Below the pieces are notes generated by a model. That model was not told the DNA's origin and ran no database searches. It was given only the letters and a program-made list of their open reading frames with translations. Below are positions 1 through 64,000 of a DNA stretch of 64,000 nucleotides, piece after piece. The DNA comes from Neoechinorhynchus agilis. Taxonomy: Eukaryota; Animalia; Acanthocephala. A program made the translations under genes and the position numbers. Numbering within the stretch: the first letter of the stretch is position 1; every line of letters begins with the position of its first letter. The stretch covers positions 12,291,480 to 12,355,479 of the forward strand of contig CM121342.1 of NCBI GenBank assembly GCA_051530055.1, given 5' to 3'.

Positions 1-839
1 TTGGATTACAAACCTTTTTAATATCGGAATTTTCGGACGTGAAATACCAGTAATAAATTAGTCAATTTAAATTTGGGGGTGGTATTACTACCAAAAGAAA
101 GAAGCTAAAAGTTGTAACGTTTGAACGGAAAATAATTTACTGGCTTTCTATTGACCACACAATAAAGCGTGGAATCGACGAAAAAAATATGAAAATGACT
201 TCCTGGCTTTAATTCAAAATGATCAAATTTGTGAAAATGTCAGGTTCGTACAAATGGGAATGCTTTTTAAAATTTGTGCTTGACTATTATGTCGAACATT
301 GTTATAAAGCCGATAAAACCAACTTACTTTTTGCGTAAGAAAGCCAGCAAAAGCATCACTTCGTCGAGGTAATCATCAAGAGCGCCTCGCCTTTCCACAA
401 CGCTTTTACTACCACAGTTTAATATGGAAAAGACGGGCAAATAGTGTTAGCAGTTTATCGAAAAATACAAGACAATTGGCGTCATTCTGGGAATTTGTGA
501 TGCGTACCTTAGAAGATGAAGATATCATAAGAGTTCATGAATACACCAATTTACAAATCTCACTTGCTGAGCAACATATAACAACTGACCACACTAAGAA
601 ACTTCAACAATTAAGACCTCAAACAGTAGAACGGTGTGGTTACATCGTGAATAGATCTAAGCACAAAAATCATATGCGGTACAGAACCGCAGACAGGAAA
701 AGCTCGGATCACGAACGTTCTTAAAGACAACGACGAGATAGCAATCACGAGGTCCCTTAAAGAGTTATCCGACCAGTAGAGGCCTTTATGGATGATTATC
801 GGAACGCGGCTTTGGAATTTCTTTACTATGACAAATTTT

Positions 840-1420
840 AGAGGCTGGTAAAAAATCCCACACGTAATACAGAGTATAAGTTAAACAGCTTACTTCGGAC
901 CTTGTTGAACCGGTCTCTCAGAAGTCCACAATTCTACAATAGGTCGCTTCTACATCTCCCTTCGAAGATTCACAAACACATCTTTCTATACGGTCCAATT
1001 GCATCTATCAATATACGCTTCAATCACCGGTTATCTATAAAAATCAATGCTACATTTAAACCAATTTTACTAATCACTGCTACCCACATTAAAGATGGCT
1101 CAACATTTACGGTTGAGATCAGGAATCTAAACGTCGAACAATACAGAATGTTTATGGCCGAACGTGAGCGCTCGTTTCATCAATAATCCAACTATCAGAG
1201 CATTCCAACGAACCACGTTTGGACCTAACCAAAGGTACTCCTTAATACAATGGTGCACGGGCTCGTCATTAGCTCCTACCTCAGCTGACATCTACACGCG
1301 TGAGTGGAAGTAGACTTTCTTGGAACTTTGTAGTGAATGCAAATAGGTGGTGGCAGTATGTGGATTATGGGTACATCCTGATTGACTCGAACAATATCAA
1401 CGACTAACTGAAGGCAGCAT
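840..1420 (+). mobile_element. Degenerate Penelope-like (PLE) reverse transcriptase remnant
   Basis: The + frame reads LVKNPTRNTEYKLNSLLRTL...SKIHKHIFLYGPIASIN...THIKDGSTFTVEIRNL...SFHQ*SNYQSIP...IMGTS. This follows the order of PLE RT motifs (K-DPT-KI, PKIHK-PLRPI, SHIKNS-FV, SFDV-SLYT-IP, AMGSP). It has stops and frameshifts; boundaries are approximate. Confidence 0.6.
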
Positions 1421-2279
1421 TGAGCATTCAAGATCAACACATAAGTGGGCTGTAAATAGAAAGAATTATGATGGCCAGAATTCGTTTCTGGGCGTCCTTG
1501 TTTTAAAGCTCAGTACAGGGAATCATATTTGAGGGAGAGACGCGTGAGATATTTCCTAAGTGTAAGTATGTGTTGGAGATAATTAACTCTAGATTCAGTA
1601 AATTTAGTAGAGGATTTTATGAGTTATCAATGGATAAAATTTGCACGAGGAAAATGTCTCTATCCTCAAAAGTCATAGAGGTGAAAAAGAGTTCCGTACA
1701 AATATTTATAGTCCAGGGGAAACCTATGGAAGAGTTAGCAAGTAGATGGGATGGACGGACATTGAAGTTGGTTTATATGGACCTGTTTATTAATGAAGCG
1801 GATCCAATCTCTTAGAAAAATAAGAAATCAGGAGATAAGTCTCTTGTGTTTTTCAAATGTGCGATAGTAAACAAAATGCTATACCAGCATTATATGCTGA
1901 AAAGCTAAAATTTAATCAAGTCAGAATCCTTATATGTTGATCCCGTCATTTGCTGCGTGTAGGATATAAACGATCTATCAATCAAGTGGACTGAGAAACA
2001 TTTTCTTACATTAATCCTTGATGCATGCAATTAGTCGTTGAAAATTATCCATCAAATCTAGAAGGCGGAATCGGGGATACTCTGCCAGGGGCAGCTAAAA
2101 GGACTAGTCTATTAGTTATTTTTTTAAGTTAAACGAAACATCGTGATTAAAATATGCACTTACGCTCAAACTTTCACTGTTAAACGGGATAATATTATGG
2201 AAAACCTCTTTTCCTAACACCCTCATGTTTTATTTGAGATTTTTATCAAACGAAAAATGGGTGTTTTTTATTTCTTAAT

Positions 2280-2318
2280 GCTCCAAATTTTCGACGCCTT
2301 GCGTCTTCGTCAGGGAGC
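2280..2318 (-). ncRNA. Minimal type-I hammerhead ribozyme motif (PLE-type)
   Basis: Minus strand reads GCUCC-CUGACGA-A-GACGC-AAG-GCGUC-GAA-AAUU-U-GGAGC: stem I (5 bp), core CUGANGA plus one extra nt, stem II (5 bp), GAAA, palindromic mini stem III, UH site. Confidence 0.7.
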
Positions 2319-2365
2319 TTCCCTTCGGTGATCTGAAAAGGATCAGAGGAGGTCACCGAAGAGAA

Positions 2366-2404
2366 GCTCCCTGACGAAGACGCAAGGCGTCGAAAAAATG
2401 GAGC
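2366..2404 (+). ncRNA. Hammerhead motif, mirror copy with mutated stem III
   Basis: GCUCC-CUGACGA-A-GACGC-AAG-GCGUC-GAAA-AAAU-GGAGC. Core and stems I/II are intact but the AAUU palindrome is lost. Confidence 0.5.
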
Positions 2405-3341
2405 ATTAAGAAATGAAAAATACCCATTTTTCGTTTAATAAAAATCTCAAATTAAACGGGATAGACTAGTGGATACAACAAACGTACCTTTATAATCCTT
2501 GATCATTCCAGGGATTTAGTAGGCTTGAAATTTTCATTAATAGTTCTTCAAAACACTGGCGCGACACACGATTAAATTATGATGGGTTATTTGACACAAT
2601 TTGCATTGGAGAACAGCAATGTTTTCCTATGTTGAAAATCAGCAGAACTACTCGAGTTAAATAGCAGTTAGGATTTTCTTGTAAGCATCGCAAAGTTCTC
2701 CAACAATCAAGAGCTGGATCCAGGAACGATATGCTGTAAAATGACGATAACAAATATCGAAAAGACCACCGCGTATAGGTGAGCTTTCAACATAAAAATC
2801 CGACCAAAACCCCCGACTGGATAAATATTGAAATCGGTTGAAATTATACGCTGAAGGCAATGTATTTAAATTAATAAAAAATGAGAAAATTACCGTTTTT
2901 TCATATTTCTTATGTAGCCTCCCTTGGCTATATGAACGCTTTTAAATCGTTCTCAAGCATTGTGGTTAAGATAAATTCCGTGTCCTTTAGCAGATTAATC
3001 GATTCCACGGGTGGTGGACAAGATTACCAAGCATGAAATTTAAAAAGCAATCCCATTTCTACGAAAGGAGCATTTTTAAAATTTTAAAATCTAAATGTTT
3101 TAAGGGATAATCAAATCACTTTTAATTAAAGTACGACAATTATTTTCAGGTCGATCTTACATTACACTCTGTAACCAATCAGAAGCCAGGAAAATAGTTT
3201 CAGTTCAAACGTTACAATTTTCAGCTTCATTGAGCGAAGGCTGCAACCTGAGTGTAAATCTGTGTAAAATAGAACATTAATCTTCGAAATAAAGGAAACT
3301 GAATGCTCTGTTGCTCATTTTATTCTTTAGTACATAGCAAG

Positions 3342-5692
3342 ATGCGAGAAAGTAAGTCTAAATCGCATCATCACAACCGATATACTTTATTTCCTTCTAG
3401 AAATCGTAAAAGTGAGCCAATTGGGCAGCTGGACGATTTTCTGCGTCTTCGTGTAATCATGATGACCAATCAAGGAATGAAACAGAACGAAATAGCCGCC
3501 CAGACCCGCGTTTCATACGGCACAATTTGCCAAATTTTAAAAAGGTACTGCAAGTTTTTCTGGCAAAACTTTAAAGTACATATTCGTTTTAGAAACAATG
3601 GTTTTGAAACAATAAAAAGACATAAAGCCTGTAAATGTCCTAAAAGTCGATTTTTCGAACGCCTTTAATACAGTCGATCGAACAGCCTTGCTAAGTACCT
3701 TTGCTCGAGAATTACCTGAAGCCTATGAATACTTTGTGAAGGCGTATGGTTCTAAGACACCTCTACATTTCAACGAGCACACCATTTGGTCCGAAACAGG
3801 CCTGCAACAAGGCGATCCTCTCGGCCCCATAGGATTTTCCTTAACAACCAATGGAATATCTCGTAAGCTCAAGGCAAGTTTGAACGTCTGGTACTTGGAT
3901 GACGCGACATTGGGCGGTGACCCAAAGACGGTTCTAGAAGACCTGCAATCCCTGCTTGTTTCTGCTGCGGAATTGGGCTTACGTGTCAACCCCGCGAAGT
4001 GTGAACTATTGCCACTAAATATTTCACATTCTCACATGGCGGATATAATGCAGTCCTTCGAATCCGTTGCCCCAGGAATCCGATTAATCAACCGGCAAAA
4101 CTTCACTCTTCTCGGCAGTTGCGTCCTGGATGCGAACATAGATCGCGAGATTGAAGAAGAGCTCCCTAAACTGGATCTTTTGTGCTCCCGCGTTCAAGAA
4201 TTGAATGCACACGAAGCTCTCTTCTTGGTGAGAAACTGCCTATACATACCGAAGCTTATGTTCAAGATGAGAGCAACCCCGTACTTCCGACACACCAAAC
4301 GTCTCCTTGACTTAGATGGTTTGATGAAAAAGCATCTTGAGAAGGTAACGAACTGCGCCATCACTGATGAAGCTTGGCAACAAGCTGCCCTTCCGATCAA
4401 ATACGGAGGTTTAGGCTTACGAAGTGTGGCTGGTTTGGCCCTTCCGGTATTCGTATCCTCGATGCACAAGACGGAGGAATTACAGGGGGAAATTCTTTTA
4501 AACAGAATGCCGAAGCCATGCAAACTATTGAAACAGGGAGTCACATCATGGCTCTCGCAGACCGGCCTGCAACAAGCTCCAACCAACGCGCACGAACAAT
4601 CTGCTTGGGATAAACCCTTAATCCTGACGGCTCACAACAAACTAAAAGGCCAGATGGACGAGATGTCTCAAGCTAGACTTGTGGCCAGTTCCTCGAATGA
4701 GTCAAGCGCATGGTTGAACGTTTTTCCAATTGGTACTTTGGGAACTTTGCTGGACGACGAGACAGTTCGAATAGCCGTCGCTCTACGTTTAGGACTTCCA
4801 ACCTGTGCCCCACACCGGTGCCGATGTGGAATAAAAGTTGACGTGCTCGGGAGACATGGACTCTACTGCAAGAGATCGAGCGGTCGTTTCCCAAGGCACG
4901 CAGAGCTCAACGCGATCATTAGCAGAGCTCTGAACTCGATCCACGTTCCAACCATCCTGGAGCCCAATCACCTTTGTCGCTCGGATGGTAAGCGTCCCGA
5001 TGGTATAACCGTTTTCCCTTGGAAAGAAGGGAAGAGTCTAATTTGGGACGCAACATGCGTGGACTCACTCGCCATGTCCAACCGGCAAGATGCTTTAGCG
5101 GAGACGGGAGGAGCAGCGAGTGCCGCCGAAAGGAGGAAAGCGGAGAAATACAATGAGCTCAAACAAAATTACATTTTCCTTCCTTTCGGCGTGGAGACAC
5201 AAGGGGCGCTGGGATCTTCGGCACGAAGCTTTTGTGCCGAACTCGGAAGACGACTTGCAGCAGAAACAGGGGAGCGACGCGAGAGGATTTTCCTGATACA
5301 AAGAATAAGCCTCGCAATCCAACGAGGAAATGCGGTCAGCGTCCGGGGGACGATTTAATCATTTTAAAATAAATTGTAAATCTGTTAAAAAAAATTTTCG
5401 TATTGGAATCGTCGTTTTATATAGATCAAAGGCCAAGTAAATCGGTAATGGAAGGAATAACCGTATTGTAAGAGCGCCCAGCTAAAAAAATAAAGGTAAG
5501 AAGACAAAATATTAACGATTCTTTATTTTTAAAGATTAAGTAAGAAAGCTGGTGAAATTTAGCGGTGCGACGTAAAGAAAAAAACAACAAATTTTCGTGT
5601 ACGTTTACAACTTTTGTTTTTAGACTTGGTTAACTAATCGTCGTCAAAAAGAATGCGGGCTAATGATTGGCCTATCAGCCTTTCTTGACTAA
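3342..5692 (+). pseudogene. Mini-Pax (PAI + homeodomain) gene copy 0, interrupted by a CRE element
   Basis: Exons 3342-3351, 3401-3544, 3593-~3635 plus ~5391-5495, and 5624-5692, with GT-AG introns. Last exon reads TWLTNRRQKE. Lesions: frameshifting deletion removing GVYVQSKP, CRE insertion at the homeobox start, TAA at HD position 38. Confidence 0.8.
3635..5393 (+). mobile_element. 5'-truncated CRE-clade non-LTR retrotransposon with intact RT-RLE reading frame
   Basis: The frame is open from VLKVDFSNAFNTVDR (3637) through QQGDPLGP, WYLDD, the C-R-C...HGLYCKR...RHAELN zinc-knuckle region and the RPDG...WDATCVD...FGVET restriction-like endonuclease, to the stop at 5358. A short A-run follows at ~5387-5393. 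Empty sites are present in the sister repeat units. Confidence 0.92.
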
Positions 5693-7140
5693 TAAATTTT
5701 GAAATTAATAAAACGATTAGCTCGTAGTAGAACGCTCTAATATAAAAATTAAAAAATCGATGCAATTTAAGATACTTTTGCAGCAAAAAACACGAAAAAT
5801 TGTACGGTTTTTATTTTGTGAATATTTTTGTACAAAAAAAATTCAAATCAGATAAAACAATTCGTTAAAAAATGTTGAGATTCTAAAGTAAATGCCTCGC
5901 CATGAATTCATTTAATGAAAGGTATAGTTCACTTCGTGATCGACAGGAGCAACTCGAATTTATTCTGCGTTTCCAGCTATTGCGAGACAAATGTCCGACA
6001 ATTACAACCCCGTGGGCGCCCTGCGATTCGAACGAGAGCATTTAAACACCTTCATGTTCAAAACTGAAGAAAGAGACCGATCAATATTTAAAATAATGTC
6101 GATAGTACCAATGAAAGAACCCAAGGATTCCGCTTTTTCTTCTTTTCTACTGGGCGATAAAAAATAAAGTTCGAATGAGGTGAATTTACTACTGATACTT
6201 GAAACTGAAAGTTTAGCTGCGCAAGGTCCCTTTGAAGAAAAAGACATTAAGCTCGATCCGATTCCTGGTTTGTAATTATAATGTCAACGTGGTCTCTTTT
6301 ATTATGGTATCGATCATTGGATTTTTGAGGAAATGATGGAATCCTGTGTGGATTCAGAAAAGGAGATAAAACTCAGGAACGTATTTCCTCTACAATTTTA
6401 CGATACTCCGTCTGCTCACACAAGACAACAAATTCAGGAACGTTGAGAATTCTACGTTGGTAGAAATAATTAACAACGGCATTGATATTTTTAAATTAAA
6501 TATTTCTATTTTTAATAATCTCCAAAACATCACTGACAATAAGGAACGGCAAATTCTGTAAAATGACGGATCATAAAATATAGAAAAAAGCTCCGCATAT
6601 CAGATAGCTTAAAGCATAGGAACCCGACTGCGTTCCTCCACTGGATCAATATTGAAATTGGTTGAAATTATACACTGAAGACAAGCATTAAAATCAATAA
6701 ACAACGATAAAATTACTGTTTTTTTATTTTTTTATGTAGCGTTCCTTCAGGTGCTTGAACGTTTCCAAATTGTTCTGAAACATTGTGGTTAAAGGAGATT
6801 CCGTGTCCCTAGCAGATTTATCGATTCCACGGATGATGGACAAGTTTACCAAGCATGAATTTTAAAAAGCAATCCCGTTTCTACGAAAGGAGCATTTTCA
6901 CAATTCTGAAATCTAAATGTTTTAAGGGATATTCTATTCACTTTTAATTAAAGTTCGTAAATTATATTAAAGTTCTTTTTCAGTATTTTTCAGCGATTTT
7001 GCATTATATTCTGTGGCCTCAGCTTCAATGATCGTAGAGTGTAACCTGAGTGTAAAATGCATGTAAAATCGAACACTATTCTTAGAAATGAAGGAAACTC
7101 AATGCTCAATTGCTCATATAATTCTTGAATACAGAGCAAG

Positions 7141-7768
7141 GTGCAAGGAAGTAGGTTTAAATCGCATTAATACGACCGATATACTTTATTTCCCCTTAGA
7201 AATCGAAAAACTGAGCCAATTGGACGGGGTTTACGTCCAAAGCAAACCACTGGACGATTCTCTGCGTCTTTGTGTAATCATGATAGCTAATCAAGGAATG
7301 AAACAAAATAGCCGCCCAGACCCGCGTTTCACACGGCACAATTTGCATAATTTTAAAAAAGTACTGCAAGTTTTTCTGACAAAACTTAAAAGTATATTCG
7401 TTTTAGAAACAATGGCGTTGAAACAATAAAGCGACATAAAGCCTCTAAAATACAATTCAACAAAGACCAAATTTTCGTATTGGAGTTGTCGTTTTATATA
7501 GATCAAAGGCGAAGTAAATCGGTAATGGAAGGAATAACTGTATTGTTAGAGCTCCCAGCTAAAAAAATAAAGGTAAGAAGACAAAATATTAACGATTCTT
7601 TATTTTTAAAGATTAAGTAAGAAAGCTGGTGAAATTTAGCGGTGCGACGTAAAGAAAAACCCACTAATTTTCGTGTACGTTTACAACTTTTCTTTTTAGG
7701 CTTAGTTAACTAATCGTCGTCAAAAAGAATGCGGGCTAATGATTGGCCTATCAGCCTTTCTTGACTAA
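7141..7768 (+). pseudogene. Mini-Pax gene copy 1
   Basis: Exon 1 is 7141-7150 (ATG changed to GTG), intron 7151-7199. Exon 2 reads SQLDGVYVQSKPLDDSLR with a 5-nt frameshift after GMKQN. HD exon reads IQFNKDQIFVLELSF...LELPAKKIK|GT. W48 is TAG at 7703-7705. Confidence 0.82.
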
Positions 7769-9215
7769 TAAATTTTGAAATTAATAAAACGATTAGCTCG
7801 TAGTAGAACGCTCAAATATAAAAATTAAAAAATCGATACAATTTAAGATACTTTTGCAGCAAAAAACACGAAAAATTGTACGGTTTTTATTTTGTGAATA
7901 TTTTTGTACAAAAAAATTCAAATCAGATAAAACAATTCGTTAAAAAATGTTGAGATTCTAAAGTAAATGCCTTGCCATGAATTCATTTAATGAAAGGTAT
8001 AGTTCACTTCGTGATCGACAGGAGCAACTCGAATTTATTCTGCGATTCCAACTATTGCGAGACAAATGTCCGACAATTACAACCCCGTGGGCGCCCTGCG
8101 ATTCGAACGAGAGCATTTAAACACCTTCATGTTCAAAACTGAAGAAAGAGACCGATCAATATTTAAAATAATGTCGATAGTACCAATGAAAGAACCCAAG
8201 GATTCCGCTTTTTCTTCTTTGCTACTGGGCGAAAAAAAAGAAGTTCGAATGAGGTGAATTTACTACTGATACTTGAAACTGAAAGTTTAGCTGCGCAAGG
8301 TCCCTTTGAAGAAAAAGACATTAAGCTCGATCCGATTCCTGGTTTGTAATTATAATGTCAACGTGGTCTCTTTTAGTATGGTATCGATCATTGGATTTTT
8401 TAGGAAATGATGGAATCCTGTGTGGATTCACAAAAGGAGATAAAACTCAGGAACGTATTTCCTCTACAATTTTACGATACTCCGTCTGCTCACACAAGAC
8501 AACAAATTCAGGAACGTTGAGAATTCTACGTTGGTAGAAATAATTAACAACGTCATTGATATTTTTAAATTGAATATTTCTATTTTTAATAATCTCCAAA
8601 ACATCACTGACAATAAGGAACGGCAAATTCTGTAAAATGACGGATCATAAAATATAGAAAAAAGCCCCGCATATCAGATAGCTTTAAGCATAGGAACCCG
8701 ACTGCATTCCTCCACTGGATCAATATTGAAATTGGTTGAAATTATACACTGAAGACAATGCACTAAAATCAATAAACAACGATAAAATTACTGTTTTATT
8801 ATTTTTTTATGTAGCGTTCCTTTAGGTGCTTGAACGTTTCCAAATTGTTCTGAAACATTGTGGTTAAAAGAGATTCCGTGTCCCTAGCAGATTTATCGAT
8901 TCCACGGATGATGGACAAGTTTACCAAGCATGAATTTTAAAAAGCAATCCCGTTTCTACGAAAGGAGCATTTTCACAATTCTGAAATCTAAATGTTTTAA
9001 GGGATATTCTATTCACTTTTAATTAAAGTTCGTAAATTATATTAAAGTTCTTTTTCAGTATTTTTCAGCGATTTTGCATTATATTCTGTGGCCTCAGCTT
9101 CAATGATCGTAGAGTGTAACCTGAGTGTAAAATGCATGTAAAATCGAACACTATTCTTAGAAATGAAGGAAACTCAATGCTCAATTGCTCATATAATTCT
9201 TGAATACAGAGCAAG

Positions 9216-9843
9216 GTGCAAGGAAGTAGGTTTAAATCGCATTAATACGACCGATATACTTTATTTCCCCTTAGAAATCGAAAAACTGAGCCAATTGGAC
9301 GGGGTTTACGTCCAAAGCAAACCACTGGACGATTCTCTACGTCTTTGTGTAATCATGATAGCTAATCAAGGAATGAAACAAAATAGCCGCCCAGACCCGC
9401 GTTTCACACGGCACAATTTGCCAAATTTTAAAAAGGTACTGCAAGTTTTTCTGACAAAACTTAAAAGTATATTCGTTTTAGAAACAATTGCGTTGAAACA
9501 ATAAAGAGACATAAAGCCTCTAAAATACAATTCAACAAAGACCAAATTTTCGTATTGGAGTTGTCGTTTTATATAGATCAAAGGCGAAGTAAATCGGTAA
9601 TGGGAGGAATAACTGTATTGTTAGAGCTCCCAGCTAAAAAAATAAAGGTAAGAAGACAAAATATTAACGATTCTTTATTTTTAAAGATTAAGTAAGAAAG
9701 CTGGTGAAATTTAGTGGTGCGACGTAAAGAAAAAACCACTAATTTTCGTGTACGTTTACAACTTTTCTTTTTAGACTTGGTTAACTAATCGTCGTCAAAA
9801 AGAATGCGGGCTAAATATTGGCCTATCAGCCTTTCTTGACTAA
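9216..9843 (+). pseudogene. Mini-Pax gene copy 2
   Basis: Same structure, with a GTG start and the same 5-nt frameshift in the PAI exon. The homeodomain exons are open, including TWLTNRRQKEC. Stop at 9841-9843. Confidence 0.82.
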
Positions 9844-11293
9844 TAAATTTTGAAATTAATAAAACGATTAGCTCGTAGTAGAACGCTCAAATATAAAAAG
9901 TAAAAAATCGATACAATTTAAGATACTTTTGCAGCAAAAAACACGAAAAATTGTACGGTTTTTATTTTGTGAATATTTTTGTACAAAAAAAATTCAAATC
10001 AGATAAATCAATTCGTTAAAAAATGTTGAGATTCTAAAGTAAATGCCTTGCCATGAATTCATTTAATGAAAGGTATAATTCACTTCGTGATCGACAGGAG
10101 CAACTCGAATTTATTCTGCGATTCCAACTATTGCGAGACAAATGTCCGACAATTACAACCCCGTGGGCGCCCTGCGATTCAAACGCGAGCATTTAGACAC
10201 CTTCATGTTCAAAACTGAAGAAAGAGACCGATCAATATTTAAAATAATGTCGATAGTACCAATGAAAGAACCCAAGGATTCCGCTTTTTCTTCTTTGCTA
10301 CTGGGCGAAAAAAAAGAAGTTCGAATGAGGTGAATTTACTACTGATACTTGAAACTGAGAGTTTAGCTGCGCAAGGTCCCTTTGATGAAAATGACATTAC
10401 GCTCGATCCGATTCCTGGTTTGTAATTATAATGTCAACGTGGTCTCTTTTAGTATGGTATCGATCATTGGATTTTTTAGGAAATGATGGAATCCTGTGTG
10501 GATTCACAAAAGGAGATAAAACTCAGGAACGTATTTCCTCCACAATTTTACGATACTCCGTCTGCTCACACAAGACAACAAATTCAGGAACGTTGAGAAT
10601 TCTACGTTGGTAGAAATAATTAACAACGTGATTGATATTTTTAAATTGAATATTTCTATTTTTAATAATCTCCAAAACATCACTGACAATAAGGAACGGC
10701 AAATTCATGTAAAATGATGGATCATGAAATATCGAAAAAACACCGCATATCAAATAGCTTTTAGCATAGGAACCCGACCGCATTCTTCGACTGGATCAAT
10801 ATTGAAATTGGTTGAAATTATACGCTGAGGGCAATGCACTCAAATCAATGGACAACGATAAAATTACTGTTTTTTCATCTTTTTTATGTAGCGCTCCTTT
10901 AGGTGCTTGAACGTTTCCAAATTGTTCTGAAGCATTGTAGTTAAGAGAGATTCCGTGTCTCCTAGCAGATTAATCGATTCCACGGATGATGGACAAATTT
11001 ACCAAGCATGAATTTTAAAAAGCAATCCCGTTTCTACGAAAGGAGCATTTCCACAATTCTGAAATCTAAATGTTTTAAGGGATATTCAATTCAGTTTTAA
11101 TTAAAGTTCGTAAATTATATTAAAGTTCTTTTTCAGTATTTTTCAGCGATTTTGCATTATATTCTGTGGCCTCAGCTTCAATGATCGTAGACTGTAACCT
11201 GAGTGTGAAATCCGTGTAAAACCGAACACTAATCTTAGAAATGAAGGAAACTCAATGCTCAATTGCTCATATAATTCTTGAATACAGAGCAAG

Positions 11294-11640
11294 ATGCAAG
11301 AAATTAGGTTTAAATCGCATCATTACGACCGATATACTCTATTTCCCCTTAGAAATCGAAAAACTGAGCCAATTGGACAAGGTTTACGTCCGAAGCGAAC
11401 CGCTGGACGATTCTTTGCGTCTTCGTGTAATCATGATAGCTAATAAAGGAATGAAACAAAACAAAATAGCCGCCCAGACCAGCGTTTCATACGGCACAAT
11501 TTGCCAAATTTTAAAAAGGTAATGCTGCGTTGAAACAATGAAGAGACATAAAGCCTCTAAAATACAATTCAATAAAGGCCAAATTTTCGTATTTTAATCG
11601 TCATTTTATATAGATCAAAGGTCTTGTAAATCAGTAATCG
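11294..11640 (+). pseudogene. Mini-Pax gene copy 3 (PAI exon intact, homeobox decayed)
   Basis: ATG at 11294. Intron-1 donor changed from GT to TT. The 166-nt PAI exon (11353-11518) is intact. Intron 2 is largely deleted and the HD has a stop after QIFVF. Confidence 0.78.
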
Positions 11641-11829
11641 AAGTAATCGCCGATTCGTTTGAGCTTCACGATATTTTGTTCTTTAAAATGAAATAAAAAG
11701 GCTGATAAACTTTAGCGGTGCGGCGTAAATAAAAATTGGGAGATCAGCTTTTCGTGACTTATAAAATTAATAAAACGATCAGCTCGCTGTAGAGCGCTCT
11801 GTTCAATCACTTATGATTGTCGTAAGAAT

Positions 11830-12374
11830 AGAACTAGTTCGATTTTCTAAGAAGCATGGAGCTCTGCCCAACCAGTATCGTACAAAGTAGCGAGGATCAT
11901 GAACCTTAGTAAACAGAGCATTATGATATTGGTCTGATCAAAATCTCTTACTCCATGAGCTAAGCAAGGGTTATCCGAGTAGCAAGATAGCTCGCTGTAT
12001 TCGGGACGCAAGCCGGAAAACGTACCAACACAAAACTGCATACCTTTTTGCAAGGAAGTCAAGAAGCTTTCCGGCATTGTTAATCCGTTAGCCATCTCCA
12101 TCTCGGAAGGGTGCGTCTATGAGATAAGGCAGACTATCAATCTACGTCGCAGGATTGGTGATCATTGAAGCGATGTCAACAAAAAACTGACCAACGTTCT
12201 GCAGTGGTGAGTCACTCGACATCGAATCATGATATTGATTTTGACAAGGTCAATGTTTTGATGCCAGGTGAAGATCGATATGTATGCGTGATCGTTGAAT
12301 CGATGTACATAGACTATCGTGACGCATTCCAGTCAAATAAGGCGGATTACGTAGTCACTGTTTTCGCAACCTAG
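11830..12374 (+). mobile_element. Degenerate Penelope-like RT C-terminus / GIY-YIG endonuclease remnant
   Basis: Fragments SLVNRAL, KGYPSSKI, GCVYEIRQT...RRRIGDH and SAVVSHS...HDIDFDKVNVL...VIVESMYI resemble the PLE C-terminus. Confidence 0.65.
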
Positions 12375-12399
12375 AGTTTGAGCGGAGGGTGGCATAGGG

Positions 12400-14200
12400 C
12401 CATCCAATTCGTTGAGAATATCTGTGCCTCCTGATATTAGGAGCTCAATTCTCAATGATTCCAACGTTCAGTCGTTAAATGGCGTTGACGTTTCATCGAT
12501 TTCAAGACCTCCTAACCCTTCGGTTGAGACCATGGAGATCGATTTGGATGAAACAGAGGCACCTAACTCTCCCGACGATCGCCTTGGGTCTGCCAAGAAT
12601 ACGAGTGGACAACGGCCATCTAGTACTTTAAGATTTCCCATACCGCCCGACCAACGAGAACAAATGCTCTCCGATCGACGGTCTAAAACCGTATCTACAA
12701 GTGTCATTTCTGAGCCATACTCCGCCCTTCCTACTAAAAGGTGGCCTTATGTGGTCACCATTAATTCGAATCCTATAATTCCTAAACAAGCCATGTATGA
12801 CGCACCTTATAACTTCTTGGACTCCCCAGTTCAATAACGATGGTATAAAAAGAGTGGGCAAACTAACATATTTCGCCGTAACCATGCGGATTTAAGTAAG
12901 TAGTTATCGATGGATGACTAACCTGTTCGAATTCGCCAACTTCAACCTGCCAAGCCAACTCTACTCAATCTCTGCGACTTCATAAAAGGTCCAATTTCTT
13001 GCGCATGGACTTCAGCCGAACATGAGTCAGGATCCTTTGGATGCTCGATTTATTGCAGCTGTTGAAGGACCAAGACATCAGCGGTACGAACTCTGCAGAA
13101 GCATACCTCGGACCTTTAACTGTTTCTCAATTCATTTTTCTTAAAAGTCCTACTGTGAGCTAGACGATTACGTGTTCCCTCGATGCAATCTCTACCAGCA
13201 ATGAGGACATTGGTGCCAAAACTGTGCGCATCAGGTGCATGCAAAGTGTTACCACTGCTCCAACACCGACCACAGCTTAGACTGTTGCCCATATCCACTC
13301 TAGAAACGCTGCGGAAATTGTCAGGGGCCTCATGCTGCATTCTTCAAAGGTTGCCCGAGTTTAAAAAGTACTAGGCATAGTTAAAAAAATTGAGGACTCC
13401 GGGCATCTAATTCACATGTGGCTCCAGCGTCTTCGTCTCAGGCCTCAACTTCCTTCAGAAACTGGACCCTCGCAAAAGCAAATTCGATACCTGTTTCGTC
13501 AAAGAAGAATCAGCTGGTCTCAATTCAGCAACTGGAACGGCGATTGGAAGAGGCTTACAACAACATGCTCACAGTAATGCAAGCTCATCTTACAGACGCT
13601 TTAGTCACCATCGAAAGGAAAATCAGCACACTTCTGACAAGATTGTCGCATCTACCTGAAATACTATCGTCTGCTTTCGATAATGATAACCTCACGGACG
13701 GAATTGTAGATAAGGATTCGGAATTCGTGAGTCGAGTCTTCAAAGAACAAACTGCACGGATTAACAACGAAGTTGCGGATCTCATTCCCGCAGCGGGCTC
13801 GATTTGCAAAAAATCCAAAAAGCTCAGGTAATGGTTGCGAATTTGTGGCTGTTGCAGTGGAACTGTGGCGGGGCAACCATATATCCTACAAGCTACGTAT
13901 CCTCGGACACACGATCACAGTCAATTTATCAACTAGGGCAGACATTTCCCAAACGAAAAGCTTCTTTTAGTAGAGAAATCGAAAGCTACTCGTGCGCCTA
14001 TAAATTGTGGCTGAGGTTGTTGGAAAAACACGGGCTATCTCCAGCCTTGTTTTTTTATTCTATAGGTCGCCCTCCCGGACACAAGCCACTCTTTATCCAA
14101 GCGTTTTTCAGACATATTAATTCGTTGCCACAAGCCTGGGCTGGATTTCTGAAAGATTTTTACCTGCAACGGTGCGGTAGATGAACATCTAAAATACACA
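12400..14200 (+). mobile_element. Degenerate APE-type LINE: ORF1 with CCHC knuckles and start of endonuclease (I/Jockey-like)
   Basis: Broken frames read FPRCNL..GHWCQNC...KCYHCSNTDHS...RCGNCQGPH, then QLVSIQQLERRLEE, then LLQWNCGG. Co-linear with the copy at 55330-57700 (-). Confidence 0.7.
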
Positions 14201-15149
14201 CCTGATACAGATCTGATTGACATCCGCTGAAAAAATTCTTCTTGTTGCTATAAAAAGGCGGATTATACGTCAAAACTCACGATAAAGCCACCCTTACCTA
14301 CCTCTTCCTTTTAGACATTAAGAGGCCCGACGAAATATTTAAAATAATAAATCAATATCTATTCTTCTTATCACCAAAAAATTCATAAATTAAAAATTGT
14401 GCGGTTGTCATTTTTTGGGTATTTTTAAACAATAAAATTCAAATCAGATAGAACAATTCGATGAATAATTTTTTCCATTATCAATAAATAAATGGCGATC
14501 AATCGCCTTGCTCTTAAACAGCCGAGTTCAGTGGAACCATTTAATGAACAGTAACGTATCGTAAAAAAGGAAGGTTTAAGTTGCCGTCTGCCAGAATTGT
14601 TCGTAACTGCTTGTCTCAGATGGAAACAATAAACAAACATTGTTGTTTAAAAACCCAATGATGATGTCTAAAAATATTGAGAAATGTCGGCGAAAAAAAT
14701 GATAGGCACATGTAATTGGCTCAGGAACTCACAAAACCTTAAACATCGGGAATTTGAAGAAATACAAAAAAGCGAAATTTAAATATTCGCAGAGTAATAT
14801 TTGATCCCGAAGCCTTTCGATGCCATAGGATAAAAATTAAAAAGCGGAAGATTAACACTAATTCCGTCAACGCGAGGAAAATCCTTTCGCTGCTCCCGAT
14901 TTTTGTTTCCAAGTGTCCTCCAATCACAATGCTTCAATTGCGAAACCGGCAGTTGTATAAAGTTACCGGCTACTGCGCTTTTGATGCAGCCGATAAAACA
15001 GGCAAAAGCGGATGATTGACAGTGTTCGCTACGTCTTTTATACTTTTTATATGTTAGTTAGAAAATAAGAGAAACATGGCTACATTTTATTCTCCGAGTG
15101 ACACGTCGGTCAGCCTATTATCGAAATAGCGATCATCGCGCTGAACACC

Positions 15150-15925
15150 TTAGCAATCAACTAGGGAGTTCACCAAGGGCCTGTTTTCTCCCCCATTCTT
15201 TTCAACATTTTCTTGAGCGATCTTATTCCATCCTCTTCTTATTCTAAATACTTCTTGTACTTCAAACGAGATTTCTTACGTTCAAGCATTTTGCTCCTCT
15301 AAATGTCTTACCCTTAGCTTAACCAAGTGCTTTGAAATCGTCCATTCAATCTCTAATAGTACTTCCAAACAGCAGCTTCTTCCTTTTCCTATCAATCGTG
15401 TCTCCTCTGATCGTATACTTGATTTTCATTTTCAAGAAAATCTAAAGTGGGACAAGCACATATCAATTCTGTTGAACAAAGGGTTCATTAAGCTCTATCT
15501 TCTTAAAAGCCTCCAATTCCTTGGATTTTTATCCAAAGACCTTAAGTACTTTTATAACTTCGCCATCTTTCCAACGCTCACCTACGCATACTCGATCTAT
15601 AAAGGTACAGTTAGAATTCCAACGATTTTAGCCTCCATGACGACGATGATGTTTGCGCTCAACAAGGAAAACAAAGGACACCTTGCTCTATAATCAAATA
15701 AATCAAAATCAACTAACGGACCAAAAACAATACCGCAGAAACGAAACAACGTTCAAGATCTGTTTAGACATCAAAATTTAATTTGGACATCAAAATTTAA
15801 ATTATTATGAACCAGAGAAAATACCAAATCTCACAACCTAACAATCTATCCTGCGCATTAGTGTTGGGAGGACCCAAAGATACGTGGTTCCTTTGCTTTA
15901 ACTCACAAATAAGTGTTATTATTAA
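15150..15925 (+). mobile_element. L2/CR1-type LINE 3' fragment (RT C-terminus plus 3' tail with stem-loop)
   Basis: Reads GVHQGPVFSPILFNIFLSDL...QENLKWDKHI...LKSLQFLG...FPTLTYAY. The 3' tail is shared with 38100-38265. Confidence 0.75.
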
Positions 15926-16672
15926 ATGGAGCTTTATGTTAATTTTTAGTATTTTCAGAGAAGTGGCACTCTCACGAATGAGCAAAGAATGGTTCCATTG
16001 GTCACTAGTCTTGTCTTGTCCGAATGAGGATTTAGTTTTTGCTTACCGATGGGAGTTCAGCCGTATCTTAGAAATGACTTCGTACCACTGCGATAAGATT
16101 ATCTTGTGAGTTGGTTTAGGTGTTATACATGGTTTATTTATCTTGCATCCGTGGCGGCACGAAGAGTTACCAAAGATTTTAGTCCTATAAAAAATAAGTG
16201 AAATTCATGGCATTTTTTTCGAGATTCTGTAGGTCTTTAGAACATAAGTCTTATTATAAAGATAAATTTGTACTCTCTAAGTTCAATAGTTATAATGTGT
16301 TCAATCGCTGAAAAAACAAATAATGGACTTAATATATCTTTTGCGATAGCATAAATTGGTTTCGATTCGCTATTTGATTCTTAAAATCTTTCAATCAGAA
16401 TTTCGAATTCTAAAGAAGTTGAACAGCAAGAGAAACATATTCACTTACCAAACATCTAATTTTACAAAGAAGATATTTCCTGCGTGTAGACAAAAGAAAT
16501 GCACGATACATTGCGTTGAGCCTTCCTTTGATCGCAAACAATCTGACATTTAAAAACTTGAACCGGTTACCGTGGATTCTCGCGCAAGGTATTTAGATGT
16601 AGGCAAATTGCATAATATTTGAGAGCCGCAGAAAAACCGAATCGCTATCGAGTAGTTCGAAAGAGTGCGGAA

Positions 16673-19185
16673 ATGTTTTTCTTCATTACGATCGTCATCT
16701 ATTTTTTACTGGTGGAAAATTCAATCGAACACTCAATCATTAAGTTCTGCTCCTCCTCAGAAATTCAGTTTCGCAATTGTCAATCATGGGCACACCACGA
16801 AGTGGAAATCGATTGTATCAAAAAGAATACTGAGATCGAATGCTTGTCGATTATCGCGAGTGACATAGAACCGACTGTTACGATTACTGAATATCTTACA
16901 GTACATAATGCAAAGTTTTTAATTCCAAATGTGGAATCCTTAAAGATTCTCGGAAAGTTATCCATTCGCAATGGTAAGTATGAATAAAAACCCAGAGTGG
17001 TTCGTTGTAACCTTAAAAGTCACGTCCTTGTGCTACAATAGATAAGTGGATAATCTGCTAATGATTTTATGAAGCGCACTCCGACATCGCAGTGTGTCTA
17101 AGAATTCATTTCATTTGTTACTTGCTCTCAAGTGAAGAAATCAAGATAATTTACATTTTAACATTCGTAGTCCACTATGTGATTCACTTTTTCCATAATA
17201 GAAGACTACTCAGTCGTAGTTTCCAAGATTCAAACTACATGGAGTCCGGATGGCATCACTGGTGTAAAGATATGCTCTACAGGTTCGTTGTGTTGTATTC
17301 CTATATACTTCATTTTCAATAAATGAAGGTTTTCAATCAGAATGGCTTTTGCCGATGAATGCAATGCTTAGTACATTAATGTCCATTCCCGTTGAATCCG
17401 AACAGTCTTATTGTGGTACATTTTCATCCATTCTGTCTTCGCTGATTGGAGAATCGTGTATTTTGAACGACGATCATGAAGACTCGACTTTTTGGAAAAC
17501 ACGAGAATTGTGCCTAAAAACACTCGACTGCGATATGGAATTGACTCGTAGCGCTCTTCTTGACGAATGTGACGATTCAGTGGTACTTTTATGTCCAGAT
17601 GGATCAACAGCCAGCGTAAAAAATGCCGAATCATGTAACTTCGGACGTCTTAGTCCACTTTTGGTAATATCGAACTCACTTGTAAATCTAAGCTTTCCTA
17701 CAAAATTCTTAAAAAATGAGAAGGGTATATGTGGAACGATAGAGGTTAATGTTACAATCGAACAGTACACTGAAAGCGATAAAGTGAACTTTGTTATTCC
17801 TTCAGTGGATTTAGTATGCAAAATTCCGGTACGAATATGTGTCACTTCAACGGTTGAGTTTAATTTTTGCCAACGATTGTTGAAACGCAGCACTAGGAAC
17901 ATTGACTTTGACAATTTAGAAGGATGTGTTCAAGCTAGAAATAACAGCCACTGTGTCGAAAAGATTGCGAATGGAGAGGCGGATACCGCGTTACTTAATT
18001 CATACGAGGCCGCGATTTCATCCGGAGAACTCGTGAGTGTAGCTCGTGAAATTTACGGAACAGAAAATGAAGACATTTATGTTGTTGCTGTTGTGAAAAG
18101 AATCGATACATCGATTATAAATTTATGGAGTTTAAGAGGCAAGATTGTCCGAAATGCTTCACGATAATAGTTGTTTATGTAGACAAAGGTGTTTGTTCCG
18201 GTGGGTATACGGATCTAATTGGATGGATTACTCCGTTAGTTTACCTTCAACAAAATGGACAACTTGAAGGAAATGACTTGGAACGACTCACTCAAAGTGC
18301 AGGTAATGACAGAAGTCATTTATATCCTTTATTCCATTATTTATAAGGCGAATTCTTTGGGAAATCATGTGTGCCCGGAGTAGATGCATTTGTTGCGTCA
18401 GGAAGAAGACGGTTAAGGAGTTTATGTGCCCGGTGCTACTCTAACGATAGGTATCGTCTTCATAGTAGCGAAAAAGGCTTCCAATGAAAACCAGTTATTT
18501 CGACTTTTTAATAATCACTTTAAGTTTCAATTTAGATACTGCTAATATCGAAATTTTCAAGAGACTGCACTCGAAATTAGATCTCTGAAGCGTGCTTAGT
18601 CTAAATATTTTAAATCTTTTCTTACGAATTATGCTCAATTTCTCGTTTTCAATTGTCCAATGCTACAAGAGCACAAAATTAGCTCGTACAATAACTTTGG
18701 AGGCGATATCTATCATAAAGGCAAGCATTTCTGTTCCGGCAATCACGATGAAATGTTTTTTGGGAACGCAGGGGCATTTCGTTGTCTAAATGAAGGAAAA
18801 GGAAATATTGCTTTTGTTTCTCACTGGACGGTGCCATTTAACACAGACGCAAGAAATGATGCTCAATGGGCGCGACATCTTCGATCTGATGATTTTGAAA
18901 TCTTGTGTCGAGATGGCCGTAGGCGACCCTGGCACGAATGGCATCTATGTTTCCTGTCAAAAGTAAAAGGGAAAGTATTGATGATGTCTTCTGCTCGGTC
19001 CCAAAATGAGATACAATACACAGTTGAGGTGGTAAACAATTTACTTAGGTCAGTGCAAAACCCATAATTTGATATTTGTCAACGGAATTGAAGGTAGGCT
19101 TAAAAGGAAACATGCAGAGTCGGTGAATGATGAAGCAGATCTAATTTTTAGTGATGGAACTCGAGCGATATCTTTTATTTTTTAG
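16673..19185 (+). CDS. Transferrin/melanotransferrin-like secreted protein (multi-exon, divergent N-lobe)
   Basis: Hydrophobic N-terminus, then IKFCSSS...CQ...CIKK...ECLSII. C-lobe motifs: CVEKIANGEADT, YVVAVVK, GWITP, FFGKSCVPG, GAFRCLNEGKGNIAFVSH, FEILCRDG, DLIFSD. N-lobe exon boundaries and the exact 3' end are uncertain. Confidence 0.85.
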
Positions 19186-20479
19186 CTGAGTTGTAGTTTT
19201 CAATAAACCAATTCACAGTCTTTTGAACAGCAACATCAAATGGTGTAAATTTGAATGATTCTTCTTTCAAAATATCCATTAGCCGCGCATTGGAGGCGGT
19301 CTTCTTAAACTGCCCATCGGCTCTGGCTTTATCAAAAACAATGAGCCCTTTAAAGTCAAAAGCACGAGCAACCACGGTAGCAGCCTCGGATATGCTAATC
19401 TCGTCGTTTGCGCACAAAATCAGTGGCATCGAAGAATCGCTATAATCTATAAGAATCCGAATTATAAGATGAGCTAAGTCCTCAGAATAGATAAACTGCC
19501 TCAGTGGCTTTCCGGATCCCCAGACAACAAAGTTCGCATTTTCCCGTTTAGCCAGAAAGCATTTGTGAATTGTAGAGAATTTCTTATTTAAAGTAAATAT
19601 ATCTAATGTCTCTTATTCCTATTTTTCATCAATCATTTCGTACTCTATGTTAATTTTTACAAATTCATTCTTCGATCATTTTCATGAGCGAATTTTGCTC
19701 GTTTTCTTTGACACGTTTCGCTGCGGAAACCTCAGATTTGTAATAACTTCTGTTAGACTGGGGAAAAATTTTCTACAATTCAGATGTGTTTAATTTCTAC
19801 GGATAACTGCAAGACCAAATGAATTTTAATCGTACCGCTGAACTAGTAACGAAGAAATTCTCTCGAGTCCGGGTAAGACGTGTCCGTTCTCCAGATTAAA
19901 ATTATCATGAGGACCAAACACATTTGTCGGAACAACGGATACGTATCGAAGTCCATATTGTTCAAACGCAGCCTTGTTATAGATATCAACAAGTCTTTTC
20001 GCGTGACTGTAGCCATAATTCGAATGGTGAGGTGGCCCTTTATGAAGAATGTCTTCAGACAGAACTACTCCGGGATTATCGGGGAATATACATGTTGATA
20101 GGCAAGTAACCAGACGCGGCATACGAAGATTCACGCATTCCCCTATAACATTTGCATTCATTAGCACATTTCGTTGTAGAAAGTCGTAGTTCTCTCTTAT
20201 GTTCCGAAAAAGTCCACCGACGTGAGCAGCAAGGTGGATCACACTGCGAACGTTGAACGGAGGTGCATAATAACACTTCATGAGTTCATGAGTATCATGT
20301 TGATTTGTAAGGTCACAATCTTTGGAGGATAAGAAATACCAAGTTTGAGAGGCTGCGAATCGAGTGTCAGATACAACGGATTGAATTGCTTTACCAATCA
20401 AGCCTGTGCCGCCTGTAACGAGAACGTTGTTGGGATCGGTAGATATATGTGAGTCGTCTTTGGCAATAGTGATTACCAT
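19175..20479 (-). CDS. GFUS: GDP-L-fucose synthase (GDP-4-keto-6-deoxymannose epimerase-reductase), two open halves separated by a 294-nt insert
   Basis: LVTGGTGLIG, HLAAHVGG, CLSTCIFP, YGYSHAKR, PTNVFGPHDNF, HVLPGL | IHKCFLAK...VWGSGKPLRQFIYSEDLA, DGQFKKTASN. Halves are 20479-19865 and 19570-19175. Confidence 0.93.
19574..19863. mobile_element. MITE-like insert with perfect 12-bp terminal inverted repeats inside the GFUS CDS
   Basis: AGAGAATTTCTT (19574-19585) and AAGAAATTCTCT (19852-19863) sit within 1-3 nt of the coding junction. No target-site duplication is visible. Confidence 0.55.
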
Positions 20480-22152
20480 TATCTAAAATCTAATGAAATT
20501 TTTTATACAATAATGGAAACGCAATGAGCAACACGAGTGCAACACAGATACATAGAGAATTCGAATTAAAAAGCGTTCATCGTTTTCTAAAATCAAATCA
20601 GATAAACACAAAGCACAAAAAGTTTTACCATACAAACTCCAATTCGTTTGAAAGCACAAGCGCAAAAATCATTTCTGATTTAGATTTTGAGACCCATTAT
20701 TAAGATTAGCTACTGAACTGAGTCCCAAAAGAATAGGACCTGAAGTCAATTCGACTAAATTGGATATTCGCATGATCGGTGCAACAATAAAAGCTTATTG
20801 TTAAAAATTTGTAAAATGCTTCATGAAGAACAACCGATCTCAGACTTGTTAGAATAAGTAACAAGTAAGATAAGTCGTGAATTGTTAATTCGGCGAAATA
20901 TTGATTTGTCCTTGAATGACTCTCCCAGTAGTGAACTGGACCTTCTGATTGAGTCAGATAAAGAAAAGAACTTCACTCGCTATGGTGATATTAACCCTCG
21001 AGATCTATACCGACCAATATTCGCTTCTAGAGTTAAAGTGGCGTAGAAAATCATTACTTCCTGTTAAACGCCTTATACTAAACAAGTTTTCGGGTTACCA
21101 CTTGTAAATACCACCTTGAGCAATGTCACCGAACTGCAACTTTCTAAACTCACAGTGAGCTGAAACATTTCTCACCAATCGAACTCCTCCTCCAATTGTG
21201 TTGTCTTATCATACGAGCGAAGTCGTAAGAAGTTTGGAGCTGCAAAGATGAAAACCCCGATTAGAATGCACCAGAAAATGCTAACGTCTTGACAGAGCAT
21301 TCAAAATGTGGGTATGACTTCTTCAAAGTATGCGTTAGTATAAATATTTATCGCCAATTTTCAATAGCATCTACCTAAATACGCCACTCAAAATGCCTCT
21401 GAATTCGATCATTTTTCCTTCATAAGAAAATACAAAATAAAAGGCGTCAATTCCCCTCAGCGGAAAAAGGCAATGTAATCATTTATTATTCATTAGTGTT
21501 TGGCATTTGGCGTGACTTATTGAGCTTTCTACAGTATTTTTCTACGAATTCATGTAAGTGCTTTTTTTTATGGAAAATGACCTTATAGGTAACAACTTGC
21601 TTAAAACATATCTGTGTTTTTGTCTTACATTCACATGAAGGCACTAGGGAAAAAGTTGCGTTTTAAAATTTTTTAATCTTATTTAAAAATTCGTTAACGA
21701 ATAAGGGTTAAAAAGAGTCCCGAGGTAGTGGGAGTAAATTGCATTTTGACAGTAAATTGACAGATTGACTCTAGGTGATGTAAACGATAAACATCCGGCG
21801 ATTCTTCGACGGAAGCCACAAAAAGCCAGAACCATTTTCAGATTAAAATAAATCATTGACCTGTTTGTATGATAATTTAAAATTTCTGACACATTTGTAA
21901 AATCTGGTAGTGTACAATGGTGACTAAGACCTCTTGTTTATAAGTTTAAGTATAATTTCTTGGATCATAAACTTCAAAGATAATCCAATGCATGAATTTG
22001 TATCTAGAGCCAATTTTAATTCATTTGGCGGTACAGAAAATTTAATGCCGAGACTAACTCACTTCGCTAGAAAGTTGGTTTCTCATTCAAGACCGTGGCC
22101 CACTTTAGTTGAAAACTTTATACCAAAACTGCGATTGGAGTAACGCAATCCA

Positions 22153-22505
22153 ATGTCGTCTATTAGAATAGCGATTCTAATATGCACTTACATCTTTTTA
22201 ATTTTTACAAAAGGTCAGTACATAAAACTCTGCAGCTAGCGATCACCATCAATTATATAGTTATTAAGAATAACGAAACCGAAAAAATAAACACTACAGG
22301 AACCGCTTTCCCAGCAACACAACCCACAATGAGTAAAGTACAAACAATAAGGGAAGCAATGACTCCGGAGTCAACAACACAAATCGTCAATGTTTTCATG
22401 GGAAAACTTTTTGGGTATGTAAGCTTAAATGCAGTGACCGATATGGCTGTTTTCATCGTTGTGGTTATTGTGATTTTATTGGGAATGGTAGCCATTCCAT
22501 GTTAG
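22153..22505 (+). CDS. Small (~101 aa) signal-peptide plus C-terminal hydrophobic segment protein, unknown family
   Basis: Exon 1 (22153-22213) reads MSSIRIAILICTYIFLIFTK, then a 47-nt GT-AG intron (22214-22260). Exon 2 is Thr-rich with NET/NTT sequons and ends AVFIVVVIVILLGMVAIPC*. Confidence 0.65.
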
Positions 22506-23308
22506 ATAAAAACAGATATAGAAAAACATTTTATATTCGACCATGAGTTTGGGAAAAATATTTGAATTCTTGGACTAATGCAAAAGATGTTACAATAGAC
22601 CTATTATGCAAATAAAAAAGGAATCAATTTAACGTTGTTTAAAATATGTTTTATTCAGGTGAGAAATATATAGAGTTACATCTTTTGGTGCCATGGCGAT
22701 AGGATTTGAGTAAGACATTCGGATTTGTAGATGATTCGATAACGAAACTGCCAATCTCAAGTTGAAAAGCAAATTAAAAGGATGTAACATTCACTTAAGC
22801 GAGTAGTAAATTCGACGAGAAACGCGACTCTTTAATTATAAGCTGACTGGAGATAAAATTGGGATATAATAGTTCTAACGACAGCCATATATCAACTTAT
22901 TTTGTCTTCGCAGGTGCCTATGTCATCTTAGACATCCAGGTAGCATTCTGTAAATTATAATATTTATTCCGGTTACAAAAGCTTAATGAATTGCTTTCAC
23001 AACAACTATTTAGGCGGGATTCATAAGGGAGTTTGCCATTTTATTGCTCGTTATTTCACTTTTAAATCAAGTTTAGCTGAGAATTTCACTCTTCATTCTA
23101 CCCTTCAAGATCGGAGTTCACTAGTTTGAATTTTTAGTTGATCCGTCCCAGTTTGGATAAATAAAATTGCGACTTTCTTACAATTCACGACCATCAAATA
23201 AACAAGACCAAGGTATAGACTATATTTAAAATTCGAATTTTTCATTTACGCGTGCGAGTGTGAATTTAAGTTTCTAAAAAGGAAATGAGTGTCCATATAC
23301 CCGTATAA

Positions 23309-26300
23309 TCATCGCCAGCATTCTTCAGGAAAATTCGAAACAGTCGTTTGAACGATCTTTTGCTCCCCGTTCGGCTCACGAGCATTGTAAATGAACCTAA
23401 TTCGCAAACGAATTTTCTCTTTGCTCTTATTGACCACAACCATTTCCTGCTTTAATTCCGCGTTACGGCCAGAGAGAGTTGTACAATTGGCAGGATGAAT
23501 GGTCAATGTTTGCGACTTTGGAACAGCAACCTAAATTTTTTACTTAGATGCAGGATTTTCGTCCGCGGAAACTATCTACCTGTAGAGTACAATTGTACAT
23601 TGGAACGGGCATAAGATTAGTAACAATTGAGCACAATGTGAGTGTATTCGATTGCTCAGAGTACTCATACTTAAAATCCACTTTCACATCATTGTTTTTG
23701 TAACCACAAATGGTTCCTTTAGAAGATTTGGGAACATCGAAAGTGGCAAACTCAGTAGGAGCTGTGACTGTTACACGTTTCTCGATCTCGAGAATGTCTA
23801 GTAATGAATTATCTGATACCTTTGAAGATAAATACCTAGTGTTAAAAAATGATAAAAACCGTTTTTGATTAGTTTACCTTAGACTCTCCCATTAATTCCG
23901 ATAAGATATCGTTCTCTGTGCTCGTATCGATCAATGTCAATAAATTCACACTACCCTTGGAGTTGCTATCTTCTGATGGAGACACACTGTCTGACACATC
24001 ACCCAGCATCAAGTTGGCTCGTTTGCTCTCAAATGCTGGCATACTTGAGTATACATCCTTAACGTAGGTTCGACAAGTAGGAGAATGCGGATATCCGGTT
24101 ATCAGATTTGTAAAATAAGAGACTAAAACGAACCCCGTTCTACCTAATTGACTATATGGTTCATGCTAAAAATAAATGCGCGGCGAAAAATCACTATTTA
24201 GTTAATGCTAACTTTCTGGCAGTTGAAATTAGTGATTGAGAAAATTACCGCGAGAAGTGAATAAAATCTGTAGTGAGGTTGGGTGTTGTAATGTAGCCTC
24301 AGAAATAATGTGGAAATAATCGAATTTAAGAATAGATTGTAGCTAAGAAAGTTTTATTGCGGCAATTTTATGTGGTTAACGATAGTGCCTTATGAAAATT
24401 AGAAGAAATGCATTCAAAAAGTTCTGCATACCGATCTTAAGGAATCATATTTCTGGACTATATTTCCGTATTCCACAGATCTTGTCTGCAGTTCAAGCGA
24501 AATATTATCACTGAATATTCCGATCAATTGATTTATTCGGCTAAAGAAGATATTTAGTGTTTGGTCATGTTACCATTTTTAAATAGACCTGAAATCCTTT
24601 GAATAAACGCTTAACTTCATCAAACAGTTAAGAGCATAAGATTTTGTAGCCACCGATGATTGACCTTTAAGTACCGCCTCTATCACATCTACCATTGTGT
24701 CCCCACTTGAATCAACGCTACTCATCAAACTATGTCCATACTCCCCAAAGCACCAACAAACGACCTGGTAAAGCGGTTGCTTTTCCCCCAGAGCACGTAG
24801 ACTTGTTTCATCACTAGAGAGTTTCAGAAGTTCCCGGCATGTATATGTGTGAACATTAGGATCGTTTGTCGATGAAATGCTTCCGATAATCATTGATACC
24901 ATATCATCCCTAATATGATTTCCTGCCACTTGGAAAATCAACAAACACTGATCGATGAGCCACGTTTTACTCGGGGCGTATCTTTTTAAGTAAAAGACTT
25001 TCAAGTAACAAAAGCTAACTCACTTTTCGATTGAAGAAAACATTTCAGAAGCGCAGTCGCCGCGAAGTTCCTCTTCGCAGTTGCCGAGGAAATTCAAGAG
25101 TTCAGTGGTCATTTGAACAATATTTCCTTGATCAATTATTGCGAAGCAAAGTTCCATTGATCTTCTCTTAAGGCTGACATCAAAGTCGTCGAGGCATTCA
25201 AGAATCATGCTCGAATGTCGTTTGACAGCTTGGCGATCCACTTTAACGACTTCGAGAAGAACTCCCAGAGCAACGTACCTTGAGCGATTTCATTACTTTT
25301 TATCTTTATGTAAAGACCTACTTTACGTTTTTATCACTATTCAGAAGGAAGCGACCAAGGATATTAATAGCCAAAACCTTTTCACATAAACATCGTTGAA
25401 TTGAAAATACAAACATGAGACTTGCCCTAAGTCCGGATTCGCTTTTTATGTTCATGATGGTGAGTACCGCGTCATAAAGGACAGCGTTACCAGCGTTATG
25501 GATCCCATCGGTACTTGTGACGACCTTGAAGAATAAAATGAATTGGATAATTGCGAAAATGGTAAGCAAGGAAAGCTAAATCAGCCATGAGTCGTTTTTA
25601 CGTGCTTATCAATAAAAGTCATTTCAGCAGATTCTTATACAATTTTCAAGTATCCGCGGTTACCTTCTATCATTTGTCACTTTATGAAGTACAGTCCGCG
25701 ATTAAACTCGTATCGAAAAAAGTTTCAAAAAGATGAACTTTTGCAGACCAGAATCATCATCCCGGTGCAGGCATTAATGAGAATATACCGACGTCTACTT
25801 TTGGGTGTATGTACGCATTTTAAAAGCACTAGAAACCGCCTTCTTTAATAGAATTGAGCTTTTAAGCAACGTTGATGCAAAATTACACTGGTCAACGCAA
25901 AATATGTGTTTTGGGTATCTAAATTCGAAACTCCATTGGTTTGTTTTTACTGTCAAACCACATGCGAAATGTCATTCCATAAAAAGTTAACGTCGATTTT
26001 CTGATCATGAAACAAATTTCTTGTACTTCGTATTAAATAACGAGTTATACTAGACCGCCTTAAAGATAGAATCACAAAACCCACATATTTAAATGGAATT
26101 CACAATATGAATCAGCATTGGAGTAATTAATAATTTAAGGGAAATCACGGACCTGTGCCAGAATATCGTTCATTGATTCACTGACTCCAGCATCGTCTTT
26201 TCCCAATATTCTCATTACCTTTAAAACGTTGCACTAAAAACGAGATGTTGTCACAAAGACTTGTTTTCCTTTAGAATTTCTTCTTACTTGTAGAAAAGGA

Positions 26301-27134
26301 TCGCTAATACTGCAGACGTCGTATTCGGGGTTAAAACTGGTCATTAGAAGCGATCGTAAGGTACGGACAAGTATTGGGGCAATCTTCCATTATAATAAGT
26401 TGAAAAAATTCATTTCAGCATAGAATACCTTTTTTAATGTTTCAAGCTGACCTGGAGAATACTTGATAATTTGCAAGACAAGAGACATGGTTGCACACAG
26501 GATGTCATGACTTTTATCGATCAAAAGACGTTCAATGTGAGGAACGAACATATCGACGCTTTCCGGGAACTTTGAGATAATCCGACATGCACATAGTACT
26601 GCCTATTCGATTATTAAGAACTTTTATAACACTACTTGAAAATACCTTCTTTTTCAAATACGGATTAATACATTTTACAAATTTTTCGACTTCAAACACG
26701 AGATCGCGACCCATTTGTTCAGAACAAATGGCTCCAAGTGTGGAGAGAGCGAGACCTGCAATGTATTGGCTTGGATGATTTAAATCATTTTTGAGTGAGT
26801 TTGTAATCATTAATGAAATGTTTTGTCGTTCATCGAGTAAAAGAGCAGCTCCCAGATATCCGATTCGTTTGTCGGTGTAGCTGTGAGAAGCAATCAGTTT
26901 AAGGCATTCCAGTTGTCCGTAATGGGCAGGATATCCCAGTAGATAGAGGTATAGGAGTTTCGCTACGTTTCTGCATCGATAAACGTTGTCTTCACTTCGA
27001 AATGAATCTCTAATAGCAGCGCCTTCACGTTGGGCAACTTCGCGCTCTTCTGCAAGCGTTTTGGCCGAACGAATGTCTCGAATAAGGTCCCGCAAGCGTT
27101 GAGGAGCATTTAGACCCAAGTCAGGAAACTTCAT
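23309..27134 (-). CDS. AP1G1: AP-1 complex subunit gamma (gamma-adaptin), multi-exon
   Basis: [91 protein letters not shown], and a C-terminal ear domain ([10 protein letters not shown]...IRLRIRF). Short GT-AG introns plus one GC-AG. Confidence 0.95.
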
Positions 27135-27239
27135 TTCAATCCAAAGTGCAAACGTAGAAGAAAAACGACAAGTTTATGAAGTCTTCATTCGGCCGCAAAA
27201 GAGTTAAAATTCTTTCCGAAATGAGCAGTCATTTGCTCC

Positions 27240-27620
27240 TTAAAACAGGTCCTTCCCAAATCCGTTGCTTCTCGGGCTAGGACTTTTCGCCCAGCGGTGT
27301 TTCAAGCGGAAGGGTACCTGCAACTCAGTCCTGGCGGGCGCGTGGAACACGGCCGGAAGAGATTCCGGCAGCCCCATGGGACCTGCTGGCCAAGTGTGGC
27401 AGTCGCTCAGCCTTGAATGTCTTAAGCAAGTTCCTTAGCGAATAGCTTTCATCCATCTTCTTTAATCGAGGACCGAATTGGACAGCCGATCGAACCCGTA
27501 ATCAGCTCCAAAATCAACAATTGCATTCGTTTAACAAATCAGAACTCGAGTGTTCATGAGGACCCAAAGGTACATCGGTCCTCTTTGTTAATTAAGAAAT
27601 AAAGTTGTTAATATTAATGC
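27240..27620 (+). mobile_element. Probable 3' end of a non-LTR element ending in the shared stem-loop
   Basis: GC-rich frame ending WDLLAKCGSRSALNVLSKFLSE*, followed by the stem-loop at 27558-27583, AATAAA and an AT-rich tail. Confidence 0.4.
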
Positions 27621-27699
27621 TCTGACACTGGCTGACGTGGACGCCGACGATCCCAAATTTTTCCTCTTCTTAACTGAAAAATGTTCTAGAATCCATCAA

Positions 27700-29040
27700 T
27701 CAGAACCTCTGCCCTTACTCAAATTACATCCATTGCCCCATCTTAGGCTACAAACAAACTATCACTCCCACAACTGACACTTATGTAAACTCTCCAATAC
27801 TCCTTTAGTTTTCTCATTCAAAGTCCCACAACATCTCAAGAAATTACCTCGAAATCCGTCCTCTGAATCCGAAATCCCGAACTGGATTCTTCACTGAATC
27901 ATCCTCGAACTCATAGATCCTCTTATCCTCATAATAAATCGCAGCATTTTATATGGCATCTATTCCTCATGCCTGAAAACTACTAAAGTGATCCTTCTTC
28001 AAAAAAAAGGATATCCGACTTCCACCGAATTATTCCGTGCAATATATATTCTAAAAGCTCTTTCACAAATCATCGAAAAATGTTTCAAAACTCGCCCTCT
28101 TTTACTTCTCAATGACAAATTATCGCCCTAACAATTCGGCCACCGGCCAAAATTTTCGGCAACGGATCCCCTACTTTGCATTTACGACACGCTCCTACGC
28201 AACCTCGATAATGATTCCTCCCATGTCAGCCGTCTCATTCAACTGGATTTATCGAAAGCATTCGAGTCCGTGGACAATTCACTCCTTCTCCTGGCATGCT
28301 CCGATTTTGGTCTCAACCTGTGACAAATCTGCTGGCTCGAATTTTATCTTCACAATCACAAACAATACATTCACTGTCGATTATCCTCCTCGATCAGCCT
28401 ATACCTCACCAAAGGCGTACCTCAAGGTGCTGTGCTGCCACCACTTACTTTTAATATTTTTTTAAACGAACTTAAGTCTCTCCCATCTCAATCTAAACTT
28501 TTCTTAGATGTTGACGATCTCATACTCATCACTAAATTCCCACCTCTCCTTCTCCTTAACCTCTAACGAAATCACACACATAAAAGGGTTTTGCAACAAT
28601 TACAAACTCTACCTGAATTTCTCCAAATGCTTCGAAATGATCCCTTCATTATCCCGTAACCCCACTTTCTGCCTCGAGCTTTCTGAGTCTCCAATTTCAA
28701 TCAAACTTGAAATGAGACTCGCACATCACACTCTTCCTCAAGCACAATAACCCTTAAAATTTAAATCCCCCGCTCGCCAAATTCCTTTGGAAAATTTTCA
28801 ACAAACAATAAAAACGTTTACCAGCCCTACCACAACTATTTTACCACATTTTATTCCCCCTTTCACACGAGCGTAATACTCGCAATAACAATTCCTTTCA
28901 TTCTCCCTCAACTTCGCATCTTCCTCGAACCTGAAGAAAGACACAACCTCACAAACTCTCCTACAAACAATAGCCACCAACTTTCCCACTCCACCGGAAC
29001 CATCATCCACTCCAAAATCAACAGCCTCATTAATTAAACC
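27700..29040 (+). mobile_element. Degenerate L2/CR1-type RT fragment
   Basis: Broken frames read LKTTKVILLQKK...FRAIYILKALSQIIEK, QLDLSKAFESVD, GVPQGAVLPP, DVDDL. CT-rich sense strand. Confidence 0.75.
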
Positions 29041-29126
29041 TATCATATAGTTCGAGTGTTTGCTAGGACCCAGAAGTACATGGTTATTATAATAACACGT
29101 TTATTGAAAATACAAAGAAAGGTTAG

Positions 29127-29152
29127 GAGGACCCACGTACCTTTGGGTCCTC
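29127..29152 (-). other. Conserved 26-nt 3'-terminal stem-loop (also at 15868-15892, 27558-27583, 36083-36108, 38237-38262)
   Basis: GAGGACCCA-AAGGTACG-TGGGTCCTC, a perfect 9-bp stem. Most copies are followed by AATAA(A)-GTGTTATTAT-type tails. Confidence 0.75.
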
Positions 29153-29829
29153 ATCCCTTAATATGGAAATATGCAGTCGAGGGAATATGCAGTCGAGGGG
29201 CGCCGGGCGATAGTTCAGAGATTTTCAACGTTTTCGGGTCGTTTGGCTTTTCCGTTGGAGTCGTCCTTAGCAACAAATTTATTAATTAACAATGGGGGAT
29301 AGAAGCTTTTTATGGCATTTTCATGTACGACGTAAATCCCATTACACTATTACAAATTTTAAGCAAGGTACGGAGTGCATTAAGGATTACCTATTTCTTC
29401 AACTTTGTGTTTAACGATGATGATTATATATATTTTAAGCAAATAAAATGATTTTATAACCCCTTTCCCCTGATTTAAGTGGATATTATATTTTATTCTG
29501 CAAGGCGAGAACTCGGACGGGATCGATATATTATGTTTCAAAACATGCGTAGGTCTCTTATCATCGCTTTTATAGGAAGCAAACTTAATAATTAATCTCA
29601 ACAAAACTTTTATTATTACCCCTAGACTAAAACATCTCGGCGGAGGAGATCTATAGCCAACTTCACTGAAGAATCTAAGGCGTTCAGTTCCCTCCAAAAC
29701 ATCATCGTTAATTCATAAAAATAATTCAAACACAGTTTTGATAGAATCATAAACCTCATAACACGCCCTAGGAACCTTACTGGAGATCAAAACATAATTT
29801 ACAAAGAATGTAAATAAATTATTGGATTT

Positions 29830-30260
29830 TCAATGTACTTTTTTGCCAGGAGACGATCACCAGAGAACCAATATGATTCTTGCCTTCCCTGGGACGCCAT
29901 GTGTGTACACACCCTCGCAGTAAGCAACATTCCATACTCTCTCGAAATCGCTGTAGGTGCAGCCAGTGCAGCGGAAGCAAAGAAGGTACGAAAATATAGG
30001 GATTTTGCAAGGACCCACTATTGTGTCCCCTTCGGAGTAGAGACGTATGGAGCGCTTGGCAGCTCGGCACTCACTCTGCTCCAGGATCTCTCGAAAAATT
30101 GAGAGAAACGACCGGCGACGCACGAGCCGGTGTATTCCTGCGACAAAATATCTCGCTTGCAGTACAACGAGGCAATGCTGCTAGCGTGATAGCGACAGCC
30201 GAGGAAGGCGAGAAGCTCCAATTTTGCGGACGGTGGTGATTGCACGTTTTGTACTTTAAC
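29830..30260 (+). mobile_element. CRE-clade 3' fragment (RLE domain)
   Basis: PWDAMCVHTLA...VPFGVETYGALG...FLRQNISLAVQRGNAASV. Confidence 0.85.
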
Positions 30261-30419
30261 AAATTAAAAAATTGTTTTATAAATTTCGAAAAAACTTCAA
30301 TAAATTCATTAGGACAGGCAATGAGCTTTCCAGGTATCCTGCAAATATCTTGAAGGAAAAGAATGACATGGCAACAATTCGAAACCAATAAAACAGTCCA
30401 TAAACATTCAACAATTTTT

Positions 30420-32930
30420 ATTCTTTAAAGTTCTACAATCGATTTTCGATCTTAATTCAACAACCCTTCTTACACAAACGGATCCCAAAGGACGCCCGAT
30501 TTCAGGTAGCGAAGAGGTATTCAGCCCTGCTGAGCGACTGTCTCGAGACAAATACCGAAATATCTTGGGCACGCCTTTTCGCATTCCCGAGACTGGTACT
30601 TTGTGCTGGAGTACCATCTGACTTGTCCCTTGTTACCCTCATCCAAAACCGGGTGTCCTCCTTCGACAATTCGTTTGGAGAGGTCCTACGCAAAGCTCGC
30701 GTTTTTATGGGAGATTTTTCAAAGCCACTGAATCCGAGTCGAGTTTCAACCCGTTCAATGACCCAGAGAGTGTATTCTAAACTCGCCGATGGTGATGTGA
30801 GAGGCGCGGTTCGCATTCTATCATGAACCAACGAATTCACAAGAAATGATACGAAAAATCTCCAACTTATCAGCGAGAAACATCCTCGACCCACTGGTCA
30901 TCTAGAATATTCGGAGATGATCCCCTCGTGCACCCGTTAGAGTTTTCGGTTGATGTTGTTAAGACAGCCGTTTCTTCGTTCGCAAATGGGTCAGCACGTG
31001 GGCTCGATGGGCTTCGGCCTCAGCACCTAAAGGACATGATGCCCTTCTCCATAGGTGATCCATCCCATGTTCTCCTGAACGTCTTGACTCGATTAGTCGA
31101 CGTTATTCTCTGGCGCTTCCTTTTGCGCTTTAGAAAAGAATGACGGTGGGATTCGTCCCATCGCGATTGGCTCTACATTGAGACGACTAACAGGGAAAGT
31201 GATTTTTAGGCGAGTCTCAGAAGGTGTTGCTGAAATTCTTTGTCTAGTTCGACTAGGTTGCTGCACACCTTGCGGGCCGGAAGCCATGGTCGACGCACTC
31301 CGTACATTTGTACCGTGTGTGATCCTAAAATTAGGTTCCTCGGAACGCCTTCAATTCCGTTAATCGCGACTCTCTCTTAAAAGCTGTCAGAGATCACGCA
31401 CCGGAGGCTTACGGGTATTTTAGAAATTCGTACGGAGCTGCGACCCCTCTTGTATTCAACGATCACATCATTCCTTCCGAAAGAGGCGTTCAACCGGGAG
31501 ACCCGTTAGGTCCCATTGGTTTCGCGCTCACCGTGAACAAATTAGCACATTCTCTTGATGCGGAATTCAATGCCTAGCACTTGGACGAAGCTACGCTGGG
31601 AGGTAGTTCTTGGTGACCTGGAGAAAATCAAGATGGGGGCAAGTAAGCTAGGCATTGAATTGAGCACAGAAAAGTGCGAAATTCTATTCTGTAACATAGA
31701 TAGGGGCCCTGCAAAAGACGTAATAAAGCGCGACTTTGAAAATGTTGCACCCGGGATAGAAACGATCGACCTAGACCGGCTTAAGCTTTTAGGCAGTTGC
31801 GTCTTTGATGGGAATGTCGAACAAGAAATTAACAGCCTTCTAGAGAAATTATCGGTGCTTTGCGATAGGGTCTGTGAGCTTGGATCACACGAGGCTCTGT
31901 TCTTGATAAAGAATACCCTCTTCATCGCCAAGTTCCTTTATGTTCTACGCACTGCGCCGTTTTTCAAGCACAAGGTTCAGCTTGGCAAGCTAGATAACAG
32001 ATTGAAGGACTGTCTTGAGCAAGTTTTAAATGTCCAGCTGTCAGAAGAGGCATGGCGACAAGCATCCTTGCCTGTATCTTCTGGCGGGTTGGGCATCCGG
32101 AAAACAGCAGACATATCCCTGCCCGCATTTTTAGGCTCCTATGAGGGAAGCAGAAGCGCAGTTCAACGCATTTTGAATGAGAGAATCAGTGAGTGGTGTA
32201 CACTGACCAACTCCGATCAAGTACCTGTGAATGACCTAAAACAATCTGTGTGGGATCGACCTCTCGTCGCAAGAGTTCAAAGCTCTCTCTTGTCAGACTC
32301 AAGGAACGACATTGTCCGTGCCAGGTTGTTGGCAGTCTCCAGTAGAGAATCAGGTGCTTGGTTGAACGCGGTCCCGCTGGCATCCGTGGGTACTCTCCGA
32401 AAAGGCGGTACGGGTCGGAGTTTCAATGAGACTGGGATTACCAATGTGTCATCCCCACCGTTGCCGCTGCGATACAAATATGGATTCGTCGGGACGTCAT
32501 GGTCTCATCTGTAGAAAATCAGCCGGCAGATACATGCCGAAATTAACATGGTGCTGAGCCGGGCACTTGTTACGCGGTAAATACCCCCAATATTTTGGAA
32601 CCTGCCAACCTCTGTAGGGACGACGGGCGTAGACCTGATGGGGTGACCGTATTTCCGTGGTGGGAGGGTAAATGCCTCCTCTGGGACGTCACTTGTGTCG
32701 ATACACTTGCAGCCAGCAATCTCAAGTTCTCGGTGGTTCAAGCTGGAGGTGCAGCGAGCACGGCGGAAGGACGGAAAACGGCAAAATACCTCGATTTAGC
32801 CCGGGCCCATGTGTTTGCACCTTTTGGGGTTGAGACCTACGGAACTCTTGGTTGCGAGGCTCTTCAACCTTTGAAGGATCTGAAGCGACGCCTTAGGCAA
32901 CACTGCAAGCATTCGGGCGACAATTGAGGA
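30420..32930 (+). mobile_element. Degenerate CRE-clade non-LTR retrotransposon (pre-RT, RT, RLE)
   Basis: KLADGDVRGAVRIL, GLDGLRPQHLKD, DGGIRPIAIG, QPGDPLGP, EPANLCRDDGRRPDGVTVFPWWEGKCLLWDVTCVDT. Multiple frameshifts. Confidence 0.88.
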
Positions 32931-33299
32931 CGATGACGGCTAGGTGTGAGCGTGTACCCATTAAATAAAAACAAGAAATACATAAAGTCATCTTTAAAGC
33001 TAAAAAAATTGAAATTTAAAACACGGGTTTGATGCTTAATAATAATTGCAGTTTTCATTCATAAAATGAAACTTGGAAAGGTACTGTAGAGGACGAGGGA
33101 GCTCATCCATTAACTCTTACGACCCGTCCAGAATAAGCTTTTGTACAATGAATCTAAAGATCAAGACGGTTTCTCAAGATTATTTTAAGTATGAAACCCT
33201 AAACATAATATTTATTCACAATGTTGTAAGTGGAAAGATTTCTAAGCCCAAAAGCCAACATGCTTATAAGAATGATTAACTTTGCTATTAAAGACAAGC

Positions 33300-35900
33300 G
33301 GCCGCACGGAAAATGCGGATTCACATGCATTCAATCAACGCCCTCCATTCAATGAACGGTGAACGCAAATCGGACAAGTATTCTACTCTTATTGATGTTG
33401 CACTAAAGAAATGCTTTGAACAAGTTACTGAAACTCTAAAGGACTTATTAATTGAACTGATGAGTACAGCTAAGGATGTATTAGCATAGGCTATTCAGTG
33501 CGAAATGGAAGCTCTCAAAAATTAACAGTTGATCGAAGTCAAAAAGTGTAAAGAAAGCTAACGGTTCAAAGAGGCAGGTAAAAGTTTCAAATGTGAATTC
33601 TAAGAAACAAACTAAATGTTTACTGAAATCGGATAGTTAAGCGACCACGAAGGAAAATAAGGTTTTGGTAGATTCCATCAGCATGATAAACTCGAATGAA
33701 GATTTGTTGGAAACGAATGGTGCTCTAAAGACTGAGGATATTTCGACCTTTACTAGGGACTTGGTTAGAGGATATTCAGCCTGTAGTACTTTATGATTCC
33801 AATATTGCTGTGGAGGGGTATGATATTGTGACTGGGATAAAAGGTAGCAATAGAAAAAGCAAAAGCGATTCAGCTGAAGTAACTACTAAGAAAGCTACGG
33901 TCGAACAAAAGGTCGAAGAAACATCTGAACGAGTAGTAACAAGAGCAAAAGGAGAAACTCCATCAAAATCAATCAACCCTTCGATTCATTTCGGTAATGA
34001 TACGCCTTCCCCACCCCGGCCATCATCCATTGTTGCTCTGAATTCGACCCTTCGCATCATGCACTCCTCCATCGAGGATAGAAATCGCACCATATTTATT
34101 TCTTGTATGCCGGAAGCCCTCGGTTCAGATCCTGTCGCAGCTGATGCACACAACCGCCAACAAATCCTTCGAATCGGTCAACTCCTTTTCCCTGACATTA
34201 ACTCCACTATTCCTCCCCCACCAACAGTTATGCGTATTCCCTCCCCTTTAACCCGAGACCACGTCTCCTCAAACTAACTTTTATTTCACCATTCGTAGCT
34301 TCCCTCTTTCTTAACAGAAGATTCAAACTCCTTACTTCTCAATTTTCTTTTCGTATCTATCCACATAAGAATGCATCACAAAATATTTCCTAATGCCCTC
34401 CAAACTCAACCCAGAACTCATCTTCCCAATGTAGCCCGTCACTTTTAGCAAAAACCCACGAGCATCTCCCCCATAACAAAAATCGAAGACTAAGCGACTT
34501 CCCACTTTCTTTGATTACGTGCAACTCCACCGGCGCCCGAATAACCACAAAGGTCAATCTCCCAGCCGTTCTTCATTAAATACTCTCTTTTTCTCGAATT
34601 AAGTAAATAATTATCTCTCTACCCCTACTCAAAATCACCATAAATCGGCCCATCCAACCGTAATGGATCCATGCAAATTCCTAACCCTAAACTCATTTCT
34701 ATCATTACCATTCACTCATCTCAACTCAAATTTTCGAGTCGCCCGGACTTCTCTCTTTGGGATAATCAATCGTTCTTTGTCGGCATCCCGTAACGATTCC
34801 TCCCTTAATCCACCACCCGCAACGAACAATGCAACCCCAATCTCGCTCACCTCCACCCCCCATTTCCCACGATCCAAAATTCCCTTCCCCACCATTTTCC
34901 ACTCCAATACTCGTAGCCTACTTCCTAAACTAGACGAAATTTCACTCATTGCATCTACCCCAAAAGCCAACGTAGTCATCTAAACAGAAACGTGGCTTAC
35001 CCTCTTCAGCAGCGATTCAGCCATCCTTCCAGGGTACTCTTCCTTCCATACATACCGCGATGACCGCCCAGGAGGGGGTCTCAATTTACGTACGGCAATC
35101 GTTACCTTACCCTTTATTTCTCACAGGCTCTCTTTAAAACCCCGATTTAGAATTCATCGCAGACCATTTCATAGCTCCATTGAGAAACGGCCTTAGAGAA
35201 TTCACCATTGTGGGCGTCATCGCCCTCCGGCCTCTCGACCTGAGTCCTCCCTGCTCCAAATTGACTCTATGGTGGAGCTCATAAACTCCACAAATTCGCA
35301 CCATTTCTTAATTACAGGGGACTTCAATAATCTATTTCATCTTCTACCCTTCTCCGAGTTGCGCCAACTTGTTGACTTCCCAACTCGTCTTGACGCTCAC
35401 CACGACAAAGTGTTCACAAATATCGACCCCTACTCATCCGCCTCTAAACTCCCTCCTCCCGCGAACTCTGACCATTCCTTTGCCCTTATCACTTCTTCCA
35501 CCCCACCTCAGAGTATGAAATCTCTCCGTTTACCCGTCTGGGATAAACGTGATCATCACACCCACAATTTTATAAAATTAGTCAACTCTAACATCCGCAC
35601 ATCCCACTCTGGCAACATAAATGATCCTTCCTTGGCCGTGTCCTCCTTAATCTCAATCATAGAAAATTCCCTAGCTTCGGCAATTCTTAAGAAATTCATT
35701 AGGATCTACAACCGCTTTCTTCCACATATCGCTCCCTTTTCAGGCGAGCACATCACTCGTAATCCTAATTCGTTTCACCCCCCTATACCTTGCACCTCAC
35801 TATGTCTACATCATTTTCTCCATGCTGCCCAATCTTCTCGGATATCATAGCCTGAAATGATTCTGAGGAACGGCCAACCTTACAAGCGCTCCTGCAAGCA
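33300..35900 (+). mobile_element. L2/CR1-type LINE 5' half (ORF1 plus APE endonuclease), degenerate
   Basis: ORF1 reads EDRNRTIFISCMPE...LKLTFIS. EN reads HSNTRSLLPKLDE...TETWL...RDDRPGGG...GDFN...QLVDFPTR...DKVFTN...SDHS. Confidence 0.8.
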
Positions 35901-36070
35901 ATAAACACCAATTCCCACCAGAACGGACTTCCAACCCAACCGAATATTCTCAATCGAACGGACACCCTCGCCCGAACGAACCGTCGCCGACTGGATAGTT
36001 CCTACCCGAATAGACATCCCTCCGACCAGATATTATCTCCCGAACGGATATTCCTCGACTACAAATACCC
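35900..36070 (+). repeat. Degenerate ~15-17-bp tandem subrepeats (CCGAAYGGAYATTCC-like)
   Basis: About 8-9 units such as CCAGAACGGACTTCC, CCCGAATAGACATCCC and CCCGAACGGATATTCC. Related units (CCCTCGACTGCATATT x2) occur on the minus strand at ~29170-29200. Confidence 0.55.
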
Positions 36071-36219
36071 ATATTAACGGATGAGGACCCAAAGGTACAT
36101 GGGTCCTTCTAAACCTTTCTTTTTATCCAATAAATGTGTTATTATTATAATAAAGCTAATTTTTATTTCCGATATATACCTTCACATCTTGTGTAAAAAA
36201 CGAAAATGTAGGTCTCGAA

Positions 36220-36330
36220 GAAATTGAGAGAAACGACCGGCGACGCACGAGCAGGTGTATTCCTGCGACAAAATATCTCGCAGTACAACGAGGCAATGCT
36301 GCAAGCGTGATAGCGACAGCCGAGGAAGGA
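36220..36330 (+). mobile_element. CRE 3'-end fragment
   Basis: Near-identical to 30095-30210 (GAGAGAAACGACCGGCGACGCACGAG...GCAATGCTGC). Confidence 0.8.
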
Positions 36331-36469
36331 GAGATGCTTAACAAATAAACGTTCATTCGTAAAATTAGCTGCCAACTAGCGCTTTGTTAAGTCTCACCGG
36401 GCAATTATTTGAGATGGAAATTAATAAGAAGACGTAAAGGTAAGATGCGGAATTGGAGGCCGATAAGTT

Positions 36470-37300
36470 AATAAACACGTTTTATGGATTAAGAAAAACG
36501 ATCCATACGCTTGTCAGCATCTATCTTGCTGAAGTTGTCTGGATGTCGGATGTTGAGGCAGGGAGGTGGGATTTGTCTTTGGAGTTTTACAGGAGAATGA
36601 CAGATTAGGAGTCTTTCCTTGTTCTCCGGTTATTAAGGAAAGATTGGGCTTGAGGGAAGAAAGATTTTTGGTAGAGGGTGGTACGAGCGAGGGTTGGGAT
36701 GAAAAAGGTTGGGGTTCCGGGTGTTTACTAGGGACGAGTATTTAGAGATGAGGGAAGAAAATTGTTTAGGGGGTTGAAGAAGACGGAGGGCGTTTTTGGA
36801 GAAAATGGAGTGGAGGTGGGCGTTGAGGGGAGGGAGTGAAGTCCCGCATATTCTCGCTACTCTCTTGTGGAAGGTTTCGAGGGAATAGAGAGCATTGGCG
36901 GAAAGGGCGAGGAAAGTGGGGTAAGCGTATGTAAGGATAGGGAGGATGGCAGAGAGATAAAAGTGGGCAAGGTGTTTGGGGGAAACGCCGAGACGCCGGA
37001 GGAGTCTGAGGAGGTAAAGACGAGGGTTTGTTTTAGAGAGTGTAAATGAAATGTGGGCATTCCATTTAAGGTTTTCTTGTAAAATCAGGCCCAGTATTCG
37101 GAGAGAAGAGGAGCGTTGGATGGGGAGAGGGAGAGGCGCGGGGATAAGGTTGTGTTTGGAAATGTGGGGGACAAGCTCAAAAGATTTGGATAAATTTAGG
37201 GAGAGGTTTAGGGCGGAGAGCGAGGAAATGAGATGGTTAAGCTCGCCCATGGTAGTGGAGAGGGAGAGAGACGGAGATGCGATGGTAATGACTTTGACGT
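36470..37300 (-). mobile_element. L2-type RT C-terminal fragment
   Basis: RILGLILQENLKWNAHI...RLYLLRLLRRLG...FYLSAILPILTYA. The 3' end carries a TAAAACGTGTTTATT tail. Confidence 0.82.
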
Positions 37301-37329
37301 TTAAAATAACTACGACTAACATTTTGTCC

Positions 37330-38265
37330 GCATTCTTGAATCAACAAGTGAGTTCACCAAGGGACTGTTCTCTCCCCCATTCTTTTCAACACTTTCCTGA
37401 ACGATCTTATTCCATCCTCTTCTTATTCTAAATACTTCTTGTACGCTGATGATCTTACAATCATTACGCATACACCGGCTCCCCTCACTCTCAATTACTT
37501 CAAACGAGATTTCTTACGTTTAAGCATTTTGCAGCTCTAAATGTCTTACCCTTAACCAAGTGCTTCGAAATCGTCCCCTCAATCTCAAATAGAACTTCCA
37601 AACAGCAGATTCTTCCTTTTCCTATCAATCAGTTCTCCTCTGTTCGTATACTTGGTCTTCATTTTCAATAAAATTTAAAGTGGGACATGCGCACATCAAT
37701 CTTATTGAACAAAGGTCCCATTAAGCTCTATCTTCTTAAACGCATCCGTATCCTTGAGCACTCGTCATCCTTTAACGCTCACCTACGCATATCCAACCTT
37801 CTGCGATTTTTCTATTCAATTCTAAAAACTTAATACATTTCACAAGAGATGCGTTCTAATCTGCTTCTTCGAACTCCTGCTCTTAGAAAAACACCTCTAT
37901 CTAATGTTTCGAAAGCTCTCAAAGCGCCTTCGTTCCCTTCTACCTCAATTTCTACAACACATTTCTCCTTTTACTCGCACTTACACTCGCACAAATCTCT
38001 ACCTCCGCTCTTTCTTCCTCACTGCTCAATCCTCGAAATGCGAATTGATTCCGAAGAAAGAAAGTAAAACAACAACTACAATCTTGCCAACCAACATCAA
38101 ATAAATGAAAATCAACTAACGCAGCAAAAGGAATTCTACCGAAAGAACGAAACAACGTTCAAGATCTGTTTGGACATCAAAATTTAAATTATTATGAACC
38201 GGAGAAAATACCAAATCTCACAACCTTACAATTTAATAGGACCCAAAGATACGTGGTTCCTATGC
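37330..38265 (+). mobile_element. L2-type RT 3' fragment with 3' tail
   Basis: QGTVLSPILF...LYADDLTII. Homologous to 15150-15925, including the tail and stem-loop. Confidence 0.8.
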
Positions 38266-38299
38266 TTTGTTAAAAGCGGCATACAACAACATTTCTTTG

Positions 38300-38771
38300 A
38301 ACTTTACTCTCACTTGAGAGGTCGTTCTTTTCAGCATTGTCAGCTTTCGTCTTCGTTCTTCTCCTTTCCGAGCGTCTTGAGATCGCCGCTCGTACTGTGC
38401 TTCCACCTCTTCTTGTGCATCCCTCTTCTCCTTTTCCCCTCGAGCTCGATTCTCCATGCGCTCTTCACCCAGGCGTCTTCATCTACTTGCGTCATATGCA
38501 GGTGCCATCGCATCCGCCTCTTAGCGATTGCCTCCTCGATCGGCTCGACAGCAAACAGCTTTCGCACTTCATCATTGGGCACTCGATCCTTGCGTGCCAA
38601 TCCTGCGGACCATCTCAACATCCGCATTTCGTTGACGGCCAATCTTTGAACGTCTTCCTTCTTCGTAGCCCACGTCTCTGCTCCGTGGAGGATGGCGGGT
38701 CGCACTACTGCCTTGTACACCCGGCGTTTCAGCTTGTTCGGGAGACGCTTATCGCAAGAGATGCCTAACAC
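38300..38771 (-). mobile_element. RTE-clade LINE RT C-terminal fragment
   Basis: KLKRRVYKAVVRPAILHGAETW...EMRMLRW...RKDRVPND...RRMRWHLH...GKRRRG..KKRW. Confidence 0.85.
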
Positions 38772-38929
38772 CGAGTTAAAATTATGTTTTCTATTTTTAA
38801 AGCGAAAACTCTAATAGCAACAAAATAACGTAAAAATCCGCAATGAAGAAAGTTGTTGTCTTAGCTAGGCAGCGAGCAAGTACCCGTCAATGGTTGCAAA
38901 AAATCAGTTTAAGACTAACCCCTGGTAGC

Positions 38930-39180
38930 GAGAATTCATAATTTCAGGTTCTAGTGACCTGGTGAACCGAATTCGATTGGCGGCAGTCTCTACAAGAGAA
39001 TCGGGTGCTCGGCTCAACGCTATCCCAATCGCTTCTGTGGGTACCCGTCTCTTCGATGAAACAGTAAGAATTGCAGTGTCCCCGAGACTTGGGGTATCGA
39101 TTTGCACATCCCATCGCTGCCGCTGCGGAGCGACCGTGGAACAATCGAGACGCCATTGTCTCGTCTGTCGACAACTGCCA
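38930..39180 (+). mobile_element. CRE fragment (post-RT region); near-copy at 47230-47345
   Basis: RIRLAAVSTRESGARLNAIPIASVGTRLFDETVRIAV...CTSHRCRCG. Confidence 0.82.
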
Positions 39181-39478
39181 AAACAAAACTAATTCTCAGT
39201 TGTTAGTTAATAGCAATCTTCGTAGTTATTTGAGCGAGTTGCCATCTAAAAAAGAAGGTATCTTCAAAACCCATCGAAGAATTCGGTATCCGAACCCCGA
39301 AAGCAAAGTCTACTTAAAGATCGCAAGTCAAACGTGCTGCTGGAACTTCACGCTTCACCTCACTATACCGGAAATAATTTCTTAAGAATTTAAGATGTTT
39401 TAGTTTCTATTAAGCGACGAGAAATGTTATAATAAAAGTGTTAATATCTATCCCGTTCTCGAAAAATATACACAAATC

Positions 39479-39787
39479 ACACTTTCGGTGAGAATAATCC
39501 CGGTCATTACATATTTTATTTATTCGAAATATCTGGCGAGGTATCATCGCCTCTTCAGTCATCTAAAAATAGGTTTTCTATATTACGATTTTTGCTCGAG
39601 TGCGCGGGATCGCCAAACCCGACGGATAATTGGTCCCTGAACTTCGGGTTTGGCGATCCCGCGCACTCGAGCAAAAATCGTAATATGGATAACATATTTA
39701 TAGATGACTGAAGATGCGAGGATACCTCGCGAAATATTTCGAATAAATAAAATATGTAATGACCGGGATTATTCTCACCGAAAGTGT
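39479..39787. repeat. Fold-back palindrome, ~144-bp arms with 21-nt spacer (39623-39643)
   Basis: 39479-39622 is the reverse complement of 39644-39787 with scattered mismatches. Confidence 0.95.
39695..39749 (+). ncRNA. Minimal type-I hammerhead ribozyme motif (PLE-type)
   Basis: UGA-CUGAAGA-U-GCGAGG-AUA-CCUCGC-GAA-AUAU-U-UCG. Stem II is 6 bp. Stem I is short, extended by UAUUUAU/AUAAAUA across an internal loop. The mirror copy in the left arm has lost GAAA. Confidence 0.65.
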
Positions 39788-39897
39788 AATTTTATTATCC
39801 CGAAGGACTTTCTATCGACGGATACACAAATCATTCAAGAGCATTTAATTATGGTTACGCCTTCGAGTATTAACCATTGCAAAGACACTAAATTTGT

Positions 39898-42800
39898 TTA
39901 GTAGTCGACATGGTCCATCCTTGTAGCCTCAGCATATTTGCCACCAGTGCTCGCCATCCGACAGAAGATGGAGTTTTCGTTCGCCAACAACTCTGATGGC
40001 GTTCCACTTTCGACCAAATCTCCGTCTTTCACAAGCATAACTACATTGCTATTGATTGCATCTTCGAGTTTGTGCATTATACTGATAACCGTACTTTCCT
40101 TTAGCTCGGTATTTATAATCTCTTGAATCTGAATCTGTGTTTCCTGGTCGACTTTGGAACTGGACTCGTCAATCAGAACAATTGATTTCTTTTCTAGAAG
40201 TATCTTCGCCAACCACAATAACTGCCTCTCACTTATTCCGAATTCCGATTCGCTTTCGCATACGTAATCGAGTTGGTTAGTTGAATCGCTAAATCTCAAT
40301 TGCCGAATTCGATTATCCAGTCCAACCTATAAGTTTATACTTTGATTTAAACTAACAAGGAATCGCAAGTACTTTCTGAAGGACATCCCAAATCTCAGTG
40401 TCCGACTTTTCTTGAAAGGGGTCCAAGTTAAGCCGAATACTAGTCTTCATCAATACCGCTTCCTAAAAATAGCTCAGTGGTTTTGTATTGTGAAAAATCA
40501 GTCATACCTGTGGAAGTAGTGAAATGCTGCGTCTTAGTTGATGGAGATTCATTGATTCAGTGTCAATACCGCCAACAATAATCTTTCCTTCCACAATCCC
40601 CAATCTAAGTATGGCACCGAATATTGTGCTCTTTCCTGCTCCAGTTGGTCCAACAATAGCAACCTATTTGTTTGCAGTGTTGAAAATCTATAAAGTACTT
40701 AAGCGCATAATAACCTTAGATCTGGGCTCAATCCGTAGATCTAGGCCATTCAGAACCATGGGAAGATCTGTAAAATACTTGAAACGGACGTTGATTAATT
40801 CGATTGAGTTATCAACATAGGGAGGTATTTCGCTTTCATCCTCTGATCCGGTGTTCGGTTCTTGTACAGCATCATAAAGATCGAAAACTCTAGCGGCTGA
40901 CAGCAACTATCAATAATATGGGTTATTATTTCTTCGAAAAGCGATGCTTTTACGAACGTGATTAATACTAAGCTGAGCCTTTTGAATAAAAGAACGAGCG
41001 ATTTCAGCTACCACTATTGTATATGTCACTGCCAGCTGTCCGACCTCGGTTTTTCCTTTTACGATTTCTCATTACTTGATTTTTTAATTAATTGAAATTA
41101 GCTGACCGTTATAGAAAAACAAGAAAACACTTGTAGTCACCAGCATGACTAAGAGAACAACCAAATCAACAGCAATTTGAGCTATTCGATCAAGCAAAAT
41201 TAGCGTGTACCGCAGCTGATTGTTGGTATCTAAAGCGATTGTATCGAAAAATATTCTCATGCATCGAATAACGCTTATACCAATTGTATACTCGAACTCC
41301 GATATCATTTCATCTTCAGCTTTGGATGCTCGAACGGATACGAGACCCTGGTGAGTTGCCACCAAATGGGTTAGTATGTTTGTTCGAGCTACAACATGAA
41401 TGTACCGAGAATGAGCTTTCTATTTCTAGCATGAGTCTTACTGTCCGATTCCATTTGATATCCTGCGGCCGTTAGATTTATTTGGTGATATACCAAGAAA
41501 GCCATAGATAAAATCGCCGGCACTGCGAACGCGATCGCTACCGGACAGATGCAGCAAATGTATAACATGAGTGAAAAGATTAGTGAACCTTCCTAAAAAG
41601 AAACGTCGTTTTTTTAGCAAATTTCGAAGACAGTTTGAAATTAAAGGCAGGAAAAGGCAAAAGGAGTTCAGTATGGTTGGTTATCGCTATTATCCTGATA
41701 AAGGAATAATAAAATAACCTTCTTTATGCCTGACAATTACTGTGCCTACAGAAAATATTTGTAGAACAAATAATGATTTGTCGCTTGCCTCCGTAATTTT
41801 AAGAAACATGATACCGCCATTTCGTTTACTTAAATTTGTATTATACCTGTACAATCCCATAACTTGAAATGGGTACGAAATTCTGCATAACTCCGATATC
41901 GAACGACAATCGGTTGAACGTAACACCTTTTTAAAGCAAATAATCTCATCTCTCAGAATACTTCAAAGCAAACCTCGCAGTACTTTCTCGAATATAAACG
42001 AGTACGATCCCATCACTTTTGCTAAGCTTTTTGAATGAGCATGGAATGTATCGTAGCCAATCAGGCTAGTGATGATAAGTAGAACCGAACCAGCACAGAT
42101 GACAAATCCTAAGAGGTAACCTATAAATACCAGTAAAGACCAAATCAATTCATAATTAGTAAACCTAGGTAGAAAGTCTTATACGTGTTGTCACTAAACT
42201 GCTTTGTGCTATTTCCGTTTTCAGCTGAGAGCCAGCGAGAAAGCCAGTATTCCGACAGTATGCGAAAAGTATGTGATCCGCACCAAAATAGAATCAAAAA
42301 GGGAACAATTGCGGTTCCAATTTTGTTCGGTGTAAATAATTTTCGCAGAAGTTTAAGCCAGCCCAGAGTGTCCATTGTTTTTGGCTTGAAGGCAAATCCG
42401 TTTGTTTCGAATTTGTCATGCTGTGAACACATCGAGTATCGCCGAGCCACTTTGTCCAGAGTGATTAATTCGAAATCGTAATCTTGCTGAGTGCGCGGTG
42501 AATCAGAATCCTCATCGGAGTTTGAAGCAGCTTGTTCGTAAATACAGTCGATTAAACCCTAAGATATCGATTTGGCTGCTCTAAAGAAATCATAGGCTCA
42601 CTAACGTCCTTCAGAGTTACGACCGTAGCGGCACGACCGGCGTCCAGAACCCTGGAGGCACAGTATAGAACGGTTTTGTTTTTTAGGAATATTCGAATGC
42701 AACTACATTAAGTTCGATTGAACTCTTTTTGAAATTATTAAAAGCAAATACTGACTGCTTTAAAATATGTGCCCGCGTTTTATAATCGACTGCAGTCAAA

Positions 42801-45097
42801 GAATCATCAAGAAGATACACGTCTGCGTCTTGGTAAATCGCTCTGGCCAATGAAATTCTTGCTTTTTGTCCACCGCTTAAACCGCTTCCTCCATCACCGA
42901 TCATAGTGAGATCTTTTTCGGGTAGAGCATTTAAATCCTGAACAGGAAGGCGATTCGTTATAGTGTTTGTAATAAAATAATAAACCTCAATTAAGCAACA
43001 GGCATAGATAACCGCCTTGTACCGCTCAACATTCGGTCTCGCGGTGAAAATTATATTCTGTCGAATTGTGCCGGGAAACAGCCATGGAGTTTGGGTGCTA
43101 ATTGATACGCTTCCGCGGATGTTTACAATACCGCTTACAATTCGACATTCGTTCAGTATTGAGCAGAGCAGTGATGTTTTCCCTGATTTGGACGGACCGA
43201 CAATGTAAGTCAAAGTTCCTTTTTCAATGGTTAAAGAAATATTTCTTAGATTGATGAAAGAAGCCTACATAGAATAAATTGAATGTTTAAAGGAATAAAG
43301 AATGCAAAGCTAAATACCTCATTGTCCCACGATGAAGTTAAAGACGATAATTCTATGGCATAGTGAGAATCATTATTAACGCTTTCCGGTTGACGAATTA
43401 TATGATTGCAATTAAGATCAACATCTTCGGCCAGTTTCTGAATAAAAATGTAAATCTTTTTTGATATGAATAAACAAACCGTACCTGCAATCTCTCAATG
43501 GCGAGTTTCACTTCGGAGAAACGAGTAAAGAATCGAATTGCATCGCTCCCAAAATTAAGTCGCAAAACGGGAGATACAGCCATCAATTGAAACACATTTA
43601 CTCCGCTTGGAAGCTTGCCGTGAGCTTTAAAACTTGTAACAATATACGTCAGTGTGATAAATGAGTGAAATAACGCTGGCAGCGTACAAGAGTTCGCTTC
43701 CACGAGATTTTTCAACGCACATAAGAACGTCTCCTTTTTATGTAATCGGCGCATCACTTTATAGATAACTGTATCTAAACAACACATTTTGAAGGTTTGA
43801 GCGAATCGGCAATATATCGCGAGATTGCGAAGTCTCTCATCTACTTTCCGGTTTATGTGTTTCCTGCAAAGAATTTAAACCCGGTTCAAAACGTTCATTC
43901 GCTAACCTAATTAGTCGTAAGCAAATCAGATAGATAGGTATAAGTGCATAGGCAATGAAATATACGCATATTGCGATCGCAGCAAACGTGTCAATGTAAA
44001 CGTAGCAAAATGTAAATACCACAATAAATCTCACGATGCCTCCAAGAACTCGAACACCGAATTGTGCGAACGTATCAAACGAGTAGCTATCGGTGCTTAT
44101 GAGACTGCTAAGATATCCCGATTCGATTCGATTGCATTGATGAAGAGAAAGCCTTAAGCACTAGAATGTGAAGAAAAGGAATTGCGCAATTTTATCATTT
44201 TCAAAATTACTGACCTTTGCATAGACCAATCTCATAAAAGCCGCTCTTGCTTCGAAGCCAAGACATAGTGATTCGTGCAGCGACCAGCAACTCGTGAGTG
44301 AACTTGCGTGATATAATGAAATGTGAGATACCAAGAAGACGGCTGCACGATTGTCTGTGAGTTCTCCCTTTATATATTGCAATATTCGACCGAATAATGG
44401 GATCATTGCGAGAAGAAATATGGCCTATTTGAGGAGACAAAACAAATAAATCGTTAGAACAAATTTCCCAATTTAGAAGAACTGGTACATCCATACTGGA
44501 CCTTTCAATATATAAGTTAATTCTAATTTTGATAACGATAAAAGGCGTGGGACTGAAGTTCTAAAAGAAATCGATTTTCTTGACTCAAGCATAGTGGCCA
44601 TCTGTGATTCGGTACTACCCGTGCAACGGCTTATAAAAAACGTTGAAATGCGCCAACAGCATGTAATCAGAAATTATGAATTTATGAGTGATACAGTTTG
44701 AAACGCGGTAGGATATGCGTACCTCTAATACGCTGAGGAATGTCGCAAGTATGATTTGTTTGAGAAATACGTATATAAATATTCGTGTAAGACTGCGCCT
44801 TTTTGAAGATAATTGATTTTTCCATCTCCTGTGTAAAAAAATTATTTACGTATAAATTTTTTCAATACCTTTCAATTTCTCTGCCAGTTTTAGATACTTT
44901 TCTTTTCTCAGGTAATCCAGAAATGTCCGTTTCATGAAGAGGTCTATGTATGCGAAAAAATATTGGTGCGATATACCTAAGAAACGTTTCAAATTAAACT
45001 CTATTTATGGAATAGTAACAAACGCAAAATAAAGTTTGGCAAGAACATTGGTTCCAGTTGCAATATTTGGTATATCCCGAACTTTGAAGCTGATCAT
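39898..45097 (-). CDS. ABCC/MRP-family ABC transporter (short, MRP4-like, no TMD0), multi-exon
   Basis: NBD1: GPSKSGKT, QTPWLFPGTIRQNI, LSGGQKARISLARAIY, VYLLDD. NBD2: GPTGAGKS, LIDESSSKVD. TM exons lie between them. The start at 45097 (MISFKVRD...NVLAKLYF) is inferred. Confidence 0.9.
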
Positions 45098-45883
45098 TGA
45101 GTTGGAGTTTTAGCGCCGAGATCTTTATGAGGCTTGTCGAAAAATTAGTGTCGCATAAAAATATATCAACGCTGAACTCAACTTTGTTTATCGACACGTT
45201 TAAACAAAAGCAAAATTGTTTTGTTAAAAACTTCTAACAAGTTGTTGATGTTACATGTTGTAGATTCCGACTTGTGATGCCGTCAATGTGAAAGATCAAT
45301 GAATATTTGAATCAAGAAAATAGCGATTATAATATAAAGGTTCTCATTAAGTTTATATGTGCAATACAATCATTCATAATCACGTCACTTTTAGCGATTC
45401 CCTGCAACTTAAGCCGCATTCACGATCTTCACGCATTAATATTTGATTCGTATACATTTCTTGGAATTGAGTTGATCTGCTGTTTTGCTGAGAGAATTTA
45501 GAATTCTGCTTTTGAACATAAAAATCCGCAACAAGAAACCTTAAGCGTCCGTTGATGTTAAACTCCAATCGCCTTATGGTCGCTATTTCACCTTTTAAAA
45601 CAACAGACAGCAATCCGCTCAACATTGTCGATTTATAAGATGGCATATATTAATATATAGGGTTTGTCTACTTGATCAAAATGAAACAAAATCGCGGGTT
45701 TCTGTAATCAAAGTCTAGGTCTCAGATTCCTCGGTTTATCAACTTTTTATTAAAATTTACAAGTTTTGGAAGATAATGTTCTGTTTAACCGCGGTTTTCC
45801 TCACGCTGGCAGCATTCCCTCGTTAGACAGCGAGGGATATGTTTTGTTTAAGGAATGCTATCGCACCAGGGTCCCTTTTCATC

Positions 45884-46164
45884 GCAAAAATTCTCTGCGA
45901 TATTCGAATTGCGAAAATTCCGAAAGGAGATCTCATTTCTTCGCTACTGATTAGCTGATTGAGCACACCGTTTAACCATACCTTAAAAGATGGACGAAAT
46001 CTATTGTCCTACCAAGGATTATTGACTGATTCGTAAATAGAATATCACATACCGCAAGAAGCAACGTTATTTTTTTAATTTGCTAGTTGCAAAAATTCTC
46101 TGCGATATTCGAATTGCGAAAATTCTCAAAGGAGATCTCAGTTCTTCGCTACTGATTAGCTGAT
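45884..46164 (+). repeat. 76-bp direct repeat pair (45884-45959, 46089-46164)
   Basis: GCAAAAATTCTCTGCGATATTCGAATTGCG...CTGATTAGCTGAT occurs twice with about 3 differences. Confidence 0.9.
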
Positions 46165-46244
46165 ACTTTTTTGGCGAATTTGGTTACACTTCGTTGTTGC
46201 GCATGAAGCACCTTTTGACCGAATTCAACATATGAAATTGCAAC

Positions 46245-47090
46245 CTAGAACGTTAGAAAGCATTGCTTCCGACACCTGACATTTCTATTTGTATCTGCTA
46301 ATTTCACTTTAGCTCGGCATGGTTTGGTTTTGATTTTTGCTGCTTTCACTAGGGATGCAGACACGAAATTAGAAGAGCTGCTGCTGTCCATAAGTCCTCT
46401 GATCTCGTGTCCGCCTACGCTCACTTCCGCAACAGACTCCCGGAGCGTCGTTGAAGTCTCCGCTGTGCATAAAGTCGTGTTCATCATTAGAGCGACAGTA
46501 GATGGACGAGGCGTGTTCATCCTTTTACCATTCTCTTGCTTTCGCCTCACATACGGTTTGGAAATGTCCGTTTTTAGAGCAGTAATGACAGGTGCTATCC
46601 TTAGTTGGACAGTACTGTCGTGAATGAGACCCCCTACAACAATATCGACATTTTCTCTTGAACCTCCTTTGGGTGGCCATAAGCGTTTCTCCAACGTTTC
46701 GAATATCCAGCTCTTCATCGCTCATCGTAACTGACGATTTCATGTCCGCAGCATTTAGGTTGCATTCGTCTTCATTTTTCGTATTCTCACCAGCTTGGAT
46801 ATACGCGGCCTCTAAGTTAAGCGCGATCTTCAGGACTGCTTTTATCGGTTTCGGCGCTCTCTAATATCCAGCAACGAATTTCCGTTGAACGTATTCCCGA
46901 AATGAAGGCATCGCAGATCATAGAGTTTTTGCTCTCATCGGCAGTCATTTGTTTAAAAACGCACTACCTTGCCAATGCTTCTAAGATCTCCATATACTGT
47001 GAAATTGATTGATTAGCATTTTGGCGAAGCGAGCAGACTCTGTAACGCCGATAAATATTGTTGACCGGTTTCACAAGTAATATTGACAAT
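46245..47090 (-). mobile_element. Ty3/Gypsy gag-protease remnant
   Basis: CRYCCRGSH...CHYCSKNGHFQTVC knuckles and an aspartic-protease-like GLMDSSSSSNFVS motif. Confidence 0.75.
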
Positions 47091-47877
47091 GTTTCTATGC
47101 ACTGTCGTAGGTTTTCACCTCGTGGATGTGTTTGAATAGAGATGTCGAAACGTTGATTAGAAGGAGATCCAGTTTGTCATGTTCGCTAATCGGGCCACAC
47201 CGCTTTAGAAACAATTTGAAACTAAATAGCAGAATTCATAATTCTTTAATTTCAGGTTCTTGTGACCTGGTGAACCGAACTCGATTGGCGGCAGTCTCTA
47301 CAAGAGAATCGGGTGCTCTGCTCAACGCTATCCCAATGGCTATCGAAGAATCGATGTTTCGCATGGTATAGTTCCATGGATCTCCTCTCAACCACGAGAA
47401 TATAAGATCTCCAGGGTGATATCATTGGTACAACGAGCTTTTGCTTATTGCAGCTCTAGTACTGGCCTCGGACATGAATTGGATTTTATCCGGACAGAAG
47501 GGTTATCAGTTGAATCTGGTTAGAAAGTGTAACATACGTCACGACGCCCACCTTCACTCCATTTTCTCCAAAAACGCCCTCCGTCTTCTTCAATCCCCTC
47601 CACAATTTTCTCACAACTGTTACAAGGTTGTGTGTGCTAGATATAAAAAATTATTCGGCAAAGGCAAACCATGGATCGAACGCAGTCGCTGAATAACTGA
47701 AGCAACATTCTATACTAATAATATCCGTTTTTGAAAGTCACAATCCGATCCACTGCATGGATTTGTTGGCCCTGTCTGCTGAGGAAATCCACTCAAAGGG
47801 TAGTCTCGACAGGATTTTCTAGAATACACAGCGGAATTTTAGGCGTTGTTCTGGAGGCCTTCCTCTGGAATAAAAAA

Positions 47878-49500
47878 CTAGGCCTGAAATAGCCCAAGAG
47901 CACCATAACATATCTTGGCGCTAAGCCCAATACGAGCGGCACGTCTCGCCTTAACTCTGGCTGTCTCTAAAAGTTTTCCCATCTTATGTATATCGGAGGC
48001 GGGCGAAAGGTTATTAGTGAAAGCATAACCTAAAATATCAAGTTTCTTATAAGCAGGGTCGAAATCTAAGCCAAAAAAATCCTTGATATAATCCCGGATG
48101 TTCTTCTTACCCATTCGAGATTTAGATTTGATTAAAAATTTCGTCTTCTTTTGATTCAAAGAGAGACCCATATGAGGTAGGTGAGATTTTAAAAAGTTCA
48201 GCACGGCAACCAGTTTCGCACGTGCTCTCAAATAATTTAACTCTTTGATAACTACAGTAAGGTCATCGGCGTACATAGTGACGCTACGACAAATCGTGCA
48301 ATTTTTAATCAAAAATTGAGTTGCCAAGCAAAAAAGTATGGGCGATAAAGGTGAGCCTTGAGGGACCCCTTTGGATTGATAGAATATAGACCTTGATGGG
48401 TCATCTGCAAAGAAAAATCGTTTACATTTCAGGATGTTGTTCACCCTAGCAATTATATTAAAAGGAAAACAAAAAATCTTAAAATATTCACCATAAAAGC
48501 AATGTCAATATTATCAAAAGCTTTAGAAATATCGAAAGAGATAAGAATGTTTGTTGACTTGGGGTGACTAAAAATGTTATCTATTATTTGAGCAATTTCA
48601 GTATGAACAGATTTCCCTGGGAGGAAACCATGACAGCGCACATCAATAAGGTGATGTTTAAAAGAAAAATCCATTATAATTTTGGCCAAAACTCACTCAT
48701 ATATGGAAACAAACGAATTCTGAATGGAGATAGGTCTCACATCACTAGGTGAAGAAACAACCCTACCTTTTTTTACAGAGAAATATTCTTTTCGCTATGT
48801 TTATCTGAGACCATTTATCAGAAGACGCTGCCAACATGTGCTCAGCTAAGGAAGTTATATTTGCTTGATTGAGAACGTTGGTGGCTTTGAAACAGGGGAA
48901 GAACCATTGTTCGATGTAAGATTTCTTGAACCCCACCAAATGATAAAATCATTCCGGCGTAAATCAAAACGACGAGGCTTAATTTGATTAAAATTATTGA
49001 AGACCGGGACATTACTTGCTCCATTGCAATGTTCAATGCAAAGAGCGCTAATAACATTGTCCCACCCCGAGGTTTTAATCCAACTCGCTGCGGCCCTTTT
49101 CCACGGACAAAATCTTTTTGGTGCAACGACATGCAACCAAGGAGAGGAATAAGGCATAAAATGGCTAATTCGCTTACTGTCGCAAGCTATTTGAAATCGA
49201 GTTCTACAGAGCCAGTATAAAGAGGACCAAAACTTAATCGACTCCCGATCATCGATTGCCTTCGCCATAAAAAGTTGTCTGCCAGACAGAGAGAGTACTT
49301 TTGGTTTCTGCATTTTCGAAGCCGTTCAAAAGCGCCAAAAGTGAAAGCAAAATTTATGGCAGCGTTAAAGATGTTGATGTTAAGTGTACTAAATTTAAAT
49401 TTACGGCACAAAGGAGTATTCCGTCCCAATTCCCACACTAAGATATCGTATCCAGCAATACGGAAAATTGATGATTGAGAAACCAGTTTGGGTTTATCGA
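47878..49500 (-). mobile_element. Degenerate L1/Tx1-like non-LTR RT
   Basis: HGFLPGKS...SFDISKAFDNIDIAFMVNILRFF...KGVPQGSPLSPILF...YADDLTV...GLSLNQKKTK. Confidence 0.75.
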
Positions 49501-49774
49501 ATGAGTTACTTCGAGCAAGACACAAATCTAGAAAAGAATGAGACCTGCCTGTGCGCGTTCATAATGCGCTTGATATGTTGCTGGTTCAACACCACCGGTC
49601 GCTGGGTTCCACGGTTGTGCGAGGCTGCTGGAAGGGGTGGGGTCAGGTTTTGAGATCGCCCATCAGCCCCAAAGGGGGTTGGCCCTGTTCCTTCGAGTGC
49701 GGCTAAGCGCTTCCGTTGTGTGCAAGTTAGCCGATAGGCTCAAAAAGGAATATAGCCGAAGCTATCAAAGAAGA

Positions 49775-52700
49775 TGTCGCAAGACCAATAATTGTATGTG
49801 GCCTTTGATAATAAATAAATAATAATTCGATACGGTATGCAAGCAGATCAATCGCAGTATGAGAACTCGACAAATGGCGACGAAGGTGGGATTAAAGAGC
49901 TGCATTAATCGAACAAAATAGGCTATTACAACAACAGATTTTTGAACGTACGAGAGATGTTCGATCGACATCATTGAATATAAGCACTAACATGTTTCGA
50001 CCATTTGATTCAGAATTAAAGACATGGCACAATTACATTAGACAGTTCGAACATCACTTGGAAGCTTAACGGATAAGCGCATATCGTTGTTTTAAGATAC
50101 GCGTTTAGCCAACGCAAAAAAAGCCAGACCAGTCACATGCGGAATGGATCGCAGAAGCACGAGGAATAGCAAACAGATGCAATTTCTTTTCAGAAGAGAT
50201 AAAGAACGAGAGATCGGCCATTGATGATCGTTTACGTGATCTAGTAATTGCTCATACACCAAGTCAACATTTACGGGTGCGAGCACTAGAGTTGGATGAT
50301 CCGTCGTTAATTCAAATTATGAAAATCGCAAAGACCATAGAAATGACCGGTAGAGCAATAGAACGAATGCAAACGGAGTAACGAGATAAAGTTAACCTGG
50401 AAAAAGTTGATGAGATCGAGTTTAGAAAAACAAATGGGTCAAAGATATTCAAATGTGGATACTGCGGTGGTCAGCGGCATGCAAAGCTATCGGATTGTTT
50501 TGCAAGGAAATTAAAATGTTACAATTGTGGCCGGTTGGGTCACATTCGACGATGCTGCCGCAGCAAGGGTAAAGTTTATTTGATGGAACCGAATTCACGT
50601 TCTCTGTTGACAATCGCCACACCCATCGGATATTTTCGATATTGCCGGCTTCCATTCGGGTTTCAGCAGCGCCGTTAATGTTCCAGCGCTACATAGAACA
50701 GCCGATTGCAGATATTTATGGCGTCGCTGTTTACCTAGATGATATAATAACCACTGGCAAGGATGATGCGAGTCATCTAAACAGATTGGAAGAAGTGTTA
50801 AAAAGGTTGCAGAAAGCTGGAATGCGAATAAGAGGAAATAAATGCATTTTTCTTCAACAAGAAGTATTTGATGGCGTCGCTGTTAACCTAGATAATATAA
50901 TAATCACTGGCAAGGATGTTTGGATAACAATTCAATTTGACCCAGTAACGAGAGGATCAAAGCGATTCAAAACATGAAAACACCAACGAATGCAGAACTC
51001 CGAGCATTTCTTGGATCGGTAAACTTTTTGCAGAAGTTCCTACCAAATATACAAGCCAAGTGTGCAGGTTTGTATAAACTGACGAGTTCGAAATGTGTAT
51101 GGGCATGGTTAGATGAGATGACAAACCAAATCAAAAAGATCAAGGATGCTTTGGCTGACGCCAGAGTAAATTGCAGGTTATTTGTGATGCATGTGAGCGA
51201 GGAGTCGGCGCTGTTCTACTACAAGAAGCACACAAAGAAATGTATCGACCAGTAGCGTATGCGTACAGAACATTGAAAGCCGCGGAGCAAAAATATGCTC
51301 AAATCGATAGAGAAGCACTCGCTCTGGTGCTCGGAGTCACCCAATTCAACATGTTTCTGGCCGGCCGTGAATTTGTGCTGAAAACTGACAATAAGCCACT
51401 GAATTATGTATTCGGCGATAAGAGAGATCTGCGAAAAGTAGTAAACCACCGATTAGTGCGTTGGGGATTGATACTTTCACAGTACAAATACGTCTTGGAA
51501 CATATAAAAGGACAGGAGAATAACATGGCGGATGTACTCTCGCGGCTCTCGTGTGAAGAAACCGAGGATGAATCTGTGCTTGATGAGGTAAACGATAGCT
51601 CAATCAAACTCATACAAGATGAAAGAGCAGATTTCTTGGAATTAACCGTAGAAAGGATAAAGGTGGAAACAGCTCAAGGCACGGTCCTACATCAAGTAAA
51701 GTCATTTGTAGAAAAAATTGGCTGTCGACGACACATGCCTCACTACAAGCTTACAGTAGTCGATACACGGAGCTCGCAACCGAAGACGGAATCGTGATGT
51801 GGAATACTAAAATCATAATCCCGAAAACACTCCAGCAAGATGCTTTGGGTGCATACACGCCGGACATCCAGGTATTACGTCGATGAAGGCATTAGCCCGT
51901 TATTTTGTGTGGTGGCCGAACATCAATCAGGATATAGAGACGTTCGTTGGTCGGTGTGTTGATTGCCAAGAAAATGGGCTCAAAGAACCCGAACATCCAA
52001 TGTTCACTTACAACATCCCGAGTGAGCCGTGGACGCGAGTTCACGTGGATTTCGCTGGTCCATGCGATGAAGTATCATATTTAGTCATGATCTGTGCATT
52101 GACAAAGTGGGCAGAGGTAATCATGCTGCAACGCACTACGGCCGAATGTGTGATAAGGAGCATGAGGGAGGTTTTTGCTCAATTGCACATACCAGAGGAG
52201 CTGGTTTCTGATAATGGTCCGCCATTCACGTCAAATCAATTCCAGTCGTTTTTAAGAACCAACGGAATACGGCACAACCGCATCACACCCTATCACTCTC
52301 GGTCAAATGGATTGTTCCGCGATTGAAAGTACAACAATTTCCCTTATCATACAGAAACACGCCGCACAGCACAACAGGCAAATCCCCGGCGGTTATGCTG
52401 TATTAAAGGAGGCTGCCAACAATGTTGGATCAATTGAAACCAACATGTAAATCAACAATGTATCGAAAACAGTCAGAACAAAAAACGAGAGAATTTTTTT
52501 CCGAATGAGGTATGGCTAAAACGAAATGATGCAGCAAAATGGACTAAGGCACGAGTGTTGGATAGATCAAACTGGTCATCGTACAGAGTCCGAAATAACA
52601 CGGTCATCGTAAGGGTTCATAGTGATTAATTAAGGAGACGAGTAGCCACACCATCAGTTGACCATTCTAGCAATCAGAGAGAACAAGACGAGAAGAATCA

Positions 52701-53049
52701 AACAACAACACAGACCAGCGCATCCAACGAAGTTGAACAAAGAGATGTAGCAGACGTAGTGTCGAAATCGAAGTCGAGCGACAAAGAGAGAGGCGAAGGT
52801 GTCGAACCATTGTTGCGTCGCAGTCAAAGAGTTCGTAGACCCCCGAAAAGATTTCAGGATTTCATAATGAACTTAAAAAAAAATTGAGAAAGGGAGGAAT
52901 GTGACATACGTCACATGCGTTAAATTACAAGGTTGTGTGTGGTTGATATAAGTGCGTTTTTCGTTGGGCAGCAGCGTGTTGATTAATAAAATACACGTAC
53001 TATTCGATACGGTATGCAGGCAGATCAATCGCAGTATGAGGAATCGACA
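49775..53049 (+). mobile_element. Degenerate, internally deleted Ty3/Gypsy (Mag-like) LTR retrotransposon
   Basis: 5' LTR ~49775-49872 followed by PBS TGGCGACGAAGG (49875). Gag knuckles, RT YLDD, RNase H (DACERGVGAVL, DREALA, KTDNKPL) and integrase (VHVDFAGP, VSDNG). PPT 52886-52899 and 3' LTR 52900-53049. The LTRs share only their 3' ~45 bp closely. Confidence 0.88.
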
Positions 53050-53209
53050 AATCAAATTCACTCATTTCATCTACCTCAAAAGTCGACGTAGTCATCTTAA
53101 CAGAAACGTGGCTTACCCCCTTCAACAGCAATTCAGCAATCCTTCCCGGTTACTCTTCCATACATACCGCGAAGACCGTCCAGGAGGGGGTCTCAAATTA
53201 CTTCCAACT

Positions 53210-53823
53210 GTGGTAAGACGTCAGCGATACGCATAGTACGATCGATAGTGTGTAGTGCATATACTTTTGAACATTGTGGTTTGACACTTAGAAAAAAACA
53301 TAGAGTTAGTAAAAGCATGCCGGCATCAAGTGGCGACGAGGGTGGGATGTAGCTCAAGGACCTGGTGAAAGTGATGATGGCTCAAAAGAAGCAGCAGGGG
53401 GAAGTGATGACGCAGCTGTTAAAATTGATGGCCAACGAGAAAAAAAGCATAGAGGTAAGATCCATCCCAGTGTTCCATGGTTATAATAAAGAAAGCCAAG
53501 AGTGGAATGAATACGTCGAACAAGTAGAAGAGCATCTAAAATCCAATTGGCTTTATGAGGAAAAAAGTAAAAAATCGAGCATATTAGCATGGATGGGTGC
53601 TTAAGCCTTTAAGAATCTAAAGAAACTCACGGCAGCTCAGGATATGGAAACATTGTCTTTCAAAGAGATTGTCCAGCTACTGGCCAAGCATTATGAAAAT
53701 GAGAAACCAGAAATTATGGCACGATAGGAATTTAATTCGGTGCCTAAGCGGGACAATCAATCACACGCGGAATGAGATTCGACACGGTATGCAGGCAGAT
53801 CAATCGCAGTATGAGAACTCGAC
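53210..53823 (+). mobile_element. Second Gypsy 5' fragment (LTR-like sequence, PBS, gag start)
   Basis: PBS TGGCGACGAGG at 53331. Gag reads WNEYVEQVEEHL...ILAWMG...SFKEIVQLL. Ends in a third copy of the LTR 3' segment (~53778-53823). Confidence 0.75.
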
Positions 53824-53879
53824 AGGAAGGCGATCAGGAGCGCTAGGTTTGGGAGGCCGACAGTCGTGACATCGGATAA

Positions 53880-54357
53880 GGACCGTGCGTTTCTTGAGTT
53901 GCCGTTTATTGACGATTCCTCCTATCAGAGTTTATCCGGGTCTTATTGGCAGGCCACCAGTGCAAACGTACTCTCGTCTATTCCAAACGAAGGAAGAATC
54001 TTCATGGTCTGATCTGTCCGAGCAATCGTGAATGCCCAAGTGGTGCGGTATATAGAATACTTTGCTCGGATTGTGATCGATGCTGGGAGGAGGATGAGGG
54101 AACATCGCTATTCACTGAGGAAACAGGATACGAACTCCGCTTTGGTTTCCCACTCTCTGAATGCGGGCCATAAGATCGATATTAACGACGCATATTTGTT
54201 GGAACGCAATGACCATAAGGTTGAGCGTGTTATTGTCGAAGCCATGTTCATTCAGGCAGCCAATACGTTCGAGGGAAATAAGACAGATTATTCCCTAAGG
54301 TTGGTGATACCTCCCAATAAGACAATGAGGTTGCCTAATTCCTTTTTAGATAATTGA
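53880..54357 (+). mobile_element. Penelope-like GIY-YIG endonuclease 3' remnant
   Basis: GAVYRILCSDC, then RMREHRYS...NSALVSHS...GHKID...ERVIVEAMFI. Confidence 0.8.
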
Positions 54358-54396
54358 CTGAAGAAGTCCAGTGTGATTGGACGAAATATTTCAATT
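54352..54396 (+). ncRNA. Minimal type-I hammerhead ribozyme motif directly 3' of the PLE ORF
   Basis: AAUUGA-CUGAAGA-A-GUCCA-GUGUGAU-UGGAC-GAA-AUAU-U-UCAAUU: 6-bp stem I, 5-bp stem II, palindromic stem III. Confidence 0.8.
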
Positions 54397-54489
54397 AAAG
54401 TGATTCTTGGATATAATTTTTTCCCCCGCTTCCACATGTGTTAACGAAGTGTTACGCAGTGCGAAGATTACAAGGTTAAATAAAGGGAC

Positions 54490-54740
54490 CTGAGTCGAAA
54501 TCATTATTTTGTTCCTTTTGGCGTTGAGAAACTCGCGTCGTTTGGTACTGCGGCGCACGACCTGGTCAAGCAATTGTACAAGAGATTGAGACAAATGACT
54601 GGCGATCCGCGATCAGGAGCATTCCTCCTACAAAACATAAGTCCGGCTGTGCAACGGCGAAACGCTGCATCCGTCCTTTCGTCCGTTACACCAGGACGGC
54701 AGCTGAGTGATCCAGAGCGGTGGTGTGAATGGTCTAACAC
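54490..54740 (+). mobile_element. CRE 3' fragment (a different subfamily; small copy at ~58150-58200)
   Basis: FVPFGVEKL...GDPRSGAFLLQNISPAVQRRNAASV. Confidence 0.82.
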
Positions 54741-54839
54741 TATCTATTTTGTTTTTCACGTCGAAAGTACGCTTAGAGCTAATAAAGATTGTATATTCTT
54801 CATAGAATTTTTTGGAAATTAAACTTTTATTTGTAGAAC

Positions 54840-55330
54840 ATAATAAAGTACAAAACGTGCAATCACCACCGTCCGTAAAATTGGAGCTTCTCTCCTTCCT
54901 CGGCTGTCGCTATCACGCTAGCAGCATTGCCTCGTTGTACTGCAAGCGTGATATTTTGTCGCAGGAATACACCTGCTCGTGCGTCGCCGGTAGTTTCTCT
55001 CAATTTCTTCGAGAGATCCTGGAGCAGAGTGAGTGCCGAGCTGCCAAGCGTTCCATACGTGTCTACTCCGAAGGGGACAAAATAGTGGGCCCTTGCTAAT
55101 TCTCTATATTTTCGGGGAGGAGGTGGAATTTCAAAACTGTCACTACTGCATGGGTGTTTTGACCTGAGTATTTGTAGTGTCGCGTTGTCTCCTTTTGCAA
55201 AACTGTCGGAAGATGATAATAACCGAACAGCCCCCTGAACATCTTCGTCCGCAAGCTTCGAAGAGACAGGTTCAGTAAGGGATCGCTTTGAAAAACGGCA
55301 ACGAAACCCTTCCTTCGTGCGTCCCTTACG
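54840..55330 (-). mobile_element. Internally deleted CRE element
   Basis: SKLADEDVQGAVRLL...KHP is joined directly to RKYRELARAHYFVPFGVDTYG...QRGNAASV. The 3' end matches 30100-30260. Confidence 0.82.
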
Positions 55331-57700
55331 AACCTCGCGAAATTTCATTTCGAAATTGTTAAATATTTTTTCGAAGGAGGCCACCCTTTCGCTAACTAAA
55401 CGGAAAAAGGCCACGTTGAGTGAAGAGATGTGATAGGATTTGCGGAGCGCATTAATAGGACCGAATGACCATATAAGGATATCATGACCTAAAAGGTCAA
55501 AAAGAGACACCTGCCGATCCAATTGAGTTGAAAAGTTCAGATATCTCTTAAAAATGATTAGATCCAGGAACGAGTATGTATTTGAGGCGAGATTGTGGAA
55601 AGAGGGAGTATTGGGGAAGGTTAGAGAATAAAGGGGTTTGACTGCGTTAACAATAGCTCTGGACCATTTTAATGATGGATCGTTAAAATCCCCCACAACA
55701 AAATCGTTATAGGCTTATGTATGGTCGATGAATAAAACCCGGTCTAATGTACAAATTTACAATCGAGAGGTAATTCCGATTAAGGAGAATTTTAAAAAGG
55801 GAGTACGACATTTCCGGTGAAGTGTAAGAAGATATAAGTTTGGGATTTAAAGAGGAATGAAAAATTGAAATAAGACCTTGTGAGGCGGGACTGAATGGGG
55901 CAGTAATAAAAGACAAGAACATTGAACAGTTAAGATGAGGTATATAGTTATAGAGTTGGTGTAGAGTATAAATACTTTTCGTTTTCTGCAGAAAGATGAT
56001 GGAAACTCCTGGTATGAAACGAGCGAGCTTAGTAAGATTAGTCGCCCCTCCATAATTCCATTGTAACACTCGAAGATCCCCCATCATTACCTGTGCCTTC
56101 GGATTATCAGAAATTTCTGGCGGTATCATCTGATATTAGGGCCGCAGTTCCGTTGTTAATAAGCGAAGCCTGAGTGTTAATGATCCTGGTAACATATTCT
56201 ATGTCGGTTTCTTCGACCTCCATGAAGACGTCCTCATTATCGGAGTGGGTTACACTCGAGCCAACATTGAATTTCTTGGCCGCTTGAGAGTTCGTCTCAG
56301 TCGCATTTGCTCTTTTAAGCTTTGTGCCACGTTGTCTAGGCAAACTCGATGAGATTAAGTCAGGGAGATTTACCAAATTCCCAATGAGTGTGCTCAATTT
56401 CTTCTCAAAAAATATGATGGCCTCAGTGAAGCGCGCCTGCATGACTGTTAGAAGTTTGTTGCAGGACTCCTCTAAACGTTTTTCCAGAATTTCCATGGTA
56501 ACTAATTGCGATGGGGCAAGCAATGCGAGTCATTAGAGTCCGTGTTCTTCAAGGTTGTATCCTTTGAGAAGGAGGCTGCTCGAGGAGGAGGCACTACGAA
56601 CGGACTTGCTGAGACAGCCGGTTTCCGCACGACGCTAGCGCCTGTATTAACAATGGACTGTCTTTTTTGAGCACATGCCCAGTGCTTCTTGAATTCAAGA
56701 CATTCATTGTAGAATACAGAGTTTTGTCCATTGCAGTTGACACATCTTTTGACTGACTTGCTTGGGCAATTTTGAGCAGAATGACCTGTCTCGGCACAAT
56801 AACATTTCGGGGTTTCCGAATTAGGACATTGTTTAGCCCAGTGACCCCATATGTGGCATAGGTTGCAATGAGGGAAAATACAGTCATCTTGATGACTCCC
56901 CGATTTATGTGTGAAGCGAATCGCAAAACAATTAAAAGCACAATGCATTTTTCCACAAATGTCGTCTCTTACTTGCCTTGATCCTTCCACCATCGCTATC
57001 GAGATTGGAATGCCAGACCTTCTGGAGTTGAGGAAAAATTTGATCTTCACATTGAAGAGTTTTTCGAACTCTTCTTTGTCTTCAGCAACTAAGTTGGGCT
57101 GTAGACCGTTAGCCAGGAACTGTACCCTTTGAGTGATCGCTTCCACCGAGAAAACATCTCTAGGAAGCTTAGATTCAGCAAAATCATTTAGGTTGGATAA
57201 CCAAGCACTGTCCGTTAGGTAAACTCTTAGAATGCCTCCGAAATAAGTGATACGATCAATTCTTTTTATGCCATTTTTTTTGGTATGAACGCGTCCATTA
57301 AGCGACGCTTTGGTTGTAGATCACATCCTTAGGCAGTATCGGATTTGATTTGATCATGAGTATGTGTGGCCATCTCTTGACCGGAAAAACTAGGTACTCG
57401 TGTTGAGCTTGATTGAGGATGTCACCTGTTGGGGGATTTCTTGAATTTGAGACCCCTCCAACAGGAGCTGAGAAGTGGGATTCGATCCTGAATCAGTGAC
57501 TAATTGCTGTTTGTCGCGCTTCATATCTCCGAGAATACTACTCCGAACCTCCGGAGGTATAGGAATTCTCAGAGAAGTGGGTGGCCGTTTGCCACCCTCC
57601 GCCAAAACTTTGGTGCGCATTGTTTTTGATCGGTGATGAATTTGAGCTAAATCGCCCATTATTATATCTGGCGCCCAGCTAAGAACCAACCGCCATCACT
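55330..57700 (-). mobile_element. APE-type LINE 5' half (ORF1 with three CCHC knuckles plus endonuclease), same family as 12400-14200
   Basis: CNLCHIWGHWAKQC...CAETGHSAQNC...CVNCNGQN, then VLQWNYGG...IIFLQ...NLYIRP...MGDFND...FLDLI. Confidence 0.8.
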
Positions 57701-58455
57701 TAAAAAAATGTCATACTGTTCCAGACCACATATAAAGGTAACATAAAATTACGAAATGTTTAGATCAAGCATCATTAAAAAATCTTCAATTGTATTATTT
57801 GAATTACAAAATTCTCTTTTTAATTTCAAATAAAATCACCGGTTAGGGTACCATCTTGATGGAGATTTTGAGGCCTTCAGAGAAGGCTACGCATCCGTTT
57901 CCTTGTTTAATAAACTTGCGGAAGTGTACATGAGATACAGTTATCGGACTTAATTAATGTGGTAAGACCCAACTCTAGAAATGCAAAAATTACAGGGTCA
58001 TATTCGCTTATTTTAATTTTAAGATTATATTGCGGATTGCATTCACATGGTTAGATATGTTGTTATTTGGGTCGCTTGTCAACAAACGAGAGTAATCATT
58101 AAAGACGAATGAATATTTCGGGCTGTGGAACGCATCATCCGTCGATTCGACCGTTACACCAGGACGGCAGCTGGGTGATCCAGAGCGGTGGTGTGAATGA
58201 TTTCATGTCTGAAAAAAGAATTTATTTTTAAACGAAAGGTTCTTTGTCATCTACGATGAAAAACCCGAATTAACAATTATTTTTCGGTTTAAACTATTGA
58301 AAGCAACATGCCCAGAAAAGTAAAAATTCAAGAACTTTTATTGCGATAGTATCAAAAGTAAGTTATCAGATCGCTAGCCGTGTAAACTTAAAAATAATGA
58401 AAAAAATCACAAATAAAGTACAGTATGTCGATATATGAGGTACCGGGGAATATGA

Positions 58456-58561
58456 TTGGATTTATTGTTTAGGTCTATACCCGGTAAATGATTAATTATT
58501 AAAGTCGTTTCGAACCAATAAATAATCATTTATCGGGTATAGATCTAAACAATAATTCCAA
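58456..58561 (+). other. Long hairpin (~44-bp stem, 16-nt loop)
   Basis: TTGGATTTATTGTTTAGGTCTATACCCGGTAAATGATTAATTATT pairs with AATAAATAATCATTTATCGGGTATAGATCTAAACAATAATTCCAA, with 2 G-U pairs and 2 mismatches. Confidence 0.85.
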
Positions 58562-58879
58562 AGTACCGTATCTCTCTAATATTAAACACAATGTACCCTT
58601 AGGCCTTTGCGCAAATTTGACATAATGTATGAAATCTTTCCATGCTAATTGCTCATCCATTTTCTTCTAAACTCAATAGATTCAACCTGATTCTAATTTT
58701 TATCCGTTTTCCCTATATTTCGCATTCGGCCACATCTGATTCTGGGAAACGCTGGTCTGCGCTCAATGCCCCAATACCGTACGGTTACAAGTTTGTAGAT
58801 CCTCCGGCTTCTTAGATACCTCCAGGATGCGGCACTCATCAGCGAGTTTCCTCCCTTCAGCAGTATTTCGTCCCCTTTG

Positions 58880-59955
58880 GCCGTGCTTCATCGGCGGTAA
58901 CGTATTCGAACTCGTTGACCCTAACTGGAATCTGGAGCGTTAGTCCACTTGACCACCTAAGCGTTGGAGCAAGAGGGCGATGGACGCCAGGAATGGTGAA
59001 TTCTCTAAAGCCGTTTCTCAGAGGAGCTATGGAATGGACTGCGATGAATTCTATGTCGGGGTTTTGTAGAGAGCCTGTGCGAGATAAAGAGTAGGGTAGC
59101 GATTGCCGTACGTAAACTGAGCCCCCCTCCTGGACGGTCATCGCAGTATGTACGGAAAAGGAAGACTAGCCGTGAGCTGAAAGTGACGGGTTACATTGGG
59201 AAGATGAGTTCTGTGTTGAGTTTAGAGGGCCGGCGGAAAGATTTTTTGATGAGTTCTTATGTGGATAGATACGAAAAGAAAGTTGAGAAGGAGTTTGTAT
59301 CTCCTGTTAAGAAAGAGGGAGGCTACGAATAATGAAATAAAGGTTACTTTGAGGAGACATGGTCTCGGATTAAAGGGATTTTTGGAGGGAATACCCATAA
59401 CTGTTGGTGGGGGAGGAATAGTAGAGTGAATGTCGGGGAAAAGGAGTTGACCGATTCGAAGGATTTGTTGGCGGTTGTGTGCATCAGCTGCGACAGGATT
59501 TGAACCAAGAGCTTCCGGCATACAAGAAATAAGGTGCGATTTCTATCCTCGATGGTGGAGTGCATGATGCGAAGGGTCGAATTCAGAGCAACAATGGATG
59601 ATGGCCGGGGTGGGGAAGGCGTATCATTACCGAAATGAATCGAAGGGTTGATTGATTTTGATGGAGTTCCTCCTTTTGCTCTTGTTACTACTCGTCCAGA
59701 TGTTTCTTCGACCGTAGCTTTCTTAGTAGTTACTTCAGCCGAATCGCTTTTGCTTTTCCTATCGCTACCTTTTATCCCAGTCACAATATCATACTCCTCC
59801 ACAGCAATATTGGAATCATAAAGTACTACAGGCTGAATATCCTCTAAGGGTGGTACAAAGTCTTGGCGGTTGTGTGCATCAGCTGCGACAGGATCTGAAC
59901 CAAGGGCTTCCGGCATACAAGAAATAAATATGGTGCGATTTCTATCCTCGATGGA
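58880..59955 (-). mobile_element. Rearranged copy of the L2/CR1 ORF1-EN fragment (homologous to 33770-35250)
   Basis: Near-identical DNA (DIQPVVLYDSN...EDRNRT...PEALGS...RPCLLKVTF). A CRE 3'-end fragment abuts it at ~59955-60025. Confidence 0.85.
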
Positions 59956-61476
59956 CCTCCGGGAGCAAAATTGGAGCTTCTCTCCTTCCTCGGCTCTCGC
60001 TATCACGCTAGCAGCATTGCCTCATTGTTTCATGAATTTTGGATGCGTTGAAGAGCATTGATGTAAATCCTTAAAAGTCGTTCTGTGATCTTTAACATTC
60101 GTGAGACCGTGATATGACGACAGATCTAACCAATTCAGCTATCTCAGTCTTAGCTATCATGAGTGTGTCATAATGGACAAAAACTAGAAAATGGTAAGCT
60201 TAGTGATAAATTACTGGAACAATTATAGGAAGAAACCTTCATGTTGAGTGTTATTGTTTCGTTTCCTTCAAAATTATCAATCAACGTTTTTGAAGCTAAA
60301 GGGTTTGAAAGCGTAGAAGCCAAGTATCTTTTAGTCATTTCTTAGTGATTATTCAATGCAGAGATCGAGAAAAAATGATGCACAGTTGCTAAAATTCCTA
60401 CAAATAAAACGTGAAACAAGGAATCTAAACTGTTTGAACTTTACGTCTTAAAACTAATGCAGTACAGATGATAATTTGTACACGTATAGTTCAATTATCG
60501 GCGATATTTCCAACTGAAAAAAATATCGGCAAAACTTAAGAGTCCTTGCCTAGACTCCGCTCCCAATTACACATTTCAATTCTTCAAGCTAGTTAAACAA
60601 TTAAATTTTCAACCGGGTAAAAAAATAAAGCGTTATATTTTTAGGCGTGCTTACATTCGAGTCTTAAACGTGCTGTTTCAAAAAGCACATTTTGATAGAG
60701 GAATTTATATTTATTTGGCGAGTTGAGAGAACAACATTCGCGCATCGAACTGCAGCGTATTTATTTTTTAGGAATCGTAAACAGAAATCTTGATATTGAC
60801 TCAAACTTAGTAGCACAAGTAAATCAGTGTTTGTCCAAAAGTCTCGATGTTTTAATTAAGTTTCAATTATTCGTAGTAAACATGAACTCTAAACGTTACG
60901 TTTCTCTATTGCAAAAAGAGACGTTTCTCTGATATTTACGGCCCATTTTTTAAAGCATGTTATTTCTACTTTTTTGACTGTTATGAACTTTGCAAAAAAT
61001 TTAATCTATTTTTCGGTTGAACTTTTGTTTTCCATAATTATTTTAAGTAGTATTGTGATTTCATTTATTGACTCTCTTATGTGTCCGTGTCCGCCCACCC
61101 ATTTTCAAAGATTAAAAAGCAGCAACATATATTTTTTGAAATATTCGACAATTCACCATTAGTCTTTAATTAACTGGTTTTCCGTAGATAGATTAGAAAC
61201 CATTAAAAACGCTCGGACCAACAAAGGAGATCCATAATATGTAATTCAATGAAAGAGTAACAGATAAACCCGAACACAGAGGTAAACTGTGCAGTAATTA
61301 AGAATGAGCGAACGTCATCTTTTTTTGTTCAGAAACCATACTCAGAAACGGGACGCAACTTCAAATTCCGACACAAGTGCCAAATATACCAAAAACAACT
61401 GCGCCCAATAAAACACTCAAAAGCCGCGCGAAGTGTTGTAAATTTAAAACGTTCTGAGTAAAACAAACTTGGTTAC

Positions 61477-62892
61477 TCAATTTTGGGTCATTTGAATATC
61501 TCCACGTAATTTCAATTTATACTCCTTCGTTTCACCAGAATCTCTTATCTTGTTTTCCTCATATTCTGCGATTTCAACATTATCATCAGCTTCCATAATA
61601 TTATTCTCCAAATACGATTCAACGGCTATGCGCATAGCCGGAATTTCTCTGCATTCCGCTATTTCGTCATCTGGATCTTCAACTATTATGTGGCGCCTCA
61701 AAAAGGATCCAATGTCTCTGAGACCGTTTTTCTTGAGTATGAATAATTCGACTAAGAATTTCCTATTGGGCACATCATAACCCACAATCTTTACTATTAG
61801 TCGTCCTTCAGAAGAGTAGAGATCGTTAAATTTATCGATCTTGATCTTTACCACTTGCTCGTGTCCATCTAAAGGAGTTATTCTGACAACTCGACACCTG
61901 TGGCACATTTTGGGAATGGTACTCAGTATCGGAGCCATACTGAAACATAATTCCATTGGAACGTTTCTTCGTTCTCCAGAGTCGATCTTTTCGACTCCAA
62001 GAGCGTCGTCATCTTTCATTAACTTCATGATCTTAACGCGTTCGAATTTTCGGGTTCCGCATTTAATAAGCGCAAATGAACCCACTGATAGTTCCTTCAT
62101 ATTAAAATGTTCAGCGACAGTGCCATCAATATTGAAAACTTCTTTGTTTGTGTAGAAATAACTTTCCATTTCCAGTTGAGATACGCACAAATTGTCCAGG
62201 CCAGTGAAAGACGTGAATTTTGAGGCCATGCTAATATTTATAAGATATTTGCCGTCATCATCGTCTTTTCTAATTAAATCACAAGTAACATCACCGCAAA
62301 TTTTAGAGTCTGGCACCAGCTCCTGCTCGATACGACCAGTGAAGTCTCCTCTTAAGAGATCAAATTTGCAGGGAAGGGCGAGAATAGGAATCGAATTGAA
62401 GACCTTCTTGACCGGTCTTAAATTAAATAGAGGGAGCCACTCGGAGTGTCCGTAATCGAGAAACATCACCTTATAGCGATTCCCTTTCTCATTTATATTC
62501 GTTATGCGTCCCCTGTACCATTTCTTGTCCGTTTGGGACTTGGCCACACATTTCGAGTTTTGTATGTAAAAGTACTTTGGACAAAAGACTAAACGCTCAT
62601 ACTTTCGATTGAGTCTTTGTTGAATATTTAAGAAATCGTTCCAAATAAGACTCGGGACGACATAGATATTATCCGGTCCAGACATATACGTGATTCGACA
62701 AGGAACCTGGTCTTGCAGAGAAACTTTAAATCGAGGAAAATCATCAAGAGGGACGTAATCTGTCATTTTTGTTAAGCCGAGAGGGAAAGAGAGAAAGTTC
62801 GATTCTGTCATTTTTGTTAAGCCGAGAGGGAAAGAGAGAAAGTTCGATGAGTACAGAAAGTAAATGCAAAAGTCAATGAAGTTGCCTCGCAT
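61477..62892 (-). CDS. Intronless Tudor-domain protein (extended Tudor plus a second degenerate Tudor); likely true start MTDY at 62766
   Basis: GPDNIYV...CVAKSQTDKKWYRGRI...VMFLDYGHSEW...LALPC. A second repeat reads ALIKCG...FERVKI...EKIDSGE...IPKMCHRC. Confidence 0.85.
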   Translation of the reverse strand: MRGNFIDFCIYFLYSSNFLSFPLGLTKMTESNFLSFPLGLTKMTDYVPLDDFPRFKVSLQDQVPCRITYMSGPDNIYVVPSLIWNDFLNIQQRLNRKYERLVFCPKYFYIQNSKCVAKSQTDKKWYRGRITNINEKGNRYKVMFLDYGHSEWLPLFNLRPVKKVFNSIPILALPCKFDLLRGDFTGRIEQELVPDSKICGDVTCDLIRKDDDDGKYLINISMASKFTSFTGLDNLCVSQLEMESYFYTNKEVFNIDGTVAEHFNMKELSVGSFALIKCGTRKFERVKIMKLMKDDDALGVEKIDSGERRNVPMELCFSMAPILSTIPKMCHRCRVVRITPLDGHEQVVKIKIDKFNDLYSSEGRLIVKIVGYDVPNRKFLVELFILKKNGLRDIGSFLRRHIIVEDPDDEIAECREIPAMRIAVESYLENNIMEADDNVEIAEYEENKIRDSGETKEYKLKLRGDIQMTQN

Positions 62893-64000
62893 GTTAGCTC
62901 AGTAGAAAAACGTTAGCCAATCAGATTGCACGCTGGTGTAAAAGCCATATGCTGATCAATAATCACCCGCCGCGTTTCAATTTAATTTTAGAAGTAGGAC
63001 AACGCCCTATTTTATGGGAATGCCGGCGATTTTCAAAAGAAGTGCAAATTGAACATTTTCAAAAATTCTAGAAGGATGCAAAAGTTATAACATCCAAAAA
63101 TATTTTATAGGTTTAATGTTTATAGTTTTTGTTTTCCTGGATCTATCACGAAGATTCACATTCCTTATGCTTAATCTACCTGAAGATTTAGGAGTTGAGG
63201 ACATTCACTTCATCGAAACTTAATTAGGTGTTATAGCCATTAAATATGTACGCCACTAAGAATTGCATAAGTAAAATGTTCAATTTGCACTTCTTTTGAA
63301 AATCGCCGGCATTCCCATAAAATAGGGCGTTGTCCTACTTCTAAAATTAAATTGAAACGCGGCGGGTGATTATTGATCAGCATATGGCTTTTACACCAGC
63401 GTGCAATCTGATTGGCTAACGTTTTTCTACTGAGCTAACATGCGAGGCAACTTCATTGACTTTTGCATTTACTTTCTGTACTCATCGAACTTTCTCTCTT
63501 TCCCTCTCGGCTTAACAAAAATGACAGATTACGTCCGATGATTTTCCTCGATTTAAAGTTTCTCTGCAAGGCCAGGTTCCTTGTCGAATCACGTATATGT
63601 CTGGACCGGATAATATCTATGTCGTCCCGAGTCTTATTTGGAACGATTTCTTAAATATTCAACAAAGACTCAATCGAAAGTATGAGCGTTTAGTCTTTTG
63701 TCCAAAGTACTTTTACATACAAAACTCGAAATGTGTGGCCAAGTCCCAAACGGACAACAAATGGTACAGGGGACGCATAACGAATATAAATGAGAAAGGG
63801 AATCGCTATAAGGTGATGTTTCTCGATTACGGACACTCCGAGTGGCTCCCTCTATTTAATTTAAGACCGGTCAAGAAGGTCTTCAATTCGATTCCTATTC
63901 TCGCCCTTCCCTGCAAATTTGATCTCTTAAGAGGAGACTTCACTGGTCGTATCGAGCAGGAGCTGGTGCCAGACTCTAAAATTTGCGGTGATGTTACTTG
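62282..64000. repeat. Large head-to-head inverted duplication (arms at least 62282-63059 and 63273-64000; spacer 213 bp)
   Basis: The arms are near-perfect reverse complements from AACATTTT (63052-63059)/AAAATGTT (63273-63280) outwards to the window end. Confidence 0.95.
63440..64000 (+). pseudogene. Inverted duplicate of the Tudor gene (partial, runs off window), frameshifted
   Basis: Reverse complement of 62282-62892 with a 5-nt deletion after 63536, no 45-bp duplication, and substitutions at ~63571 and 63758. Confidence 0.85.

What the first reader, a model, noticed from the sequence alone, without database searches (positions are those of the whole stretch)
3342..11640. Hidden mini-Pax gene family: paired PAI subdomain fused to a full homeodomain, RED subdomain absent, in a tandem array
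Seen: splicing the four copies gives a ~136-aa consensus, MQEK|IEKLSQLDGVYVQSKPLDDSLRLRVIMIANQGMKQNEIAAQTRVSYGTICQILKR|NNGVETIKRHKASKIQFNKDQIFVLELSFYIDQRPSKSVMEGITVLLELPAKKIK|TWLTNRRQKECGLMIGLSAFLD*. By eye the PAI part aligns without gaps to the paired-domain consensus NQLGGVFVNGRPLPD...RVSHGCVSKILGR (22/51 identical). The second part has homeodomain F8, Q12, L16, E17, F20, L40, W48, N51, R53 and K55. Established: the introns sit at Pax-typical positions, namely phase 1 just before the paired box, phase 2 at ILxR| (as in Pax2/5/8, whose first paired-box exon is, as I recall it, also 166 nt, matching 11353-11518), and the PRD-class homeobox intron between codons 46 and 47. Inference: this is a Pax-derived gene that lost the RED exon, octapeptide and transactivation region, leaving a PAI-HD DNA-binding protein with a ~10-aa linker. 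I do not know this architecture from described Pax classes (eyegone keeps RED+HD; nematode npax proteins keep PAI only). Every copy here carries lesions, so a functional parent would lie elsewhere.
Basis: partly seen in the sequence, partly recalled or inferred. Interest (0 to 1): 0.88.

Follow-up and report, generated by a model that had tools for sequence, protein, structure and literature searches.

The report
Decayed array of RED-less mini-Pax genes
The window holds four broken tandem copies of a small thorny-headed-worm gene that joins the first half of the Pax paired domain directly to a homeodomain, and an open-reading-frame-intact relative on another chromosome shows that this compact Pax variant is a real, so far species-restricted gene family.

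Summary
The window comes from Neoechinorhynchus agilis (Acanthocephala). Positions 2722-14472 hold a tandem array with a 2075-bp unit and four copies of a four-exon gene. Its product reads PAI subdomain, ~10 residues, homeodomain.

Pfam supports both domains: PAX 1.5e-10, covering profile positions 4-65 of 125 only, and Homeodomain 6.7e-10. Raw single-copy translations also pass the curated cut-offs. The intron between the PAI and homeodomain exons is 44-47 nt in the three copies that keep it, so no RED exon can hide there.

All four copies are dead. The lesions are 22-nt and 5-nt frameshifting deletions, ATG>GTG, two nonsense codons, a LINE inside the homeobox, and loss of an intron and an exon.

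New here: an exhaustive HMMER search found ACOME3_001489 on another chromosome. Its ORF is intact and it is 34% identical to the consensus over 116 residues with no gap. It has the same PAI-linker-homeodomain spacing and the same ILKR| and homeodomain 46/47 introns. AlphaFold models two confident three-helix modules. No orthologue turned up outside this species.

RED-less Pax models with long spacers exist in a rotifer and two sea anemones. The Pax subfamily of origin is unresolved, and expression is untested. Verdict: a pseudogene array of a new Pax variant, of moderate interest.

The parts
2722..3341 (+). Left edge of the array: partial repeat unit (the upstream spacer only), about 76% identical to unit positions 1477-2075
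   Evidence: blastn of the unit against the window
3342..3351 (+). Copy 1, exon 1 (ATGCGAGAAA). Start codon intact; followed by GTAAGT
   Evidence: sequence; four-copy alignment
3401..3544 (+). Copy 1, PAI exon. A 22-nt deletion removes the beta-hairpin codons and shifts the frame
   Evidence: alignment; tblastn
3593..3635 (+). Copy 1, homeobox exon, 5' piece, cut off by a retroelement
3636..5391 (+). 5'-truncated non-LTR retrotransposon fragment inserted in the copy-1 homeobox exon. It has an RT-bearing ORF at 3688-5358 and ends in an A-run. It replaces 19 nt of the exon
   Evidence: Pfam RVT_1, 1e-09; ORF list; sequence
5392..5495 (+). Copy 1, homeobox exon, 3' piece, with a TTA>TAA nonsense codon (homeodomain L37)
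   Evidence: tblastn shows '*'; alignment
5624..5692 (+). Copy 1, exon 4: homeodomain residues 47-60, a 12-aa tail and the stop. Intact
   Evidence: tblastn, 100% to the consensus
7141..7150 (+). Copy 2, exon 1. Start codon mutated to GTG
   Evidence: alignment
7200..7360 (+). Copy 2, PAI exon with a 5-nt deletion that shifts the frame; the same deletion is in copy 3
7407..7572 (+). Copy 2, homeobox exon (166 nt). Open
   Evidence: tblastn, 98%
7700..7768 (+). Copy 2, exon 4, with TGG>TAG at homeodomain W48
   Evidence: alignment
9216..9225 (+). Copy 3, exon 1. Start codon mutated to GTG
9275..9435 (+). Copy 3, PAI exon with the same 5-nt frameshifting deletion
9482..9647 (+). Copy 3, homeobox exon. 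Open
   Evidence: Homeodomain 30.7 bits when spliced to exon 4
9775..9843 (+). Copy 3, exon 4. Open
11294..11303 (+). Copy 4, exon 1. ATG intact, but the donor GT is mutated to TT
11353..11518 (+). Copy 4, PAI exon. 166 nt, open, six amino-acid changes from the consensus
   Evidence: Pfam PAX 32 bits
11519..11799 (+). Copy 4 remnant. Intron 2 is almost entirely deleted, which gives an in-frame TAA. The homeobox exon has a further stop and a diverged 3' end. Exon 4 is lost
11800..14391 (+). Retroelement-like insertion that interrupts the last unit. Its ORFs resemble the LINE 5' region at 55.7-57.6 kb on the minus strand. ORF 12439-12834 was spliced onto the copy-4 PAI exon in NCBI model ACOME3_007547
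14392..14472 (+). Right edge of the array: the last 81 bp of recognisable spacer (unit positions 732-812)

Best explanation
The region is a tandem array, made by DNA-level duplication because the introns are retained, of four pseudogenes. They belong to a gene family so far seen only in Neoechinorhynchus agilis. The family derives from Pax.

Its product is a compact two-module DNA-binding protein. The PAI half of the paired domain comes first (beta-hairpin plus three helices). The first residues of the Pax linker follow. Ten residues after PAI helix 3 comes a complete homeodomain. The homeodomain thus sits where RED sits in a normal paired domain.

The array copies decayed after duplication through frameshifts, start-codon loss, nonsense codons, LINE insertions and deletions. 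They exchanged sequence by unequal crossing-over or gene conversion. They no longer encode the protein.

A deep paralogue with an intact ORF and the same architecture and introns, ACOME3_001489, lies on another chromosome. Its own tandem duplicate is frameshifted.

Inferred, not shown: a live member acts as a sequence-specific transcription factor. One molecule would read a composite site, a PAI half-site next to a TAAT-type homeodomain site. Paired and Pax7 do this with their PAI/paired domain and homeodomain. DUX4 and POU proteins do it with two tethered helix-turn-helix modules.
For: Domains and architecture:
- Pfam PAX and Homeodomain hit the consensus, single copies and ACOME3_001489.
- PAX coverage stops at profile position 65-66 of 125, and the Homeodomain match starts at the next residue.
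- Introns between the PAI and homeobox exons are 44-47 nt in window copies 1-3 (nearly all deleted in copy 4) and 39 nt in L001.
- PDB best hits for the PAI are PAX5, Prd, PAX8 and PAX6.

Family membership of the intact gene:
- The only strong non-canonical hit among 1.84 billion representatives is ACOME3_001489.
- BLASTP of consensus against ACOME3_001489 gives 34% identity over 116 aa with zero gaps, E 5e-25.
- L001 has the same ILKR| phase-2 intron and the same homeodomain 46/47 intron. It also has an upstream ATG+10 nt+GTAAG micro-exon. Re-modelling the N-terminus with that micro-exon raises the PAX score from 30.8 to 38.6 bits.

Derivation from Pax by internal deletion:
- MAFFT aligns 'HKNITSF' of ACOME3_001489 to the Pax linker 'YQETGSI'. 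It places one gap from there to the homeodomain N-terminal arm.
- The 46/47 intron is reported in PRD-class genes (PMC2938728).

Structure:
- AlphaFold2 with a 50-row alignment gives pLDDT above 90 for the PAI (11-50) and the homeodomain (61-120). The linker is low-confidence and the tail disordered.
- Foldseek's best matches are the DUX4 double homeodomain, tandem Engrailed homeodomains, POU domains and Pax5/Pax6/Prd paired domains.

Pseudogene status and array history:
- Lesions are listed copy by copy.
- dN/dS between copies is 0.5-0.8 on 6-11 synonymous differences.
- Identity along the unit is mosaic.

Functional precedent:
- A Prd transgene without RED was built and tested for rescue of prd mutants. 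RED was found to be specifically required for expression of two accessory-gland products and the female post-mating response (abstract of PMC4345280).
- A Pax7 monomer binds a composite paired+homeodomain site with the highest affinity (PMC8287922).
Against: - No transcript or protein evidence exists for any member. The exact look-up of ACOME3_001489 found only the genome contig. The N. agilis transcriptome paper and the one supplement held as text mention no Pax or homeobox gene.
- The homeodomain has no clear PRD-class sequence affinity. The top PDB hits for ACOME3_001489 are Eve, Exd/Pbx, ZFHX3 and HoxB13. Residue 50 is T (window) or G (ACOME3_001489), not the Pax S50.
- The window family replaces the PAI helix-3 lysine with Q, has L49, and has K instead of R at homeodomain position 5.
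- No orthologue was found in any other species. Conservation across species is therefore untested.
- The Pax subfamily of origin is unresolved.
Confidence: 0.75

Rival explanations
1. Exon-shuffling chimera. A Pax PAI exon was captured upstream of an unrelated, non-Pax homeobox gene. On this reading the family is a PAI-tagged homeobox gene and not a Pax gene that lost its RED subdomain by internal deletion.
For: The homeodomain shows no PRD-class preference in PDB searches. Residue 50 is T or G. There is no octapeptide and no OAR motif. The PAI lies on its own exon, which would ease shuffling.
Against: The homeobox intron lies at 46/47, a position reported in PRD-class genes (PMC2938728; also seen as a read-through break in the Pax3/7-type models P0056 and P0061). 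The first residues of the homeobox exon align to the Pax linker (xTS[IF][KR]). Among Pax homeodomains the best match for ACOME3_001489 is the RED-less rotifer Pax3/7-like protein (30.8 bits; total 68 against 54 or less for the others compared). RED loss with the homeodomain kept has happened elsewhere.
Confidence: 0.15
2. The whole family is a dying relic. ACOME3_001489 is also non-functional, being an unexpressed recent duplicate that has not yet picked up a disabling mutation. No PAI-homeodomain protein is made.
For: There is no expression evidence. Its tandem twin is already frameshifted. Five of the six known copies are dead. The family has no orthologue elsewhere.
Against: The two loci are only 34% identical, yet both keep the diagnostic PAX and Homeodomain residues, the identical spacing and all three introns. 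That requires long purifying selection after they split. ACOME3_001489 has canonical splice sites and a full 57/57 Homeodomain match at 56 bits. In the shared coding sequence its only base substitutions against its twin are two synonymous ones; the twin also carries frameshifting indels.
Confidence: 0.25
3. Some array copies are still functional. They would use the upstream ATG at 7088/9163/11241 with read-through of 'intron 1', or the apparent lesions are assembly errors.
For: The upstream ATG opens a frame that runs through intron 1 into the PAI exon in copies 2-4 (P0001 and P0002). Copy 3 has open homeobox exons.
Against: The 5-nt deletion (copies 2 and 3), the 22-nt deletion, two nonsense substitutions, a 1.76-kb LINE and the loss of an exon are not homopolymer-type errors. 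Some are shared between copies. After the frameshift, the P0002-type ORFs end in junk. The ATG+10 nt+GTAAG micro-exon is conserved at the unlinked L001 locus.
Confidence: 0.04
4. The helix-turn-helix is the N-terminus of a Tc1/mariner-type transposase, and the repeats are transposon copies.
For: Paired domains and Tc1 transposases are related. Weak Pfam hits to HTH_23, HTH_29 and HTH_Tnp_IS630 exist.
Against: PAX outscores every transposase HTH by more than 13 bits. The Pax-only beta-hairpin motif is present. The gene has spliceosomal introns at Pax positions. No DDE domain and no other Pfam hit was found in the three longest spacer ORFs. The copies are head-to-tail with a shared spacer rather than dispersed.
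Confidence: 0.01

Closest known systems
Pax3/7 group proteins (Paired, Gooseberry, Pax3, Pax7, cnidarian PaxD)
   Same: They use a PAI helix-turn-helix and a homeodomain in one polypeptide. A Pax7 monomer binds a composite paired+homeodomain site (PMC8287922). PAI residues 42/44/47 are of the Q/R/H type, not the Pax6 type (read from the sequence; the residue rule is from my own knowledge of Czerny and Busslinger 1995).
   Different: [quoted passage not shown] The mini-Pax has none of these and is 136-201 aa in total.
Engineered Prd lacking RED (Li, Li and Xue 2015, PMC4345280)
   Same: It has the same domain content (PAI + homeodomain). The paper's abstract reports a specific RED requirement only for accessory-gland products and the female post-mating response, which suggests that PAI+homeodomain can carry out other Prd functions.
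   Different: It is an artificial deletion in a fly gene and keeps the long inter-domain region, the octapeptide and the activation domain.
RED-less Pax3/7-like gene models in databases: Rotaria socialis (P0199), Exaiptasia diaphana 'Pax-3' (P0087), Nematostella vectensis XP_048583500.1 (P0075)
   Same: These are natural PAI + homeodomain proteins whose PAX match stops at profile position 67-82 of 125. The rotifer belongs to the same clade (Syndermata) and is the best two-domain match for ACOME3_001489 (68 bits). The rotifer gene is 1052 bp with 218 nt of introns, so no RED exon is hidden.
   Different: They have 40-100-residue spacers, an octapeptide in the anemones, and S50 homeodomains of clear PRD type. 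The rotifer introns are at other positions (ISRE|LRV, none at ILSR| or 46/47). Common descent with the acanthocephalan genes is not shown. I found no paper describing these as RED-less.
Eyegone / Pax6(5a) and nematode NPAX proteins
   Same: They are other natural cases of PRD-class 'tinkering' in which half of the paired domain is lost (Burglin and Affolter 2015, PMC4901127).
   Different: Eyegone keeps RED+homeodomain, the mirror image. NPAX proteins keep PAI (with or without EH1) and have no homeodomain. The review's catalogue does not include PAI+homeodomain.
DUX4 double homeodomain, POU domain, and the paired domain itself
   Same: These are two three-helix helix-turn-helix modules on a short tether that read adjacent half-sites. 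They are the top Foldseek matches for the ACOME3_001489 model.
   Different: The module types and ancestry differ. The resemblance is in how it would work, not in membership.
Fast-evolving tandem PRD-class homeobox clusters (mammalian Dux, Obox, Rhox; from my own knowledge)
   Same: These are lineage-specific tandem duplication with rapid divergence and frequent pseudogenes.
   Different: Those genes have no paired-box part.

Membership tests
Pax (paired-box) family | PAI subdomain: N-terminal beta-hairpin plus three-helix helix-turn-helix, matching the paired-box profile | tested here: met
   PF00292 scores 41.5 bits (consensus), 32 bits (raw copy-4 exon) and 38.6 bits (re-modelled ACOME3_001489), all above the 22-bit cut-off. 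PAX5/Prd/PAX8/PAX6 are the top PDB hits. AlphaFold2 models strands 5-6 and 9-10 plus three helices at pLDDT above 90.
Pax (paired-box) family | Complete bipartite paired domain, that is, a RED subdomain after the linker | tested here: not met
   The PAX match ends at profile position 65-66 of 125, and the Homeodomain match starts at the next residue. The intervening intron is 39-47 nt where it is kept.
Pax (paired-box) family | Pax-type intron positions: phase 1 just before the box, phase 2 after helix 3 at ILxR| | tested here: met
   Both are present in the window copies and in L001. A phase-1 intron before the box is also seen in the Rotaria gene. Many Pax ORF fragments break at ILxR|. PMC4488758 states that exons 2 and 3 of Pax2/5/8 encode the N- and C-terminal subdomains.
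Pax (paired-box) family | Octapeptide/EH1 motif (present in most subfamilies) | tested here: not met
   No [FY]SIxxIL-like motif occurs in the 136-aa consensus or in ACOME3_001489 (read).
Specific Pax subfamily (2/5/8, 3/7, 4/6, 1/9) | PAI or homeodomain sequence clearly closest to one subfamily | tested here: inconclusive
   PAI scores to Pax2/5/8-, Pax3/7- and Pax1/9-type sequences are equal within about 2 bits. The best two-domain match for ACOME3_001489 is the rotifer Pax3/7-like P0199.
PRD-class homeodomain | 60-residue homeodomain with W48, N51 and R53 and a three-helix fold | tested here: met
   PF00046 scores 39.1 bits (consensus) and 56.1 bits over 57/57 positions (ACOME3_001489). Foldseek gives rmsd 0.5-0.8 A to Antp, Eve and BARHL2 homeodomains.
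PRD-class homeodomain | Intron between homeodomain codons 46 and 47 | tested here: met
   KIK|TWL in the window and NVK|SWF in L001. The position is reported for Nematostella hbn, otp and rx (PMC2938728).
PRD-class homeodomain | S50 (Pax type) or Q50/K50 (paired-like), and closest sequence relatives within the PRD class | tested here: not met
   Residue 50 is T (window) or G (ACOME3_001489). The top PDB homeodomain hits are of mixed classes.
Tc1/mariner transposase | DDE catalytic domain, terminal inverted repeats, intronless ORF | tested here: not met
   The three longest spacer ORFs have no Pfam hit. The gene has three introns. The copies are tandem and not dispersed. Terminal inverted repeats were not searched for explicitly.
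Processed (retro)pseudogene | Loss of introns, poly-A tail, dispersed location | tested here: not met
   Introns 1-3 are retained in copies 1-3. The copies are head-to-tail and share 1.4 kb of spacer.
Functional protein-coding gene (the four window copies) | Start codon, uninterrupted reading frame, intact splice sites | tested here: not met
   Each copy has at least two disabling lesions.

The most novel reading that the evidence does not exclude
Acanthocephalans, or at least N. agilis, express a live 'mini-Pax' transcription factor in which a homeodomain has taken the structural place of RED. This would create a new kind of bipartite DNA-binding domain: PAI, then about 10 residues of retained Pax linker, then the homeodomain. 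Its fixed geometry would read a composite PAI/TAAT site. The family would evolve by rapid tandem birth and death, and the window array would be its graveyard. It may descend from a RED-less Pax3/7 gene already present in the rotifer-acanthocephalan ancestor.
Probability: 0.4. Interest if true: 0.65.

Novelty: new variant of a known kind. Interest (0 to 1): 0.5.

Why it matters
The Pax/PRD class is the textbook case of building transcription factors by adding and dropping modules. The catalogue in the Burglin and Affolter review (PMC4901127) covers full paired domain with or without a homeodomain, RED+homeodomain, PAI alone and homeodomain alone. It lacks PAI+homeodomain.

This locus and its intact paralogue fill that gap in its most extreme form, with the two modules 10 residues apart. 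This fits fly work suggesting that PAI and the homeodomain can carry out much of Paired's function without RED.

If expressed, the protein is a natural minimal system for studying how a PAI module and a homeodomain cooperate on one DNA site. It is also a marker for how developmental regulators are remodelled in a highly reduced parasite lineage.

For genome annotation, the finding shows two faulty NCBI models. One is a Pax-LINE chimera. The other has a truncated N-terminus.

The window sequence itself is non-functional DNA.

Tried and rejected
- Tandem Repeats Finder saw nothing because its longest period is 500 bp. blastn of the unit was used instead.
MAFFT alignments of many exon pieces stacked the homeodomain rows on the PAI rows (A1, A4). 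A six-row alignment bridged by the copy-1 read-through ORF worked (A3). It carries 15 intron-derived profile positions and lacks homeodomain helix 3, so its sensitivity for the homeodomain was reduced.
- Single-sequence AlphaFold2 of ACOME3_001489 was useless (pLDDT 34.6).
- dN/dS among the array copies (0.5-0.8) rests on 6-11 synonymous changes and cannot separate relaxed from weak constraint.
- Exon-versus-intron conservation is confounded by the mosaic, gene-conversion-like identity pattern.
- Homeodomain class assignment by PDB similarity was inconclusive.
- No tree was built. The sequences are short and long-branched, and I judged that it would not be trustworthy.
- The three longest spacer ORFs (7977-8534) have no Pfam hit.
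- Literature searches for a described PAI+homeodomain Pax, for Pax or homeobox genes in Acanthocephala, and for expression data in the N. agilis paper and its one held supplement found nothing relevant.
- k-mer-seeded searches with the consensus and with ACOME3_001489 found no other relatives.

Full report
**Source and layout**

The best database match to the spliced consensus is an NCBI protein of Neoechinorhynchus agilis (Acanthocephala). It comes from a 16.4-Mb contig. That protein, ACOME3_007547, maps 100% to window positions 11241-11519 and 12439-12834, so the window is from this genome.

blastn of one repeat unit (7140-9214, 2075 bp) against the window shows a head-to-tail array:
- 2722-3340: a partial unit, spacer only.
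- 3343-7139: copy 1, interrupted at 3636-5391.
- 7140-9214: copy 2.
- 9215-11292: copy 3.
- 11295-11799: copy 4. It is followed by a 2.6-kb insertion, and a last 81 bp of spacer lies at 14392-14472.

The consensus hits Pfam PAX (41.5 bits, E 1.5e-10, profile positions 4-65 of 125) and Homeodomain (39.1 bits, E 6.7e-10). Both are well above the curated cut-offs. The next-best helix-turn-helix family is 13 bits lower.

Unedited single-copy translations also pass. The copy-4 PAI exon gives PAX 32 bits. Copy-3 exons 3+4 give Homeodomain 30.7 bits.

PDB sequence search ranks PAX5, Prd, PAX8 and PAX6 paired domains first for the N-terminal half. I count 22/52 identities to PAX5 in that alignment.

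The splice borders read as proposed:
- ATG plus 10 nt, then GTARGT (phase 1).
- A 166-nt PAI exon in copy 4, ending AAAAG|GT (phase 2, ILKR|).
- A 166-nt homeobox exon ending at homeodomain residue 46.
- A last exon starting at residue 47.

**No room for RED**

The PAX match ends at about profile position 65, and the homeodomain begins ten residues after ILKR. The intron between the two exons is 44-47 nt in copies 1-3. RED is absent, not overlooked.

**All four copies are pseudogenes**

- Copy 1 has a 22-nt deletion that removes the beta-hairpin codons. A 1.76-kb 5'-truncated non-LTR retroelement sits inside the homeobox exon. It carries an RVT_1-positive ORF and ends in an A-run. Copy 1 also has a TTA>TAA stop.
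- Copies 2 and 3 share ATG>GTG and a 5-nt frameshifting deletion in the PAI exon. Copy 2 also has TGG>TAG at W48.
- Copy 4 has lost the intron-1 donor, nearly all of intron 2 (which gives an in-frame TAA), part of the homeobox exon and all of exon 4.

These are not homopolymer-type assembly errors, and some are shared between copies.

dN/dS between copies is 0.5-0.8, but it rests on few changes.

Identity along the unit is mosaic. Copy 1 is 76-91% identical to copy 2 upstream of the LINE and 97-98% downstream of it. Copy 4 shows the reverse pattern. This points to unequal crossing-over or gene conversion.

The NCBI model ACOME3_007547 is a chimera. It joins the copy-4 PAI exon, with intron 1 read through, to an ORF of the neighbouring retroelement.

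**An intact relative exists**

The spliced consensus could not be submitted to the exhaustive search. I therefore built a profile from exact window translations, bridged by the copy-1 read-through ORF (A3). I searched it against 1.84 billion representative proteins.

The 74 significant hits fall into four groups:
- The two window ORFs.
- Three repetitive helix-turn-helix proteins.
- Canonical Pax proteins or their exon fragments.
- P0016, which is KAL7675226.1, hypothetical protein ACOME3_001489 of N. agilis. It is 193 aa and lies on a different 19.4-Mb chromosome.

P0016 has PAX (residues 2-59, profile 9-66/125) directly abutting a full Homeodomain (residues 60-116, 56 bits). It aligns to the window consensus over 116 residues without a single gap (34% identity, E 5e-25). 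The PAI-linker-homeodomain spacing is therefore identical.

In its locus (L001) the introns fall at ILKR| (phase 2, 39 nt) and between homeodomain residues 46 and 47.

The frame upstream of the annotated ATG reads TLNQMGRPYVRGETL, which corresponds to the Pax motif NQLGGVFVNGRPL. An ATG+10 nt+GTAAGA micro-exon lies 45 nt further upstream, as in the window copies. Re-modelling the N-terminus this way raises the PAX score from 30.8 to 38.6 bits. The annotated start is thus probably truncated.

A second, unannotated copy lies 7.36 kb downstream. It is about 99% identical but has a net -1 frameshift in the hairpin codons and a truncated 3' end.

The family therefore has at least six copies at two loci. 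One has an intact reading frame.

**Structure**

AlphaFold2 with a 50-row alignment (ACOME3_001489 plus Pax3/7-group proteins; A6) gives these results:
- pLDDT above 90 for a beta-hairpin plus three helices (residues 11-50).
- pLDDT above 90 for a second three-helix bundle (residues 61-120).
- A low-confidence four-residue hinge and a disordered 65-residue tail.

Foldseek's best PDB matches are two-module DNA binders: the DUX4 double homeodomain, tandem Engrailed homeodomains, POU domains, and the Pax5, Pax6 and Prd paired domains. Single homeodomains superpose at 0.5-0.8 A.

**Origin**

MAFFT aligns HKNITSF of ACOME3_001489 with the Pax linker YQETGSI. It opens one long gap from there to the homeodomain N-terminal arm. 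The window consensus keeps I-K at the same positions.

Together with the 46/47 intron, reported for PRD-class genes (PMC2938728), this favours an internal deletion in a paired-domain+homeodomain Pax gene over capture of a PAI exon by an unrelated homeobox gene. The evidence is thin, however. The homeodomain has T or G at position 50 and shows no PRD-class preference in PDB searches.

The subfamily is unresolved:
- PAI scores to Pax2/5/8-, Pax3/7- and Pax1/9-type sequences are equal.
- The ILxR| break is seen in ORF fragments of several Pax types.
- A 166-bp first paired-box exon is reported for amphioxus and tunicate Pax6 (PMC4488758).

Neither of the last two features points specifically to Pax2/5/8.

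**RED-less Pax genes elsewhere**

Following a Nematostella hit, I found three gene models that each have PAI + homeodomain with the PAX match ending at profile position 67-82:
- Nematostella XP_048583500.1.
- Exaiptasia 'Pax-3'.
- A Rotaria socialis (bdelloid rotifer) protein.

The rotifer gene spans 1052 bp with only 218 nt of introns, so its RED is truly gone. It is the best two-domain match for ACOME3_001489 (68 bits against 54 or less for the other comparators). Rotifers and acanthocephalans form one clade.

Its introns, however, are at other positions, and its spacer is about 45 residues. Shared descent is a lead, not a result.

The review of PRD-class domain combinations (PMC4901127) lists no PAI+homeodomain form. 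My literature searches found no description of one.

**How a live member would work (inferred)**

A Prd transgene lacking RED has been tested in prd mutants. Its abstract reports a specific RED requirement only for accessory-gland gene expression and the female post-mating response (PMC4345280). A Pax7 monomer binds a composite paired+homeodomain site with the highest affinity (PMC8287922).

A PAI and a homeodomain held 10 residues apart should therefore read one composite site with fixed spacing, in the manner of DUX4 or POU proteins. ACOME3_001489 keeps R5, W48, F49, N51 and R53 in the homeodomain and S-H-x-C-V-T-K in PAI helix 3. The window family had drifted further (K5, L49, Q for the helix-3 lysine).

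None of this has been tested. No transcript evidence is available.

**Verdict**

The window itself holds dead copies.

Two things are new. The architecture also exists with an intact reading frame elsewhere in the genome, and RED loss with the homeodomain retained has occurred in other animals.

It is a new variant of a known kind and of moderate interest. The interest would rise if expression and composite-site binding are shown.

Noticed in passing
L001:17359-17987 (N. agilis CM121341.1): An unannotated tandem duplicate of ACOME3_001489 lies 7.36 kb downstream of it. It is about 99% identical over roughly 725 nt. It has a net -1 frameshift in the beta-hairpin codons, and the homology ends inside the C-terminal tail. 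The neighbouring LRR genes are duplicated with it.
   Followed up: partly
window 11241-11519 + 12439-12834: NCBI gene model ACOME3_007547 (P0001) is a chimera. It joins the copy-4 pseudogene PAI exon to a retroelement ORF. A related piece of that ORF lies at 57313-57596 on the minus strand.
   Followed up: yes
L001:9932-10003: The annotated start of ACOME3_001489 is probably truncated. The upstream frame encodes the conserved NQxG part of the paired box, and an ATG micro-exon with a GTAAGA donor lies 45 nt upstream. The re-modelled protein scores 8 bits higher against PAX.
   Followed up: yes
L002:4001-5052 (Rotaria socialis); proteins P0199, P0087, P0075: A bdelloid rotifer and two sea anemones have Pax3/7- or PaxD-type gene models with PAI + homeodomain but no RED. 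The coral relatives P0088 and P0096 keep a RED. I found no paper that describes this.
   Followed up: partly
window 3343-7139 versus 7140-9214, and 11295-11799: Identity is mosaic. Copy 1 is old (76-91% to copy 2) upstream of its LINE and young (97-98%) downstream of it. Copy 4 shows the reverse. A recombination or conversion breakpoint seems to coincide with the LINE.
   Followed up: partly
window 17349-19067 (+), 19826-20479 (-), 24579-27134 (-), 39898-43213 (-), 61477-62892 (-): Ordinary host genes flank the array: transferrin-like, NAD-dependent epimerase, adaptin N-terminal region, ABC transporter, and a Tudor-domain protein with a perfect 45-bp tandem duplication at 62759-62848.
   Followed up: partly
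window 31555-32514 (+), 51171-52326 (+), 54863-57146 (-), 47878-48444 (-): Several retroelement fragments are present. They include LINE-like RT and endonuclease ORFs, a CCHC gag-like ORF, and an LTR-element RNase H/integrase.
   Followed up: no
window 28001-30000 and 34001-36000: GC skew is strongly negative (-0.27 and -0.46). No tandem repeat was detected there.
   Followed up: no
proteins P0005, P0006, P0007: These proteins consist of 3-6 tandem HTH_23-like modules. They scored against the PAI part of the profile. Their source is unknown, and they are not Pax proteins.
   Followed up: no
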